This document shows, in pieces, positions 1 to 64,000 of a DNA stretch of 64,000 bases (positions within the stretch are counted from its first letter, which is position 1; each line of letters starts with the position of its first letter). The notes beneath the pieces are model-generated. The model searched no databases. It saw only the letters and a program-made list of their open reading frames with translations, and had not been told where the DNA came from. Source of the DNA: Takakia lepidozioides (lineage: Eukaryota > Plantae > Bryophyta). The stretch is taken from NCBI GenBank assembly GCA_030704615.1, contig CM060731.1, forward strand, positions 54,746,001 through 54,810,000. Direction: 5' to 3'. Made by a program: the position numbers and the translations under genes.

Positions 1-163
1 ACTCCTCAAGAGGTCACAATTTGAAGTTATTCAAGTCGTAAAATCCAGAATTGAAGGGTTAGATTTGACACATGTCAGATCATAATGAAGTTCATATCTG
101 TTAGTTTGTTTGACCATCTGTCCCATCAAAGTGTCTGACAATTGAAAATGAATGCTTCTGCAG

Positions 164-3100
164 GTTGTAAAATTGGTAGAGGAGAGATTAGAGTTTATAA
201 GGCAGCTGACAGAGCTCAAACAACAGTTGCAATGTGTGAGTGAAGAGAAGGCACAGGCTGTCAGGGATCTTGGATCTGAACGAGAAGAGTATAAGCAGCT
301 GCTGAGGACAATGGATGGGGAAAAGTTGAAACTAGGGTTGGAGATTGAGGACTCAAAACAAGCTCTGCAGCATCTGAGCCATGAAAAAGCAGAGATGATG
401 ACAAGTTTCTGTCAAGAACTTGTGGGATTGTTCAGGACATTTGGAGAGGAGAAGCAGGAAGTGGTAAGAGAGCAGCATTTTAGCCATGGAAATACTGAGA
501 TAGTTTTTAACCTCTGTCAAGAGCTTGCTGGGTTGTTTAGGAAAGTGAGTAAGGAGAAAGACAAAGTGGCTGGGGAGTTGAGCGATTTGAGGAAACAGAT
601 GCTTCAGTCCAACATTCAGAAGGAACTACTTGAGAAGAGGCTTGGATCCAAAGTAGAGGATTTCCACCAACTTGTAATAGATTTAGAAACAGAGAAAGAA
701 GAACTCACAAGGGCACTGGAAGGCAAAATGTGTGAACTTCAGGCATCCGTTGGAGATCGAGTGAAAGCAGAGGAAGAGAAAGTTGTATTGGTGTCTGAAC
801 TGGAAATAGCTCATAATCAGTTGAAGGAGCTGGTCAGTTACTCCAATAGCGAGAAGGTGCTATTGCAAGCTCTATTGAGGGATTTGGAGCGGCAAGTAAT
901 GATGCAAGAAGCACAAAGTACACCCTTTGCATCTCCATCTGGGGCCCAGTTACAGGTGGCAGAGTCCGAGTTGCCAAGGTTAGAGAGAAAGACCGAGGGT
1001 GTGGTACAGGTAGAGGCTTTGGAGGCCGATGCTACCCTCACAATTGGGTCCTTGGATGGATTTGGAGGTTTGTCTGAGCGGCAGTGCATGGTACAGTGCT
1101 CAGAGCTCATTTCCCAGGTGGGTGGGTACAAGAGTCTCCGTGTCAATGTATCTTGTCAGCTTTGGTGCTTGGCAGGCAGAGCTTATATTCTTACACACAT
1201 ACGTCCTCTCTTCTTTTACTCTTTCTCTCCCATCCCTAGCCCCCCTGTACTATCCCAACTGGACATGACGTCTATGCCCACAAATCTATGTCAAGCATAG
1301 TCTAATGCGTATTGCTGAGGGCTAACCTTTTTCTGTCTCAGATTGGGCCTAGAGCAACAAAGCTGGAAACATTGTCTTTCCCCAGCTTGATTGCTATAGT
1401 AGCCCTCACATCGACATTCATTCCCTGTAAACCAAATTGTTCTTGATCATAAGTGAGAGCCATGGCGATTCAACAGATATCCTCTTTGTAACCTGGAATG
1501 GACATTCCATCCCCTGATGGGTAGGAATCCCATGACAGACATAACATCCAAACTGAGATTGTCACCCAACCAGAAGGGTTTCCATCATTGGTCAGTAGTG
1601 GCAAGGCTGGGTAATGCCGTGCCATAACGGTTGTGAGTATTTTTGCTGTTTGCATAATACATCTTGTCTGTGTATGTGCAAGTGTTATTCTTTGTGTACG
1701 AGGTGAAAAGCTTGTTACTGGACTTACCCTTGGACCTCAGTCCATGATGAGGCTCGTATAACTGGGCCTTACCAGCAGTTTTGATGATTGGTCTGACGAG
1801 CAAGCATCCCAACTACTGAGTGCAATCCATGCCATTGTGTGTTTCTGCAGATGCAGGCTTTGAAGGAGACCCTAGGCATCTTACAGCAAAAGAGAGATAC
1901 TGTTGAAGAAAGCTCTCGTCTGGAGTTCGAAACATTATCAAAGCATCTGAGTGACACCAACAAAGAGAGAACCAAGTTGTTGGCATCGGTATTGCAACTG
2001 GAGGAAGGCCACATATCCCTGAAACAGCAAAACAGTGAGCTGGCTGAGAAGCTGGTGATAATGGCAAAGAAGAATGACAGCATGGCTGAGCAAGCCACTC
2101 TCGATGCAGCCAGCTATTCCAACTTGGCAGTAGAATGGGATGAGCTCCAGAAAAGGTTCAAGGAACAAGGAACAGCCTTGCAGGCTGAGAGGGAAGCCTT
2201 AGCAAAGGTGGTAGCTAAGGAAATGTCATTTGCAGCTCAGATGGATAATGACCTTTCTGCCGCATTTCCGGAAATTGCTGCTGTGAGGGGATCCACATCT
2301 GATGCCTTGTCCTGGATTGGGAATGTTCTACCTCTTGTAGTACAAAAATACAAGGAGTCAAGTGAGATACAGGAGGAGCTACAGAGGGAAAGAACCCAGG
2401 TGCAACATCTCATTAGTCAGTTGCAGCTAGAGGAACAAAAGGCCGCAATTTTAGAGGGGGAGAGAGATGCAACTAAGGCATCTGTTCATGATAGGCAAGC
2501 AGAGCTCAGGGCTGCAGCCCAGAAAGCAGAGAAAGAGAGGGATAAACTTGCTGGGCATCTAGAACAGTCCAAGGCTGAATCGGCAACACTCCGGACAGAG
2601 AAGGATGGCCTGAAGAGAGAAGTCACTAAGCTGATGCAAGAGTACGAGATGGTTACCAAGCAGGCAACTCAAGCCTCTAGAGATATGGAGGCCTTGAAGG
2701 AAGAAAGAGTTCAACTTGCCTTGCAGGTTGATCTACTAGAGGGGGAAGGAAGGGCACTTTTAAGAAATAAAGAAGCACTTCAGGCAACACTAGCTGAGCT
2801 ACAGCAACAGACTGCACAAGATTTCAAAGCCTTGCAGTCAGAAATTGAAAGGAATGCAAGGGAGGCAGATGCCGCAGTGGAATGTCAGAGAGAGGCTCTA
2901 GTGCAGAGAGAGGCTCTCATGGAGAAAGAGGTTCAGTCATTGATTTCGAAGTTGGAAGGTGCCATATGTGAGGCTTTTCCAGCAACCATGGTCAAGCAAT
3001 CCACTGTAGGTAGTTCATATGAAGTCTTTGGTTCCCTTCTTGACCAATTGCTCGTGGAGAGCTCCAGAGTTGGGCAGCAATTGCAAGAACTTCAAACGGA

Positions 3101-6100
3101 GCTAGTGGGATTCAGAGACAAGCACAGAAGTTTTGAAGAGTGGCTGAAATTGACCATGTTCAAAGAAGTCCCGGAAAGAATCATGCAGCAATCGTGCTCT
3201 GGTGGCAGCTCATTTGAATTCTGCATTACTCTGATTAATCTTCTATTGGAAAATTACTCCAAATTCAGGGGGGAGCTACAAGACACACATACGCAACTGG
3301 TCGAGGTCAGAAAGCATTTAGTAACCTTGGAAAATGAGGTAGTAGCGTCAGAGCTGGAGCGAGATACAGCCTTGCAGTCCCATGACTGTCTCCAGAGGGA
3401 GCTGGAGAAAATTGTAGAAGAGAATGCAGAGCATACAGCAAACATCAAGGCTATGGAAGGTCATATAGGAACTATGAAGGAGGAGAGGGAAGAGCTTACT
3501 AAAAGACTAGGATTACTTGTATCCGAATCTGAGCGGGCTGGAAAAGTGACAGAGGTACAGCTAACTTCCGAGCAACAACTGAGAGAGACACTGGCTGCTA
3601 GGGAGGTAGAGATTGCGTGTTTGAGAAAGGATATGGACAACATCTTGGCTTCTAGGGATGTAGACATAAGTGATCTGAGAAATCAACTGGACAAGAGCGC
3701 ATCTTGCTTGCGATACTGTGATCAGCAAATCCAGGCACTTTTGGAGCAAAAACAAATCCTGATTGATGAACTTGCCAAAGTAAAAGAAGAACAAGGAGCT
3801 GCACAATCAGAGCTTGGTCAGATTGAAAAGAAACTCTCCAATACACGGGAGCGACTTACACTTGCAATCAGCAAAGGGAAATCAGTTGTTCAGCAACGGG
3901 ATGCACTAAAGCAGTCACTGGCAGAGAAGTCTGGGGAGATTGAGCGTCTGATTTCCACCCATGCAATGGTAAGGTTGGAATCTATGGTAGTGCTCACCTC
4001 AAGTACTTCATGATATTGTCTACAGAGGTCTTAGCTAAGCTTTATAACTCACCTCTACGTACAAATTAAATAATCCTATCTTCCTAGTGTTTTCAAGTGA
4101 GTTAGGGTCCCTATTGGACCTTGGCACTTATACGCACTTGCACCTTTAAAATCGTGTTTGCAGGCATTGAATTTGAAGGACTTAGCATTGGATGAGGCTG
4201 AACAGAAAATCTCTTCTTCAACAGCAATGGCTGACCATGCTAGTGCCTTAGAAGTGGAGCTTGCCACAGCTCTGAGTTCTGCTGCAAGCATGGAGCAAGA
4301 GTTACTGGAATGTAGCACTGTGATTCGTCAGTTAGAAGAGGAAGTGGACAGAATCGGTGTGCCTCAGGAATGGAAATTGAAGGACCCTGCCATCAAGATC
4401 CAATGGCTGGCCATGACACTTACTGATACCCAATCTCAGGCAGCTGCGTCTGCACAAGAAGCAGAGGTTGTCCGAAAGACAATGGACTTACTTAGGTCAG
4501 AGCTGAAGGAATCTAGGAGGGAAAGAGAGAATGGTGTTACACAGATGAGTGTGTTGGAGAAAGAGAGAGATGAGCTTGCTAGGCAACTGGAGGATCTCAC
4601 TTCCAAGTATGCTGAATTCAGAGAAAAAGCTGCTCAAGAGTCCTCAGAGAAAGGATCTGAGATTTTCATGTTGCAAAAGACTGCTGCCAAACAACTTGCC
4701 TTCGAAGTTGAGAAAGTCGCTCACCTAGAATTGCAGTCAGACATCACGGCTATGGTGGTGAAGCTGTCCGAGGTATGTATAGTATTGATTTTATCCCCAC
4801 ACCCAGTTAAAAGTTTAATTGTCATTGAGGCCTATTGAGAAGTCACTTCCTAGTGTCTACAACAACCTTGTAGGTAGAGTCGAAAGACAAATGGGCCACA
4901 GATGCACCTACTCGTTGGCAGCTAGAAGTGGTGGCATCTGGAGGATTTGGAGTGCATCATGACATACCCGATTCAAAGTGAACTCGTCCTCGGGGATTGT
5001 GATGGGCTGTGAGTCAGGTGCCAGATTCCCTTAGAATCAGGTGCATGTGCACACTTTGACTGTTGTATCAGCCAGCATAACCTGCAGTAAGTAGCTTCCA
5101 GCGGTGTTAATGTACGCCAAGCCGTTTGCCCCACCAATTACAGAAAGGCAAAAAGGATACGATGGAAGGAAAGGAAGTATGAAGTTCTTAGAGTGAGAAT
5201 GGATCATGCAGGGCAGGAGGATGTTCACATGGTTCAGGCAGCACTTGAATTTTCCTATTTTTTATTTCAACTTCACTTGCCGATATGTCAGTACTTTGCT
5301 AGTCACGTGATTATATATAGAGAATGTGAATCTTGACAGGTCTTACAGGACACCACCTTTGCAAGAAACAATTCTCCTTTGAACTCCATCAGTCACTTGG
5401 AAGCTGCTATAAGCATGCTGGTTGAGAAGCACAAGATGAGCATCCAGGAAGCTGGGGAGCTATCGCAGCGAGCAGCGATGCTAGCAAGTGAAGCTGAGAA
5501 TGCAAGGAGAGGGAGAGAGCTTTCTCAAAAACAATTGCAAAGTCTGCAAGGGATATTGACCTCCAAGGATATGGAGTTGAATGAGATGAGCAAGAATTTG
5601 GACGCGGCAGCTGTGACCATGAGAGAACAAGATGATGAGATTCAATGCCTGATGCAGCAGACTAAAAGAATGAGAGATGAGCTTGCCAAAGCAAGCATGG
5701 ATAGATTATCATTACAATCTGAACTTGACATGACAGGGGAAATTGTGTCCAATGGGAAAGAGAGATTGATGGCAGCTTTGTATGCTGGGGAGAGTATCAT
5801 CGCAGAACAAGGAGAGCTTATGGCAAAGTCCTTGTCTGAAAAAGCAATTGATTTCGAATCTTTGGCACGGGCATGTGCTAAGGAAATGGAGAAGAGAGAT
5901 GTTGCTCTGCAGGAGACCCATAAAAGGTCATTGGCATTGGTGGACAGCACAGCTACCTTGGAAATGGAGCTGAGTTCATCGAGGAAATTGGCTACCAATC
6001 TGCAGCAATCATTGTTAGAAAACAAGAGCTACAGCGAGAGGGTTGAGGCAGCCTTTGACAGGATCAGTTGGCCAGATGGATGCCCTTCAACAGTTTCCCC

Positions 6101-9100
6101 CACTGACAAGATAGATTGGCTAGCTCGAGCACTTGACGAGGAAAAGCAGAAGGGAGCCCTAGCTAAAGAAGAACTAGAAACTTTGAGAAAAGATGCAGAT
6201 TTACTTGTGAGAGAAGTGCAGGGACTTCAGGGAAGAGTGGAGTCTCTAACGGTTGATTTGACGTATCAGAAAGGGCAGAACAAGGCACTTGCTGTTGAAA
6301 ACTTAGACCTGAGCTCAAAATACACCGCCCTGACAGAGCAAGCTTCGGAAGATGCCTTTGAAAGGGATAGCATAAAGGCTGAAATTCTTACTTTAGAGAG
6401 GAGAGTTGAGGAAGAAAGGGAAGAGAAACAAGCCCAATTGGCTGCTCGCTTGAAATTACAGTCAGATGTGAAGGCCTCCATGGGACTGATCATCAATGCA
6501 ATTCATCTGCAAGAACCAGTGGAGTTGATGGAAGGGGAATTCATTGAGGCAAATGGTACCGCCCAGCATCTAGAGGCTTCTACATCTGTGCTTATCAAGA
6601 ATTATATGCAAGCTATGAATGATGTGAGAGAGCTTTCGCAGTTGGAGCAGGCTAGAAGGGATCCAGACTCCTCAGAGAATGAACAACTGGTGACAAATCT
6701 CCATGAGACACTGACATTGAGGGAGCTGGAGTTGACTGAAAGGAACAAGAAGATGAAGGATTTGGCTTTGACATTGGACGTCCGCAACAGTGAGAATCAG
6801 GTAGGATGAACCACAGAGTATGTTCTGAGAATTGTGTTAAGAGTTCGCTTGGTGCACCATTGCATGTTGGTTACAAGGTTTGTAAGTTGTTTCGCGATGT
6901 CTACCAGAGTAGATGGGAAGCAGATGCACAGGGAATTGTGGGACGAATGGATCGAATTTTAACTCGAGTAACTGACAAGGAAAGTAACCTAATTTTTGAT
7001 GCAAGAATAGCTTATTGGCCACCCGATGATGTAGATGTAGTTTCTGTTGCTTATGCACTTGTTTGGCCTGATCTTTCTTGGGGACATATCTTGTTCTTGT
7101 CATGTGAGTTTCTTAAAATCTTTAGATTGATTTATTCTTAAAGTGGAACAACTGCCAGTTAGTGCCGGTATGCATGAAGGTAAGTGCTCGTTGGCTGTAT
7201 TCTTATAATCTTATTGTTACAATCATGGGACGTTCTTTGAGACTCACCATTGCCGCATCCACTAATTGATGCATAATCCTTGGCTATCATATATCAGTAT
7301 TTTATTGCCATGGACAGTACCTTGTTGCTGCCTGGACGAGGTCAAAGGGACCACTCTTTTGAAAATTGTATTTAGGAAGTTTGCAGGCAAAATATGCCAC
7401 AAATGGATATTGTTTGTGAGCGGGGTATTGTTAGTCCTCATATCAAGTTACACCTGAGGAGTCACTATTGTCAGAATATAGTGTTACCTGCTGAGTGCTA
7501 GCCGACATCGTGACTCAGTTTTCCTGTTACTTCTGTTACTTCGGAGAAGTGGCAGAAACGCAGTACAAAGACTTGTAGCAAAGATATGCCCATGAATAGC
7601 CTTTTATTAGATGTGATCCAGCTACTTTCAGATCTGATGAAGTCAGGGAGGAATGGCGGCAGTGGTGGCAGCTTGTCACTGCCACAATGATGAGACTGAT
7701 GGCCTGAGACTTTGTGATTGACCGCACAACTGAAGACTGCACTCTCAATGTTGCACTAGTTTTAGGTTTTAACTTGGACTGGTTCAACATCTGTTTGGCT
7801 TAAATGGCGTATAGATCTGTTATTCTGTACTTGCACGGATGATATCAGGATGTAGCCTCACATGCTTTGATACATTTGCGGTAGGACTCACATGTGCAGT
7901 GGTCCCCTTGAAAGTAAATTGGATCATGTGCTTAAAAGTAGTGGGCCATTGTCTTTGTGATTATCTTTGTGACTAACATTTATACTTTATCTGTGTGACT
8001 TCCACTCCAGGATTTGTCTGAAGAGGTATGGAGAAAGACACAGGAGATTGCAGAAGCAAAGAGGGAGAAGGACATCCTCCAGTCGCAGGTCAATACCCAG
8101 CACTCCAATCTGGTTGCCCTTCAATCGGAGCTGAATGTGCTACAGTCAAAATTTGCAGCAGCAAACGGCGAAAAGAGTGCCCTACAGTTAGAATTTGGCC
8201 AAGTGGAGCAGAAGCTCTCAAGTGCAAGAGAGAAGCTGGGTCTGGCAGTGAAGAAGGGAAAAGGGCTAGAAAAACAGCGTGACTTGCTGACACATTTACT
8301 TGGGGAGAAGACAGCAGAGCTGGAGTCCTTAGTGTTAGCGCACGAACAAGCACTAATCATCAAGGATGCCGAATCACATGTGATTAGGCTTAAGTTAGAG
8401 GCTATGGGCGAACATGCTAGAGCTTTGGAATTGGAACTTGCCTCTGTGCAGAAAGGGGCTGCTAGAACAGATGAAGTGATCAAAGAACACTCCAGGTTTG
8501 TCCATACATTGGACGAGGCAGTAGCTCATGTTTTGATACCCTGTGACTTGAGGTCTATGGAGCCCACAGAGAAGATCAAGTGGCTGGCAACTGCACTTAG
8601 GGAGACACAAAGCAGGGTGGCCTTGGCTGAAAGAGAAGTTGAGAGGGCTAAGGACACTAACGACTTCCTCAACTTGGAGTTAAAGAAAGCCCAAGAGAGA
8701 GCTCAGTCTCTTGCCATGGAATGTGCCAACACAAATGAGACAATCTGTTTGTGGATGCAGAGGGTGGAAGAAGTTGAAAGCAGGGCTTTGCTGCACCGTG
8801 AACAGTATGATATTGAGGTGGAGGCACACTTGCGTGCTACCACGGAAACGCAGGCCCGGACTCAGTTTCTCTCGGCGAGAGTGGAAGAGATGGAGGAACT
8901 CCTCCAGGTAAAGCAAATCTCTCTCAAGGGCATGGAAGCTTCCCGAGGAAAGGCTGTTACCAAGCTCACATTGACACTCAACAGGCTCAATGAGTTGCGG
9001 CAGCAGAGTGAGGGGTTGGTAGCAGAGATTGAAAGCCTGCATCAGAGTGTTGAAAACCGCAACTCTGAGATCTTGAGGCTGAGAGAGGAGATTGGAAGTG

Positions 9101-12100
9101 TCAACTTTGAAGTTGGTCAGGAAAGGGAAGAGTTAGCCAGGGTCATCACTGAGACTAATTCAGAGATGGTATCGTTGAGGGAGGAACTCATGGGGATCGG
9201 TACCAAAGCAGATGGAGAGATCATGGGTTTGAGAGAAGAGCTCAATAGGATAGTGCGGCTGCAGGGGGCGCTCTCTGGAGTTGCTAGTGAAGTTGTGACC
9301 TTACGACATGCTTTGCACAGAAAGAACTTTGAGTTGGAACAGTATCAGTGGCAATTGGAAGAAATGTTGCCTAAAGGAGAGAATGCAGAAGCAATGGAGA
9401 AAAGCTTCTTGGGTGAAAACATGTTGGACCGAACCCTTGAACAGGTGGTTATCAAAACTCCCAGTGGAAGGGAGCGATATGCCACCATTGTTGCCCTGCA
9501 ACGGCTAATAGAGAACCTGATGAGAGAGGGAGAGGCGTGGCGGATTAACACAGAGAGGAAGGATGCTCAACTGCAAGGCTTGAAAAAGGAGATTGAAGAA
9601 TTTTCAGGGGAGAGATCATTACTGCATGCAGGTTTGCAAGCTAAACAATTTTACATTAATAGACTGCAAGCAGAGATGGCGGCTTCGGGATGCCTATCTG
9701 TTGGCGATGACATCGGGCCCCAAGCCTTGGAGATTGAGGAACTGGTACAAATTCTGACGAATCAATTCTCTATCCTTTCTATGACAGTGCAGCATCCAGC
9801 AGATGGCCCCTGGTTAGGGCACAAGGCACCTTGCAAGCGGTCATGGGTTTAAAGTCATATAGGTGGGTGTTGGATGTAGCCAAACCCAGCTATGACAGGG
9901 GGGCGTCTGGGTCAACCCGTCACCTAATGTGTGGATACCTGGGGACTTTTGAGTCCTTGGGGTGGTCGGGCAACTGCGTTGTGGTCCACCAAACAGAAAG
10001 CAGTAGTCCTTCGGGGTGAAGTCACACCATAATTTACGCTTGCTTCGGCAGGCATCAACCACTTTTTTTTAAATGACGGTTCAAAATGATACACCTTGTG
10101 ACTATGTTTGTCAGTGTATTGGGTGGTAGAGAGTGAAGGAAGACTCTTGCTGAAGCAAGCGTAACTTATGGTGTGACTTCACTTCGAAGAGCTATTGCCT
10201 TCCATTTGGAAGGTGGACACCTTCTAACAGCCTTAACTGAGGCAACACGGTTGCCCAACCCTCCCCCAAGGACTCGAAAGTCCCAAGTACCCACTCATTA
10301 AGTAACCGGTTGACCCAATTACCCCCTTTTTATAGCTGGGTTAGCTGGCGTGACATCCAACATACATGTATGTAGCTTTGTGCCTAACCACTTGGCCATC
10401 TGTTGGATGCTTGGTGGAGAGTGAATTTATACTCAAAAGGGGGGAACTTGTTACCTTGCGCAGAATCTCCTTCTTTTTCATCGATCCTTGATCCCTCGAT
10501 AGGGAACCCCGTTCATGCTTTGGGAAATATTCTGCTTTTCTTGGAAAGATGAAGACACATATACAATTAGTTTCTCGAGGGAATGACATCACTGCTCAAT
10601 GTGTGGAGCTCCAGTGATTTGGTAGATCATTTCAACATGTATTCATTTCTTGGATGGAGACTTTGCAGGGTTCAAGGGGCAAGCGGGCTGCTCCAGCAAC
10701 TCCTGCTGCACCACATGTGCGGGGTCCACGCAAGCCACCACAGAATGACGTAGCCATTGATATGGAGACTAGCCGTTTACTTCTGGACATGGATGAGAAA
10801 GGTCTGCTCAATGTTTCAACTCTTTTAATCAGTCCATTTTCCGGTGTATCCAACAGATTAGCCCAGTGTCCTGTGGCCACATTATATGTCATCCTGCTTT
10901 TAGATGTACCTGACCATTTCTGATTTTACACTCTATACTCCATCTAGCCCTGGGGCAGGGCAGGACTTCTTCAAGTTGTATACCTAGGGCTTGTGAGAGT
11001 GCATCGATTTGGCGTCAAAAGTACTGTTAGGACTGGAAGCGGCTATTTGAAGGTCTGACCTTGTGACTAGAGACAGGAGCTATCATATGGAAAAGAAGGC
11101 ACTAAAAACTCTTCGGCTTCTTTTTTTTTCTGAATAACTAAGTCAGTGTCGATGCAGTGGATCTACCAGAGCCAACAGGAGCCATGTGCATTTGAATGCA
11201 GCACTGTTTTACTTGCATTGTCGAGAAGTCTGCTGATCACCTCCTAGTATAAACAACCTGATAATGACCACCTCTGGTTGTAGTCAGCTCTCATTTACAT
11301 ATATGGTTAGTATAACTAGATCTCATGATATGTAAGAGACCTTTTCAAAGTTGGATTTTTTTATCTTACATAGCTGCCATAACCCTGTGTTTGTAGGTCA
11401 TGGATTCAGCTCTTTGACAAACTCAAGACTTGTTCCAAAGGCTATCCGGGCTGTGGCTGACCGACTGGATGGGTTGTGGTGAGTATGTCCCGTAGAACAT
11501 GAACCCAGCTGTATTACTTGAACTTCTTGGTAGCATCTCTAGTTTCAAGTGACATTGATGGTGTGTCGAATCCTTGGCAGTACCATCTTGTTACCAGACT
11601 TGCCAACAGGCCTCTCTTCTTCCTCCCTCCCTCAACAACCCTTGTTCGTTTTTCTCACTCTGTTCAATCTGGGCAGGGTCTGTAGCTCCCATCAGTTGGA
11701 CCACAGCTCCCTTCTGCCCCTCTTTCAGGATTTGAGGTCTTTTTGTGCTTCACTGTGAGGTGCTGCTTCTATAGCGGGATTATGTTCATGAAGATGAGAT
11801 TTCTAGAAAGAGTTTCTCTTTTTTCTACTTCTGTGGTAGCATCGGAACATCTTTTTGTTTCCTTCTGTTGCACTTGACAGGTAGCCCAAATCTATATTGC
11901 TAGAGGGTCAGAACTCTGGCAACAGCTTCCAACCAAAGAACTTGGATCCAAAACAGGTTTGCACCACCTTTTATCCTCTACAAGGCTGGAGATGAATCTA
12001 GTAACCTGGTTTGGGATTTTGTCTGCAGTGTTGTGGGGGGGAGGATGCTGATGCGACAGCCCACAGCAAGGTTGGGGCTTGCGGTGTATTGGGTGGCAAT

Positions 12101-12143
12101 CCACGTGTGGATTGTTATGATGCTATCAATGGGAATTTGTTAG
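164..12143 (+). CDS. TNO1: TGN-localized SYP41-interacting protein 1 (TNO1)-like long coiled-coil, tail-anchored protein; 5' part lies upstream of the window. Exons: 164-1117, 1851-3968, 4164-4772, 5340-6800, 8011-9744, 10669-10801, 11397-11478, 12029-12143
   Basis: Long E/K/L/Q-rich ORFs joined in frame by GT-AG introns (phases checked). Recurrent motif (R)E(R/K)LxLAxxKGKxxxxQRD. C-terminus DEKGHGFSSLTNSRLVPKAIRAVADRLDGL..RMLMRQPTARLGLAVYWVAIHVWIV matches the TNO1 C-terminal/TM signature as I recall it. Stop TAG at 12141-12143. Confidence 0.85.
9864..10344. mobile_element. Fold-back / MITE-like element in TNO1 intron: ~190-bp imperfect inverted arms around a ~95-bp spacer
   Basis: gtgttggatgt..aacccagctat..gggtcaacc..gtgaagtcacaccataatttacgcttgcttcggcag (~9866-10050) is mirrored by ctgaagcaagcgtaacttatggtgtgacttcac..ggttgaccc..atagctgggtt..acatccaacat (~10150-10342). 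No TSD resolved. Confidence 0.65.
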
Positions 12144-14272
12144 CAAGTCTGTTCTGTAACCGACCCTCCACCCACCGTTGAGGTCCCCAGTTCAGCTTCT
12201 ACAACAGCACTGCTGGGAGACCCCTCCAATAAGGTTTGTTTCCCACTCCTCTTTGATCCTACTCCCTTTCTTGGCACATACTTATATGTACCCAGGGACA
12301 GTTGGGCAACCAGTGCATTGTCTCTCTCTCTTTCCTAACCTCTAGGTAAGTCAAATAGCAAGTGAAAGAACTGGTTACTGAGCTGACATACATACATTTT
12401 GTCTGGTTTCAGAGAAGGGGAGAAGCGGTACCCATTGAGATGTTTGGGGACACTTGATTCTTGTGATGGTATATCTAAAAAGTATGCCACATACTTGTTG
12501 ACATCATTTGCAATAAGCTATAAAGCATGTTCACTTCTGCAATCTCCATTCACTGCATTGGGAATGCAACAGCTCTTGCCGAATTCCATTCATAAGTCAT
12601 GACTGCCTGTGAGCCTATAGCTGGAGGCTGAGATTCGTTTCACTGTCTTAATGTTAGCTTTTTGAGTGACTTAAATGTTCCAAACTGGAGACATACAGAA
12701 TGATGTCACACTTTTGCACCTAATTTATGATATCAGAGCTCCAGGGAAGCCCTTAGGACCTTTGGGGTTTGTCGCTTGTAGCTTGGGCATTGAGGGTGGT
12801 GCCACATGGCAGGTCAGTTCGTACACTAAAAAGCATATCCTTCTCAACTCGAAAATATACATGGTTACAAGCACATAACAATGTGACTACCTGGTTTACT
12901 GAGCTCAGCTGGCAAGGCAATAAGCATGGTGTAAGTTGACTTGTTTGCTTCAACAGGAACCAATACAGACAATGAGATATCAATAAACTTTGTAAAATGG
13001 GGCACCACACCATGGGTGTTATGGTTGTAAATACAGCACTGGATAGTAGGTGTCAGGTTAGAAACAGTATGGTAACTGAGTGTGATTGTTATCGAGCATG
13101 TTAGCTGAGGAGAATCCTCACAAACAATTTACTCAGCATGGGATCCAAGGTGATCTTAAGCTGGCACCCTGTAATTACCAACTGGAGTTTAGAGCATGGT
13201 AACCATGAAGCTTGATTCTTTCAACACACAAGGTTGTGTACTGTCTGTCTTGCATGGGTCAATGGAGGATGTTGGACAGCAGATATCTACTGGGAATTCA
13301 ACAGCTGCAAACTCCCGGAGCAGAAGAAAGAAAGTGCAGGTGGGGTTTACTAATGCAAACGGCACTGTTCCCACCTTGAACACCAAGTTGCTCGTTGCCT
13401 TCACTTTAGATTGCATTCAGTGGAACTGGGACACACTCATCCTAGTCAGCATGATCTCTCCGGCCACAGTTCCGCAGGTGAAAACTCTTGTACTCACCAG
13501 TTGCTATTGGAACTTGGGGCACACGGGTTGTGGCAGGTGACATTGCTAACATGGGTGTACATGATGTTGGTGCCACATTTGGGGGAGCTGCCTTTGCCAC
13601 CTAACATTGACTCTTCATGGGTGAGTGACAGACTCTTCCAATCAATCATCTGTTGGCTACAAATTTTGATAATAATCTTTCCAATTGACAGGCTCGGGGT
13701 TTGGAAAAAATTGAAATAAAGAGAACGGCAGGCTCCGATGAAATATCCAACTTGCATGTCTTCATATTTGAGAGTCTGACCACCTACAATGCCTGCACTG
13801 GTTTGTCCTCCCACTTTCTTTGCTTCATATTTTGTTTTTGCTCTCTTGGATGCATTCCAACAGAGCACAATGGTCTGTAGCCTTATGACTATGGTACTCA
13901 CAATCTAATAGAAGCCACAAGGCTACAACAAGTATGTAAAGGGGAGATCCCATCTTCCCTGCATCACCACTACAGACTTAAACTACATCAAGTGACTTGC
14001 AACTAAACCCAACCTGGACTAAAACATGCTGCTAAGAAATAGACAATCATCTGACCATAACCCTAATACCTTGACATTGTACTTTACATCAGATATCATC
14101 CCCCATTCCTCAGCCACACACGGATGAATCTCCTCCCGCATGGACAGATGAATCCTCACAAAAGAAACAAATCATCAGCACCCTGCCTGCTCCTATGCGA
14201 AAGAGGGACAGCAAAATTAGGTGATGAGGGGTTGGTGGTCTGAACTCAGCATGTTTGAAAATCACAACTCCC

Positions 14273-15771
14273 TTACCGATCTCCACCCTCATCCTCCTCG
14301 AGCCCCACCCAGTCTGTGAAGGCGAACAAGAACTCCTTGAATGTGATCAGTCCATTCTTGTCCCAATCCATTTCTTCTGCAACACTCATGGAAATATGTG
14401 AGCTTGCATACTGTCCTGGTATTTAGCTATAGTTGCAAAGACCTAGCAAACCATGGCTGGTGCGTCGAAGACTACAAAGAAGGCAAAGAAGACTGTAAAC
14501 ACTCTCCTCTCCCCCAACAATTTATTCAAATGCTTTCAACTTAAGGGAAAACCTTCTTTAAGTTTACATTCAACTTTGAAAAACAAATCTCCTTCGGTCA
14601 AAGGTGAAACAACTGGACACAAATAAAAATACTCACCAAATCTTTCTACCCCAATCCTTTCTCCCTGCCTGCCTGGAGATGCCTCATTGATGGCATATAT
14701 CATTTCTTTCTTGCTGACATAGCCATCTTTCTCACGGTCAAAAAATACAAATGCATCCGCGATCATGTCAAATGTGGCTTCTAGCTGTGGCAGCCCTATT
14801 CGAGTTCTCTTCACCAGACCATCCAGTCAAGGACCACTGTAAACTTCCACAGAGTGACATGAAATCCACAGGTATAAGCAGATCACATTCAGAGATTTTA
14901 GTTGCGTGTTACCCATCAGTACGTAGCCCTTCAGAAAGAGTCAGGCCTCTTCTCTTACGTTTCCTGTCCCACATTGGGGTGTACAAAATCAGCATGGATG
15001 CAAATAACGGACCACAGAATCTGGGTGGTAGTGAATATGCTCTCCCTTTCCTCTCTCTCTTCCTTGCTCCCACCTTCCTCCACCAATACCCACCAGGATA
15101 TGCTACCAGCATGTCAAATAATCACCAAGGAGGATACAGCTTGAGTATTGTTGGTAGGTTTCCCAAGAAGGTACACAAAGGCTAACACCACAATGAACTC
15201 TTTGAACTCAATGCCATGGCTAGAATCCATATCACTCTCTGCATGCAAAGCGCGCACTTCCTCATCTGTGTACTCTACATGCAGCTCCCTGAAACAAAGC
15301 TTCAGTTCCTCCATGTCTATGGAACCATTGCCATCTCTGTCTGCAAATCACCCAGCAACCCACAGAAAGTTGGCACGGCCAATTCTTAAACCCCTGCAGG
15401 CCTCTCTCTTTTAACAGGTTGCAGATTGAGATCCTCCCTCTATCTTTCTCTCTCTTGCCTCTTGTCTCTTGTGTTCCGCTCAAACTGAGCGCGGGGTCAA
15501 TGGCCACAAGGCTACAGCAAACGTCGTCTTATGAGTACATTCTCTTGTCTGTCTCTCTCTCTCAATACAGGTGGTACATACCAAATTTCTTAAACACTGC
15601 CCTGACTGTTTCAAAGGACTCATCGATTTTTGGAAACTTCAGGATGATACTGTTGAATGTCTTCAATGTGACTTGGCCCAATCGGGCTCGCTCTGCCATA
15701 GCTTCGACCATTCTCTTCTCAAGCATGGATGGCTGGTCAAGCCTTTCATCTCTGCTTTGTCTGATCCCCAT
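14273..15771 (-). CDS. CML21: Calmodulin-like EF-hand protein, CML21/CML22 type. Exons: 15771-15582, 15340-15138, 14808-14637, 14376-14273
   Basis: Spliced product MGIRQSR..TFNSIILKFPKIDESF..FDRDGNGSIDMEEL..SDMDSSHGIEFKEF..FDREKDGYVSKKEM..FEEMDWDKNGLITFKEFLFAFTDWVG has four EF-hand loops and the CML21/22 hallmarks. It starts with MG. Stop TAA at 14275-14273. Confidence 0.88.
14809..15137 (-). other. Putative U12-type (minor spliceosome) GT-AG intron in the CML21-like gene
   Basis: 5' site GTATCCTCC. Branch motif TCCTTGAC at 14833-14826, 17 nt from the intron end. No polypyrimidine tract. The upstream ttacag acceptor would introduce an in-frame stop. Confidence 0.72.
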
Positions 15772-18700
15772 AGGTAACCCCTCAGCTTTCAAAAGCGGGA
15801 GATTCTCCTATAGCCAACCAGTTTGAATCACAGCAATCTGAACAGAGCAAAACCTTATGGTTAAGTGGAAAGGACGATCAACTTGCTCTAAATTTAGATA
15901 CTAAAACCAAGAGTTTAGTTTCATAGTTTTAGTTTGTCAATTATCTCCAGGCACCACAAATGTCCCCAAAATCCAAAAAGAACTAAAATTTGTCTCCATA
16001 GATTCATTATTTCTTGCCACTGGCTCAGGGTTCTGAAAGATAAATTTCCAGAACCCTTTCAGGAGTCAGGAGAACAGTGATGACTGAGGCTCTAAATTCT
16101 CCTCCTTCTGTAGAATCAAGAAGATGCTGGACGTACTTTGCTGAAAAATTCTAGTCCAGGGAATGGTGTACTCAGACCGACGTGGAGACTGTTTCAATCG
16201 AGTCCAAACCATTTTTTCTTTGGAATGGTCACAAACAACACATGGGGCCTAAATCATAAAGCCCCACAATTCAGAAGCACATGTAGAGACAATCTTGACA
16301 AAGTTTTGGGTGAGTTCTGCAACAGCATGAGGACATTCCTTGGCCTAGGACACATGATTGAACATGTGCTCATGAGTGCAGAGAATCCAAGAGATCGAGT
16401 TACTTTCACTGATTACCCCCACGGCGTTCGTGGGGCGATTCATACCAGTCATCTGTGTACAACCAACGGCAAACTCACGGGATGGTTGCCCCGTGAAGTA
16501 GCGCAATTTGCTCCACAATAAAGGTGTATTTACTTCTACTTGCTTTGAACTTGCTATAGCTTCCGACGAAGGAAAACCAAGTACTCATATCATACGGCCC
16601 CGCAGAATGCGCCTCGTCAATAAAGCAGTAAGTCGTCGGAAGTGCACCTCACAGGTTACAACCATTGACAAAGTCTGAATACTATGATGCAAACACCACC
16701 TCTTCAATCAGCAGTCCCTCTCCACAACAGACTTGTGGCCACCGGATTGCCCATGCTGTTGGGACGATTATAGCGTGGTGGGATAAAACGGCACTGACTT
16801 CTCATACTCTGGTAGGAAATCTGGCCACAGCAAGCCTGCCTACCACACAACAACATAGCAAACAAAATGTTGTGAAATCCTGCCCGAATTCTAGTCGCAA
16901 TTTGAAAACTAGGAGAAATGTAGGGGTTCAGGAAGCCCAATCATACCTCCGCCAATTTCCGAAGGTGTAAGAATGAATTGTCAAAACGATGGACAGAGCA
17001 TCGCACTTCAGAGTCTCTCTCAAAATGCAAAAGCCCAGCGATGACGAAAAATCCGCTTCGAACCCCAAATCCTGTAAACAGCAAGAGCCAGAAAAGACGA
17101 AGAAAAAAGTGTGGGGACACAAGCAACCCTAGCGAGCAATCACACGACTCCACACACAGCCCTGCACACCCCACACCCCCCCTCATCGCGTCGTCATCGT
17201 CAGGCCCGCACCCACCCAGCGACAGGCCAGGCACGTTCATCCACCGCCACGGCTGCACATCCATCCACGTTGTGCTCTCCTCTGCCCTCGCTGCTGCGCT
17301 GCGGGCCCTGCACTTTCTTACTTGCCCCGTCCAACAAGTCTTCTGTCGGCCTGCCACTCTGCGAGCACGTACGTAGATCTGAAGAGGTAGCACGAGCAGG
17401 CGGGTAGTTATTTCTGTGCTTGCAAGGTCTTCCCATGGCTGCACTAGTGAAGATTCTGGAGCACCAGAAAGGGGGGACATAGCCAACTTGAGAATTGCAT
17501 TGTGCGTATAAGGAGGTGAGGTAGGCTTGGCAGGAGATGCTCCTTGTTTATAGGAAAGCCGTTTCCTTGGTGACGAGGAGTAATAATAAGCGGCTATGGG
17601 AGTACCGGGTGGCCTCCGATGTCCATTCATGTGGTGGGACCCACCCAGGAAGAGCTGATTTGCAGTTGTATATCGGCTGGTTGTTGACGATTGCGCCGTC
17701 GATACTTGAGCGTGGATATTGGTAGCTTCACTGTTTGAGCTTTGTTTCAGTTCTTCCTTGAGCTCTCACGACTCGTGTTGGTATGACAACCAACTTCTTT
17801 TTGCAAAAACGACTTAAGAATCAATCGTGAAGGAGAAAAAGTATGAGCTTGGGTTCTAAAGAGTGCGAGAGATTAGAACAGAGAGGAAGGGAAGGGCAAA
17901 ACAGGCAAGAGATGCAGAAATGAAGCGAATTGTGGTGTCCTTTGCTTGCATGCAAATGGAAGATTCAATTAGAATATTGGTGGACAGATCCACGGAAGGG
18001 GAACCCGCTGTGGAAAATAACCTTGTCAGTTGGTATAACTTTCATGAACAAATTGGGGAGATGCAGCTATAATTCACTGTACTCCAGTTTCTCACTAGCA
18101 CAGGAAGTTGAACAGGCTTTTCTCATTCCTCGAGACGGCAAGGACAATGTAGAGGCCCCTGCCTCCACTGGGCATCAAGTAGGAGAGAATAATAGGAACA
18201 ACCCACCGCACAATGATTCCTGACTAAAAACAGGACGAGGCTAAGGAATCCCTAGGGGATGATCCCGCCTGCATGTTGGAGAATGAGGACACAGCAGATG
18301 AAGCAAGGGAGAAATATGCATATACAATTCAACATCACTGCACTCGAATGATCTCCAAAGGATCAGATGCTGAGGATGTGGAATCAAAGGAGGATCGAAG
18401 ATGGTTTTCACCTTCAATAAACGAGCAATTTATCACTGTCCCTATGAACAAGAGAAGGAATTTGAAGCCCCTGGGACTGGGTGACAGAAAAGAAGGGTGC
18501 TCTTCACCCTTTCTTAAGAGAGAAATAAGTAACTAACTGAATTTGCACCAATCAAGAATGAAGAAGAGGAAGGAATTGGCAGACACACTCCACTGCACTC
18601 TTACTCTCTAGAGGACAGGAGGTTGCTTGGCGATCCAGAGGGGAGGTCCCTGCCCCCTTATTGTCAGAGGAAAAGTACAAAGCAGAAACAAAAAAATGCA

Positions 18701-18858
18701 GGTGCAATTTAGTGCAGACCGAATCTCTTGTTTAGCAGAAGCTCAAGACTGGGGAACCTGACGAGGAGGTTCTTGCCCTTACTTTAGAGGGCAAGAACAT
18801 ACGAGAGGCACTTCCGTGGGAAACAGCAGAGCCCCCTGCAGAGGGCCCTGCCCCTACC

Positions 18859-21800
18859 ATGGAACAACGAGCCCGTCCTACAGAAAGAGAGTACGACGAA
18901 ACAGACCTAGAGAACATTCCCATTGAAGAGGTTTTCAAGAGACTGAAATGCACGAAGGAGGGCCTCTCGTCCAAAGAAGCCGAGATTCGATTTAACCTCG
19001 TTGGGCCCAACAAACTGGAAGAACGGCACGAAAGTTTGTTACTCAAGTTTTTATCCTTCATGTGGAACCCTCTGTCGTGGGTTATGGAGCTTGCGGCAAT
19101 CATGGCCCTTGTCCTCGATAACGGAAATAACTTGCCTCCTGATTGGCAAGACTTTGTTGGGATTGCGATCCTACTTGTGATCAACGCAACAGTCAGTTAC
19201 GTAGAGGAAACCAATGCTGGACAGGCGGCTGCTGCGCTTATGCAAGCCCTTGCCCCAAAAGCCAAATTGCTGAGAGATGGTGCCTACAAGGAAGATGATG
19301 CTACCATTATTGTACCTGGTGACATCATCACAATAAAGCTGGGAGACATCATAGCTGCGGACGCAAGGTTGCTCGAGGGGGACCCACTTTTGATCGATCA
19401 GTCAGCGCTAACTGGTGAATCGGTCGCCGTTACAAAAAGAGCAGGGGATGAAGTGTTCTCAGGATCTATATGCAAACAGGGGGAACTCGAAGCTGTAGTA
19501 ATCGCTACAGGCGTGAATACGTTCTTTGGAAAGGCAGCTCATCTGGTTGATACTACCCACCACACTGGGCACTTCCAACAAGTTCTGACACATATTGGAA
19601 ACTTCTGTATATATGCAATTTCTCTAGGCATCCTGGTGGAGATAATTGTGATGTACCTGGTCCAGCGTCGAAAATACCGAGATGGAATTGACTGTATGCT
19701 GATTCTCTTGATTGGGGGCATTCCCATTGCCATGCCCACAGTTTTGTCGGTTACCATGGCAGTTGGGGCTCATAGCCTGGCCAAGCAGGGTGCAATTGTG
19801 AAGCGAATGACTGCAATCGAGGAGATGGCAGGCATGGACATCCTTTGCTCAGATAAAACAGGAACGCTGACATTAAATCGTCTTACTGTTGACAAGAACA
19901 TCATTGAAATCTTCTCGAAATCTGCTGACAAGAACCTCATATTACTCACTGCTGCACGAGCCTCGCGTGTTGAAAATCAGGTCCAAACTACCGTGCACTG
20001 TGAAGGGTCCAGCACTAAAGTACCCCACCACGGTTCTATAATCATGTCAATTTAATTGTTATCCTGTAGTTTGTCACTTCCCGGTTGAAGCAGCAACAAC
20101 CAAATAGAGAGGAAGATAGAGAGAGGGGTTTGGCTAGGGCAGCTACATTCTAGACTGCACAGTTCTGCTGCCCCACAGAAAATAGGTAGATGTGCTCTTT
20201 CCTGATTGCAAACGTTCTGTTTGGTTATAAGAACACAGGACCCCATCGACCTCGCAATCTGCAGCATGTTGGGAGATCCCAGGGAGGCGCGTAATGGCAT
20301 TGAGGAAGTCCATTTCCTGCCTTTCAATCCCACCGACAAGCGCACCGCAATGACATACAAGACCGCCGATGGAAAAATGCATCGAGCAACCAAAGGAGCT
20401 CCTGAACAAATTCTCGCTCTGGCGGAAAACAGAAGTCAGATAGAGAAAAGGGTGTATGAGGTCATCGACCGATTTGCTGAGAGGGGTTTACGAAGTCTGG
20501 GTGTTGGCTACCAGGTACAGTACCCAATGCATCATTTGACAAGTGTTAAATCACTCGGTTTGTTTTCTGAAGCCAAAAAGGAAGTTCAATTCGTGAGCAA
20601 GATTCATTAACTCATGCCTGTACTTAAAGCTGCAGATTCGGTCAATTTATACATTATAAATGTACATGGTAATATATTCTGCTAACTGACTTAGACATCC
20701 CAAGACCTGTACTCACATGAGTCAACCGATGGCCGGAGCGAAGCAGGAAGTACCTGATGGCCAAAAAGAGAGTGAGGGAGGGCCATGGGAGATGCTTGGG
20801 TTGCTCCCACTGTTTGACCCACCTCGCCATGACACGGCTGAAACAGTTCGAAGAGCCTTGGAACTCGGTGTGAATGTCAAGATGATAACAGGAGATCAGT
20901 TGGCGATCGCAAAGGAGACAGCACGGAGACTAGGAATGGGGACGAATATATATCCGTCATCGGCTTTGTTTGGGAGAAATAGAGGAAGCGTTGATCATAC
21001 CGCGATAGTTGGCATGGATGAGGGCGAACTGATCGAGCAGGCTGATGGGTTTGCAGGCAATGTGCTTATCTTAAAGACCACACATTCAGAAGAATTATTG
21101 ATCAATCAGTCTGTTAAGAGTTCCGGATACAACGGAAAAAAGTCTTAAGGTGTCTTATCATATCCATGTTATAGCTCTATTGTGCTTTAGGTTCCAATAG
21201 GATGAGCTGTATGTATCTACTGAGCACTCCTCGTCTGCCATACATCTTTCTTTGCATGTGCCTGGCAGTCTCATATATGTAACTTGTAGACCCAAGTTGC
21301 TTCGTAGAACTCCAAATCTAACACCACATTAAAAGATTCAAATTAAGAGCTCGACCCATGTACATAGCACTTGAATAGAAGCTCGGGCAAAGAATGCCGG
21401 CCGTCTGAATGGGAGGGAGGGAGAGACAAAACACTTTGCAGGTGTATTTCCGGAACACAAGTACAAGATAGTGAAGACGTTACAAGAGAGGAAACACACG
21501 TGTGGCATGACTGGGGACGGTGTGAACGATGCACCAGCCTTAAAGAAGGCTGATATTGGTATTGCGGTGGCTGACGCCACAGATGCTGCTCGCAATGCAG
21601 CTGATATTGTACTCACCCAGCCAGGTAAGCAACCGTGACAGCAATTTCATCACAGCCTATCTATCTATGATAGCTGATGATGATTCAGGGTGGGCTCATG
21701 TGCATTCTAAGACCACAAACCTGATGTACCGAGTCCACGTCTGCAGAATCGGTGTCCGAATGATTCCAAATTTCTCTACCAGTTTGTTGTAGCATTGTTG

Positions 21801-24800
21801 GACTCAGGAACGGTACCAGGCTCATGGATTGTACCTAGGATCCAGAGTACATGCATACATGTACACCTATTTATCCACACAGTCAACTTGCAAAAGTGTG
21901 TCATGCATGTTGCTTGATGTGCATGGTCTCTAAAACTGCTGTGCAAACTTGAAACCATTGAAATTGATTGATCGCATTCATGAACTTGTAGCTCAATAGG
22001 ATCATGCCTCCAGGGTTTTTTACGATGAGCTTTACTATTCAGGAATACACAAAGCCAACGTGTATAATAATTTGCATATGGTGTTTGCAAGTTTAAGACC
22101 CTCTGAGATACATATAAAGGACTATATAAAACTTAGTGTTGAGCACTTTCTCTAGGACTGGTTCAGTTTATGTCTAGTCACTCAGACGATCTTCACGCAG
22201 TTTATATACACACTAGGAGGATGGAACAGAAGTTATTGCATCTCTTTTCCGTCTAAGCAGATCTGAACTTGTAGGAATTGATGGCAGGCTTGAGTGTGAT
22301 CATACTCGCCATCCTCACAAGCCGCTGCATATTCCAGCGCATGAAGAACTATACCATCTATGCAGTTTCAATCACTGTTCGCATCGTGCTGGGGTTTCTC
22401 ATCCTAGCATTGATCTGGAAATTTGACTTCTCACCCTTCATGGTGCTGGTCATTGCCATCCTCAATGATGGCACCATCATGACCATCTCCAAGGTGTGTG
22501 GTCTCTCTCTTCACTTCACATTGTTCGTTTGACCGGGAGAGAGGCAAAGACACAGCTTGATACCAGAGAGTAGGGCAACAACCAGAACGCAAGAAGGAGA
22601 TCATTTAGATTGATAAACTGTGGTTGAATCCAATTTGAAGATAATGTTGGATAACATGGTACAGGATATTGTGCGTCCATCTCGTGGCCCCGATTCATGG
22701 AAGCTGAAGAATTTGTTCATACAGGGCATTTGTCTGGGTGGCTACCAAGCACTCATGACTGTAATTTTTTATTATCTTGTTCACGACACTACATTCTTTG
22801 AAAGAAAATTTAAGGTGCAGTGGCTCTCCCTCCTCCAAGTTCTTGTGGGACATCGAAGATTGGGAATCTTCTCGGGACTTTGAGCTGTAGCACTATTTTC
22901 ACACTTGCTGCTTGTAACACATGAAAAGAGAGTCACAAGTCAGACAATAGTCACAAGTCGTGAACATAATATCATCTGTACACGCACGTCTTCTCCACGG
23001 TCAATCTGGAATTTTCTTTCTCTCGCACGACATCCAGCATGTACATGTAGCAAAGAATGGCATATTTTGGTGTGATCTTAACTAATATTGCCTTCTACTT
23101 ATAACTTGCCCCCTGATATGCAGTTGATAACCATTTCTAACAGTCCAAATAAAGAAACAGCGGTGATCTACCTGCAAGTGAGTATTGTGAGCCAAGCTCT
23201 CATCTTTGTTACAAGGTCACGGGGCTGGTCGCTGAGGGAGAGGCCTGGGGTATGGCTAGTGGTGGCCTTCTTCGTGGCTCAGATGATTGCCACTTTGATT
23301 GCCGTTTATGCGAATTGGGGATTTGCCAAAATCCAAGGGTGCGGCTGGAAATGGGCTGGGATTGTTTGGTTATACGAGTGAGTGCTCACATTGCATCGTG
23401 GAGCCCTGTCTCTTGTGTCTTTGTTGTCATTCTTGAAAACTAAGGTGCACGTGTGGGAATAATAGAGACCAACTGGTGCGCCGAGCGGTAAGCACAACAT
23501 GAGCATTAGACTTATTCAAAGCTTCCAACCTGTAGAGATGAAGAGAAGAAGTAGAAACTTGTACGAGTAATTTCTGCTGACTCGTTGTCATGTGGGGAAC
23601 AGTGTTATTTGGTACTTTCCATTAGACCCCATCAAGTTCATCGCGCGCTACATTTTGAGCGGGAAGGCCTGGACATTGTTGACAGAAAAGAAGGTTTTCT
23701 TAACTCACCAACGTAATTATGGGCGCGAGGCCAGGCAGGCCCGGTGGGCTAATTATACTGCACGGACAGGACCTAAGAGCCCTGCAGATAAGTCCTCAGG
23801 TCAATCACATCTGCAATCAACCTTTGAAGAGTTCACACATGTCTTCAACTTTTGGTTAACAGACTTTTGGTCTGTACCTGACGTCCAGAAATTTGTACGC
23901 ATAGCTCTAGCAGTTCACAAAGTTGTTACATTGAATAGAGCGCAACCATAACATACTTAGTTCAACCATCAGCTCTCTTGGTATGCGATTACTGCGGGAC
24001 TTCTTGACAGCTATACGATATTATATGGCTCAGAGCAACTTGTGATTTGAGCTGAGCAGAGAAGAGAGGTCTAGACTTGGGACTTGGACCCTCTCTAAAT
24101 TCATGTTCCATGTACATCCAATCTGTCTTAAAATAATCTGAATGGGGGTGTTTGCAGGCGTGCCAAGCAATGTCAGCGGTGGCACATCGCAGGGTCGCGA
24201 GCTCGCTGACCAAGCCAAGCGACGAGCTGAGATGGCTCGGTACTTCTCTCACTTTCCCCATGTTACACTGAGACTACGATCTTGCCTGAGCTCTTCTTCA
24301 AGATTCTTAAATCTTGCCTGCTGTCTGATGGTTTACATTCATGTTTTAGTATTGGTGTGCAACAGAAGATTTGAGCAACCTTGCCTATATTCGTCTGTCC
24401 ACACCACCTGTAGTTTGCTCCAATTCAATTTCAAGAATTGCAAGCTGAATGTACCTGTAGCGGAAGTATCTAACTTCCTCGTCATGTTCTCCTGCTAGCT
24501 ATTCAAAACTGAGATTGCATGGCACATAACCCATTTCCAACATAGAAAGAAAGAAGATCACACAGAAAAAAGCCACGGTCCCTGGAGAAACAAAGAAACT
24601 TTATAATGTCCCGCGGTTCAAAGCTCAGAGAGCTAACTAGTACAAAAGAAAACAGGCAGAAATCACGTCCACGGGAGACCAAAAGGACCACAGGCTGCAC
24701 ATTCATGAAAATTACGTGCTGTGGGGTATGGGGATCATGGCCAGGTTGCAGTTGGCGGCACCGTCGACGTACAGAGGTGTGCCCACCTTTGAGGGTCACC

Positions 24801-24862
24801 AATGGAGCCAGGATCTCCATCAGTCTGGAGAATTCTCGTTCCACTCGGATATGGTTGGCTAA
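18859..24862 (+). CDS. AHA: Plasma-membrane P3A-type H+-ATPase (AHA/HA family). Exons: 18859-19980, 20239-20514, 20747-21056, 21442-21624, 22288-22493, 22665-22814, 23124-23377, 23603-23799, 24158-24239, and tentative last exon 24745-24862
   Basis: Motifs [40 protein letters not shown] (phosphorylated Asp), [36 protein letters not shown] and [10 protein letters not shown]. Splice phases are consistent. The last exon and exact start codon are less certain. Confidence 0.93.
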
Positions 24863-26347
24863 CTTGTTGAGATTCAGTCGTTGTGGGTCCATTGCCCCTT
24901 ATTGCCATCCACTTCATTCACTCATTCATTTCCAAATCACCGAAGCTGATCCGCCGCTTCTTTGACATCCTGCATAACTTGAACGGAGCTGCCTGGAGGA
25001 GTCCTGAATCAACTCGCGAGTCAATGAATGCATGAAGGAAGGAAAGAGTGCTTAACCACAACCTCTTTCCTCAGCGGTAATACCGGCCTTGCCTGCAGCC
25101 CTCCCAGAGCGTGAACTCAAAAGGGTGGTGGTGGTGGGATGGCGGGGGCAGAATGCTGGAGTATTGCACTCCCGACATTTTGAGTAGATTGTAGTAGAGG
25201 GATGAGGACAGTTGCAAGATTGTCAACACAATCACTCGCTTTGAGACCTCCCCGGGTTGCCATCAGTCTGCAACCCTCGGAGAGAGCCATTCACATCTGC
25301 CAACGTTCTACCCTGCAATTGTCTTCCACGTGCACACTCTCACTCTCTGTATATTAGCACGACATCAACAAAGTTGTAAGTTGTACTCGGAAAGGATTTT
25401 TTTCTGTTTTTAATAAGAGAAGCGGGCCTCGTCATTAGATTGGATTTTTGTTGGCCCTGCCTTCCTAAGGCGGGACTACGCAATGGATTAGCACCTATCC
25501 TTGGGATTATGCTCCGAATTAGATCTAGACATGTGTCATTAGAAGATTCTGTTCTTAATTTTAATGAATGAAATTCGCTGAATAGTTTCATGCATGTGTG
25601 ACGTGTTGTGGGACTGAGTGCTATCCAGGTAATTATGCCGCTAGAGGTGATTCAGAGTGAGTGTCCAGGCCCGTAGTACTCGGTCACACAATTTTAATTT
25701 TGTACTGGAGAACATCTAATTCTGCATGTATTTCTCTTCTCTATCTGCTCTTTTGGTAGAGACTCGAGTGCGCAGTACGGACTAGGTCCTTTTTCTTTTT
25801 CTTTTTCTTTTCTTTTTTTTAAAAATGAGGAACGGAGGCCTCTCAGTTTTATATATTAGGACATAGAACATCTGAGAAGTACAAGAGGAAAAAATAACCT
25901 CTACCAAGGTGCCATAAGGCTGACCTAGGAAGACGATACTTCGTGACCAGATTGAAGAGAAGGGGGAGAAGAGAGGTCTTAGATCAAGGATAATCCAGAG
26001 ACCAGGAGCCAAAAACCAGGAAGATTAGAGCCTAACAGCAATGCCCCCAACCATCAACCATCAAGATGCTTGATGAGCCCTAGTGCGAGGCCCTCCTCGG
26101 TCACTACATTAACTGGAGAGCAGCTGTGTAGTTGGGCAAGGCCCAAGCATCGCCTTCTATCTACTATGCAACCACTTCCGTCAAAACCAAGTGAACAGCG
26201 AGGTAAAACCACAGAGAGCTACTCAACAAATCTGCTGACTAATTTAGGCTACCAAAAGAGAGCGCCTTCGCTTTGCCCTTCTTAAAAGATTTACGGTGCC
26301 TCCAGTTGACTTCTGACTCATCCCTACCAAGGGGGGAGCGCATGGAG

Positions 26348-29300
26348 CTAAGAGAGCTGCCACTCCTCCGGGAAGTTGTCATTCCATTGTACCCTCAATT
26401 CTGATAATCTGGAGCAGATCTTTCCTCATTTGCCCCAAGATTGATCAAACTCTTGGAGGAGTTTTTTGCGCCTCCTCTCCCCACATCTGGAAAGAGCTGA
26501 TCCCAACACACCCCAAGCTTTCCGAGCCTCAGTCATGATGTCTGAGTGAGTCATAAACAGTACAGACCTTACTGAGAACGGCTTACCCGAAAAAATCAGA
26601 TCACATCTGGCCTTCCACACGTACCACAAAGTGTGAGCACTCAGGGCAGCCCATACCGGACATTTGGACCACAAATGACCTCCCTGAACAAAGCAAAACA
26701 GCTATATCATTCCGAGGGCTCCATAGAGCGTAGAAAGTAGTCACATAATGCCAAGCATGGCTGGCCCTCGGGCAAGAAACAAAGCAATGCTCCAGGGATT
26801 CTATATCCCCCAACGAGCAAGAGGCGCAGACTGGGGAAGAGTCAGGAAAGCAAGTTTTGAGAGGAAAGATCCGATTCACTAATTTCCAAAGGAATACTGA
26901 AACTTTGGCTGCACGGTCTTTACGCCAAACATCTTTCCAAACACATTTCCAGGAAGATGGGCAGGATTGCAGGTGTCTCCACTTCGCTGTCCATTTAAGA
27001 TCCATGGAAACCATCGGATTTAGCATAGAGTAACCCAGTTTTATAAGCAAAAAAAGGAGAACTAAGCATATCCTTCCACCTCCACTCCCCGGGGTCGAAT
27101 TGTAACAAGGCCAACAGGAAGAACGGATTTGTATGACAGCCATTATCAGCGGTAGGATTCGCAACACCTGTGGCCAAGCAAATGACCGGAATTGCAAAGC
27201 AAGCATCCTCTGAGACCAGGGCAGGTCTTGGAGAGTGAAGAATGCCAGAGTCCAAAACCCGGAAACACCAACCAGATAACCTGGAATCAGAACGGGATAA
27301 TGCAAAGAAGGCTGTTTTAGAAGAACCGTTTTCAAAGGATAACCAGGCTTGGAGACCCCTTTTGTTGGCCAGGAATGATGCCAGAGAAACCCAAGCAGAT
27401 GGGAGATTTGCAGTCACTACATCCCATCCAGCTCTGATTCTTCTACGAGAGAGGGAGTCTTCAGCCACCTCTGCATGGATAAGAGATCCATTTTCCCATA
27501 AATGGAAAAAACTAGAGATACCCGCCGCATCCCAAGCAGCCCACCTGGCAGAGCACTTAAGCAATGTCTCTGACTCGTGATTGCATTCCCAAACAGCGGT
27601 TGTTTGAGCACTTCCTCTGTAATGGTAGATTTGGATTGCGTAACATGACCCCTCACAGTGAACCAAGCCTGCCATATTGATCTCCAAGCTTGTGAGCCCG
27701 AAAGAGGCATGGAGTTTGAGGAGCCTCCCTGCACAACCCATCTCAGGGAAGGAGGCCAAATTGAGGAACGAGTAGGACGAGCCTTGAGGAGATGATGCCG
27801 AACCAGGAGACTCCAAGGTGATAGAGAATGAGTGAACACCATTGGGATCCACTTGGCTAGAAGGGCCGCGATCTGTGATTTAGGGTCTATAATACCAAGG
27901 CCACCATTACTCTTTTTTTGGGTCAACTACTTCCAACTCACATGCCCCAAATGAAGTTCCACATCATAGCTTTCATCTTTTTGATGAAGGCCTCTCCTGG
28001 CGACCAAACTGAAGAGCCAAACCAGCTAGAAGCCAACACAACTTGGTTAACAATAGTAGCTTTGCCCACTATAGAGAGGTGCACCGAGCACCAGTAGGCG
28101 AGCTTCTTCTTGAGGCTTGCAAGGATACCTTCAGCATGCAGAGCGTCAGAAAGGTCATGCCCAACCAAATGACCCAAGAGAACATGCGATTGGCCTTCCT
28201 GCAGCCAAGAAAGACCGAGGGCTTCCTCCCAAGGGGCTGTATGGGCAGCCACCGTGGAGTCCTTTATCTTGGATAAAATCCCTTTAGACTTACTCCAGTT
28301 TATATTCAGACTAGAAGCAGCACAGAATTGCGACAAAGCAAGCAGGGCCCGATCCACATTAGCCATAGTGTTGTTATCAATTAACAAGAAAGTATCATCA
28401 GCATATAGCGAGGATTTTATATTATTATTTGGGATAGATGGGTGCTGGATTTTAAGCCCCACCACATCTGGCCTGTTGTGTAGGAGATGGCTGAGTCCAT
28501 CTGCAGCAATAATAAACAGAAAGGGAGATAGTGGGCACCCTTGTCTCACCGACCGGAAAAGAGGGAAGGACCTTGAGATGGATCCATTGACCAACACCTT
28601 ACTAGATGCTGATTGAAGAAGAATGGTAATCCATTTGAGGAAGTTGTCCGTTATACCACAATTTTTGAATCGCCCCCAGCAGATAGGAACACTCAATATT
28701 ATCAAAGGCTTTCTCGAAATCCAGCATTAGCATTGCTAATGGCTGGTTAGCTTCGAAGTGAAGAGCTTCTTGAGCAAGCAAGATTTTATCCAATATCATA
28801 CGGTCCTTTAAGGACCCTGTATGCTCAGGTTTGATGAGCTTGTATAGAAGCGGTTGAATCCTTAGGGCCAAGGCCTTAGCTATAATTTTGTAGACTGTAT
28901 TTAGCAAGGTTATCGGTCTATAGTTGGAGATGGAATCACGGTCCCCCTTTTTGTGTATAAGAGTAATCACCCCTTGGCTAATCTGAGAAGGCATAATGCC
29001 TTTGAGAAGAATGTCTTCAGCAAAAGCTGTAAAATCATCCCCACACACTGACCAGATTGTCTGGAAAAGCTCCACTGGTAACCCATCTAACCCCGACGAT
29101 TTATACGAGGCAAGCTTTGACAACGCATCTGACAGCTCGTTTGATGTGAAAAGGGCAGACAGTCTCACCAGCTCTGATTCAGACACAATTGGAATGTAAG
29201 AAGAAAGCACAGAGCTTCGGGAAGCCAGATCCTGCGGAGATGCAGTACGTGCTCCAAACAGGGTAGTGAAATGCGAGGCAGCCAGGGAGGACATCTGCTT

Positions 29301-30534
29301 TGGGTTGGAGACCGGCAACCCCTAGGCATTATTCAGGGATGCAATGGATGTAGCATCACGGCATTGCTTAGCTTTAAGAAAAAAGTATCTTGACATCTTC
29401 TCACCCTTCATAGACCAATTGATGCCTGCCTTCCTTCTCATGTTCTCCTCCTTTGCATGAAGCAACTCTGCCAAGTTCTTTTTGGCTAAGTGAAAAGAGT
29501 CCCAGGTCCGGTTGTAGACCCATCCCGACTCAATCACTTTCTGACACTGAGCAAGGCATTTGGTGAGAGCCTTTTCTTGCCTATTCCTGCCCGAGATTTC
29601 CTGCCCCACTCTTTTAACAACTTCCATTTTCTTCAAGAATTTCATCGTAGGGGAGGTGAAACCCAATCCAGCTGAAAGCCAGGTCGATTTTATCAGGTCC
29701 AGGTACTGGGGGATAGCCAAGATGGAGGGGTTCAGCTTAAAGAAACCTTGCCCCTTGGAATGAGCACTTGGCAAGGAGAAGGAAGCACTAATCGTTGCAT
29801 GATCAAACCCTGGTAGAATGGGCCCTAAAGCTGCAGGCTTTGCCCAAAACAAGGGAGTGGGAGAGCAGTAAATTCGATCTAGGCGGGCGGGCCATGCAGA
29901 GGTCTGGGGGTTTTCGGTTGTTTGACCAAATACAACGTAAACCATCTTTGAAGGAGGTGAAAGGCTCAGACAGACCCACCGCAAAGCAAAGAAAATCCCA
30001 AGCCTCTAACTCTTCAAGAGACAACGAGTATGAAGTTGTTCCAAACCGATCCTCTATACACTCCACCATGTTCATGTCACCAGCGAAAATCCAATGAACA
30101 ACATCAGGACAATCCAAGATTTTAAGTCTCAGAAAAGGCCAGAATTCAATTCTTTCATCAACGGAATTGGGAGCATAAATGTTCACAAAAGCGCACCCTC
30201 GAAGGGCTGAAATGGAAGAAGCAAAAGCAACCTGAATTCTCCCTTGCATCCAAGATTCAACCCTAGTGAATTATGAAATCAAAGCTGGTGAAATCAGAAT
30301 AGCATTTCCACCTCTAGAGTCTGCTATCGAAGGGTTCCACCAGGCAGCATTGCTAGGCCATAAAGCATTGCCTAATGCCTGGATTTTCACTGCATTTAGT
30401 TTGTGCTCTTGTAAAAAGATGATCTGATTAGAGTTCGTAGAGGTGGCCGCCCACTGTTGAAGACGGCGGCGTTTAGGCAAAGAGGCTCCAGATCCAATGC
30501 CTCTGATATTCCACGAGGTAAGGCCAAAATTCAT
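26348..30534 (-). pseudogene. LINE ORF2 (AP endonuclease - reverse transcriptase - zf-RVT) with several stops and frameshifts
   Basis: MNFGLTSWNIRG, FLQEHK, NIYAPN, AGDMN, ARLDRIY, FDH (APE); NYRPITLLNTVYKI, LDFEKAFD, RQGCPLSPFLF, LYADD (RT); CASC..ESLEHCFVSC, LWYVWKARC (C-terminal). Confidence 0.9.
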
Positions 30535-30682
30535 GGAGGAAAAGCTTGCAAGCCCATGGCAAAACCACGAATTGATGGCTTGGAGAAAACTGGGAGGACA
30601 GGAAGATCTTTGAGGATGGGCAAATGTGGCAATTCTCTTAAGGACAAGGCTTGAGATGGATGCTCCGAGCAGTAGGTGTAGG

Positions 30683-32306
30683 TCAGACCCCCCTCCAGAC
30701 AGCACATCGAAACACCTGGGGTGAACTGGAACCTCCATTGCACCACGACTCATGACTGAGACAAATGGACAGGCCTCCCCAAGAGAAGAACTCAACAGAG
30801 TAACTGGAAAGCAAGAAAGGAAAGAACTGAATGGAGAAGTCAAGCACCACATCTCTAGGAGAACAGGGTGGAGGGCAGAATCTCCGAGAGAAAGCGTAGA
30901 ACCATTGCAAAAATCCACCATAACCAACGGTCAAGCTGAAAAACAGCAGGGCAGATTGTTTAAGACTCACCGGTGGAGGTGATGGGATCAGCAAATCAAC
31001 ATGAGCCATTGCTCCCTCCCCCTTCTCACCCTCCTTTGCATTGAAGACCACCAAACCATTGCTAGATCTAGGGACATCCTCAGCTGAGGCCATAACTTTG
31101 ACAATCTCTGTCGCCATAAGGAGCTTCCTCCCTGCCGAGTAAATTTCATACAACCAAGAGAGCTTTCCTAATCCTGCAGCCTGAGCACACACATCAGCAA
31201 GGCTCATGACTGGAAGAACCTGTAAAGAGTAAGGGAAGGTGGATGAGTTTTCCTTACATAAATAGGTCCCAAAGAAGAGGGCAGTCTCAGCCGAGAAGAA
31301 AAACAGAGGAAGACGGGAAGAAAAAAGATCATTCACCTTAGATTCCATCAAGTTGAGTTCCTGGGAAGGCAGTAACTTACTGACATCCGAATCCGATAAC
31401 CAGGAACTGATGAAAGTATCAAGCCCTGAAAGCAAGATTGCAGGCTTGCCATCCGGTAAACCATAAATGATAGGGGTCACTCTGATGTTAACCAACAAGT
31501 AACCACCATAAGGCAAGACATCCGATAGAGACACGTCAGACAGAGCGAGATCATCAAAAGACTTTAATTGAGAGAGACAGAAGGAAGCCAAATTGAGAGT
31601 CTCATCTCCTCCCAAACTGAAAACAGCCAGAGATGAAGGGCGGAATGAAGAGGAAGCTGGGGAATTAGCAGGCAGAAGGTAGATCCTTGGACTTATGGAA
31701 GGAGAGCATGTAATAGAGTCACGAAAACGCTTGGCAGGGGGCTGCTCAAGCGGCAATGAGTCCATCCTTTTTCTAATCAACGAGGAAGGGGGACAATACC
31801 GCGTCGCATTGAAGTCCCTTTAGTGGCTGCAACGGGATTGGGAGGAAAAAACTCAGCAGCCTTACCTGGAAGGTCTGGGCAATCTGCCTTAACATGACCC
31901 TCACAATGACAATGGTGACAAATAATGGAAAGAATTTCTTCTTGAATTACCACCGATATAAAAGAGCCATCTAAGGATGGGAGCTTGATGGTCCTCGGGA
32001 TCCGAGCCTTCTCCGGCATTAAAACCACCAGCCTGGGAATCCTGCTGTCTCTATGACCGCCAAAAGAGCTCCCATCATGATCCACACTGTGAGCCTCGGG
32101 GAAAAAGTGATCGTTCGGTAAAATGGAGCCAATGAAAGCACCAAAATGTGCTCCGATCTCTGGCAATGAACGCAGATAATTACCCGGGAGAAACGGAAGT
32201 GCTATGATCCGTGGCTTACATGTGGCCCCCCCTTTGTGACCCCAATCTGGGGACCATGGAAACAAAATCACTCTGTACCTCTATTTTGGAGTATTGAACT
32301 TTAGGG
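30683..32306 (-). pseudogene. LINE ORF1, 3' part (VILFPWSPDW, CCHC zinc knuckle), frameshifted
   Basis: ORFs 31777-32271 and 30683-31780; CX2CX4HX4C knuckle; sits directly upstream of ORF2. Confidence 0.72.
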
Positions 32307-32657
32307 TGTCAAGTTAAATAAACACAGTGTGAAACTAACTAGAATAAATCTAGTTATTTGTATTTAACACTTGGATTTAGTTCAAGTGTTAAGTCAGGTG
32401 TCAAGTTTAGTTTGACACCTGAACCATCTTATGTTCACGAGAGCGTCAGTCGCGCAGCTCATCTCTCTCGAGTTGAGCCTGCACGACCGATCTCCTTCAC
32501 CATGTAGAATCTGAGTGTGCTTATGAAGGGAGAATAGGTTGTTGTGGGGTGGAGTCCCCATAGCTTGGGGTGCCCCTGGCTCGACTACTATGCTAAAGAG
32601 TGATGGTGTTGGTTTTCATGTTTCTTGTGTCAACAGTGTGTTTTTAGTTTTCAATCA
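32307..32657 (+). repeat. Terminal direct repeat A1 (351 bp, LTR-like, TG...CA)
   Basis: Matches 42655-43005 except T32491/G42839 (by eye). Contains three tandem stem-loops at 32336-32422. Confidence 0.92.
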
Positions 32658-33182
32658 CTCGAGAGAGATGAGCTTGCATCTGTGAGTGCCAGAGGTGAGT
32701 TTAGTTTTAGCACTTGTGGTTTTTGTTTTGAAAATGAGAGAGACGGGGGCTCTGTGTTGGTTAAACTTGAGCTGCAGGTTTCTCTGGTAGATTCTAGCCT
32801 TGTGATTGATCATCAACTTGTCGTTGGTTTTCCTGTGCCTGCTCCTAGTTTGCATGTGATCGAAGGCCTTCCTATATCTGAGGCACCAGTGGTAGCAAAT
32901 CCTTCGTTGGTCTCGGATGTGCCTACAGTTACAAGTGCTCGGGCTACTTCATCAAGCTTGGATTACGTTGACCTTCTTAGGGCTGAAGAGGCCTTCACAG
33001 AACGAGCATTGTACTTGGCACGCAACTCGCCCCGCTTGGGCGATACTGGCCAGAGGGAAGCGGAGGTGCTTCTTTGAAGTTCTTTGAAGGGGCATAAAGT
33101 GAAGTTTTTGTGTTTTGGCGCTCCTATTCTGGCGCTGGAGCCTCTCAATCTGGCACATTGTGGGTGCTTGTTTTGTGTGTAG

Positions 33183-33408
33183 AGGTGGGCTGGACCTGCT
33201 GTTTGGGTCTAAGAAGAAACACGAGGTTGATGTGAGCCCCACCAATGGCCACGCCAAGTTGACAGTTGGACTGCTGCTGGTTTGGATTCGTGACAATCTG
33301 CTCAAGGAGAGGCCAGGTGTGCTAGTATTGATCAACGACTGTGACTGGGAACTTTGTGGGTGTCTTGAGGCCATCTTGGAAGACAAGGACAGTGTGACAT
33401 TCATTTCC
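33183..33408 (+). pseudogene. URM1: Ubiquitin-related modifier 1 (URM1) gene fragment
   Basis: [62 protein letters not shown] is URM1-like. It begins after an intron-like tgtgtag, lacks the first exon, the segment between the two RP dipeptides, and the C-terminal TLHGG. Confidence 0.85.
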
Positions 33409-33524
33409 AGGTGACGGACGTGAGAGAGGAGCGGCCGGGCGGGGACCTCGGGGTCATCAAATGGAATGAAATGTCGAGCAAGTGCTCTCACCCCGAGCGG
33501 TGCCCGTGACTGACCATACACGGA

Positions 33525-34077
33525 CTATCTTGGAGATTGGTCCATTAATGCAACCAGAGTCTGAAGTTTTGAATCCTCATGAGGCACCCAATCATATCAC
33601 ACAAAAAGCAGTCGAAGAGCGGGATCCGTGCATGCACTGGCTGAACAGACAAGCTCCTTCAGTTCTTTTCATTTGTTTTGGGACCCTTGCCACCATTCAG
33701 CACCACAAATCCTGGAGCTGGCACAGGGACTCGAAGCCAGCAAGCAACCTTTCTTATGGATAATGCAGACGCCAAACGCCGCTACTACATCTCCTTCATT
33801 GATAGCACCGTCCATCACAGAACTCCTCCCTTCAGGTTTTGATGAATGCACACAAGAACGTGGGTTATGTTTCTCTGGATGGGCTCCTCAGTCGCGTATT
33901 CTGTCCCATGCAGCCACTGGTGCTTTCTTGACCCATTGTGGATGGAACTCTGTCCTGGAGGGTCTTAGGGCAGGCATCCCCCTCCTTACTTGGCCAATTC
34001 AGGCAGAACAAATGCTAAACGCCAGAGTAGTGCTGGATCAGAAGGTGGCTATAGAGATGCCAATTAGACCAATTTGA
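33525..34077 (+). pseudogene. Family-1 UDP-glycosyltransferase C-terminal fragment with PSPG box, frameshifted
   Basis: EIGPLM..CMHWLNRQAPSVLFICFGT / QILELAQGLEASKQPFLW..WAPQSRILSHAATGAFLTHCGWNSVLEGLRAGIPLLTWPIQAEQ. No N-terminal half. Frameshift near 33700. Confidence 0.88.
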
Positions 34078-34822
34078 TGGAACTTCAAGCTAGTCTTGGC
34101 CTTGGATTTCATGCAAAGACAGTCACATTACAGCAGGCCACTATCAGTCCATAAGAAGAAGAAGAGATCATGTGACAAGACAAGTAGAAGATGCCAACAT
34201 CACAAAATTACGAACCGACACGTCCATTGTGTTGCAGGGTTCCAAGGTGTTGCAGGCAAACCCTTTCCCCTGATTACCATCCGTGCCGTGGCCAGGCAAC
34301 CCTCTGATATCAATCAGGTCCCATAGAACTGGCAATGACTGCTGTAGACCAGTCTACTCCTGATACTTGTGGTCCTCCATTCTCTGATTCCTCCTCAACC
34401 TTTCGCAGATTGGCACCTTTCAGGTTCAATTGACTCAAGGTATCTCCTCAACTTTTCACGTTGAGGTGTTCTGCATTGACTCCCAGTGCGCCATGAAAAC
34501 TGCGTCCAAGGAATTCTTAGGGAACCTGCAATGAATCGCAAAAAACGTGGGAACAGTTTTTAATGGCGAGAACGTTTTGGTGTTAAAAAATTAATATAAA
34601 TTTAAAAAAATTATACAAAAAACCCCTCTTTGTTCTAATTTAAATGATTTAGAGCCTAATTGGTCATATCTTTGTCATATGAGCTCCGTTTGACACAGTT
34701 TTTGAGGGGATAGCTGTAAAAAGAGGAAATCTACCTACCTATCTACCTACCTATCTAAAAATCTATGGAATTTTTTGAGTGTGAGTGTGCTATGAAATAT
34801 CCACAATTCTGTTTCTAGAACC

Positions 34823-36084
34823 TGTTGTGGTCTACATGAGAGACAAATCTATGGATGTCCTCCTTGTATGGTTGGGGGAAAGGAGGACGTAATTGAAGGG
34901 CAGGTCTCTTCTCTTAGCCTGTGCACACAAGGGGACAAGATTTATGTTTCTCAAGGGACTCAGACTGACATGAGTGGAGAGCAGTTGGACGAGTTGATTG
35001 CATACTGGGAGTCAGGCATTAGCAGTAGACAACACACTGCTGTAGTTGGCATTGAGGGCCTCAATATTGCTTTGGACAATCAGAACTTTGTTGGAGCCAG
35101 CAGTTCTGCAGCTGTAGGTGAAATACCAAAGTGGGTGAAAGCTAGGCTTGGAACATAGCCAAAGATAGCCCCGGGGACCAAGGTGTTTAGCCACAAGGCC
35201 GTGGTGTACTGGAGCAGAGGAGTAGGAGCTACACAAGTTTGTGCAATCAGACATGATTGCAGCCGGACACGTTCTACACGGGGCAACCACGAGCGGGGGT
35301 TCATTAACAATGAAAAGTTTGTTCTGCTTGAAGGAGATGCAGTTATTCGCAATGAGGACACCCGCAACCGTCTCAAAGCTTTCGAGTTGAGAGACTGTCA
35401 GACCCTACCTTTATTTTCTTTAGTGTTCAGTGAGCGGGAGATAGGGGAGTATTGCTTTGTCTCTACCTGGCAGAAAGAGAAGGAGGGTTGGTTAGAGCGA
35501 GCTATTGTAGCTTGGGACAAGGTTAGTGGCAGGTTTTTGGACATAGATATACCTCCTACACCTTACCATCATGCAGAGCGAGGCACTTTGAGAGAAATCT
35601 GGCAGTTGATAGCATAGATCAGGATTAGATCTTGCTTGGTCGGGCTTCTATTCTTCCCCTCCTCTCTTTACTATTTTCATTACTTTGTACTTGTAGTTGC
35701 CAAAGCCTCTCTTGGTGGAGGCCAGTCAGTCCGGGGTTTTGGGCTGGGTTATTCTGCAGGATCAGCATTGCAGATGGATTTTGGTGTGGGGGTGTTGATG
35801 TTTTGATTTCTTGTGTTTGGATCCCCCCCAACACCTGCATGCTTGACTGTGCGCCATGTTGGTTTTGTGTAGGCGCTTGCTTTCATAGGGATTAAGCCGA
35901 ATTTGATCACCGGTCAATCCTAGAGTATGCTGTCGGTGGTGAGGCTGGAGTGATGACCAGCAAGACCACCAGTGTTTCTTCTATGGTGAGACTGGGTTAA
36001 TGACCAGCCAACCATAGGAGTTCTTGCGGTGGATGCAGGTGCAGATGCCCTGAGCCACTGGGATATGACCCTTAAACTGCAACA
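34823..36084 (+). repeat. Candidate 5' LTR of the Gypsy-DNMT element (TGTTG...CAACA), followed by a PBS-like GGTGCCCACCCGTG
   Basis: 5-bp inverted termini, abrupt compositional change at 34823, and position just upstream of gag. No second copy in the window to confirm it. Confidence 0.45.
34868..35617 (+). pseudogene. Unknown ~250-codon ORF upstream of gag, broken by one in-frame TAG (35156-35158)
   Basis: ORFs 34868-35158 and 35183-35617 are in the same frame. No domain recognised. Confidence 0.4.
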
Positions 36085-36196
36085 GGTGCCCACCCGTGTC
36101 ACTATTAGAATTAGTACTAGAGCCTTATAGTGTCACGTGGGGGAGGTGCACATTGTGAGTGTCATCACGGAGTTACCCAAGGGTTTTGAGGGGAGT

Positions 36197-39100
36197 ATGG
36201 CTACAGGTAGTAACAGTGAGAGTGGGTTCACAAGACGAGGTATTCGGTTCAGACCACCTTCACCTCCACCCTCAACTAGTGCAGAGTCAGACATAGACTC
36301 GGAGGCTTCATCAACAGGTGTGCAGTTTCATTCGCCATTGTTGTGGGACGACATGGAGGAGATGTATAGAGCTACCAAGGGGCCTCGTAGGTACTCTGGA
36401 GCTGTGGGCACAATTGAGGTGGATGACTTTATCTAGGAGTTCGACAGCTGGTGTGATTTGCAGCAGATGCGCAATCCACAGCTGTTCACCCCATTCATGG
36501 CGTGGAAGGGACTGTTCCAGCATTTGGAAGGCCCGCCTATGGACAATTACCACGAGTTCAGGCGAGGACATGAAGCAGAGATTGAAGAGTGGAGCATGTA
36601 TTGGTCACCTGACTATGTCTCCATTACTCGAGACGCGACCGGTAGCTGCATCAGCACCAATATCTCCCACTGCCAGCACTAGAAGTGGAACAAGTAGTGT
36701 CGGTACTTCTGCAGGTGGTACCAGTTCAAAAGGTGCTACTACTACTCCTGCCACAACTACAACACATGTGCCTAGATTCAACCCGGTGGTGGAGTTCTTC
36801 CAGGAGTTGCGGAGGAACTACCAAGGTGTACGGACAGAGAAGCTGCGAAGTTTGCACCAGCGCAAACCCAGTGAGAGCCTGCGAGAGGCATACACTCATA
36901 TGAGGCGCTTGATAAGTGTGACCCAAGGGGTTACTAAAGCTCAGGCAATCCAGTTCTGGTATGGAATTTTGGACAAGGAGATCAGGAGAAGGGTGCGGGA
37001 TGCAACCCTGTTACAAGCAGCCCAACCCACGTTAGCAGATGTATTTTTGCTGGCTGAGCGGATTGAGCTCAACATGGTGGAGGAGCAAGTTGTTACCATT
37101 GGATTTGGCAAAGACATGCCTACACGAGGCGCAGCTGCCAGCCCACAGGCACAAGGGACTGCCCAACAGCGTGGTCAGGGGGGCAAGGTTTCCCAACCCA
37201 AATTTCATGGAGCTTACAGGGACCTCAGGTGCAGAGGCCATAGCTTCTTTTGCAAGCCAACAGCAACCAGGGGTGATATGTTGGACATGTGGAGGACCCC
37301 ATGTCAAGAGAGATTGCCCAGAGAGTGGCAAAAGGCCGGCACAAACACAGCCTGCACAGTTGCAGTGTGGGCATTGTGGCAAGTATGGGCATGGAGATGC
37401 CCAGTGTTATGACTTGCATCCTGAGTTGCGCCCAGGCCAGTTCCAAGGGAACAATGGTGGCGGGGGGGGGAGGTGGACCAGCCCAGAGAGGACGAGGTGG
37501 CCGGGCACGCGGTGCAGGCAAGGGCAAGCTCAACATGGCCAAGGACGCGGAGGTCAGGGTGTTGACCAAGGCATGGCCAACGGCTTCAGCAGCTAGAGCA
37601 GAGGGTCGCTGCCATGGCTACAGCTCAAGTGGTACCGGCTCCCAGGCGGGATGGTCCACCTCCTGCTCCTGAGAGAGGAGATATGGGAGGCATGGGATTC
37701 ATGTGCGGAGCAGCACTACCACTAGAGCAAGTGGAGTCTGCTGCAGCCGTGACTCGAGGAGCAGCACGAGTTCCTGAGCCACGAGGTGCAGAGGTGGAGT
37801 TGGATCCACAGCGTGGGGAGGCAAGCCGTTAGGCGAGGCTTCCTCAGTCATTCACATTGGCGGAGACAGTGTCGACGCCATCCATGGCACCTAGTTCTCG
37901 CCCGACTGTTACCGAGGCGGAGGTTACTATGCCATTGGGGAGAGCTACACGTGCATCACTGACACCTGCTACCAAGGCTAGTGCAGCCGGTGTGTTATTG
38001 GGGGCAGCCACCTCTGTGTGTCAAGCCCCACTGTTTTTGGCAACCATGATTGCGACGTCGGGGGTAAGACCAGCTGCAGTGTTCAGACTAGCAGCAACAC
38101 TCTGTGAGAGTGGGGAAGTCACTTCATCTTCTGCGGAGTTACTAGAAGGTGTAGTGGTAGAGGGATCCTCGGATTTGAGGGTCAAGACTGCCACGGCTGC
38201 GCCATGGCAAGTTGCAGCTGCCAGGTTGACGGAGCTGCCAGCTAGGCCAGCCTTTGAGCGCGCCATGGTGACACCTGGAGTTGTCTTGTTAGACAACCAG
38301 GATGACATTTTCTCTTTGAGTGGACCGGCAGGCAAGAAGTACCGGCCACTGCGGGTCTTGTTGGACTCGGGAGCTCAGCCACTGATGTTGGGTAGAGCTG
38401 CTATTGCAGGTTTGGGCCTCATGGAGGCAGATATGGAGCATTGTCCTTTCCAGATACAGACATCTCTGGGAGGATCAGAGCAGGCTCGGGGCATGACACG
38501 GCATGAGTTGGCCATTAGATTGCAGCCGGATCATCCTATAGATGGCTCAGTGATGCGAGCCAAAGCCATTGTGACAGACGCGGTCTCTTACGATGTCCTC
38601 GTTGGTGGAACAGTGTTATATCCCATGGGCTTCACCCTGGACTTTTGGGAGGAGTCAGCATCTATAGGCCTGGATGGCAGTCAGGGGATGGTCGTCATGC
38701 ACAGCTCCCTGTGACATTCATTGGGGGTATTGCGGCTGCCCAGCGGGGCAAGATGCCAACACTAGCCACCTTTACAGCTGCAGTTAGTTGGCCTGGAGAG
38801 TTGCTGGAAGGCAATGCCCATGCAGAGGATGTGTCACCTTCAGCAGAGCAGGATGACATGCATGGTACGGCGGAGTTGCCTGCCATGGTTGCTCACACTC
38901 CATTGTGGGGTACGAGCAAGGATTTGCAGCAGGCTGCTGATGGACGGGTGCAACAAGCCTGGGTAGAGGCCTTCGTACCGTCAGGAGAAGAGGAGAGTGG
39001 GTGATGCACTAGGACCACCTCAGTTGTGCCATTGGATACCACACCTCTTGTGTGGCAGTGCCCGGATGAAGGCATATGCCTTCTGGACTTGTTTGGCGGG

Positions 39101-42100
39101 ATCAGCACTGGATTGGCTGCAGTGCTGCAGGCAGGTGTACGAGTTCGACGTTACCTGTATGTGGAAAGGGATGAGATTGCACGACGCGTCTCACTACGCC
39201 ATGTTGCTCAGTTGGTACAGCAGTACCCTGATTTGTTGCCAGTGTCTGCAGTTCGTGAATACCAACAAGCCTTGCCAGCAGACATTTCGTTGCTGGGGGC
39301 GCAGGATTTGGAGCAGGTTGGCTCCATTGATCTGGTAGTGGCATGTTGGCCCTGCCAAGGGCATTCATCAGCCGGGCCATGGCAATGGATTGCGAGACTC
39401 TGAGGACGGGTCCTGTTTTGGTAGATGGTGCGGGTTTTGCGCCCTCACAGTTCATCAAGCTATATCTCCAGCATACATCTTGGAGAATGTGCCACTGATG
39501 GTGATTCTCGGGCCAGGGTGATCGCCAGTGTGCATCAAGTCCGGTCGTGGCTTGGGTCAGCAGTGTTTGTTGGATGCAGCTGCAGTTGGGTCACGAGCTC
39601 ATCGTCCAGGCTATGGTGGCCTAACTTGTTGCCACCCGCACTGCTCAGCGTGCATTTGATGGGGTGCAGCGACCAGCACACCTCACAGTGGATAGTCATT
39701 TTGGGACACCGGGAGGCAGTCTTCAAAGTGTTAGACACGACGACCGTTCGCCCTTGGCAGTGGTCCACATTGGGTCAACCACGAGCAGCATTACCTACAC
39801 TGCTCACTTCCCAGTGATCCCATGCTTTTCGGGATGGTGGGACCTGGCCTCTTGGTGGGATAGCCAGTGCAACAATTAGTGGAGCCCAATGCTGAGAGCG
39901 CGAACGGGCATGGGTTTTACCACTAGTACCGTACGGCGGTGCCATCTCTTTCTGAGGCATCCCGTCGTCAGGTGTTGGGCGAGCAATGGATCCTCAATTG
40001 CTTGACCTGGATTATTTAGGTTTTGGTGCTATGCTGGCAGCGCAGAGTACGAGTACACTCCCCTTGATGGTCTCCTTGCCTACCACCGGACGGTACAAGC
40101 AGCGAGTGGGGGCGAGCATGGTGTAACGCCGAGGTGCAGGCCGCATCCATGCCACGTGGGAGGTGCTCGAGGTTCAGAATGAGTTGGCAGCCAAGGCGGC
40201 GATGATGGATCAGGTTGGGGATTTTTCTCGGGTTGAGGAGGTCTCAAGGATGGGATGAAAGGGCAGGGTGAGACATTGTCACTGATAGAGGAGGCAGTGG
40301 TCACTGCTCAAGAGGTTGCAGCATAGCAACCACGGGACGCGTCTTCTACCTCTAAAGCATGCTGGACTCAAGGTTGCAGCACGGAGGACAACTGGGAGCC
40401 TGATGTTGGACCTATAGTCACCGGAGCGAGAGACGACGTATACGGCGGTTCTTGAGGGCTTACAGGAACTGCTTTGCCTTCAGTTTGAAGGACTTAGGAG
40501 CACTGAAGGGTCAAGAGATTCGATTGCATTGCTGACTTGAGTTGGCTACTGGACACGCCATCTTTTGGAGCCCTATAGATACAGTGACATGGAGAGTCCG
40601 GGAATTCAGATGAGAACTCAGGACCTTTGGGAGGCTGGTTTGGTGGAGCTATCTCTGAGGGAGATATGCTTCAGCCACAGTGATGCCAACCAAGAAGGTC
40701 TATGGGCATTGGGACGGAGAGACTATGATGCGGTGATTATCGGCCGGTAAATCGATCAGACGCACGTCCGATAGGTATGCCATGCCGACACCAGAGGAAA
40801 TCTTTGATGCATTAGGCATGCCAAGGTCCTTTAGCACTTTGATTTACGATCCGGATATCACCAGTTTCCGATCAAGGAGGCGGATAATAAGCAGAAGACG
40901 ACATTCTGGGGGATCAATGAGCACGGGAAGGATTGCCTATACCAGTGGCGGTTCTTACCATTTGGGCGTAAGAACGCTCCGGTAGAGTTTCAGAGAGTCT
41001 CGGACAGGATTCTGCAGGGGTGGAGTTTGCTCGGTGGCTACATAGATGACATGCATCATCTTTAGTGCACGGTGGAGGAGCATGAGAGACACCTTCAGGT
41101 GATATTTGAGAGCGCTTTAGGGCGCACGATTGAAGTTACATCCGGGAAGTGCAAGTTTTTTCACAACCAAATTGGGGGAGTATCTGGATCACATGATATA
41201 TCCTGGAGGATGGGGTACAGTAGACTAAGGTAGAGTCCATTGCACAGATGCCACGCCCCACGGATGTGAGCCGAGTTCGAGCTTTCATTCATGGGATTAG
41301 CAAACTATTATAGACGTTTGTTAAGGGATTTAGTACCATTGCAAAGGCTCTAACCAAACTGACCAAGGTGGACCAGAGTGGTAGTGGAAAGATGAGCAAG
41401 AACAAGCACTTTCAAGAGCTCAAAGAACCGGGTTGACCACGTCCTTTTCAGCTGCATACAGAGGGGCGCATGCTTTGGAGTGGTGCTCACACAGAGTGGT
41501 GAGGTGGATGATGAGGGAAGAGAGTTGTAGTGGCTTATGCTAGTCGCTCGAACAACGCTGCAGAGGCTAAGTATAGCTCATATGAGGGAGAGTGCTTAGC
41601 TGCAGTGTGGGCCGTGGCACACTTCAGGTGCTATCTATATGGCAATCTCTTCACCCTTGTCACGGATCACCAGCCACTCAAGTGGTTGATGGAGTCAGAC
41701 AAGCTTACGGGGAAGCTTGCACGGTGGCACTCATACTTCAAGAGTATGACTTTCAGGTTGTGCATCGACCGGGTTTGGTCAATCGGGATGTAGATGGGTT
41801 GAGTCGCAATCCATGCACGAGCCAGCAGGATGACACTGGAGCTCGGTGGCATGTGAGACGGACGAGGAGATGGTGCCCGGATGGCATGCATCTGCATTTC
41901 TGTGTATCTTGGCAGCAGAAGGCCAGGTTGGACCTGCAACAGGGATGACTGTAGATCAAGTGTTTAAGGACCCTGATGCCAGCAATGAGCAAGGTGGCGC
42001 CACAGATATACATGAGGATTCAGCTGTGTTGGACTACCTCCGCACTGGAGACACGGCAGCGACTGTGAATGCCAAGGAGAGGGATCGGATCCTACAACGA

Positions 42101-42602
42101 GCCAAGAGGTTCAAGTGGGAGGGGACACACCTGCTCCGAGTGTGGGAAGATGGTCGAGTGAGGATTGTGCCTCACCCAACCCGGCGGGCACGGTTAGTAC
42201 GGCATGCCCATGAGGAGTTGGGGCATTTTGGGATGCGACGCACTCATAGTCTATTGCAGGGGCAGTATTGGTGGCGTGGTATGCACACAGAGGTGTGCAA
42301 CAATTTGTGGCTAGGTGCATGGTGTGTGACAGGGTGCGTGCTTCATTCAAACGCCCCTACTCCACAATTGCACCTCTTCCGATCATGGGATTGGGCTACA
42401 GGTGGAGTCTTGACTCGCAGGGCCGTTGCCACTGACATGCGCCCACAACAAGTACGTGTTGGTGATGGTGGAGCACTTCTCTAAGTGGATCGAGTTGGTT
42501 CCATTGCCTGATAAGGCTAGTGAGGGAGCTGCATATGCATTCTTGGATTGTGTACTTAGCCGATTCGGTGCTCCAGCTGAGGTACTCACGGACCAAGGGA
42601 GA
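36197..42602 (+). mobile_element. Ty3/Gypsy retrotransposon coding region (gag with 2 zinc knuckles - protease - C5 DNA methyltransferase - RT - RNase H - integrase), degenerate and truncated inside integrase
   Basis: CWTCGGPHVKRDC and CGHCGKYGHGDAQC knuckles; LLDSGAQ protease; DNMT motifs at 39026-40015; MPTPEEIFD and YIDD (RT); AYASRSNN..YEGECLAAVWAV..TDHQPLKWL (RNase H); HEELGHFG..YWWRGM and VMVEHFSKW..TDQG (integrase). The order PR-RT-RH-IN indicates Gypsy. Confidence 0.92.
39026..40015 (+). pseudogene. Cytosine-5 DNA methyltransferase (DNMT3-like) catalytic domain embedded in the Gypsy pol
   Basis: Motif I LLDLFGGI, motif II YLYVE, motif IV DLVVACWPCQG (catalytic PC), motif VI YILENVP (~39473-39493), motif VIII RAHR..RLWW (~39594-39620), and motif IX/X-like EPNA..RERA.GF and RRQVLG.AMD.NCL (~39880-40010). 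Read across frameshifts. Confidence 0.85.
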
Positions 42603-42603
42603 C

Positions 42604-43091
42604 GTAGTTTGGACAGCGATGTAGTTGTGTAGCGATACGTATGCGCACGACAGCTGTCAAGTTAAATAAACACAGTGTGAAACTAACTAGAATAAATCTA
42701 GTTATTTGTATTTAACACTTGGATTTAGTTCAAGTGTTAAGTCAGGTGTCAAGTTTAGTTTGACACCTGAACCATCTTATGTTCACGAGAGCGTCAGTCG
42801 CGCAGCTCATCTCTCTCGAGTTGAGCCTGCACGACCGAGCTCCTTCACCATGTAGAATCTGAGTGTGCTTATGAAGGGAGAATAGGTTGTTGTGGGGTGG
42901 AGTCCCCATAGCTTGGGGTGCCCCTGGCTCGACTACTATGCTAAAGAGTGATGGTGTTGGTTTTCATGTTTCTTGTGTCAACAGTGTGTTTTTAGTTTTC
43001 AATCATTGTGGCAGACTACTTTATTGTGCATATATGTGTGGTGTAGTTTGGACAGCGATGTAGTTGTGTAGCGATACGTATGCGCACGACA
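42604..43091 (+). repeat. Right-end repeat block: B1 (49 bp) - GC - A2 (351 bp) - 37-bp segment - B2 (49 bp)
   Basis: gtagtttggacagcgatgtagttgtgtagcgatacgtatgcgcacgaca occurs at 42604 and 43043. The B1/A2 junction reads GACAGCTGTC, a perfect palindrome. Confidence 0.9.
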
Positions 43092-43444
43092 AGGGCCTTC
43101 TCTGCGTGGTCTGCAGAAACAAACATGAAAGAGTAGAACCCACGCCCAAGGGGAATGCAGAAGTGATGCGTGAGCCCCCCTTCAGGGCCGAGATGCTTGA
43201 AAGCCCATTGTCTTGCCCAGTGCCTATCCCTTGCACGGCCAGGAAAGTGGACCAAGATCCTAGTATCTTTTAGCAGATGGGAGTGCTCTCTAACCAGTTC
43301 CATGTCGATATGGAGAATCGGTCGATTGTCATCAACCACCCCCGCATTTTCACTCCACAGCTGGAAGTCATCTAAGGACGGGTCGAAAGCTGAAGAAGGG
43401 CCAAAACCCAGAACCCCAGAGCCGTTATGTGCCCTGCGATCCAT
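43092..43444 (-). pseudogene. LINE ORF1, 5' part (RRM/DUF4283-like)
   Basis: ..ILVHFPG..WARQWAFKHLG..IPLGRGFYSFMFVSADHAEKAL, continuing in frame at 32306 after removal of the insertion. Confidence 0.75.
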
Positions 43445-45114
43445 TTACACATTGCGCTCTACCTTCTCATTGCATCTAGAAGGTCCAGCCTGTTTTTGCC
43501 TGTCATCCCTTCTAACCTCTCTTCTGGTATCCCTTCTGAATTGAGGCGCCGCTGAAACAAAGGAAGCCATAGCTGAAGACGGAGGAAGCGGAAAGGCGAA
43601 AACAGGCTCAACAATATACCCGAATGGAGATGTTGAAAGGAGGGGAGGCAGGGAGAAGAGAAGAAGGGGGAGTCATCCAGCAGCCTCATAGCATCAATGA
43701 GAGGGAACCGAAGGGGGACAAGGGCAGAGAAACTAGTCATAAAAAAGAATAAAAACAGAGCCACATGAAGGTTGCGAAGGCGGGAAGAAGGTGAGGGGGG
43801 GTGGGAGCGCCGTCAGAGTAAAGAGGGGACAAGAAGTGAAGCACTCTTCATCTAGTCAGATAGCCGTCACCAGCGGAAGCCCAAGCGAGCTCATAAAGCA
43901 CTTGAGACGAATAAATGAGAGAGGTTGGAGAAGGAGAGAAAGCTGTTCATCAACTTGGAATAAGAGAAACCCTCATCCCGATATCACAAAAACCGAAAGA
44001 ATATGAGGAAAGAGTGACCAAAAAGCTGCAATCAGGGCTCATCCCCCGAAGAAACAACCTGAATCTACCGGGGACAGGAGGAGGCAGAGATGCAAGGTCA
44101 TCACAACCAAGAACCAGGCTGCGTCACAGACCCTGCGGAGCTCTCCGCCATCGCGTCTATTATTTTCCAAATTTTAAAAAATTAAATAAATAAATAAAAA
44201 TCCATTGTAAATTGTAACATACAAGTCTTCCTATAATTTTTGAGTTAGATCAATATTAGTGAACGATCTAGTGAGCCCTGCTAGATTGTTTGTGAACGGA
44301 CTAGTTGACAATTTCAATTCACAGAGCTACCCAAGGAATGCGTTGAGACTGTTTCAGGGTTTAAATCAAGACTTGTCTGACGCTTTGGTCAAGGTATTTA
44401 CGAATGACCGATTTGGCCATCCCTGGATTCAGTACTTATGCCCACTCTAGGTAATGAAACTAACCTTCACTCTCTTTGGAATTCTGCATGAGAATGAACA
44501 TCAAGAGTTATTAAAGACGCTGATATGATGTTATTATTTTCATACATCATCAATGTTGTATCTAAGCACAAGTCAAAGCATGTCACGAGTGAGCAGAAAG
44601 TAATGAGGAGAAAGTATCCACTTCAATTCCGCACATGATGTTAGGAGTTAAGAGTTGGAACTTTATGAATTTCTATCCAACCTTTCTCCTACACTTTTTT
44701 CAACTGTGCATATGGTGTTTCATTTTGAGTATAAAGGTTCAGCTTCGTCATGTTACTAATTCATCAAGCTTGGAGCGCAACTTAATAAGCCGGCTGGAAA
44801 GCAAAATATGCTGCAATGTGCCCTTCCCTTGCCCTGGTGCTACTATTGTATTTTACAAGATGCCTTCTCCATGAAGATGGGGACATCAAATCATGGTGAG
44901 GTTCTTTGATCGGAACTACTTCAAGGCCAATCCAAAATACCAAGTCTCTCGTAGGAAAAGAAGAGTAAATGGAAAACAAATCTAGTTGGTTCTAAGTTGT
45001 TCAAATAAACATACACCATTGCACTTCAAAATGTCAGTATCAGAGGTTCTACAACATACTCTAGACCAGAACCACAACCTCATAGGTAATTTCTTGGACG
45101 CTTAAAAGCGTTTC

Positions 45115-45600
45115 CTTCTAACCCCACAAGCATGAATGTATCATGTTTAAAGATAAGACAACCATCCACCGCACCAGTAGGCCATGGAATCTCAACACAA
45201 TTCATGAACCATGGATACCTACAAAGAAATAAAAGGAAAATGTAAGCAAGAGAATGTAAAAGAAAAATGAATATCAAATATGACTCATGAACTACAAATA
45301 ACACACGCAAGTCTTAGAGCATGCAAAGGCAAAAAAAATCAGAAACAGAATCAGGTAAGAACAAAACAATTTTTTTTTATAAAAAAATCAGTAACAAAAT
45401 AAAAAACGGAAATAGAAATACAACCCACCTGGCAATGGATTCTTCGCCAACCCAACCAAAATCAATGAAGTAAACTTTCTCCTTGTTAACCATGATATTA
45501 TTTGGATGAAGATCCCCATGCACCCCCACATCGTTCACCAATGAGTAACGACTGAGCTCTCTCCAATACTCCAATGGCTATCTTGCAAGTAGCTCCAAAC
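45115..45600 (-). pseudogene. Atypical protein-kinase C-lobe fragment (type seen in fungal and Crinkler-associated kinases), with one intron (~45428-45218)
   Basis: VHGDLHPNNIMV..VYFIDFGWVGEESIAR | YPWFMNCVEIPWPTGAVDGCLIFKHDTFML, split by a GT..AG intron. The N-lobe is absent or decayed. Confidence 0.6.
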
Positions 45601-47809
45601 TCCTTGTGATCAAATTAATCCATCAACAACAACCACCCCTTAGACTCACCCAAGTAATCCATTCAGGGGTTTTTTTAAAGGATTTTGAAAAGGGGTACGA
45701 GTGACTATATTATTGGGTGTAGGGTAGTGCAAGTGGCCCACTCTAGGTAATTTTCCTCGAACTAGTAGGCTACATGTATTTTCGCTCTTGTCATATTTGG
45801 CGAATCAAATGGATGTTGATGAGCAATAAAAGGCGAAGTACAGATAACTCATGAGCGGATTCATCAGACAACTAAGATAGCATATCCCACTTTTGGTGTA
45901 GGTTCTTGAACCAGTATACAAGGTAATTGGTACAAATGAGGTCTATAGTTATGGCTTATGACATATTACAAATAGTGTTATTTGGCACCCCCCCTAAGGC
46001 TAGACTAGCTCGCAAGCATACAAACCAGCCCCCAAGCACACATACAGATCATCAGATATTGACATGGACATTTACCCTGAGGAGGAGTTGAACCTCAGCC
46101 CCATAGGACCCTGCTCAAGGCAGCATAGGTTCCTGCAGCCCACAAGTAAATTTGCACCATACTTGCTAAGATCAAGGAATATAGGCCTGCCATACATTGC
46201 AAAGAAATGAAAATGTAATTACAATTGCATATAATCACTGGCAGATATAATTGTTAGAAGTTAGAAATTCATGGCCTATGTTCAAGATGTCAAGCAAACA
46301 TTTACACCCTGCAAAACTAGGCAAAGGTGCCTAGATTGCATGCGGCGAGAAGCTTTCCAAGTGCATAGGCAAGAGAGGCCACTAGCATCTCCATGGGAAC
46401 GGAGGAGGCCCCACAACCCTCAATCCACTCCTCATCTAGCTCGTCAGATCATCCAGCATGGGGCCGGCATGGCCACATCTGTGCTGCCGCTGTGGGTCCA
46501 CGAGCGAGGACCTTTATAAGACCCCCCAATTTTTGGCAGAAACTACCTTATTTGGACGTCTTTTTCCCTTTGTTTCACTCGCCAAGGGGATTTTTAGGCG
46601 GCCAAATGGCAAAAAATTGCCAATAAAAAAAAGGCTGATTCCATTGTGACTTGTTGCCATCCACCTGGGACGAAATCATGGGATAAAACCTTTGGAGCCC
46701 ACCCATTCTCTTCACTCAAGCTTTATGGACTTGGAGTGCAATATAATTTTGAACAGACTTTACAACAGCAGGCTTGCCCTTGAAGTAGGCCATGTACAAA
46801 CGGTAGCTTTGCCTCATCGGTTTGATAGCAGTAAACTATGGATCCACAAGCAAAGTGTACGGTATCTCAAGTGACTTAGGAGGAACCATGTTGCTGCCGT
46901 AATAATCCGCTAGCTAAAGGATCCCTTTCACAATTCGGTTGTTTATTTCCACATGATGTGATGTACCCGTGTTAAGACTTTGGGAAACATGGAAACTGTA
47001 CGGCGATTTCTGGGAGAATTTGGTAAATCTACTCCCAGTAATGTAGGTGGTAATGACATTCAAGACAAGCTTATTTGTCCAAGCACTCTCTTTGTGCCTC
47101 CTTGCAAATGGTCGAAGTCGAGTGATTTGGGATTGGGCTCAACAGGTGAGGTTAGTTCGTCAACAGTTGGACATGTTGCCTTACAAATCAGCACGACAGC
47201 CTATTGGAAGAACAACCTGAAAACATGCGGACTTTGATGACCAATATGGATTTGGACCATTGGTATATCTATAACATACGGGGTAGATTGAATGTTGTGA
47301 GGTGACATGCATCAAACTGTGGGGGAGTGACTTTTGTGGTTTTCTTGATGCAGGAATCGTAAGAATCAAGTTGGAGAGACGTCGTTTGGTAGCTCAGGAA
47401 TAATGGATGGCTGTTGGTTGACGCATCTTCAGAATACTACAGAAGGTTTGATAGTTGGTGGTGATGAGAGATGCAACATGCCTGGGGGGTTGCTATTCCA
47501 TGAGCTCATGAGCGGTGAGCTCATGAGCTCATGAGCGGGCATGGCTAACCCATGAGCCGCAAAGTAACACACTTCGAATTTCGGCAGATTTTTTTCGGGC
47601 CAAAAACTATAAAATAATCAAAAATCGAAGATTTCCGCGCTCATGCTGGAAGCACTCCGCTCATGAGTACCAGTGTACGCTCATGACTTGGAGCCCAGGC
47701 TCATGGACCGCCAGGCCAGGTCATAGAATAACTGAATTCTGGGCAATAACGACACCGAAATTATCCCAGAGGCAGAGACGCAAGCAGAATTAGGATCCGG
47801 GTTTGCAGA

Positions 47810-48240
47810 CTCCGAAAACGCAATGGCGACCTATAACCGTGGATAGTACTATTGCAGAAGTGCAGGATGGTTGGGTATAACGACGCCGTAATTGGGCACA
47901 GGAAAAGAAATAGCGGGCTGAAGGCTCGGGAGTGAAGCCAACAACGGTGAAAGTAATTGGGCTCTGCCAACCAAATACCCGGCTGCATCCTCCGGAGTGC
48001 AGGTGATAACGGCGCCGAAATGGGTCCCGGAAACCAAATACTCGGCTGAAGCCACCGGAGTGCAGCCGATAACGGCGCCGAAATTGGGTCCGGAAACCAA
48101 ATACCCGGCTGAAGGCTGGGGATTGCAACCAATAACGGCGCCGAAATTGACCTGCGGAAACAAAATTCTCGGCTGAAGCTTCCGCACTTCATGTAATAAC
48201 GGCGCCGAAATTGGGCGTCGGAGAGCAAATACCCGCCTTA
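47810..48240. repeat. Tandem ~63-bp subterminal repeats (ataacggcgccgaaattggg..aaccaaatacccggctgaag), ~6-7 copies
   Basis: Core recurs at ~47878, 47941, 48006, 48069, 48133 and 48196. Confidence 0.8.
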
Positions 48241-48285
48241 CGGTGAGGGAGGCCTTGCTCTCATTTTGCTCTTCACTCTTCTCTG

Positions 48286-48885
48286 TTGTGCCCATCTCCT
48301 CCCTGCTTTGAGTTCGTGCTGTGTCGTGAGGCCATGTCGTGCCCGAATCACATCTATCGACGCCAGACGGGAGTCATTTTCCCGAAAGCAGACGACATCA
48401 TTGTCTTCCTGGATGTTTACAGGGACGATCCTCGACTTGTCCAGCTGAGAGCAATGGAGTTTCTTCCAGGATTGCACGATTCTCCTGGACCCCGGCTGGG
48501 GAGCAGGTGGTTCCTACGCATCATGGACCTGGACTTTCCGCATGTGTGGGAGCCGAACAGATCACGCACAGCGTTGCTGTATCGCTGGAATTGTTGCGAG
48601 TGGACGTATGATGAGTGCATAGGTGAAAACTTTACGCGTGGACGGACTGGCTCGGAAAGTGGGGACATTCTCTTCAGTTATGAGGATGAGGAGGAGGGGA
48701 ACACAGGGCCCACTGTGAAAATGTCCTTCTACCAAGGGGGCGCTATCGATAAACACGACATCCTCGTTAGTTTCAACCGGGCGACAGAAACCACTGACAT
48801 TTTGTTCAAATATAGGCACCCGGTCACTGAGGAGGTCCTTGAGAGGCCAGTTCGAGTTCTTTCTTCTTGGGCGAGGGGACCATAG
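48286..48885 (+). CDS. Intact orphan ORF (~183-199 aa) inside the MULE, convergent with the transposase; possible accessory gene
   Basis: Uninterrupted globular-looking ORF (MSCPNHIYRRQTG...SSWARGP*) directly downstream of the left repeat array. No domain recognised. Confidence 0.5.
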   Translation: MCPSPPCFEFVLCREAMSCPNHIYRRQTGVIFPKADDIIVFLDVYRDDPRLVQLRAMEFLPGLHDSPGPRLGSRWFLRIMDLDFPHVWEPNRSRTALLYRWNCCEWTYDECIGENFTRGRTGSESGDILFSYEDEEEGNTGPTVKMSFYQGGAIDKHDILVSFNRATETTDILFKYRHPVTEEVLERPVRVLSSWARGP

Positions 48886-49341
48886 GTCTTGCATGCTAGA
48901 GTAGACATGTTTCAACTTGCTGACACTCATGGCACATACATTTTCATTCAGAAATCAAGCAACTTCCCTGTGCCATATGGGGAATATACATGCTTCGATA
49001 ATCTTCTGTTAATGTTATTTGCAATTCACTGCCAGTATGCTAGGACGTGTCTTTTGTCGTATGGATTGCTGTTTGCACAAGGTGCAGTATGCAAATGCTG
49101 GAATGTGCAGTAGGACCCTTCCCACTGGGACACGGAACTAGCAATCTTGTAAAGGCATCACATTTGCAGAACAGTAACAATGTATTTGTAGCAAATTGGA
49201 GTCTTCTCATAAAGGTGGACGAAATTCACATGTAGCCATGGCGATGCGGCACCACCAAGTGTATAATTCCTCACAAAAAAATAGGGTGCAAGAAGATGAA
49301 TGTAATATAATTGCCACTTTCTTCTTCCCGAATGTGGAATG

Positions 49342-52300
49342 TCAAGCAGTCCGACCAGTATCCTGCCGTAGGGCCTTGTGCAGCTCGTTGAAACTCAGTG
49401 TTGGAGCATGGATGAAGACGTCCACTGCGGATATGCAACTCATGCGCTTCATAAAAATGTAATAAAGGTGTTTGCAGGGGACGTATGCTGCATTCTTCGA
49501 TTCCATAACAAGGAAGTCCTCACAGTTGCAAGCTGGGTACTGTGAAACCGTGATTGCATACACGACACTGCGCGCAGCAGACCCGGCTGTTGACAACTGA
49601 AATATGCGCCCCATCCCGGGGTGAGGAACATCCCTGCAACCTTGCACTATGCAGGGCATTGCAAGAGCGTTGGCCATCCTGGTGTCGTTCGCCTTTGTTG
49701 GTGGCCGCCGTCTTTTTAGTTTACCCCACCGATGGGTGGGCCAAGCTGCGGGGTCACCCACCGGTATGCGGGGCGAAGAGCTTCTCATGGGAGGAGGATG
49801 ACGATTGGGAATTGGATTTCGTGGAACGTCTGTCCTCTCCACCAGTCGAAACCCTGCACTTCCTAGAGCGTCTGCCTCCTCCAGGGTAAGATCTGTACCA
49901 CTTGCCACAGGCCAGACTGCCGGTGGTTCAGGCATGCCTTGTACACCATACTTGGGCTTGCCGAACACACACGACATGATGTCGTGCCTGCAGAACCAAA
50001 ACTCCTTCAGTGTGGCCTCCACAAACTTTGCGCACACAAATCTCCCTGTGAAGCAAGGGGCAGGCACACCGCCCTGCGGGCTCCTCCGAATCATCTCATT
50101 GCATCTCTGGTTGGTGTCGACACGAACAGCACAACATTTGCCACGAAATGTCGGACGGGTCCATGCAATTCTCCACTGCGAGGCCGACACATCTTGCTCC
50201 ACGATTGGAATGTTGTATTGGGTAACGAAAACAGGAGCAACATGCCCATCCTCGGCATGTTGTCCCGAGTCTGGCAGCGATTCCATGGATGCTGCAGGAG
50301 AGGGGGTACGAGTCCTACTTCGTGGAGGCGTGGGACGCAACATCGTTGCGCCCCGAGGTTGAGTGCGGATGTTCATATCTGATCTCCATGAATCCCCATC
50401 CCCTCCGGGCATGTCCTCAATTCTTCTCTTCACCGGCCGGCTGCGGACATCGCCCTCCAGGCAGTTCCCCCGACTGTGTAACGGCGTTGACCTTATAGTT
50501 TCCCGCCATGCAGCAGTCCATTTTTTGGGATCGGTCGAACGATGCGCCGCCCTCATCAGCATCTCCTGCCTGTCTGGTCCAATACCCCATTGCTTTCCTC
50601 CCAGAAACTGGTAGTAATGAGATTGTTGCATGATGGCCCTCATAATATCTTCTGTTGTTGCTGTCAACATGTCAACGAGATGTGCTGCAGAGGAAGCACG
50701 CCAGGAAGAGTGCACCGATTCCGCCATGTTCGTCGTCGGCATATCCGTGTCATCCTCCAAGCTCATGTCCTGTTGAAGGAAATTAGATATGTCACTGATT
50801 GTGGAGAATGTCCAAGCACAAAACAGAACAATTGTCAAGTACAGAAATGTGTTACCTGTCTCATGTAGTCTCCAAACTGGCGGAATCTATAATGCCACCA
50901 CGCAAGCCACGTTTGCAGTTCTGGCTGATCTTTCACATCCACTGCCCCTGAAGACACCCACCAGGCGCGTATGGTTGCAAACTCGGTCTCCGCCTCGTCG
51001 ATGGAATTCGCATTTTTCCACGCTAGGCACATACTGATATGATCCTGCCGGTGGCGTGACGCCACGAACCTTTTCGTGTTTTGCATCAAACTCTGCATGA
51101 AGTGGAACCCGCAAGATCTCTCCTTTCCTTCCATTGGAGTCTTTGGGTTGTCCCCATATACCCTCCTAACTACAGCCCAGTTTGCCTGGGCATTGTCAGC
51201 CATGAAGCCCCTAAAATCGGGAGGGGGCAACTTGGCTCTCGCCATTTGCTCATTAATTCCGCGCCACATATGCAACTCCGAATCTGTGTCTTCTCCCTTC
51301 ATTTCGCAGATAGCAATGGTCATCAACTTTCTGCAATGTGGGTCGTATACATGTGCCCCCATTGTCACCCAATCGTGGTTGGTAATTCGTCGGATGTGGT
51401 CAAACATGACCCAACAATTTGAGAGGTCTCCACTGGTCATCCGCTTCACCAAATCGACGCCGCTCCCCGGTCCGCATGTTGACATCTTAAATATGAAGCA
51501 CCTGTCCGTCTCCGAGCCTTGACCAGGAAAGAAGCTGCCTTGAATGAAGTCGTAGCCGCATGTGCGCTTCACTTCCAAGATGGAGTGCATGTCTGATCCT
51601 CTTCCGATTCGTTTCTTGCAGCTGACAATGTGGTTCCTGACATTGGGGCTGCACACATGGGAGACAGCTTCCAGCAGGTCCTTCATGTCCCCCTCGCCCA
51701 GCTTCTCTCTTGTGCTTCCGTCCTCCGACATTATTCTGCCAATTGCAATCCTATGTGCCGATGCGAGCTATATCTGCTTTGGTTTTGCACCCGGCCTCAA
51801 CCTCACCTCCTCCTTGATAATATCCTGGGCTTGTTGAAAAGCGACTCTGCAATTGCCTCTGGCGAGGGGGTGCTCATGCTTTCCGATGTGAATGCATACT
51901 CTGGTGCACGCTGGGCCGACGGTCCCGACGTAGTACTGCTTGGCGTTGCACACTGCCATGCACGTAGGGGCTGCGTTGCAATGGGCACACTTGAACGTCC
52001 CTGCAGGAACTCTATCTTGAGGCCAAAATGGGGTCGACGAATTGCCAATCCAGTCAGTCTCATTCCTGGTGCCTTTGCTAGTGTAATAGTAACATGTGCT
52101 CGAGAAACATTTAAGATGCCCAGCACACAATACATATCTCACTCGAACTCCATCACCCAGGTTGGACGATGAAGTTTTGGTGACACTTCATTCCTGCGAG
52201 CATGCCGTCTGGGCCTGCGCCTGCCGGCACTGGAGGGAACTCGTAGATAGCATTCCCATCCACAACATCAGGCAAAGTTTCCACAGAATGGATTGGAGTT

Positions 52301-53022
52301 TTGTCGTAATCAAGCCTAAGAAGGTCACTGGAGCGGGAACCCGTTGTCTTCATCCTCCGCAATATGTCGATTACTGAGCGGACGGAAGTTGAGTCGGACG
52401 GTGTATGCTGAACACTCCTAGTGACGGACGACTTCGAAACATACGATGGAAGGACCATACAGTCTTCATCGTCACTGGATAAGTCCTGGACGACTGTTTC
52501 CCTGTTTTCCTGGATTTCCCTTTTCACATGTTTGGGCTTCTCTGCTTGTGAAGAGGTGCCCACATCCTTCACATCTTGCACGCCAGACCCTCTTGTGGAA
52601 GGAGGATCAACCAAGTTCCAGCGTGGGAACTCTTTAGGCACGATTTCACCAATGGCACTGTACCGGATGGATTCAGAAGCTGGGAGCCGCCACTCTTTGC
52701 CTTTTCCGAAATCTGCATGCAGAATGACGGCACTTTCCACAAAATTTCCATAAGCATCCTTCGTCTCCTCTTCCAAAAACACCGTTCCAGGGCGGAGCCC
52801 GAACTTCACACACAAGTACTGCTCAGTGACAATCGCAAACCCTTGGTCGCAGGGTATTTTAGCTTTCAGAGAATCAGGATGGAAGTACACGTTGACCCAA
52901 ACACGAGAGTCCATTTTGAAGACGGGACCTCTCGGTACGCTCCGCAGCGAAGTCCTGCAATGAGAAGAGTGTGTCCTACCTAATAACACAAATGATTTTC
53001 TGGAGGATTCCGTATCCAACAT
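49342..53022 (-). pseudogene. MULE-type transposase with GCM-like Zn DNA-binding domain, DDE core and C-terminal SWIM finger; one frameshift (~52185), one TAG (51770-51768), intron 50855-50770
   Basis: CAGHLKC..C..FKCAHC..C..C..CIHIGKHEHP (GCM-like); WVMFDH..FMADNAQAN..CGFHFMQSL (MULE DD plus CxxH); TTNMAESVH (catalytic E); CNCEDF..PCKHLYY (SWIM). Confidence 0.8.
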
Positions 53023-53159
53023 GATGGGTGATCAGTGCACGTAAAGATGAAGGTGTGTAACGTACGTTAAAAAAACGGACGAAAACAGCAAGTTCACATC
53101 GGATATTTGGTGCCTGAATTGTAATGTACAACCACTTGGGGTACAATAAATCAGGCCTT

Positions 53160-53790
53160 CCCATGAATTTCGGCACCGAAATCTGGATGAACATCTCTGT
53201 CATGTAACAGCTTTGGAAGCCAAGGGATGAATTCTGGCAACAGAAATCGTAATTTGTTTACCTCATTAAACTGACCAAGCACCCAACGGATGGATTTCGG
53301 TGCCGAAATTCGGATGAACTTCTTCTTCATTAAATTGTATCTGCACATATGGGTTGAATTTAGATGCCAAAATACGGATGAATGTGTTCCTGATTACAGT
53401 CGTGATTCACCACGTGTCCGGATATCGGTGCCGACTTCCGAATGACAGTAATCCTGATTCGGCATAATGGATGTATTTCGGCGCCGAAATTCATTCTTCA
53501 TCTCCTTTTCCGACCCTAATTCTGCTGCCCTGCGGATGGATTTCGGTGCCAGAATTCATCGGAAGTCCTTTCTGTTTTTATTTTTCTTTGCGACAGATGA
53601 ACTTTGGCGCCGAATCTCATCCAAGTACTCCCTTTTAATTTTCCTTTTTCTTCGAGAGCAATGAATTTCGGCGCCGAAATTCAACCAAAATCCTCCCGAT
53701 TTTTTTTTTCCTTCGCGAGCATTGAATTTCGGCGCCGAAATTCATTCCAAGTCCAGGAGATATTTTTTATTTTCCTTCGCGAGCAATGAA
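53160..53790. repeat. Tandem ~62-bp repeats built on the palindrome TGAATTTCGGCGCCGAAATTCA
   Basis: Perfect 22-bp palindromes at ~53662 and ~53723; degenerate copies at ~53164, 53292, 53474, 53538 and 53600. Confidence 0.8.
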
Positions 53791-53794
53791 TTCC

Positions 53795-56472
53795 CTGCCT
53801 ACCGAGACGGTACAGGCAGCGAGTAGGGGCGAACAGGTGAGGACCACGAGGTGCAGGCCGCATCCATGGCACACGTGGGAGGTGCTCAAGGTTCAAAAAG
53901 AGTTGGCAGCCAAGGCGGCCGTGATGGATGAGGTTGGGGATTTTTCTCGGGTTGAGGAGGTCCTCAAGGATGGGATGATGGGGCAGACAGAGGAGGCAGT
54001 GGTCACTGCTCAAGAGGTTGCAGCATAGCAACCACGGGACGCGTCTTCTACCTCTAAGCCTGCTGGACTCAAGGTTGCAGTCACGGAGGACAACTGAGAG
54101 TCTGATGTTGGACCTATAGTCACCGGAGGAGAAAGACGACGTATACGTCGGTTCTTGAGGGCTTACAGAAACTACTTTGCCTTCAGTTTGAAGGACTTAT
54201 GAGCACTAAAGGGTCAAGAGATTCGCATTGAATTGGCTACTGACACGCCAATCTTTCAGAGACCCTATAGATACAGTGACATGGAGAGGTCCTATTCAGA
54301 TGAGAACTCAGGATCTTTGGGAGGCTGGTTTGGTGGAGCTATCTGGGGGAGAGTATGCTTCAGCCACAGTGATGCTAGCCAAGAAGGATGTCTATGGCAA
54401 TTGGACGGAGAGACGTATGTGCGGTGATTACCGGCCTGTAAATCGTAAGACCAAGTCCGATAGGTATGCCATGCCGACACCAGAGGAGATCTTTGATGCC
54501 ATTGGGCATGCCAAGGTCTTTAGCACTTTGGATTTACGATCCGGATATCACCAGTTGCCGATCAAGGAGGCGGATAAGCAGAAGACAACATTATGGGGGA
54601 TCAATGAGCACGGGAAGGATTGCCTATACCAGTGGCGGTTCTTATCATTTGGGCTTAAGAACGCTCCGGCAAAGTTTCAGAGAGTCATGGACAGGATTCT
54701 AGCAGGGGTGGAGTTTGCTCGGTGCTACATAGATGACATCATCATCTTTAGTGCTACGGTGGAGGAGCATGAGAGACACCTTCAGGTGATATTTGAGCGC
54801 TTGAGGGCGCACGGATTGAAGTTACATCTGGGGAAGTGCAGTTTTTCCACAACCAAATTGAGTATCTGGGTCACATGATATATCCTGGAGGATTGGGGGT
54901 ACAGCAGACTAAGGTAGAGTCCATTGCACAGATTCCACGCACCATGGATGTGAGCCGAGTTCGAGCTTTCATGGGGTTAGCAAACTATTACAGACGGTTT
55001 GTTAAGGGATTTAGTGCCATTGCAAAGGCTCTAACCAAACTGACCAAGGTGGACCAGGAGTGGCAATGGGAAGATGAGCAAGAACAAGCTTTTCAAGAGC
55101 TCAAAGTGAGGTTGATCTCGGCGCCCATCTTGAGACGACCTATCAGGGGGCGTCCTTTTCAGCTGCATACAGATTGGAGCATGTTGGGGCTTGGAGCGGT
55201 GCTCACACAGGTGGATGATGAGGGAAGAGAGGTCGTAGTGGCTTATGCTAGCCACTCGAACAACGCTGCAGAGTCTAAGTATAGCTCATATGAGGGAGAG
55301 TGCTTAGCTGCAGTGTGGGCCGTGGCACACTTCAGGTGCTATCTATACGGCAATCTCTTCACCCTTGTCATGGATCACCAACCACTCAAGTGGTTGATGA
55401 AGTCAGACAAATTTACGGGGAAACTTGCACGGTGGGCATCATCCTTCAAGAGTATGACTTTCAGGTTGTGCATCGATCGGGTTTGGTCAATCGGGATGCA
55501 GATGGGTTGAATCGCAATCCATGCAAGAGCCAGCAGGATGATACTGGAGCTCGGTGGCATGGTGAGACGGACGAGGAGATGGTGCCCGGATGGCATGCAT
55601 CTGCATTTCTGTGTATCTTGGCAGCGGAAGGCCAGGTTGGACCTACAACAGGGATGACTGTAGACTGAGTGTTTAAGGACCCTGAGGCCAGCAATGAGCA
55701 AGGTGGCGCCAAAGATATACATGAGGATTCAGCTGTGTTGGACTACCTCCGCACTGGAGACACAGCAGCCACTGTGACTGCTAAGAAGAGGGATCGGATC
55801 CTACAACGAGCCAAGAGGTTCAAGTGGGAGGGGACACACCTGCTCCGAGTGTGGGAGGATGGTCGAGTGAGGATTGTGCATCACCCAACACAGCGGGCAC
55901 GGTTAGTGCGGCATGCCCATGAGGAGTTGGGGCATTTTGGGTTGCGACGCACTCATAGTCTACTGCAGGGGCAGTATTGGTGGCGTGGTATGCACACAGA
56001 GGTGCAACAATTTGTGGCTAGGTGCATGGTGTGTGACAGGTGCGTGCTTCATTCAACGCCTCTACTCCACAATTGTACCCTCTTCCGATCATGGGATTGG
56101 GCTACGGGTGGAGTCTTGACTTCGCAGGGCCGTTGCCACTGACCATGCGCCACAACAAGTATGTGTTGGTGATGGTGGAGCACTTCTCCAAGTTGATCGA
56201 GTTGGTTCCATTGCCTGATAAGGCTAGTGAGGGAGCTGCGTATGCATTCTTGGATTGTGTACTTAGCCGATTCGGTGCTCCAGTTGAGGTACTCACGGAC
56301 CAAGGGAGAGAGTTCTTGGGAGAGTTTCAGGCGTTGTGTGACAAGGCCTTGGTAGACCACCGCACCAATCTCCGGATCATCCTGAGGCCGATGGCTTGGC
56401 AGAGAGGGTTGTTCAGACAGTGAAGAGGGGTTTGCGCAAGTATGGCTTGCAGAAGGGACACCTTGGAGATTG
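53795..56472 (+). mobile_element. Second copy (fragment) of the same Gypsy family: linker - RT - RNase H - integrase core; no LTR, gag or DNMT
   Basis: Colinear and highly similar to ~40075-42602. RMCGDYRPVN, LDLRSGYHQ, FGLKNAP, YIDD, TDWSMLGLGAVL, LDFAGPLP, TDQGREF. Frameshifted. Confidence 0.92.
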
Positions 56473-56475
56473 CTA

Positions 56476-58234
56476 ATGAGATAGACCCATCTGAGTACCT
56501 GAACGTGAGGAAACTTGAACAATACGTGCAGATCTGTTGGGGGCCAGACCACAACCCCTTACAAAAATTCAGAGCTCAAGAGGCAACCATACCTTGATCA
56601 TACTAGTTTTAAGAAATGTTTCAAGCCATAGCACACCACAATTGGAGCAATTGCCAAGGAGTTAGGCCCATCTGAGTATTTAAACGTCCGAAAACTTGAA
56701 CAACAAGTGCAGATTTGTTGGGGACCAGACCACAACCCCTTAATAAGATCTAGAGCTTGGGAGGCAACCATACCTTGATCACACTAGTTGTTAGAAATGT
56801 TTCAAGCCATAGCACATCTCGCAAGGAGATAGGCCCATCTGAGTACCTGAACGTCCGAAAACTTGAACTACAAGTGCAGATATGTTGGGGGCCAGACCAA
56901 AACCCCTTAAGAAAATTGAGAGCTCAGTAGGAAATCATACCTTGATCACATTAGTTGTTAGAAATGTTTCAAGCCATAGTACACCACAACTGGAGCAATG
57001 GGCAAGGAGATAGACCCATCTGAGTACCTGAACATCCGGAAACTTGAACTACAAGTGCAGATCTGTTGGGGGCCAGACCAAAACCCCTCAAGAAAATTCA
57101 GATCTCAGGAGGCCACCATACCTTGATCACACTAGTTGTTAGAAATGTTTCAAGCTGTAGCACACCACACTTGGAGCAATGGACAAGGAGATAGGCCCAT
57201 CTGAGTACCTGAACGTCCGGAAACTTGAATAACAAGTTTAAATTTGTTGGGGGCCAGACCACAACCCCTTAATAAGATTTAGAACTCTAGAGGCCACCAT
57301 ACCTTGATCACACTAGTTGTTAGAAATGTTTCAAGCCATAGTACACCACAACTGGAGCAATGGGCAAGGAGATAGACCCATCTGAGTACCTGAACATCCG
57401 GAAACTTGAACTACAAGTGCAGATCTGTTGGGGGCCAGACCAAAACCCCTCAAGAAAATTCAGATCTCAGGAGGCCACCACACCTTGATCACACTAGTTG
57501 TTAGAAATGTTTCAAGCTGTAGCACACCACACTTGGAGCAATGGACAAGGAGATAGGCCCATCTGAGTACCTGAACGTCCGGAAACTTGAATAACAAGTT
57601 TAAATTTGTTGGGGGCCAGACCACAACCCCTTAATAAGATTTAGAACTCTAGAGGCCACCATACCTTGATCACACTAGTTGTTAGAAATGTTTCAAGCCA
57701 TAGCACACCACAATTGGAGCAATTGGCAAGAAGAGATGTCCATTTGAGTACCTGAACATTCGGAAACTTGAACAACAAGTGCAGATCTGTTGGGGGGCAG
57801 ACCAAAACCCCTTAAGAAAATTCAGAGCTCAAGAGGCTACCATACCTTGATCACTAGTTGTTAGAAATGTTTCAAGTCATAGCACACCACAATTGGAGCA
57901 ATGGACAAGGAGATAGGCCCATCTGAGTACTTGAATGTCCAAACTTGAAGAACAAGTGCAGATTTGTTGGGGGCCAGACCACAACCCCTTAATAAGATTT
58001 AGAGCTCTAGAGACCACCATACTAGAAATGTTTCAAGCCATAGCACACCACAATTGGAGCAATTGGCAAGAAGAAATGCCCATTTGAGTACGTGAACGTC
58101 CGGAAACTTGAACAACAAGTGCAGATCTGCTGGGGGCGAGACCACAACCCCTTAAGAAATTCCAAAGCTCTGAAGGCCACCATATATTGATCACACCAGT
58201 TGTTAGAAATGTGCCAAGCCATAGCACACCACAA
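56476..58234. repeat. Tandem satellite, ~181-bp monomer, ~10 copies
   Basis: The unit gagatag.cccatctgagtacctgaac..gggggccagaccacaacccc..ccttgatcacactagttgttagaaatgtttcaagccatagcacaccac recurs at ~56478, 56659, 56827, 57007, 57188, 57369, 57550, 57733, 57910 and 58072. Confidence 0.93.
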
Positions 58235-59099
58235 ATGGATCGTTCAACACACAACCCCGCAATTCTAAATCCATTTTGAATTATTTTGAACTTTTATTGG
58301 ATAGTACACTTTTGGTTACCCCAGTGGTTTGGGGCTCAAATCCTGCTACGTCCTTTTTATATGTGGTACAGTATGTGAATTTTATTTTATTGTAATGAGT
58401 ACAATGTTACCTTTTATGTGAAGTGGTAGTAGAAATCGATAAAGACAGGCCAAAATGAACTAATTAATATGACCAAATTTAAATTATGTAATGCATGTTT
58501 GGCCATATCCGGGTCTATGAAACATGTTTGACGTAGTTTTTGGGGGGATAGCTTCAGGGCTTACAATGCTACCCACCTACACCTCATTTTTGGGCTCTTG
58601 CAAAAAGTCTATAGATTTTTCCAAAGTATATCATCAAATTCTTTAATTCTCCAACCACCATGATCCCACCAGATGCCTGTCACATCCGGTTGTTCATGAC
58701 CCAATTCCCCAGTATGGTCGCCAAATGTCGAGCGGCTTTTACTCACCCATCCCTTCGCTATCCAAGGTGGGAACTCCAAGATAGAAGAGATTAAATTTAA
58801 AAAAAAAAAAAAACACCTAGGAGCTACAGCTCACAAACTCACAAATCAGGCTTATTTACTAGATGTGACATATAAAAATTTGAATGAAATGTAAACAACT
58901 ATTGTCAAGCCTTGTAGTGAGTTTAATTATTTGAAAATTTTATATTTTTGGAACTGGCTTAATTTATTTTCATTCTAAAATTCATCGTTGAAGTTTGGAC
59001 ATTGGAGAAAATGCAAATTTTGATGGTCTATGGGCACCCTCTACCTTATCAAATCAGCCCATACCTAGATCATTAGATGGTGCCACGGCTCTAAGTGGA

Positions 59100-60254
59100 G
59101 AAGAGCTAGCTATGTTGGCTACCATATTTCAAGCTAGTTTCGTATGACTAAACATTGTTCCAGTTGAGGAAAGTGCTTCAGAGAATGAATACTGTGATTC
59201 AGATTCAGAATAAAGTTGATTGTTTCGAACCATCTGTTCAATAGCATCATCTTACAATTGTATGTTTTTTAAAGTCTGCCACACGTGCACAAACCACTTA
59301 AACATTTTCATATATCACCACAAGAGTGGTACCAGTCACTAAGGTGTCTTTAACCACTCACAATCTACCACCGTCCAAGTGATATCAATCACTGCGGTGT
59401 CTTTAACCACTCACTATCTATCACTATCCAAGTGGTACTAATCACTGAGATGTCTTTAACCACATAACATTCTAGAACTAACATGAAAGACTGAAGACCT
59501 GGCTATGTTGGCTACCTGCATTCAAACGACATTTGTACAACCAACCGCTATTCCAGCTGAGGAAAGTGATTCAGAGGGTGACGAATATGTTTCGGATTCA
59601 GAATAAAGTTTATTGTTGGAACCATTTGTTCAATAGCATCATCCTACAATGATCTAGACACTTTCTGTTTTTCAAAGTCTGTCACATGTGCACAAACCAC
59701 TTACAGTTTTTCATGTATCACCACAAAAGTGGTACCAATCATTGTTGTGTAGGCAACCACTCATGAGCGACCACTAGAATAGTGGTTCCAATTACTATAG
59801 TGTCTATTTATTATTTATTATTTGGTAATATATTTTAGTTAATAAATATAATATTCCACGTGGACGGGTGTAGTGGTATATATTGTGAGTGGTTATAGAC
59901 ACCTCATTGATGGGAAGTGGTTGAAACCACTTGCTACTCTACGTGTAATAATTCAAATTTTATTTATGATTTATGATTTGGAAATCGATTTTAATTAATT
60001 AATATAATATTCCACGTGGACGGGGATTGTGTACGTTGATCTTGAGTGGTTAAAGACACCTCATTGATTTGTACCACTTTGACAGTGGTAGAGAGTGGGT
60101 GGAGTGGTTGAAACCACTTCCAACTATTGTCTATGATGTCACCATGGCATTTCATTGGGATTAATCACTAGCAAGTGGTTACTAGTGGTTTATAGAGTGG
60201 AAAAGACAGTAGTGGTTAAAGGGCTAGTGGTTATTCCGCGTTTTCCTTTTAATG
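59100..60254. repeat. AT-rich region with a ~250-bp direct duplication (59109-59345 vs 59503-59745) and many ACCACT/AGTGGT motifs; possible decayed CACTA-type end
   Basis: gctatgttggctacc..gattcagaataaagtt..gtgcacaaaccactta..gtggtacca is present twice. The region ends in ttttccttttaatg, whose reverse complement CATTAAAAGGAAAA resembles CACTA TIRs. Confidence 0.4.
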
Positions 60255-60805
60255 CCAGGCTCTGCCCGGACATCCTCTTAGTTCAGGGACTTCCCACCAC
60301 ACCCTCTACTCATACCCCATCACTAATCATACACTTCATCGAATTTACGTACCGCCACGACTGCTTCCCGCACACCTCCATCCTCGAAAAGAGCCAGAAA
60401 TACGCTCCGCTTATCCTTGCTATTCGCCGACGAGGGTGGGCCATGGGCCCACTTTTCGTCATCTCCGCAGGCACCAGAGGAGGCATATACAACGACAGTA
60501 TCTCAACACTTCAAGATAATTTCAAAATCCCCACCACCTCCATCCATACCTGCTTTAAAGACATCCACCTTACGACACTTCGCTCTCTCATAGCCATCAT
60601 AACCAATAAGCGGAAACTCGAATCCACCCCATCTCTTGTACCCCAGGGAACCCCTGGGTATCCTCGGGTACCCTAGGTACCTAGAGGTACCTCATATCCC
60701 CGGTTACTTGGTGTCCCCTGGACACATGTCATATTTATATAGGGCCCACCCTCGAAAGGGGGCAGTAGAAGTGGCTCTTAATTACGCCGGCCTCGGCCGG
60801 AGTCT

Positions 60806-60832
<27 letters not shown>
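60255..60832 (+). mobile_element. 5'-truncated non-LTR retrotransposon 3' end encoding a restriction-like endonuclease (RLE) domain, ending in (CT)n
   Basis: RLCPDILLVQG..IHFIEFTY..EKSQKYAPL..RRRGW..FVISAGTRGGI is a PD-(D/E)xK RLE pattern. Stop at 60676. Microsatellite at ~60806-60831. Confidence 0.6.
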
Positions 60833-60836
<4 letters not shown>

Positions 60837-61799
60837 CCCATATGCATGGGGCTTGGAAATTTATGACTACATGGAACCATGGCTGTGTATTATTAGTGCC
60901 AGGTGGTTTCATGTCCCTATCGTCCCTAAGTGAATCACCCCCACGTTTAACGAGGCACTAGTGGTCTAAAACAAATATTCCTTAAGGGACAGGTAAGAGC
61001 CATGTCTCCCAATGGCCCTACTGTGGCCGAAATCTAGTACCCACGGTACTCTTTGGCGATGTCCAAGATGCGTCTGCGCATTAACCTGCAGACCACAATG
61101 GCATGTTCTATCCGTACTTCGCCGGATCGGGTGCCTGAAATGACACCCCCACCAAATCGCCTCTCGCAACGGGGCACAAAAAAAAATGTCCATTCACAAG
61201 AGGCGTAGTTTTTTCCTCGTAGCCTTGCATAACACCATTGCATTTCATCCAGGAGTAAAACTTTTTCATCCAAAAATAGGTAATTTTTTATAATTTCATC
61301 CCAAAACTGAATTAATTGTCATATGGTATGTCACATGCCCACATGGCTTAAGGGGGCAGATGGGATGGTCTCCATGGAACTACCCCCTAGCGTTTTCAAG
61401 GGGATTCCTTCTTGGGGGCGGTTGCTTGAGGGCATTTGGGAGTGCCCATGGAACCTGACACTTTATGCCAAAATATGCTATATACCCCCTGTGAATGTGT
61501 CATTCACCCAAGGGTACTAACTACATAGCGTCCATAGTTTTTAATTTTTTTTATATTTACCCTACCCTGAAGGTATATCTCAGTGTTGTGCGGGTATATT
61601 GATTTCAATATACCCTTAGGGTATATGTAAATTCTTTTTGTCAAATCATTTACCCTCTGGGTATGGATAAATTGAAATTTCAAAAAATTATTTACCCTCC
61701 GGGTATGGGTTTTTTTTTTTTTTAAATATTGCATTTATTCCAGAATTGAGGGGAAAAAAATAAAACCCATTTTGCACCATGAGGGCTATACACTGTAGT

Positions 61800-62985
61800 C
61801 AGTGAAGGGAGATCCATTGCCTGCTGCTAAAGTGCAGCAGTGTGCTGAAAGAGAGCGAACCCCTCACAGCAACCTAGCCCTGACCGAGAGACTTCCATAA
61901 AGTTAAGCTTGCAGCTGAGATTATCGAAGAGCTAATCTACAACTACACTTAACGAAAATTTAGCCTGGAAGTAGTGGCGGGGTGCTTGACGTGTTTCCAG
62001 TTCACGTCTCTATCAAATTCCGGCGAGGCCGTGGAGTGGAGCTCTGAGGTCTCTCCAGCGCTGAAGGGGGAGAACGTTCCAAATACAGTGTTCCTGCTCG
62101 TCGCTTTGACAAATGACGCCATGGCACGCCCACGTCTTCCTGAATGATGCATGGATTGCTGGCGCCTGCCTTGGAGTCTTGTGACAGTCTGCAACACATT
62201 TTGCCCAAGCTTTTTTCGACTCTGTTAAAAGATCTTTGTACACCAGAGCCAACAAAGCTGAGGTACTGATTGTCTCCTTGCTAAAGGTCTTTTTACATCT
62301 AGCACGCCATAGGTGCCATAACGTAAAAGCGCGAAGAGTCTCGAAGACCGGACATGGAAAGAATCGGCCCTTGGTTGTTAAGTAGCAGATCCAGAGGGCC
62401 AATGTTTGAGAGACTCCAATGTCTGTAGAATACCTTGATGAAGGGCCTAATTTTGGCTGGAGCTATACAGGTCAGAAGGCAGTGTTCATGAGTTTCAATG
62501 ATACTCGAGGAGCAGCATCAACATAAAAGAGCTTCATGGAATTGCAGCCATTCTCCCACTTTTAGGGCTCTGTTCGCTACTTGCCATAAAAATGCTGAGA
62601 TCTTGGCCGGCCTAATTTTTAGCCAGATAGAAGACCAGATTGCTGACCAGTTCTCATTCGAGAAACCAAAGTGACTCCATTTGCTATTCCACTTAGTGGA
62701 GAGGGCTGGCTGTGTGTTAAGAGCCCTATAAGCCATCTTGGGGGTGTAGGTAAGAAGGGGTGATGCAGTGCGGCCAAAGGTCCATTCCCATTCCTTGGGG
62801 TCTAGCTGGAGGTCCGCTAGAGGTCTTCCTAGGATCCAAACAAATGTGGAGGTATTGACCCAGTACATGACAGATATGGTAAGAGGTGGTTGGGGATCAA
62901 ACTCTTTGAACTTAGATGACCAATTGCAAATTCTCACTGGGGTATGAATGAAACGTGGGAAGAGGGGTTGGGATTGTGAAACCAA
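61800..62985 (-). mobile_element. Second L1-type LINE, 5'-truncated 3' fragment (zf-RVT region)
   Basis: YTPKMAYRAL..WSAIWSSIWLKIRPAKISAFLWQVANRALKVGEWL and FTLWHLWRARCKKTFSK parallel the ORF2 C-terminus at 26400-27000. Confidence 0.75.
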
Positions 62986-63527
62986 AACTTTTCAGATTTC
63001 TATATAACCCCGGGTATGGATATATATGCCAAAATATACCCTGAGGATATGAATAGTTTCCGGGTATGGATAGTTATTTCTATTAATATATAATTTAATG
63101 GTTTTAAAGAATATATGATGTTTTTGTGTTTTTTTTGGTTTTTTTTTTTCAAAAAGGAAACCTGGGAGCGACTCACAAGATGTTCTTCAATATGTACAAA
63201 AAAAAAAACTTTGGTAAAAGAGAAAATTGATAAGATATTGCATAATATTTGGTGTTAATTTCCAATGCAAGATGGAGGAGGTTTGAGATTTTTTTTTTAA
63301 AACACATCAGCTGGTAGCTCAGCTGGTAAATGCACAGTGAGTGTCACAGTGTGTGGGATTGTTCGTGTGACGGTATGGCGTTGATCGTCTATGGCCCATA
63401 AATGAAAGGGGGTTAATCTTTCCCCTCCTCAAGGGCCTGAATTGTGGGGTGTCGCTCCCAGATTTCCTTAAATAAATAAATAAATAAAAACCCCTCAAGG
63501 ACCTAAATTGTGGGCTGTCAGGTTTCC

Positions 63528-63555
63528 TTATATATATATATATATATATATATAT
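63528..63555. repeat. (TA)n microsatellite
   Basis: Direct reading of the sequence. Confidence 0.9.
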
Positions 63556-63699
63556 GCGAGATCTGAAGAGGTATTGTTTGGGTTATATGACATTTAAGGA
63601 ATGATATTTATGTAACATTTGTTTTAGTTGTGATTGGAGCTTTCTTATAGCTCAAGGCTCCCTAACAACACAACAAAAAGAGAAAAGACCTAGCACATA

Positions 63700-64000
63700 A
63701 AGGCCCTTATATACCCTGATTAGATATACCCTTCATTTTAACATATACCCTTCAGGAAAGTAGGGTATATTGAGCGTCTTGATGCAGGGTAAATATAAGG
63801 ATAAGGGTATATCATAAAAATATACCCTGATATAAGGGTATACATCCTGGTACCTAAACTTGCCACACCAGGGTGTATATATATCAATATACCCCATATA
63901 CCCGACGGGTATATCAGGGTAATTCATATACCCGCCCAACATGGTATATCTATGTCAAAACTAGCAAATTACCCTGATCCATAGAGTATGTGTTTTTACC
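63700..64000. repeat. Clustered ATACCC/GGGTAT short repeats in both orientations (also at ~61480-61710 and ~63000-63075); probable DNA-transposon subterminal region
   Basis: More than ten tataccc/gggtata motifs within 300 bp; related clusters flank the second LINE fragment. Confidence 0.5.

Follow-up and report, generated by a model that had tools for sequence, protein, structure and literature searches.

Gypsy retrotransposons carrying a cytosine DNA methyltransferase (DNMT) are already known as a kind of element from KnitGypsy-Dnmt3 of Klebsormidium nitens (de Mendoza et al. 2018, PMC5890265), which is described as combining Gypsy domains with an unrearranged DNMT3-type domain under purifying selection and, in the legend to Fig. 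4 of that report, as having a DIRS-like repeat layout. The element is presented there as an acquisition of the K. nitens lineage, with DNMT and reverse transcriptase (RT) placed in one ORF. The Klebsormidium domain failed to methylate yeast DNA, a result its authors call inconclusive; related SymbioDIRS-Dnmt3 domains are reported to methylate CG (PMC5890265). The role of transposon-borne DNMTs has been in question since 2018, partly because their hosts are hard to work with.

Here we describe a related element in a 64-kb window, by which we mean the whole stretch of DNA that was analysed. In our reading, to which we assign a probability of roughly 60%, it is a 10.8-kb, broken member of a Ty3/Gypsy family of seed-free plants, and the DNMT of that family, encoded in ORF1, would be packaged and would methylate new cDNA. 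The family is very probably kin of KnitGypsy-Dnmt3 and differs from it, as far as the text of that report goes, in occurring in land plants and apparently in placing the DNMT in ORF1, ahead of a stop; that text makes no mention of features like the target duplications, the predicted self-priming and the att-like internal junction of the window family (PMC5890265). A literature search outside subscription journals, Repbase and bioRxiv supplements returned no account of members in land plants, of readthrough or of integration sites that lie internally.

Borders and state of the window copy

The genes of the element lie in the order gag, protease (PR), RT, RNase H (RH) and integrase (IN), with Gypsy-type domains (Table 1). 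The preliminary description had rightly recognized a Gypsy element here, but the borders it gave, 36197..42602, were wrong: other copies of the family run on beyond 42602, as seen from loose ends in a comparison of contig depth, and the empty site (runs X2, X3 and X5, from two studies) joins 32302 to 43092 with four letters that fit both sides. The true ends, the split repeats and the stop codon treated below were absent from that description and are additions of the present analysis. An ordinary LTR pair consisting of A1 and A2 alone was rejected, since no duplication surrounds A2 and the empty site reaches 43092; a DIRS element that had swallowed a Gypsy was also rejected, since relatives carry the same repeats directly around their Gypsy genes. 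The 273-codon frame at 34796-35614, which contains one stop, gave no Pfam match and no match in 80 related loci.

Table 1. Positions of the features of the element and of the second family copy, counted from the first nucleotide of the window.
Feature	Position	Strand	Remarks
Gypsy element, whole	32307-43091	+	10.8 kb; TG...CA ends, 4-bp target duplication, empty-site allele in other runs
Left target-site duplication (AGGG)	32303..32306	.	matches AGGG at 43092..43095
Repeat A1, left element end	32307..32657	+	begins TGTCA; 1 difference in 351 bp from A2
Predicted self-primer inside A1	about 32456-32473	+	complementary to primer-binding site at 32657..32674
Predicted self-priming primer-binding site	32657..32674	+	18 nt complementary to tract inside A; lacks tRNA-type TGG start
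Low-copy stretch, probably captured host sequence	32675..34557	+	depth hundreds-fold under rest of element
URM1 fragment in low-copy stretch	about 33181-33408	+	Pfam Urm1, E 6.9e-19
UDP-glycosyltransferase fragment in low-copy stretch	about 33709-34056	+	Pfam UDPGT, E 6e-18
High-copy 5' region of family	34558..36196	+	from contig depth
gag with two CCHC knuckles (37279, 37366), broken	36197..37430	+	55-69% identity to Marchantia Mp4g09160
Aspartic protease	38280..38666	+	LLDSGAQ at 38358-38378; Asp_protease_2 matches on relatives
DNMT3-type C5 cytosine methyltransferase domain, broken by frameshifts and stop codons	39062..40052	+	motifs ordered canonically from I to X; catalytic PC retained
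DNMT motif I	39083-39103	+	within DNMT domain
DNMT motif II	39158-39172	+	within DNMT domain
DNMT motif IV (WPCQG)	39347-39361	+	within DNMT domain
DNMT motif VI (ENV)	39477-39494	+	within DNMT domain
DNMT motif VIII	about 39591-39625	+	within DNMT domain
DNMT motifs IX/X	about 39876-39994	+	within DNMT domain
Conserved stop TAG, then CAA CCA	40324..40332	+	predicted signal for readthrough from ORF1 into ORF2
Reverse transcriptase and RNase H, broken	40458..41740	+	Pfam RVT_1 E 7.7e-16, RT_RNaseH E 6.7e-24; YIDD at 41039
Integrase zinc finger and first part of DDE core	42176..42602	+	rest of integrase lost in window copy
Truncated B1, 2-bp spacer, start of A2	42604..42660	+	internal junction GACA-GC-TGTC
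Repeat A2	42655..43005	+	351 bp, 1 difference from A1
Repeat B2, right element end	43006..43091	+	86 bp, terminates CGACA; right target duplication adjoins
Right target-site duplication (AGGG)	43092..43095	.	pairs with left AGGG
Second, 5'-truncated family copy	53792..56470 (end about)	+	linker, RT-RH-IN, no DNMT; 89.7% identical

Missing from the window copy are the PHD finger, all of the integrase beyond the first part of its DDE core, the polypurine tract and 37 bp at the start of B1. We regard it as a decayed copy, apparently of a recent insertion, that is unable to transpose by itself and was probably moved in trans. A second copy, earlier placed at 53795-56472, does belong to the same family and has the same stop context at 54026; it begins downstream of the DNMT position, is silent on that domain and was set aside as evidence on it. 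Between the two copies there are 67 indel events against 112 substitutions, and 44 of the indels are single-base and patchily spread. This, with the near identity of A1 and A2, would suit a rather unlikely alternative in which the many breaks are assembly errors and the window copy is a young insertion that, its 3' deletion aside, is nearly intact. Against this, host exons 617-738 codons long are unbroken, and A or T in the window facing G or C in most copies is about twice as frequent as the opposite case, a bias that real deamination would produce.

The methyltransferase domain, its relatives and its host

The 330-codon domain between PR and RT had been read, from its motifs, as a C5 cytosine methyltransferase on the same strand as the other genes, and this was borne out. 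Pfam PF00145 matched the window in one frame and weakly (E 5.7e-4; 19.8 bits against a curated cut-off of 22) because the window copy shifts frame at least six times within the domain; 10 of 11 intact relative proteins scanned passed the cut-off. A profile built from seven natural relatives matched 39062-40052 in two frames with E 2.6e-72 and 1.8e-20 and in a third with E 5e-4, with no other match in six frames of the window. Motifs I, IV (PC), VI (ENV), VIII (RxR) and X of C5 cytosine methyltransferases are all present, the best PDB sequence and fold matches of the relatives are DNMT3A/3B, ahead of DRM2 and bacterial enzymes, and the domain classes by sequence as unrearranged DNMT3-type. A separate DNMT nested into the element was rejected: contig depth over the DNMT, several hundred to several thousand times that of the flanks (which is not a copy number), resembles the depth over gag and over RT, intact fused Gag-PR-DNMT ORFs are present in named bryophyte genomes, and the domain has no borders of its own.

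Named homologues occur in Marchantia (five ORFs of ~1,280 aa), Calypogeia, Sphagnum, Closterium and Klebsormidium. The K. nitens protein KFL_013780020 has the order Gag-CCHC-PR-DNMT, and its DNMT is 36% identical to that of Marchantia; only one K. nitens protein was found, and it is a partial sequence that stops after the DNMT. Homology of the family to the Klebsormidium elements was recovered at E 3e-60, with a tree built without an outgroup and without a K. nitens RT. The proposed land-plant host was upheld by the neighbouring H+-ATPase, whose best matches in mosses, liverworts and lycophytes reach 78-83% identity compared with 72-77% for seed plants, ruling out an algal or chimeric contig; judged by this gene the host is a seed-free land plant, and the H+-ATPase tree leaves it unplaced among seed-free plants. 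The family is abundant in mosses, liverworts and other seedless plants. Where the lineage had been suggested either to have persisted into land plants or to have re-entered them, persistence appears to fit better, the window, Calypogeia, Marchantia and Sphagnum DNMT domains forming one clade with a support of 99 in a midpoint-rooted tree. A search of viral contigs for a donor found none, the matches being distant, short and of phage type, with 26-51% identity.

In the relatives the DNMT is intact and under purifying selection, with dN/dS of 0.11-0.18 in the five unsaturated of seven pairs. Marchantia polymorpha has at least five full-length ORF1 copies, annotated as hypothetical proteins, that are 95-98% identical and have intact catalytic motifs, which opens the role of transposon-borne DNMTs to testing in a genetic model for which methylation mutants exist. 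The catalytic Cys was present in 225/225 proteins in which the motif pattern was found (282 surveyed). We consider it somewhat probable that the DNMT is catalytically active on cDNA; methylation, probably at CG, would then make a new copy resemble host chromatin. Alternatively, the domain may be kept for binding (cDNA, RNA or SAM) or may act on host chromatin and not on element cDNA, which would agree with the inactivity of the Klebsormidium domain in yeast, with EC in place of PC in 90 of the 282 proteins and with the two places that the DNMT occupies (ahead of RT or, in the clade that has chlorophyte members, between RH and IN). We hold this to be unlikely on balance, since the land-plant clade retains motifs I, IV, VI and VIII, with Cys, ENV and RxR among them, and the SymbioDIRS-Dnmt3 domains are reported as active. 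CG depletion in the elements (o/e 0.28-0.70) is not distinct from the window background and cannot be assigned to the element's own enzyme; the contexts of 24 listed differences (3 CG, 10 CHG, 11 CHH) are uninformative.

The stop codon between ORF1 and ORF2

The DNMT closes ORF1 (Gag-PR-DNMT) and is not part of the RT reading frame; a conserved in-frame stop with CAR-YYN follows it. In the window's clade RT continues the same frame behind this stop, whereas the two are fused in L072-L079 and in Closterium proteins. Intact ORF1s are 1,248-1,451 aa long and end after the DNMT. In L046 and L061 ORF1 is followed by one stop and then by a 1,047-aa RT-RH-IN-PHD frame that has no shared start codon; neither element has another long ORF. 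A single stop is all that separates ORF1 from ORF2, in the same frame, in these two and in L032, three near-intact and distant elements, and no conserved AUG opening ORF2 was found. Stop plus CARYYN is present in 43 of 54 DNMT-RT linkers (32 TAG, 11 TAA), most of them from copies of a single moss family, with about five independent lineages in all, compared to 277 of 33,275 stop triplets overall. Eight linkers of one subfamily have no stop and three more are without the motif.

CARYYA is a known plant-virus readthrough motif (PMC4132726), and the conservation of its context makes it likely that stop plus CAR-YYN is a readthrough signal yielding RT and integrase. The exact CARYYA is found in only 6 of the 43 contexts, the final A being replaced in the 37 that read CARYYC, and the 11 contexts with TAA use a poorer readthrough codon, at least in one reported assay. 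Such features would fit expression of ORF2 by splicing, an internal promoter or reinitiation, with CAR-YY reflecting shared ancestry or protein sequence only, and other gag-stop retrotransposons (Tca2) are described as possibly using other routes; we think this quite improbable, given the single in-frame stop, the missing AUG and a codon after CAR that varies among Pro, Leu and Ser while remaining YYN throughout. By eye, and without a shuffle control, seven sequences downstream of the stop had no common RNA structure. Occasional readthrough of the ORF1 stop would supply RT and integrase. Production of the DNMT at the level of Gag, followed by its packaging into the particle and methylation of new cDNA, is likely, and from the position of the stop each particle is predicted to receive many methyltransferase molecules. 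Such dosage does not hold for every member, because the eight linkers mentioned above lack a stop.

Split repeats and known systems

The repeats are laid out as A...B-A-B, and two complete matching terminal LTRs are not present. Perfect 4-bp duplications flank five of the nine elements with both ends, including that of the window, and two more match at 3 of 4 positions; L076 has no duplication and the left end of L049 is eroded. The internal junction GACA-GC-TGTC of the window copy is a palindrome in which a copy of the right end is joined to a copy of the left end, and GACA-nn-TGTC, with variable nn, recurs in four distant subfamilies. B begins directly after a G-rich tract, a polypurine tract being seen in relatives, and the A2|B2 join, mostly precise, runs from the primer-site edge to the purine-tract edge, with 9 nt of the primer site retained once (L042). 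The self-complementarity at the window's primer site was reached by 0/500 shuffles (mean 5.5); it is 10-18 nt in 8/8 elements, against shuffle means near 6, and in 4/8 the complementary tract lies about 28 nt behind a TATA-like box.

We infer from this layout that transcription would begin inside A, that the RNA would serve as its own primer at the site following A1, in the manner of Tf1, and that plus-strand priming at the purine tract before B would give a functional LTR of B-nn-A. The end of A would be joined to the start of B, by a circle or by an RT end-jump, and the DDE integrase would cut at the internal CA-nn-TG to give the permuted inserted form. The palindromic junction, self-priming site and polypurine tract together suggest cutting inside the LTR of end-joined cDNA, and we somewhat favour such an internally cut precursor. 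A simple symmetric 2-LTR circle was rejected, as it predicts the mirror form A-B-A...B, seen at 0/24 distinct left ends; an asymmetry must therefore be assumed. The missing mirror form would be accounted for if, as in PAT/Ngaro-type elements, the B-A junction were a template restoring the ends on a single-junction circle, with B2 copied from RNA and the integrase then opening the junction, and the A...B-A-B layout common to DIRS-order elements and the precise joins also speak for this. It is nevertheless unlikely, as the primer site after A1 and the purine tract before B1 indicate an ordinary LTR cycle, one join keeps primer-site letters and the 4-bp duplications point to a DDE enzyme. L046 and L061, both near-complete with only two long coding units, leave no space for a tyrosine recombinase, and eight shorter ORFs from five loci gave no recombinase match; the DIRS-order combination of a tyrosine recombinase without a DDE integrase is not seen in these.

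PAT/Ngaro/VIPER elements share the split direct repeats A...B-A-B and the internal copy of the end junction (PMC7192593), and SymbioDIRS-Dnmt3 shares the methyltransferase domain (PMC5890265), but both are described as integrating by tyrosine recombinase, in contrast to the DDE integrase with PHD finger, TG...CA ends, 4-bp duplications and Gypsy RT of the window family. A primer site complementary to the predicted RNA 5' end is reported for Tf1/sushi, Tj1 and plant Tcn1, and a stop after gag for Tj1; these elements differ in having two complete LTRs, chromodomains (Tcn1) and, in the accounts given, no mention of a DNMT (PMC4600332, PMC6317226). EpiLTRs likewise combine Gypsy genes with a cytosine methyltransferase and a chromatin reader, but their DNMT is sister to DNMT4, occurs with DAM and a chromodomain, and is stated to be distinct from streptophyte Gypsy-DNMT3 (bioRxiv 10.64898/2026.05.21.726589). 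The repeat layout implies that integration follows another route than the textbook one for LTR elements. Programs that look for LTRs probably overlook a family built in this way, and both repeat annotations and counts of DNMT genes in bryophytes may be inaccurate as a result; the REXdb survey, described as demanding two conventional LTRs, would therefore probably miss it. More tentatively, and with the odds in our view against it, the family may represent an ancient green-plant Gypsy lineage with its attachment site in mid-LTR, obligate end-joined cDNA and a Gag-level DNMT3 methylating cDNA before insertion. If true, this would be a natural DDE retroelement with end-joined DNA as obligatory precursor, and a land-plant transposon writing its own methylation.

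DDE enzymes acting on a palindromic junction of two ends are familiar from the circle junctions of the IS3 family and from the early circle-precursor model of retroviral integration. Integrase cleavage of such a junction has its precedent in the 2-LTR circles of foamy virus (PMC1180852), where the junction is formed from the cDNA ends. In the window family, by contrast, the cut site would be a fixed sequence within the LTR, at a distance from where the cDNA is predicted to end.

Methyltransferase domain and state of the element copies

The cytosine-5 methyltransferase (DNMT) motifs that a preliminary description had placed between the protease (38358) and the reverse transcriptase (RT; YIDD at 41039) were recovered on the plus strand in the order proposed, and the observation of a DNMT-bearing Gypsy element is real. 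Pfam PF00145 did match the window but at E 5.7e-4, short of the cut-off, because the frame changes at least six times within the domain. With a profile built from seven natural relatives, the only match in the window was 39062-40052 (E 2.6e-72). The first 118 residues retrieved 72 homologues of 44-78% identity, including the named plants Marchantia polymorpha, Calypogeia fissa and Sphagnum troendelagicum and a protein labelled as from a bacterial MAG that is probably misbinned. For an intact Calypogeia protein the top solved sequence was DNMT3A (E 8e-11), followed by DRM2 (2e-4) and HhaI (3e-3), and every top fold listed for a domain model from the related metagenome locus L074 (pLDDT 67) was DNMT3A, 3B or 3C.

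Repeats of the element and DNMT motifs of the window copy
Feature	Position	Strand	Remark
Repeat A	32307-32657 and 42655-43005		351 bp; one difference between copies
Repeat B	42604-42652, matching part of 43006-43091		sequence repeat
DNMT motif I	39083	+	motif
DNMT motif IV	39347	+	motif
DNMT motif VI	39477	+	motif
DNMT motif VIII	near 39600	+	motif
DNMT motifs IX-X	39876-39994	+	motif

The limits first assigned to the element (36197-42602) were too narrow; it runs from 32307 to 43091, from TGTCA to CGACA, flanked on both sides by AGGG, and the empty site is found in contigs of one sample (runs X2 and X3) and of another study (X5), where 32302 runs straight into 43092 and four letters fit either side. 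Directly to its left lies a decayed LINE (26601-32280, minus strand; endonuclease, RT and zf-RVT matches). Summed contig depth, which is not a copy number, was alike over gag, DNMT, RT and integrase (IN) and exceeded that of the flanks several hundred- to several thousand-fold. Depth was low over 32675-34557 in the 5' region, which holds UDP-glycosyltransferase and URM1 fragments (the latter gapped internally) and is probably captured host sequence. Upstream of gag, a high-copy 273-codon frame (34796-35614, plus strand) had no Pfam match and no counterpart in 80 related loci, and may be a species-specific extra ORF.

The window copy is dead. Deletion has removed the 3' part of IN, the PHD finger, the purine tract and 37 bp from the start of B1, the left copy of repeat B, probably after insertion because the right copy (B2) is whole. 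The second copy (53792-~56470) had been read as a sign of a multicopy family; it begins downstream of the DNMT and so says nothing about that domain. Between the two copies there are 112 substitutions and 67 indel events, and part of the breaks may thus stem from the assembly; A/T in the window against G/C in other copies is about twice as common as the reverse, which speaks for real decay as well. Transposase-like frames with a SWIM-like Cys/His motif seen by eye (47877-53790, minus strand) gave no match in a Pfam search and lie between two arrays of ~63-bp repeats with CGGCGCCGAAA, which looks like a DNA transposon truncating the second copy. About ten 181-bp units in tandem (56430-58239) start where the IN of that copy breaks off, and at 59100-60102 a 53-bp sequence recurs in both direct and inverted orientation, possibly as MITE-like ends.

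Coding layout and relatives

The linker set comprised the window and 80 metagenome loci retained from 304 confirmed ones; in 54 cases the end of the DNMT was followed by the start of RT within 200-500 nt. A stop followed by CAR-YYN occurred in 43 of these 54 linkers (32 TAG, 11 TAA) against 277 of all 33,275 stop triplets (0.8%), the rows being mostly copies of one Sphagnum-like family with about five independent lineages. Contexts across lineages were CAACCA (window and L032), CAACCC, CAGTTA and CAATCA; CARYYA is described as a readthrough motif of plant viruses (PMC4132726), and only 6/43 contexts match it fully. Eight of the other 11 linkers belong to a subfamily whose DNMT is fused to the RT, and three are damaged or divergent. 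In L046, a single stop separates a 1,369-codon Gag-PR-DNMT frame (ORF1) from a 1,047-codon RT-RH-IN-PHD frame (ORF2) in phase with it, a layout shared by L061 and L032. The conserved stop suggests that ORF2 is reached by readthrough, by which protease and DNMT would be made at the level of Gag. Estimates of dN/dS were 0.11-0.18 for the DNMT (five unsaturated pairs of seven), ~0.05 for ORF2 and 0.12 for gag, and five Marchantia ORF1 proteins (1,278-1,281 aa, 95-98% identical) all have motifs I, IV, VI and VIII. The fused subfamily (L072-L080 and L015:9-650), in which DNMT and RT are in frame, has EC as motif IV; contig L015 is common to it and the Sphagnum-like subfamily, and both therefore occur in one genome.

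A profile search gave 107 longer proteins, with Marchantia, Calypogeia, Sphagnum, Closterium, Chromochloris and Monoraphidium as named members, and a representative protein library gave 460 matches at E < 1e-30; no seed-plant member was named in either match list. K. nitens KFL_013780020 (Gag-CCHC-PR-DNMT) was among 20 matches looked up by name. In trees that were midpoint-rooted and built without host DNMT3, the window DNMT (motifs I-IV only) grouped with those of Calypogeia, Marchantia and Sphagnum (SH-aLRT 99), and the RT of the second copy with that of Marchantia and of the same metagenome lineages (support 99, Cymbomonas dropped). Many PHD-bearing Gypsy proteins (P0209-P0268 and P0359) carry a homologous DNMT between RNase H and IN; their named members are Chromochloris, Monoraphidium and Cymbomonas, and they form a separate RT clade (support 99). 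Judged from sequence, the domain has held two positions and its range extends into chlorophytes.

Repeats, priming and integration

The repeats, in the order A...B-A-B (copies A1, B1, A2, B2), sit directly around the genes of relatives L063, L069, L074, L076 and L049, and matching right ends occur in L015, L031, L036 and L068. Both ends are present in nine elements: the 4-bp duplications are perfect in five, agree at 3/4 positions in two and fail in the remaining two. The B1/A2 junction reads GACA-nn-TGTC (nn being GC, AC, AT, TC or GT) in four distant subfamilies, and a G-rich tract directly precedes B1. In all eight elements compared, the sequence that follows A1 can pair over 10-18 nt with a tract within A (shuffle mean ~6; 0-6 of 500 shuffles reach the observed length), a self-priming arrangement of the Tf1 type (PMC4600332; PMC6317226), and in four of the eight the self-complementary tract lies ~28 nt behind a TATA-like box.

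Primer site and purine tract would define an ordinary reverse-transcription cycle with B-nn-A as the LTR; the end of A would then be joined to the start of B on the cDNA, and IN would cut at the internal CA-nn-TG to yield the inserted A...B-A-B form. At the A2/B2 join the edge of the primer site meets that of the purine tract, with nine bases of the primer site left in place in L042. No room for a tyrosine recombinase was found in L046 or L061. A cut at joined ends has a parallel in IS3-type circle junctions. Foamy-virus integrase is likewise described as cleaving palindromic circle junctions (PMC1180852). At four right ends (L016, L017, L018, L035) only one B follows the purine tract (A...B form), an outcome of either recombination between B1 and B2 or the insertion of a cDNA that had one LTR or was cut twice. 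None of 24 distinct left ends (from 26 rows, after removal of two duplicates) showed the mirror form (A-B-A...B), which counts against a simple circle precursor; IN would therefore favour one site, or one strand would be joined through an end-jump by RT, an activity of such enzymes.

Host and comparison with known systems

The neighbouring genes are of land-plant type, as first supposed: an H+-ATPase gene (18736-~24300, plus strand) with an unusually long first coding exon is closest to seed-free land plants, with identities of 82-83% to Sphagnum (83%), Marchantia (82%) and Ceratodon (82%), 78-80% to lycophytes, Riccia and Physcomitrium (76% for a second Physcomitrium paralogue) and 72-77% to seed plants. 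Its tree placed the host no more finely than seed-free land plants; the host is such a plant, and probably a bryophyte. Long coiled-coil exons of 382-738 codons at 152-9852 (plus strand) belong to one large host gene, which may resemble a TGN-localised SYP41-interacting protein, and a CpG o/e of 0.21-0.38 over 1-16 kb suggests gene-body methylation.

In the literature covered, which mostly excludes subscription journals, no report was found of land-plant members, a readthrough stop or an internal integration site, and the accessible parts of 10.1101/363937, PMC11096116, PMC11899658, PMC9940879, PMC2774666 and PMC7192593 hold nothing on the DNMT-Gypsy family. Later papers, in the portions available, speak of 'streptophytes' and name no bryophyte elements (PMC12344493; bioRxiv 10.64898/2026.05.21.726589). 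The value of the finding lies with the family, which offers intact ORFs in a model plant; its stop signal predicts abundant packaged methyltransferase, and its repeats imply that integration starts from an unusual precursor. That the enzyme methylates, that the stop is read through and that integration takes this route is inferred in each case. KnitGypsy-Dnmt3, which has DIRS-like repeats, was described as having been acquired within the K. nitens lineage, and Marchantia is absent from the species table of that study, as far as its accessible text goes (de Mendoza et al., 2018; PMC5890265). The window family operates in the manner of KnitGypsy-Dnmt3, of which it is very probably the land-plant relative.
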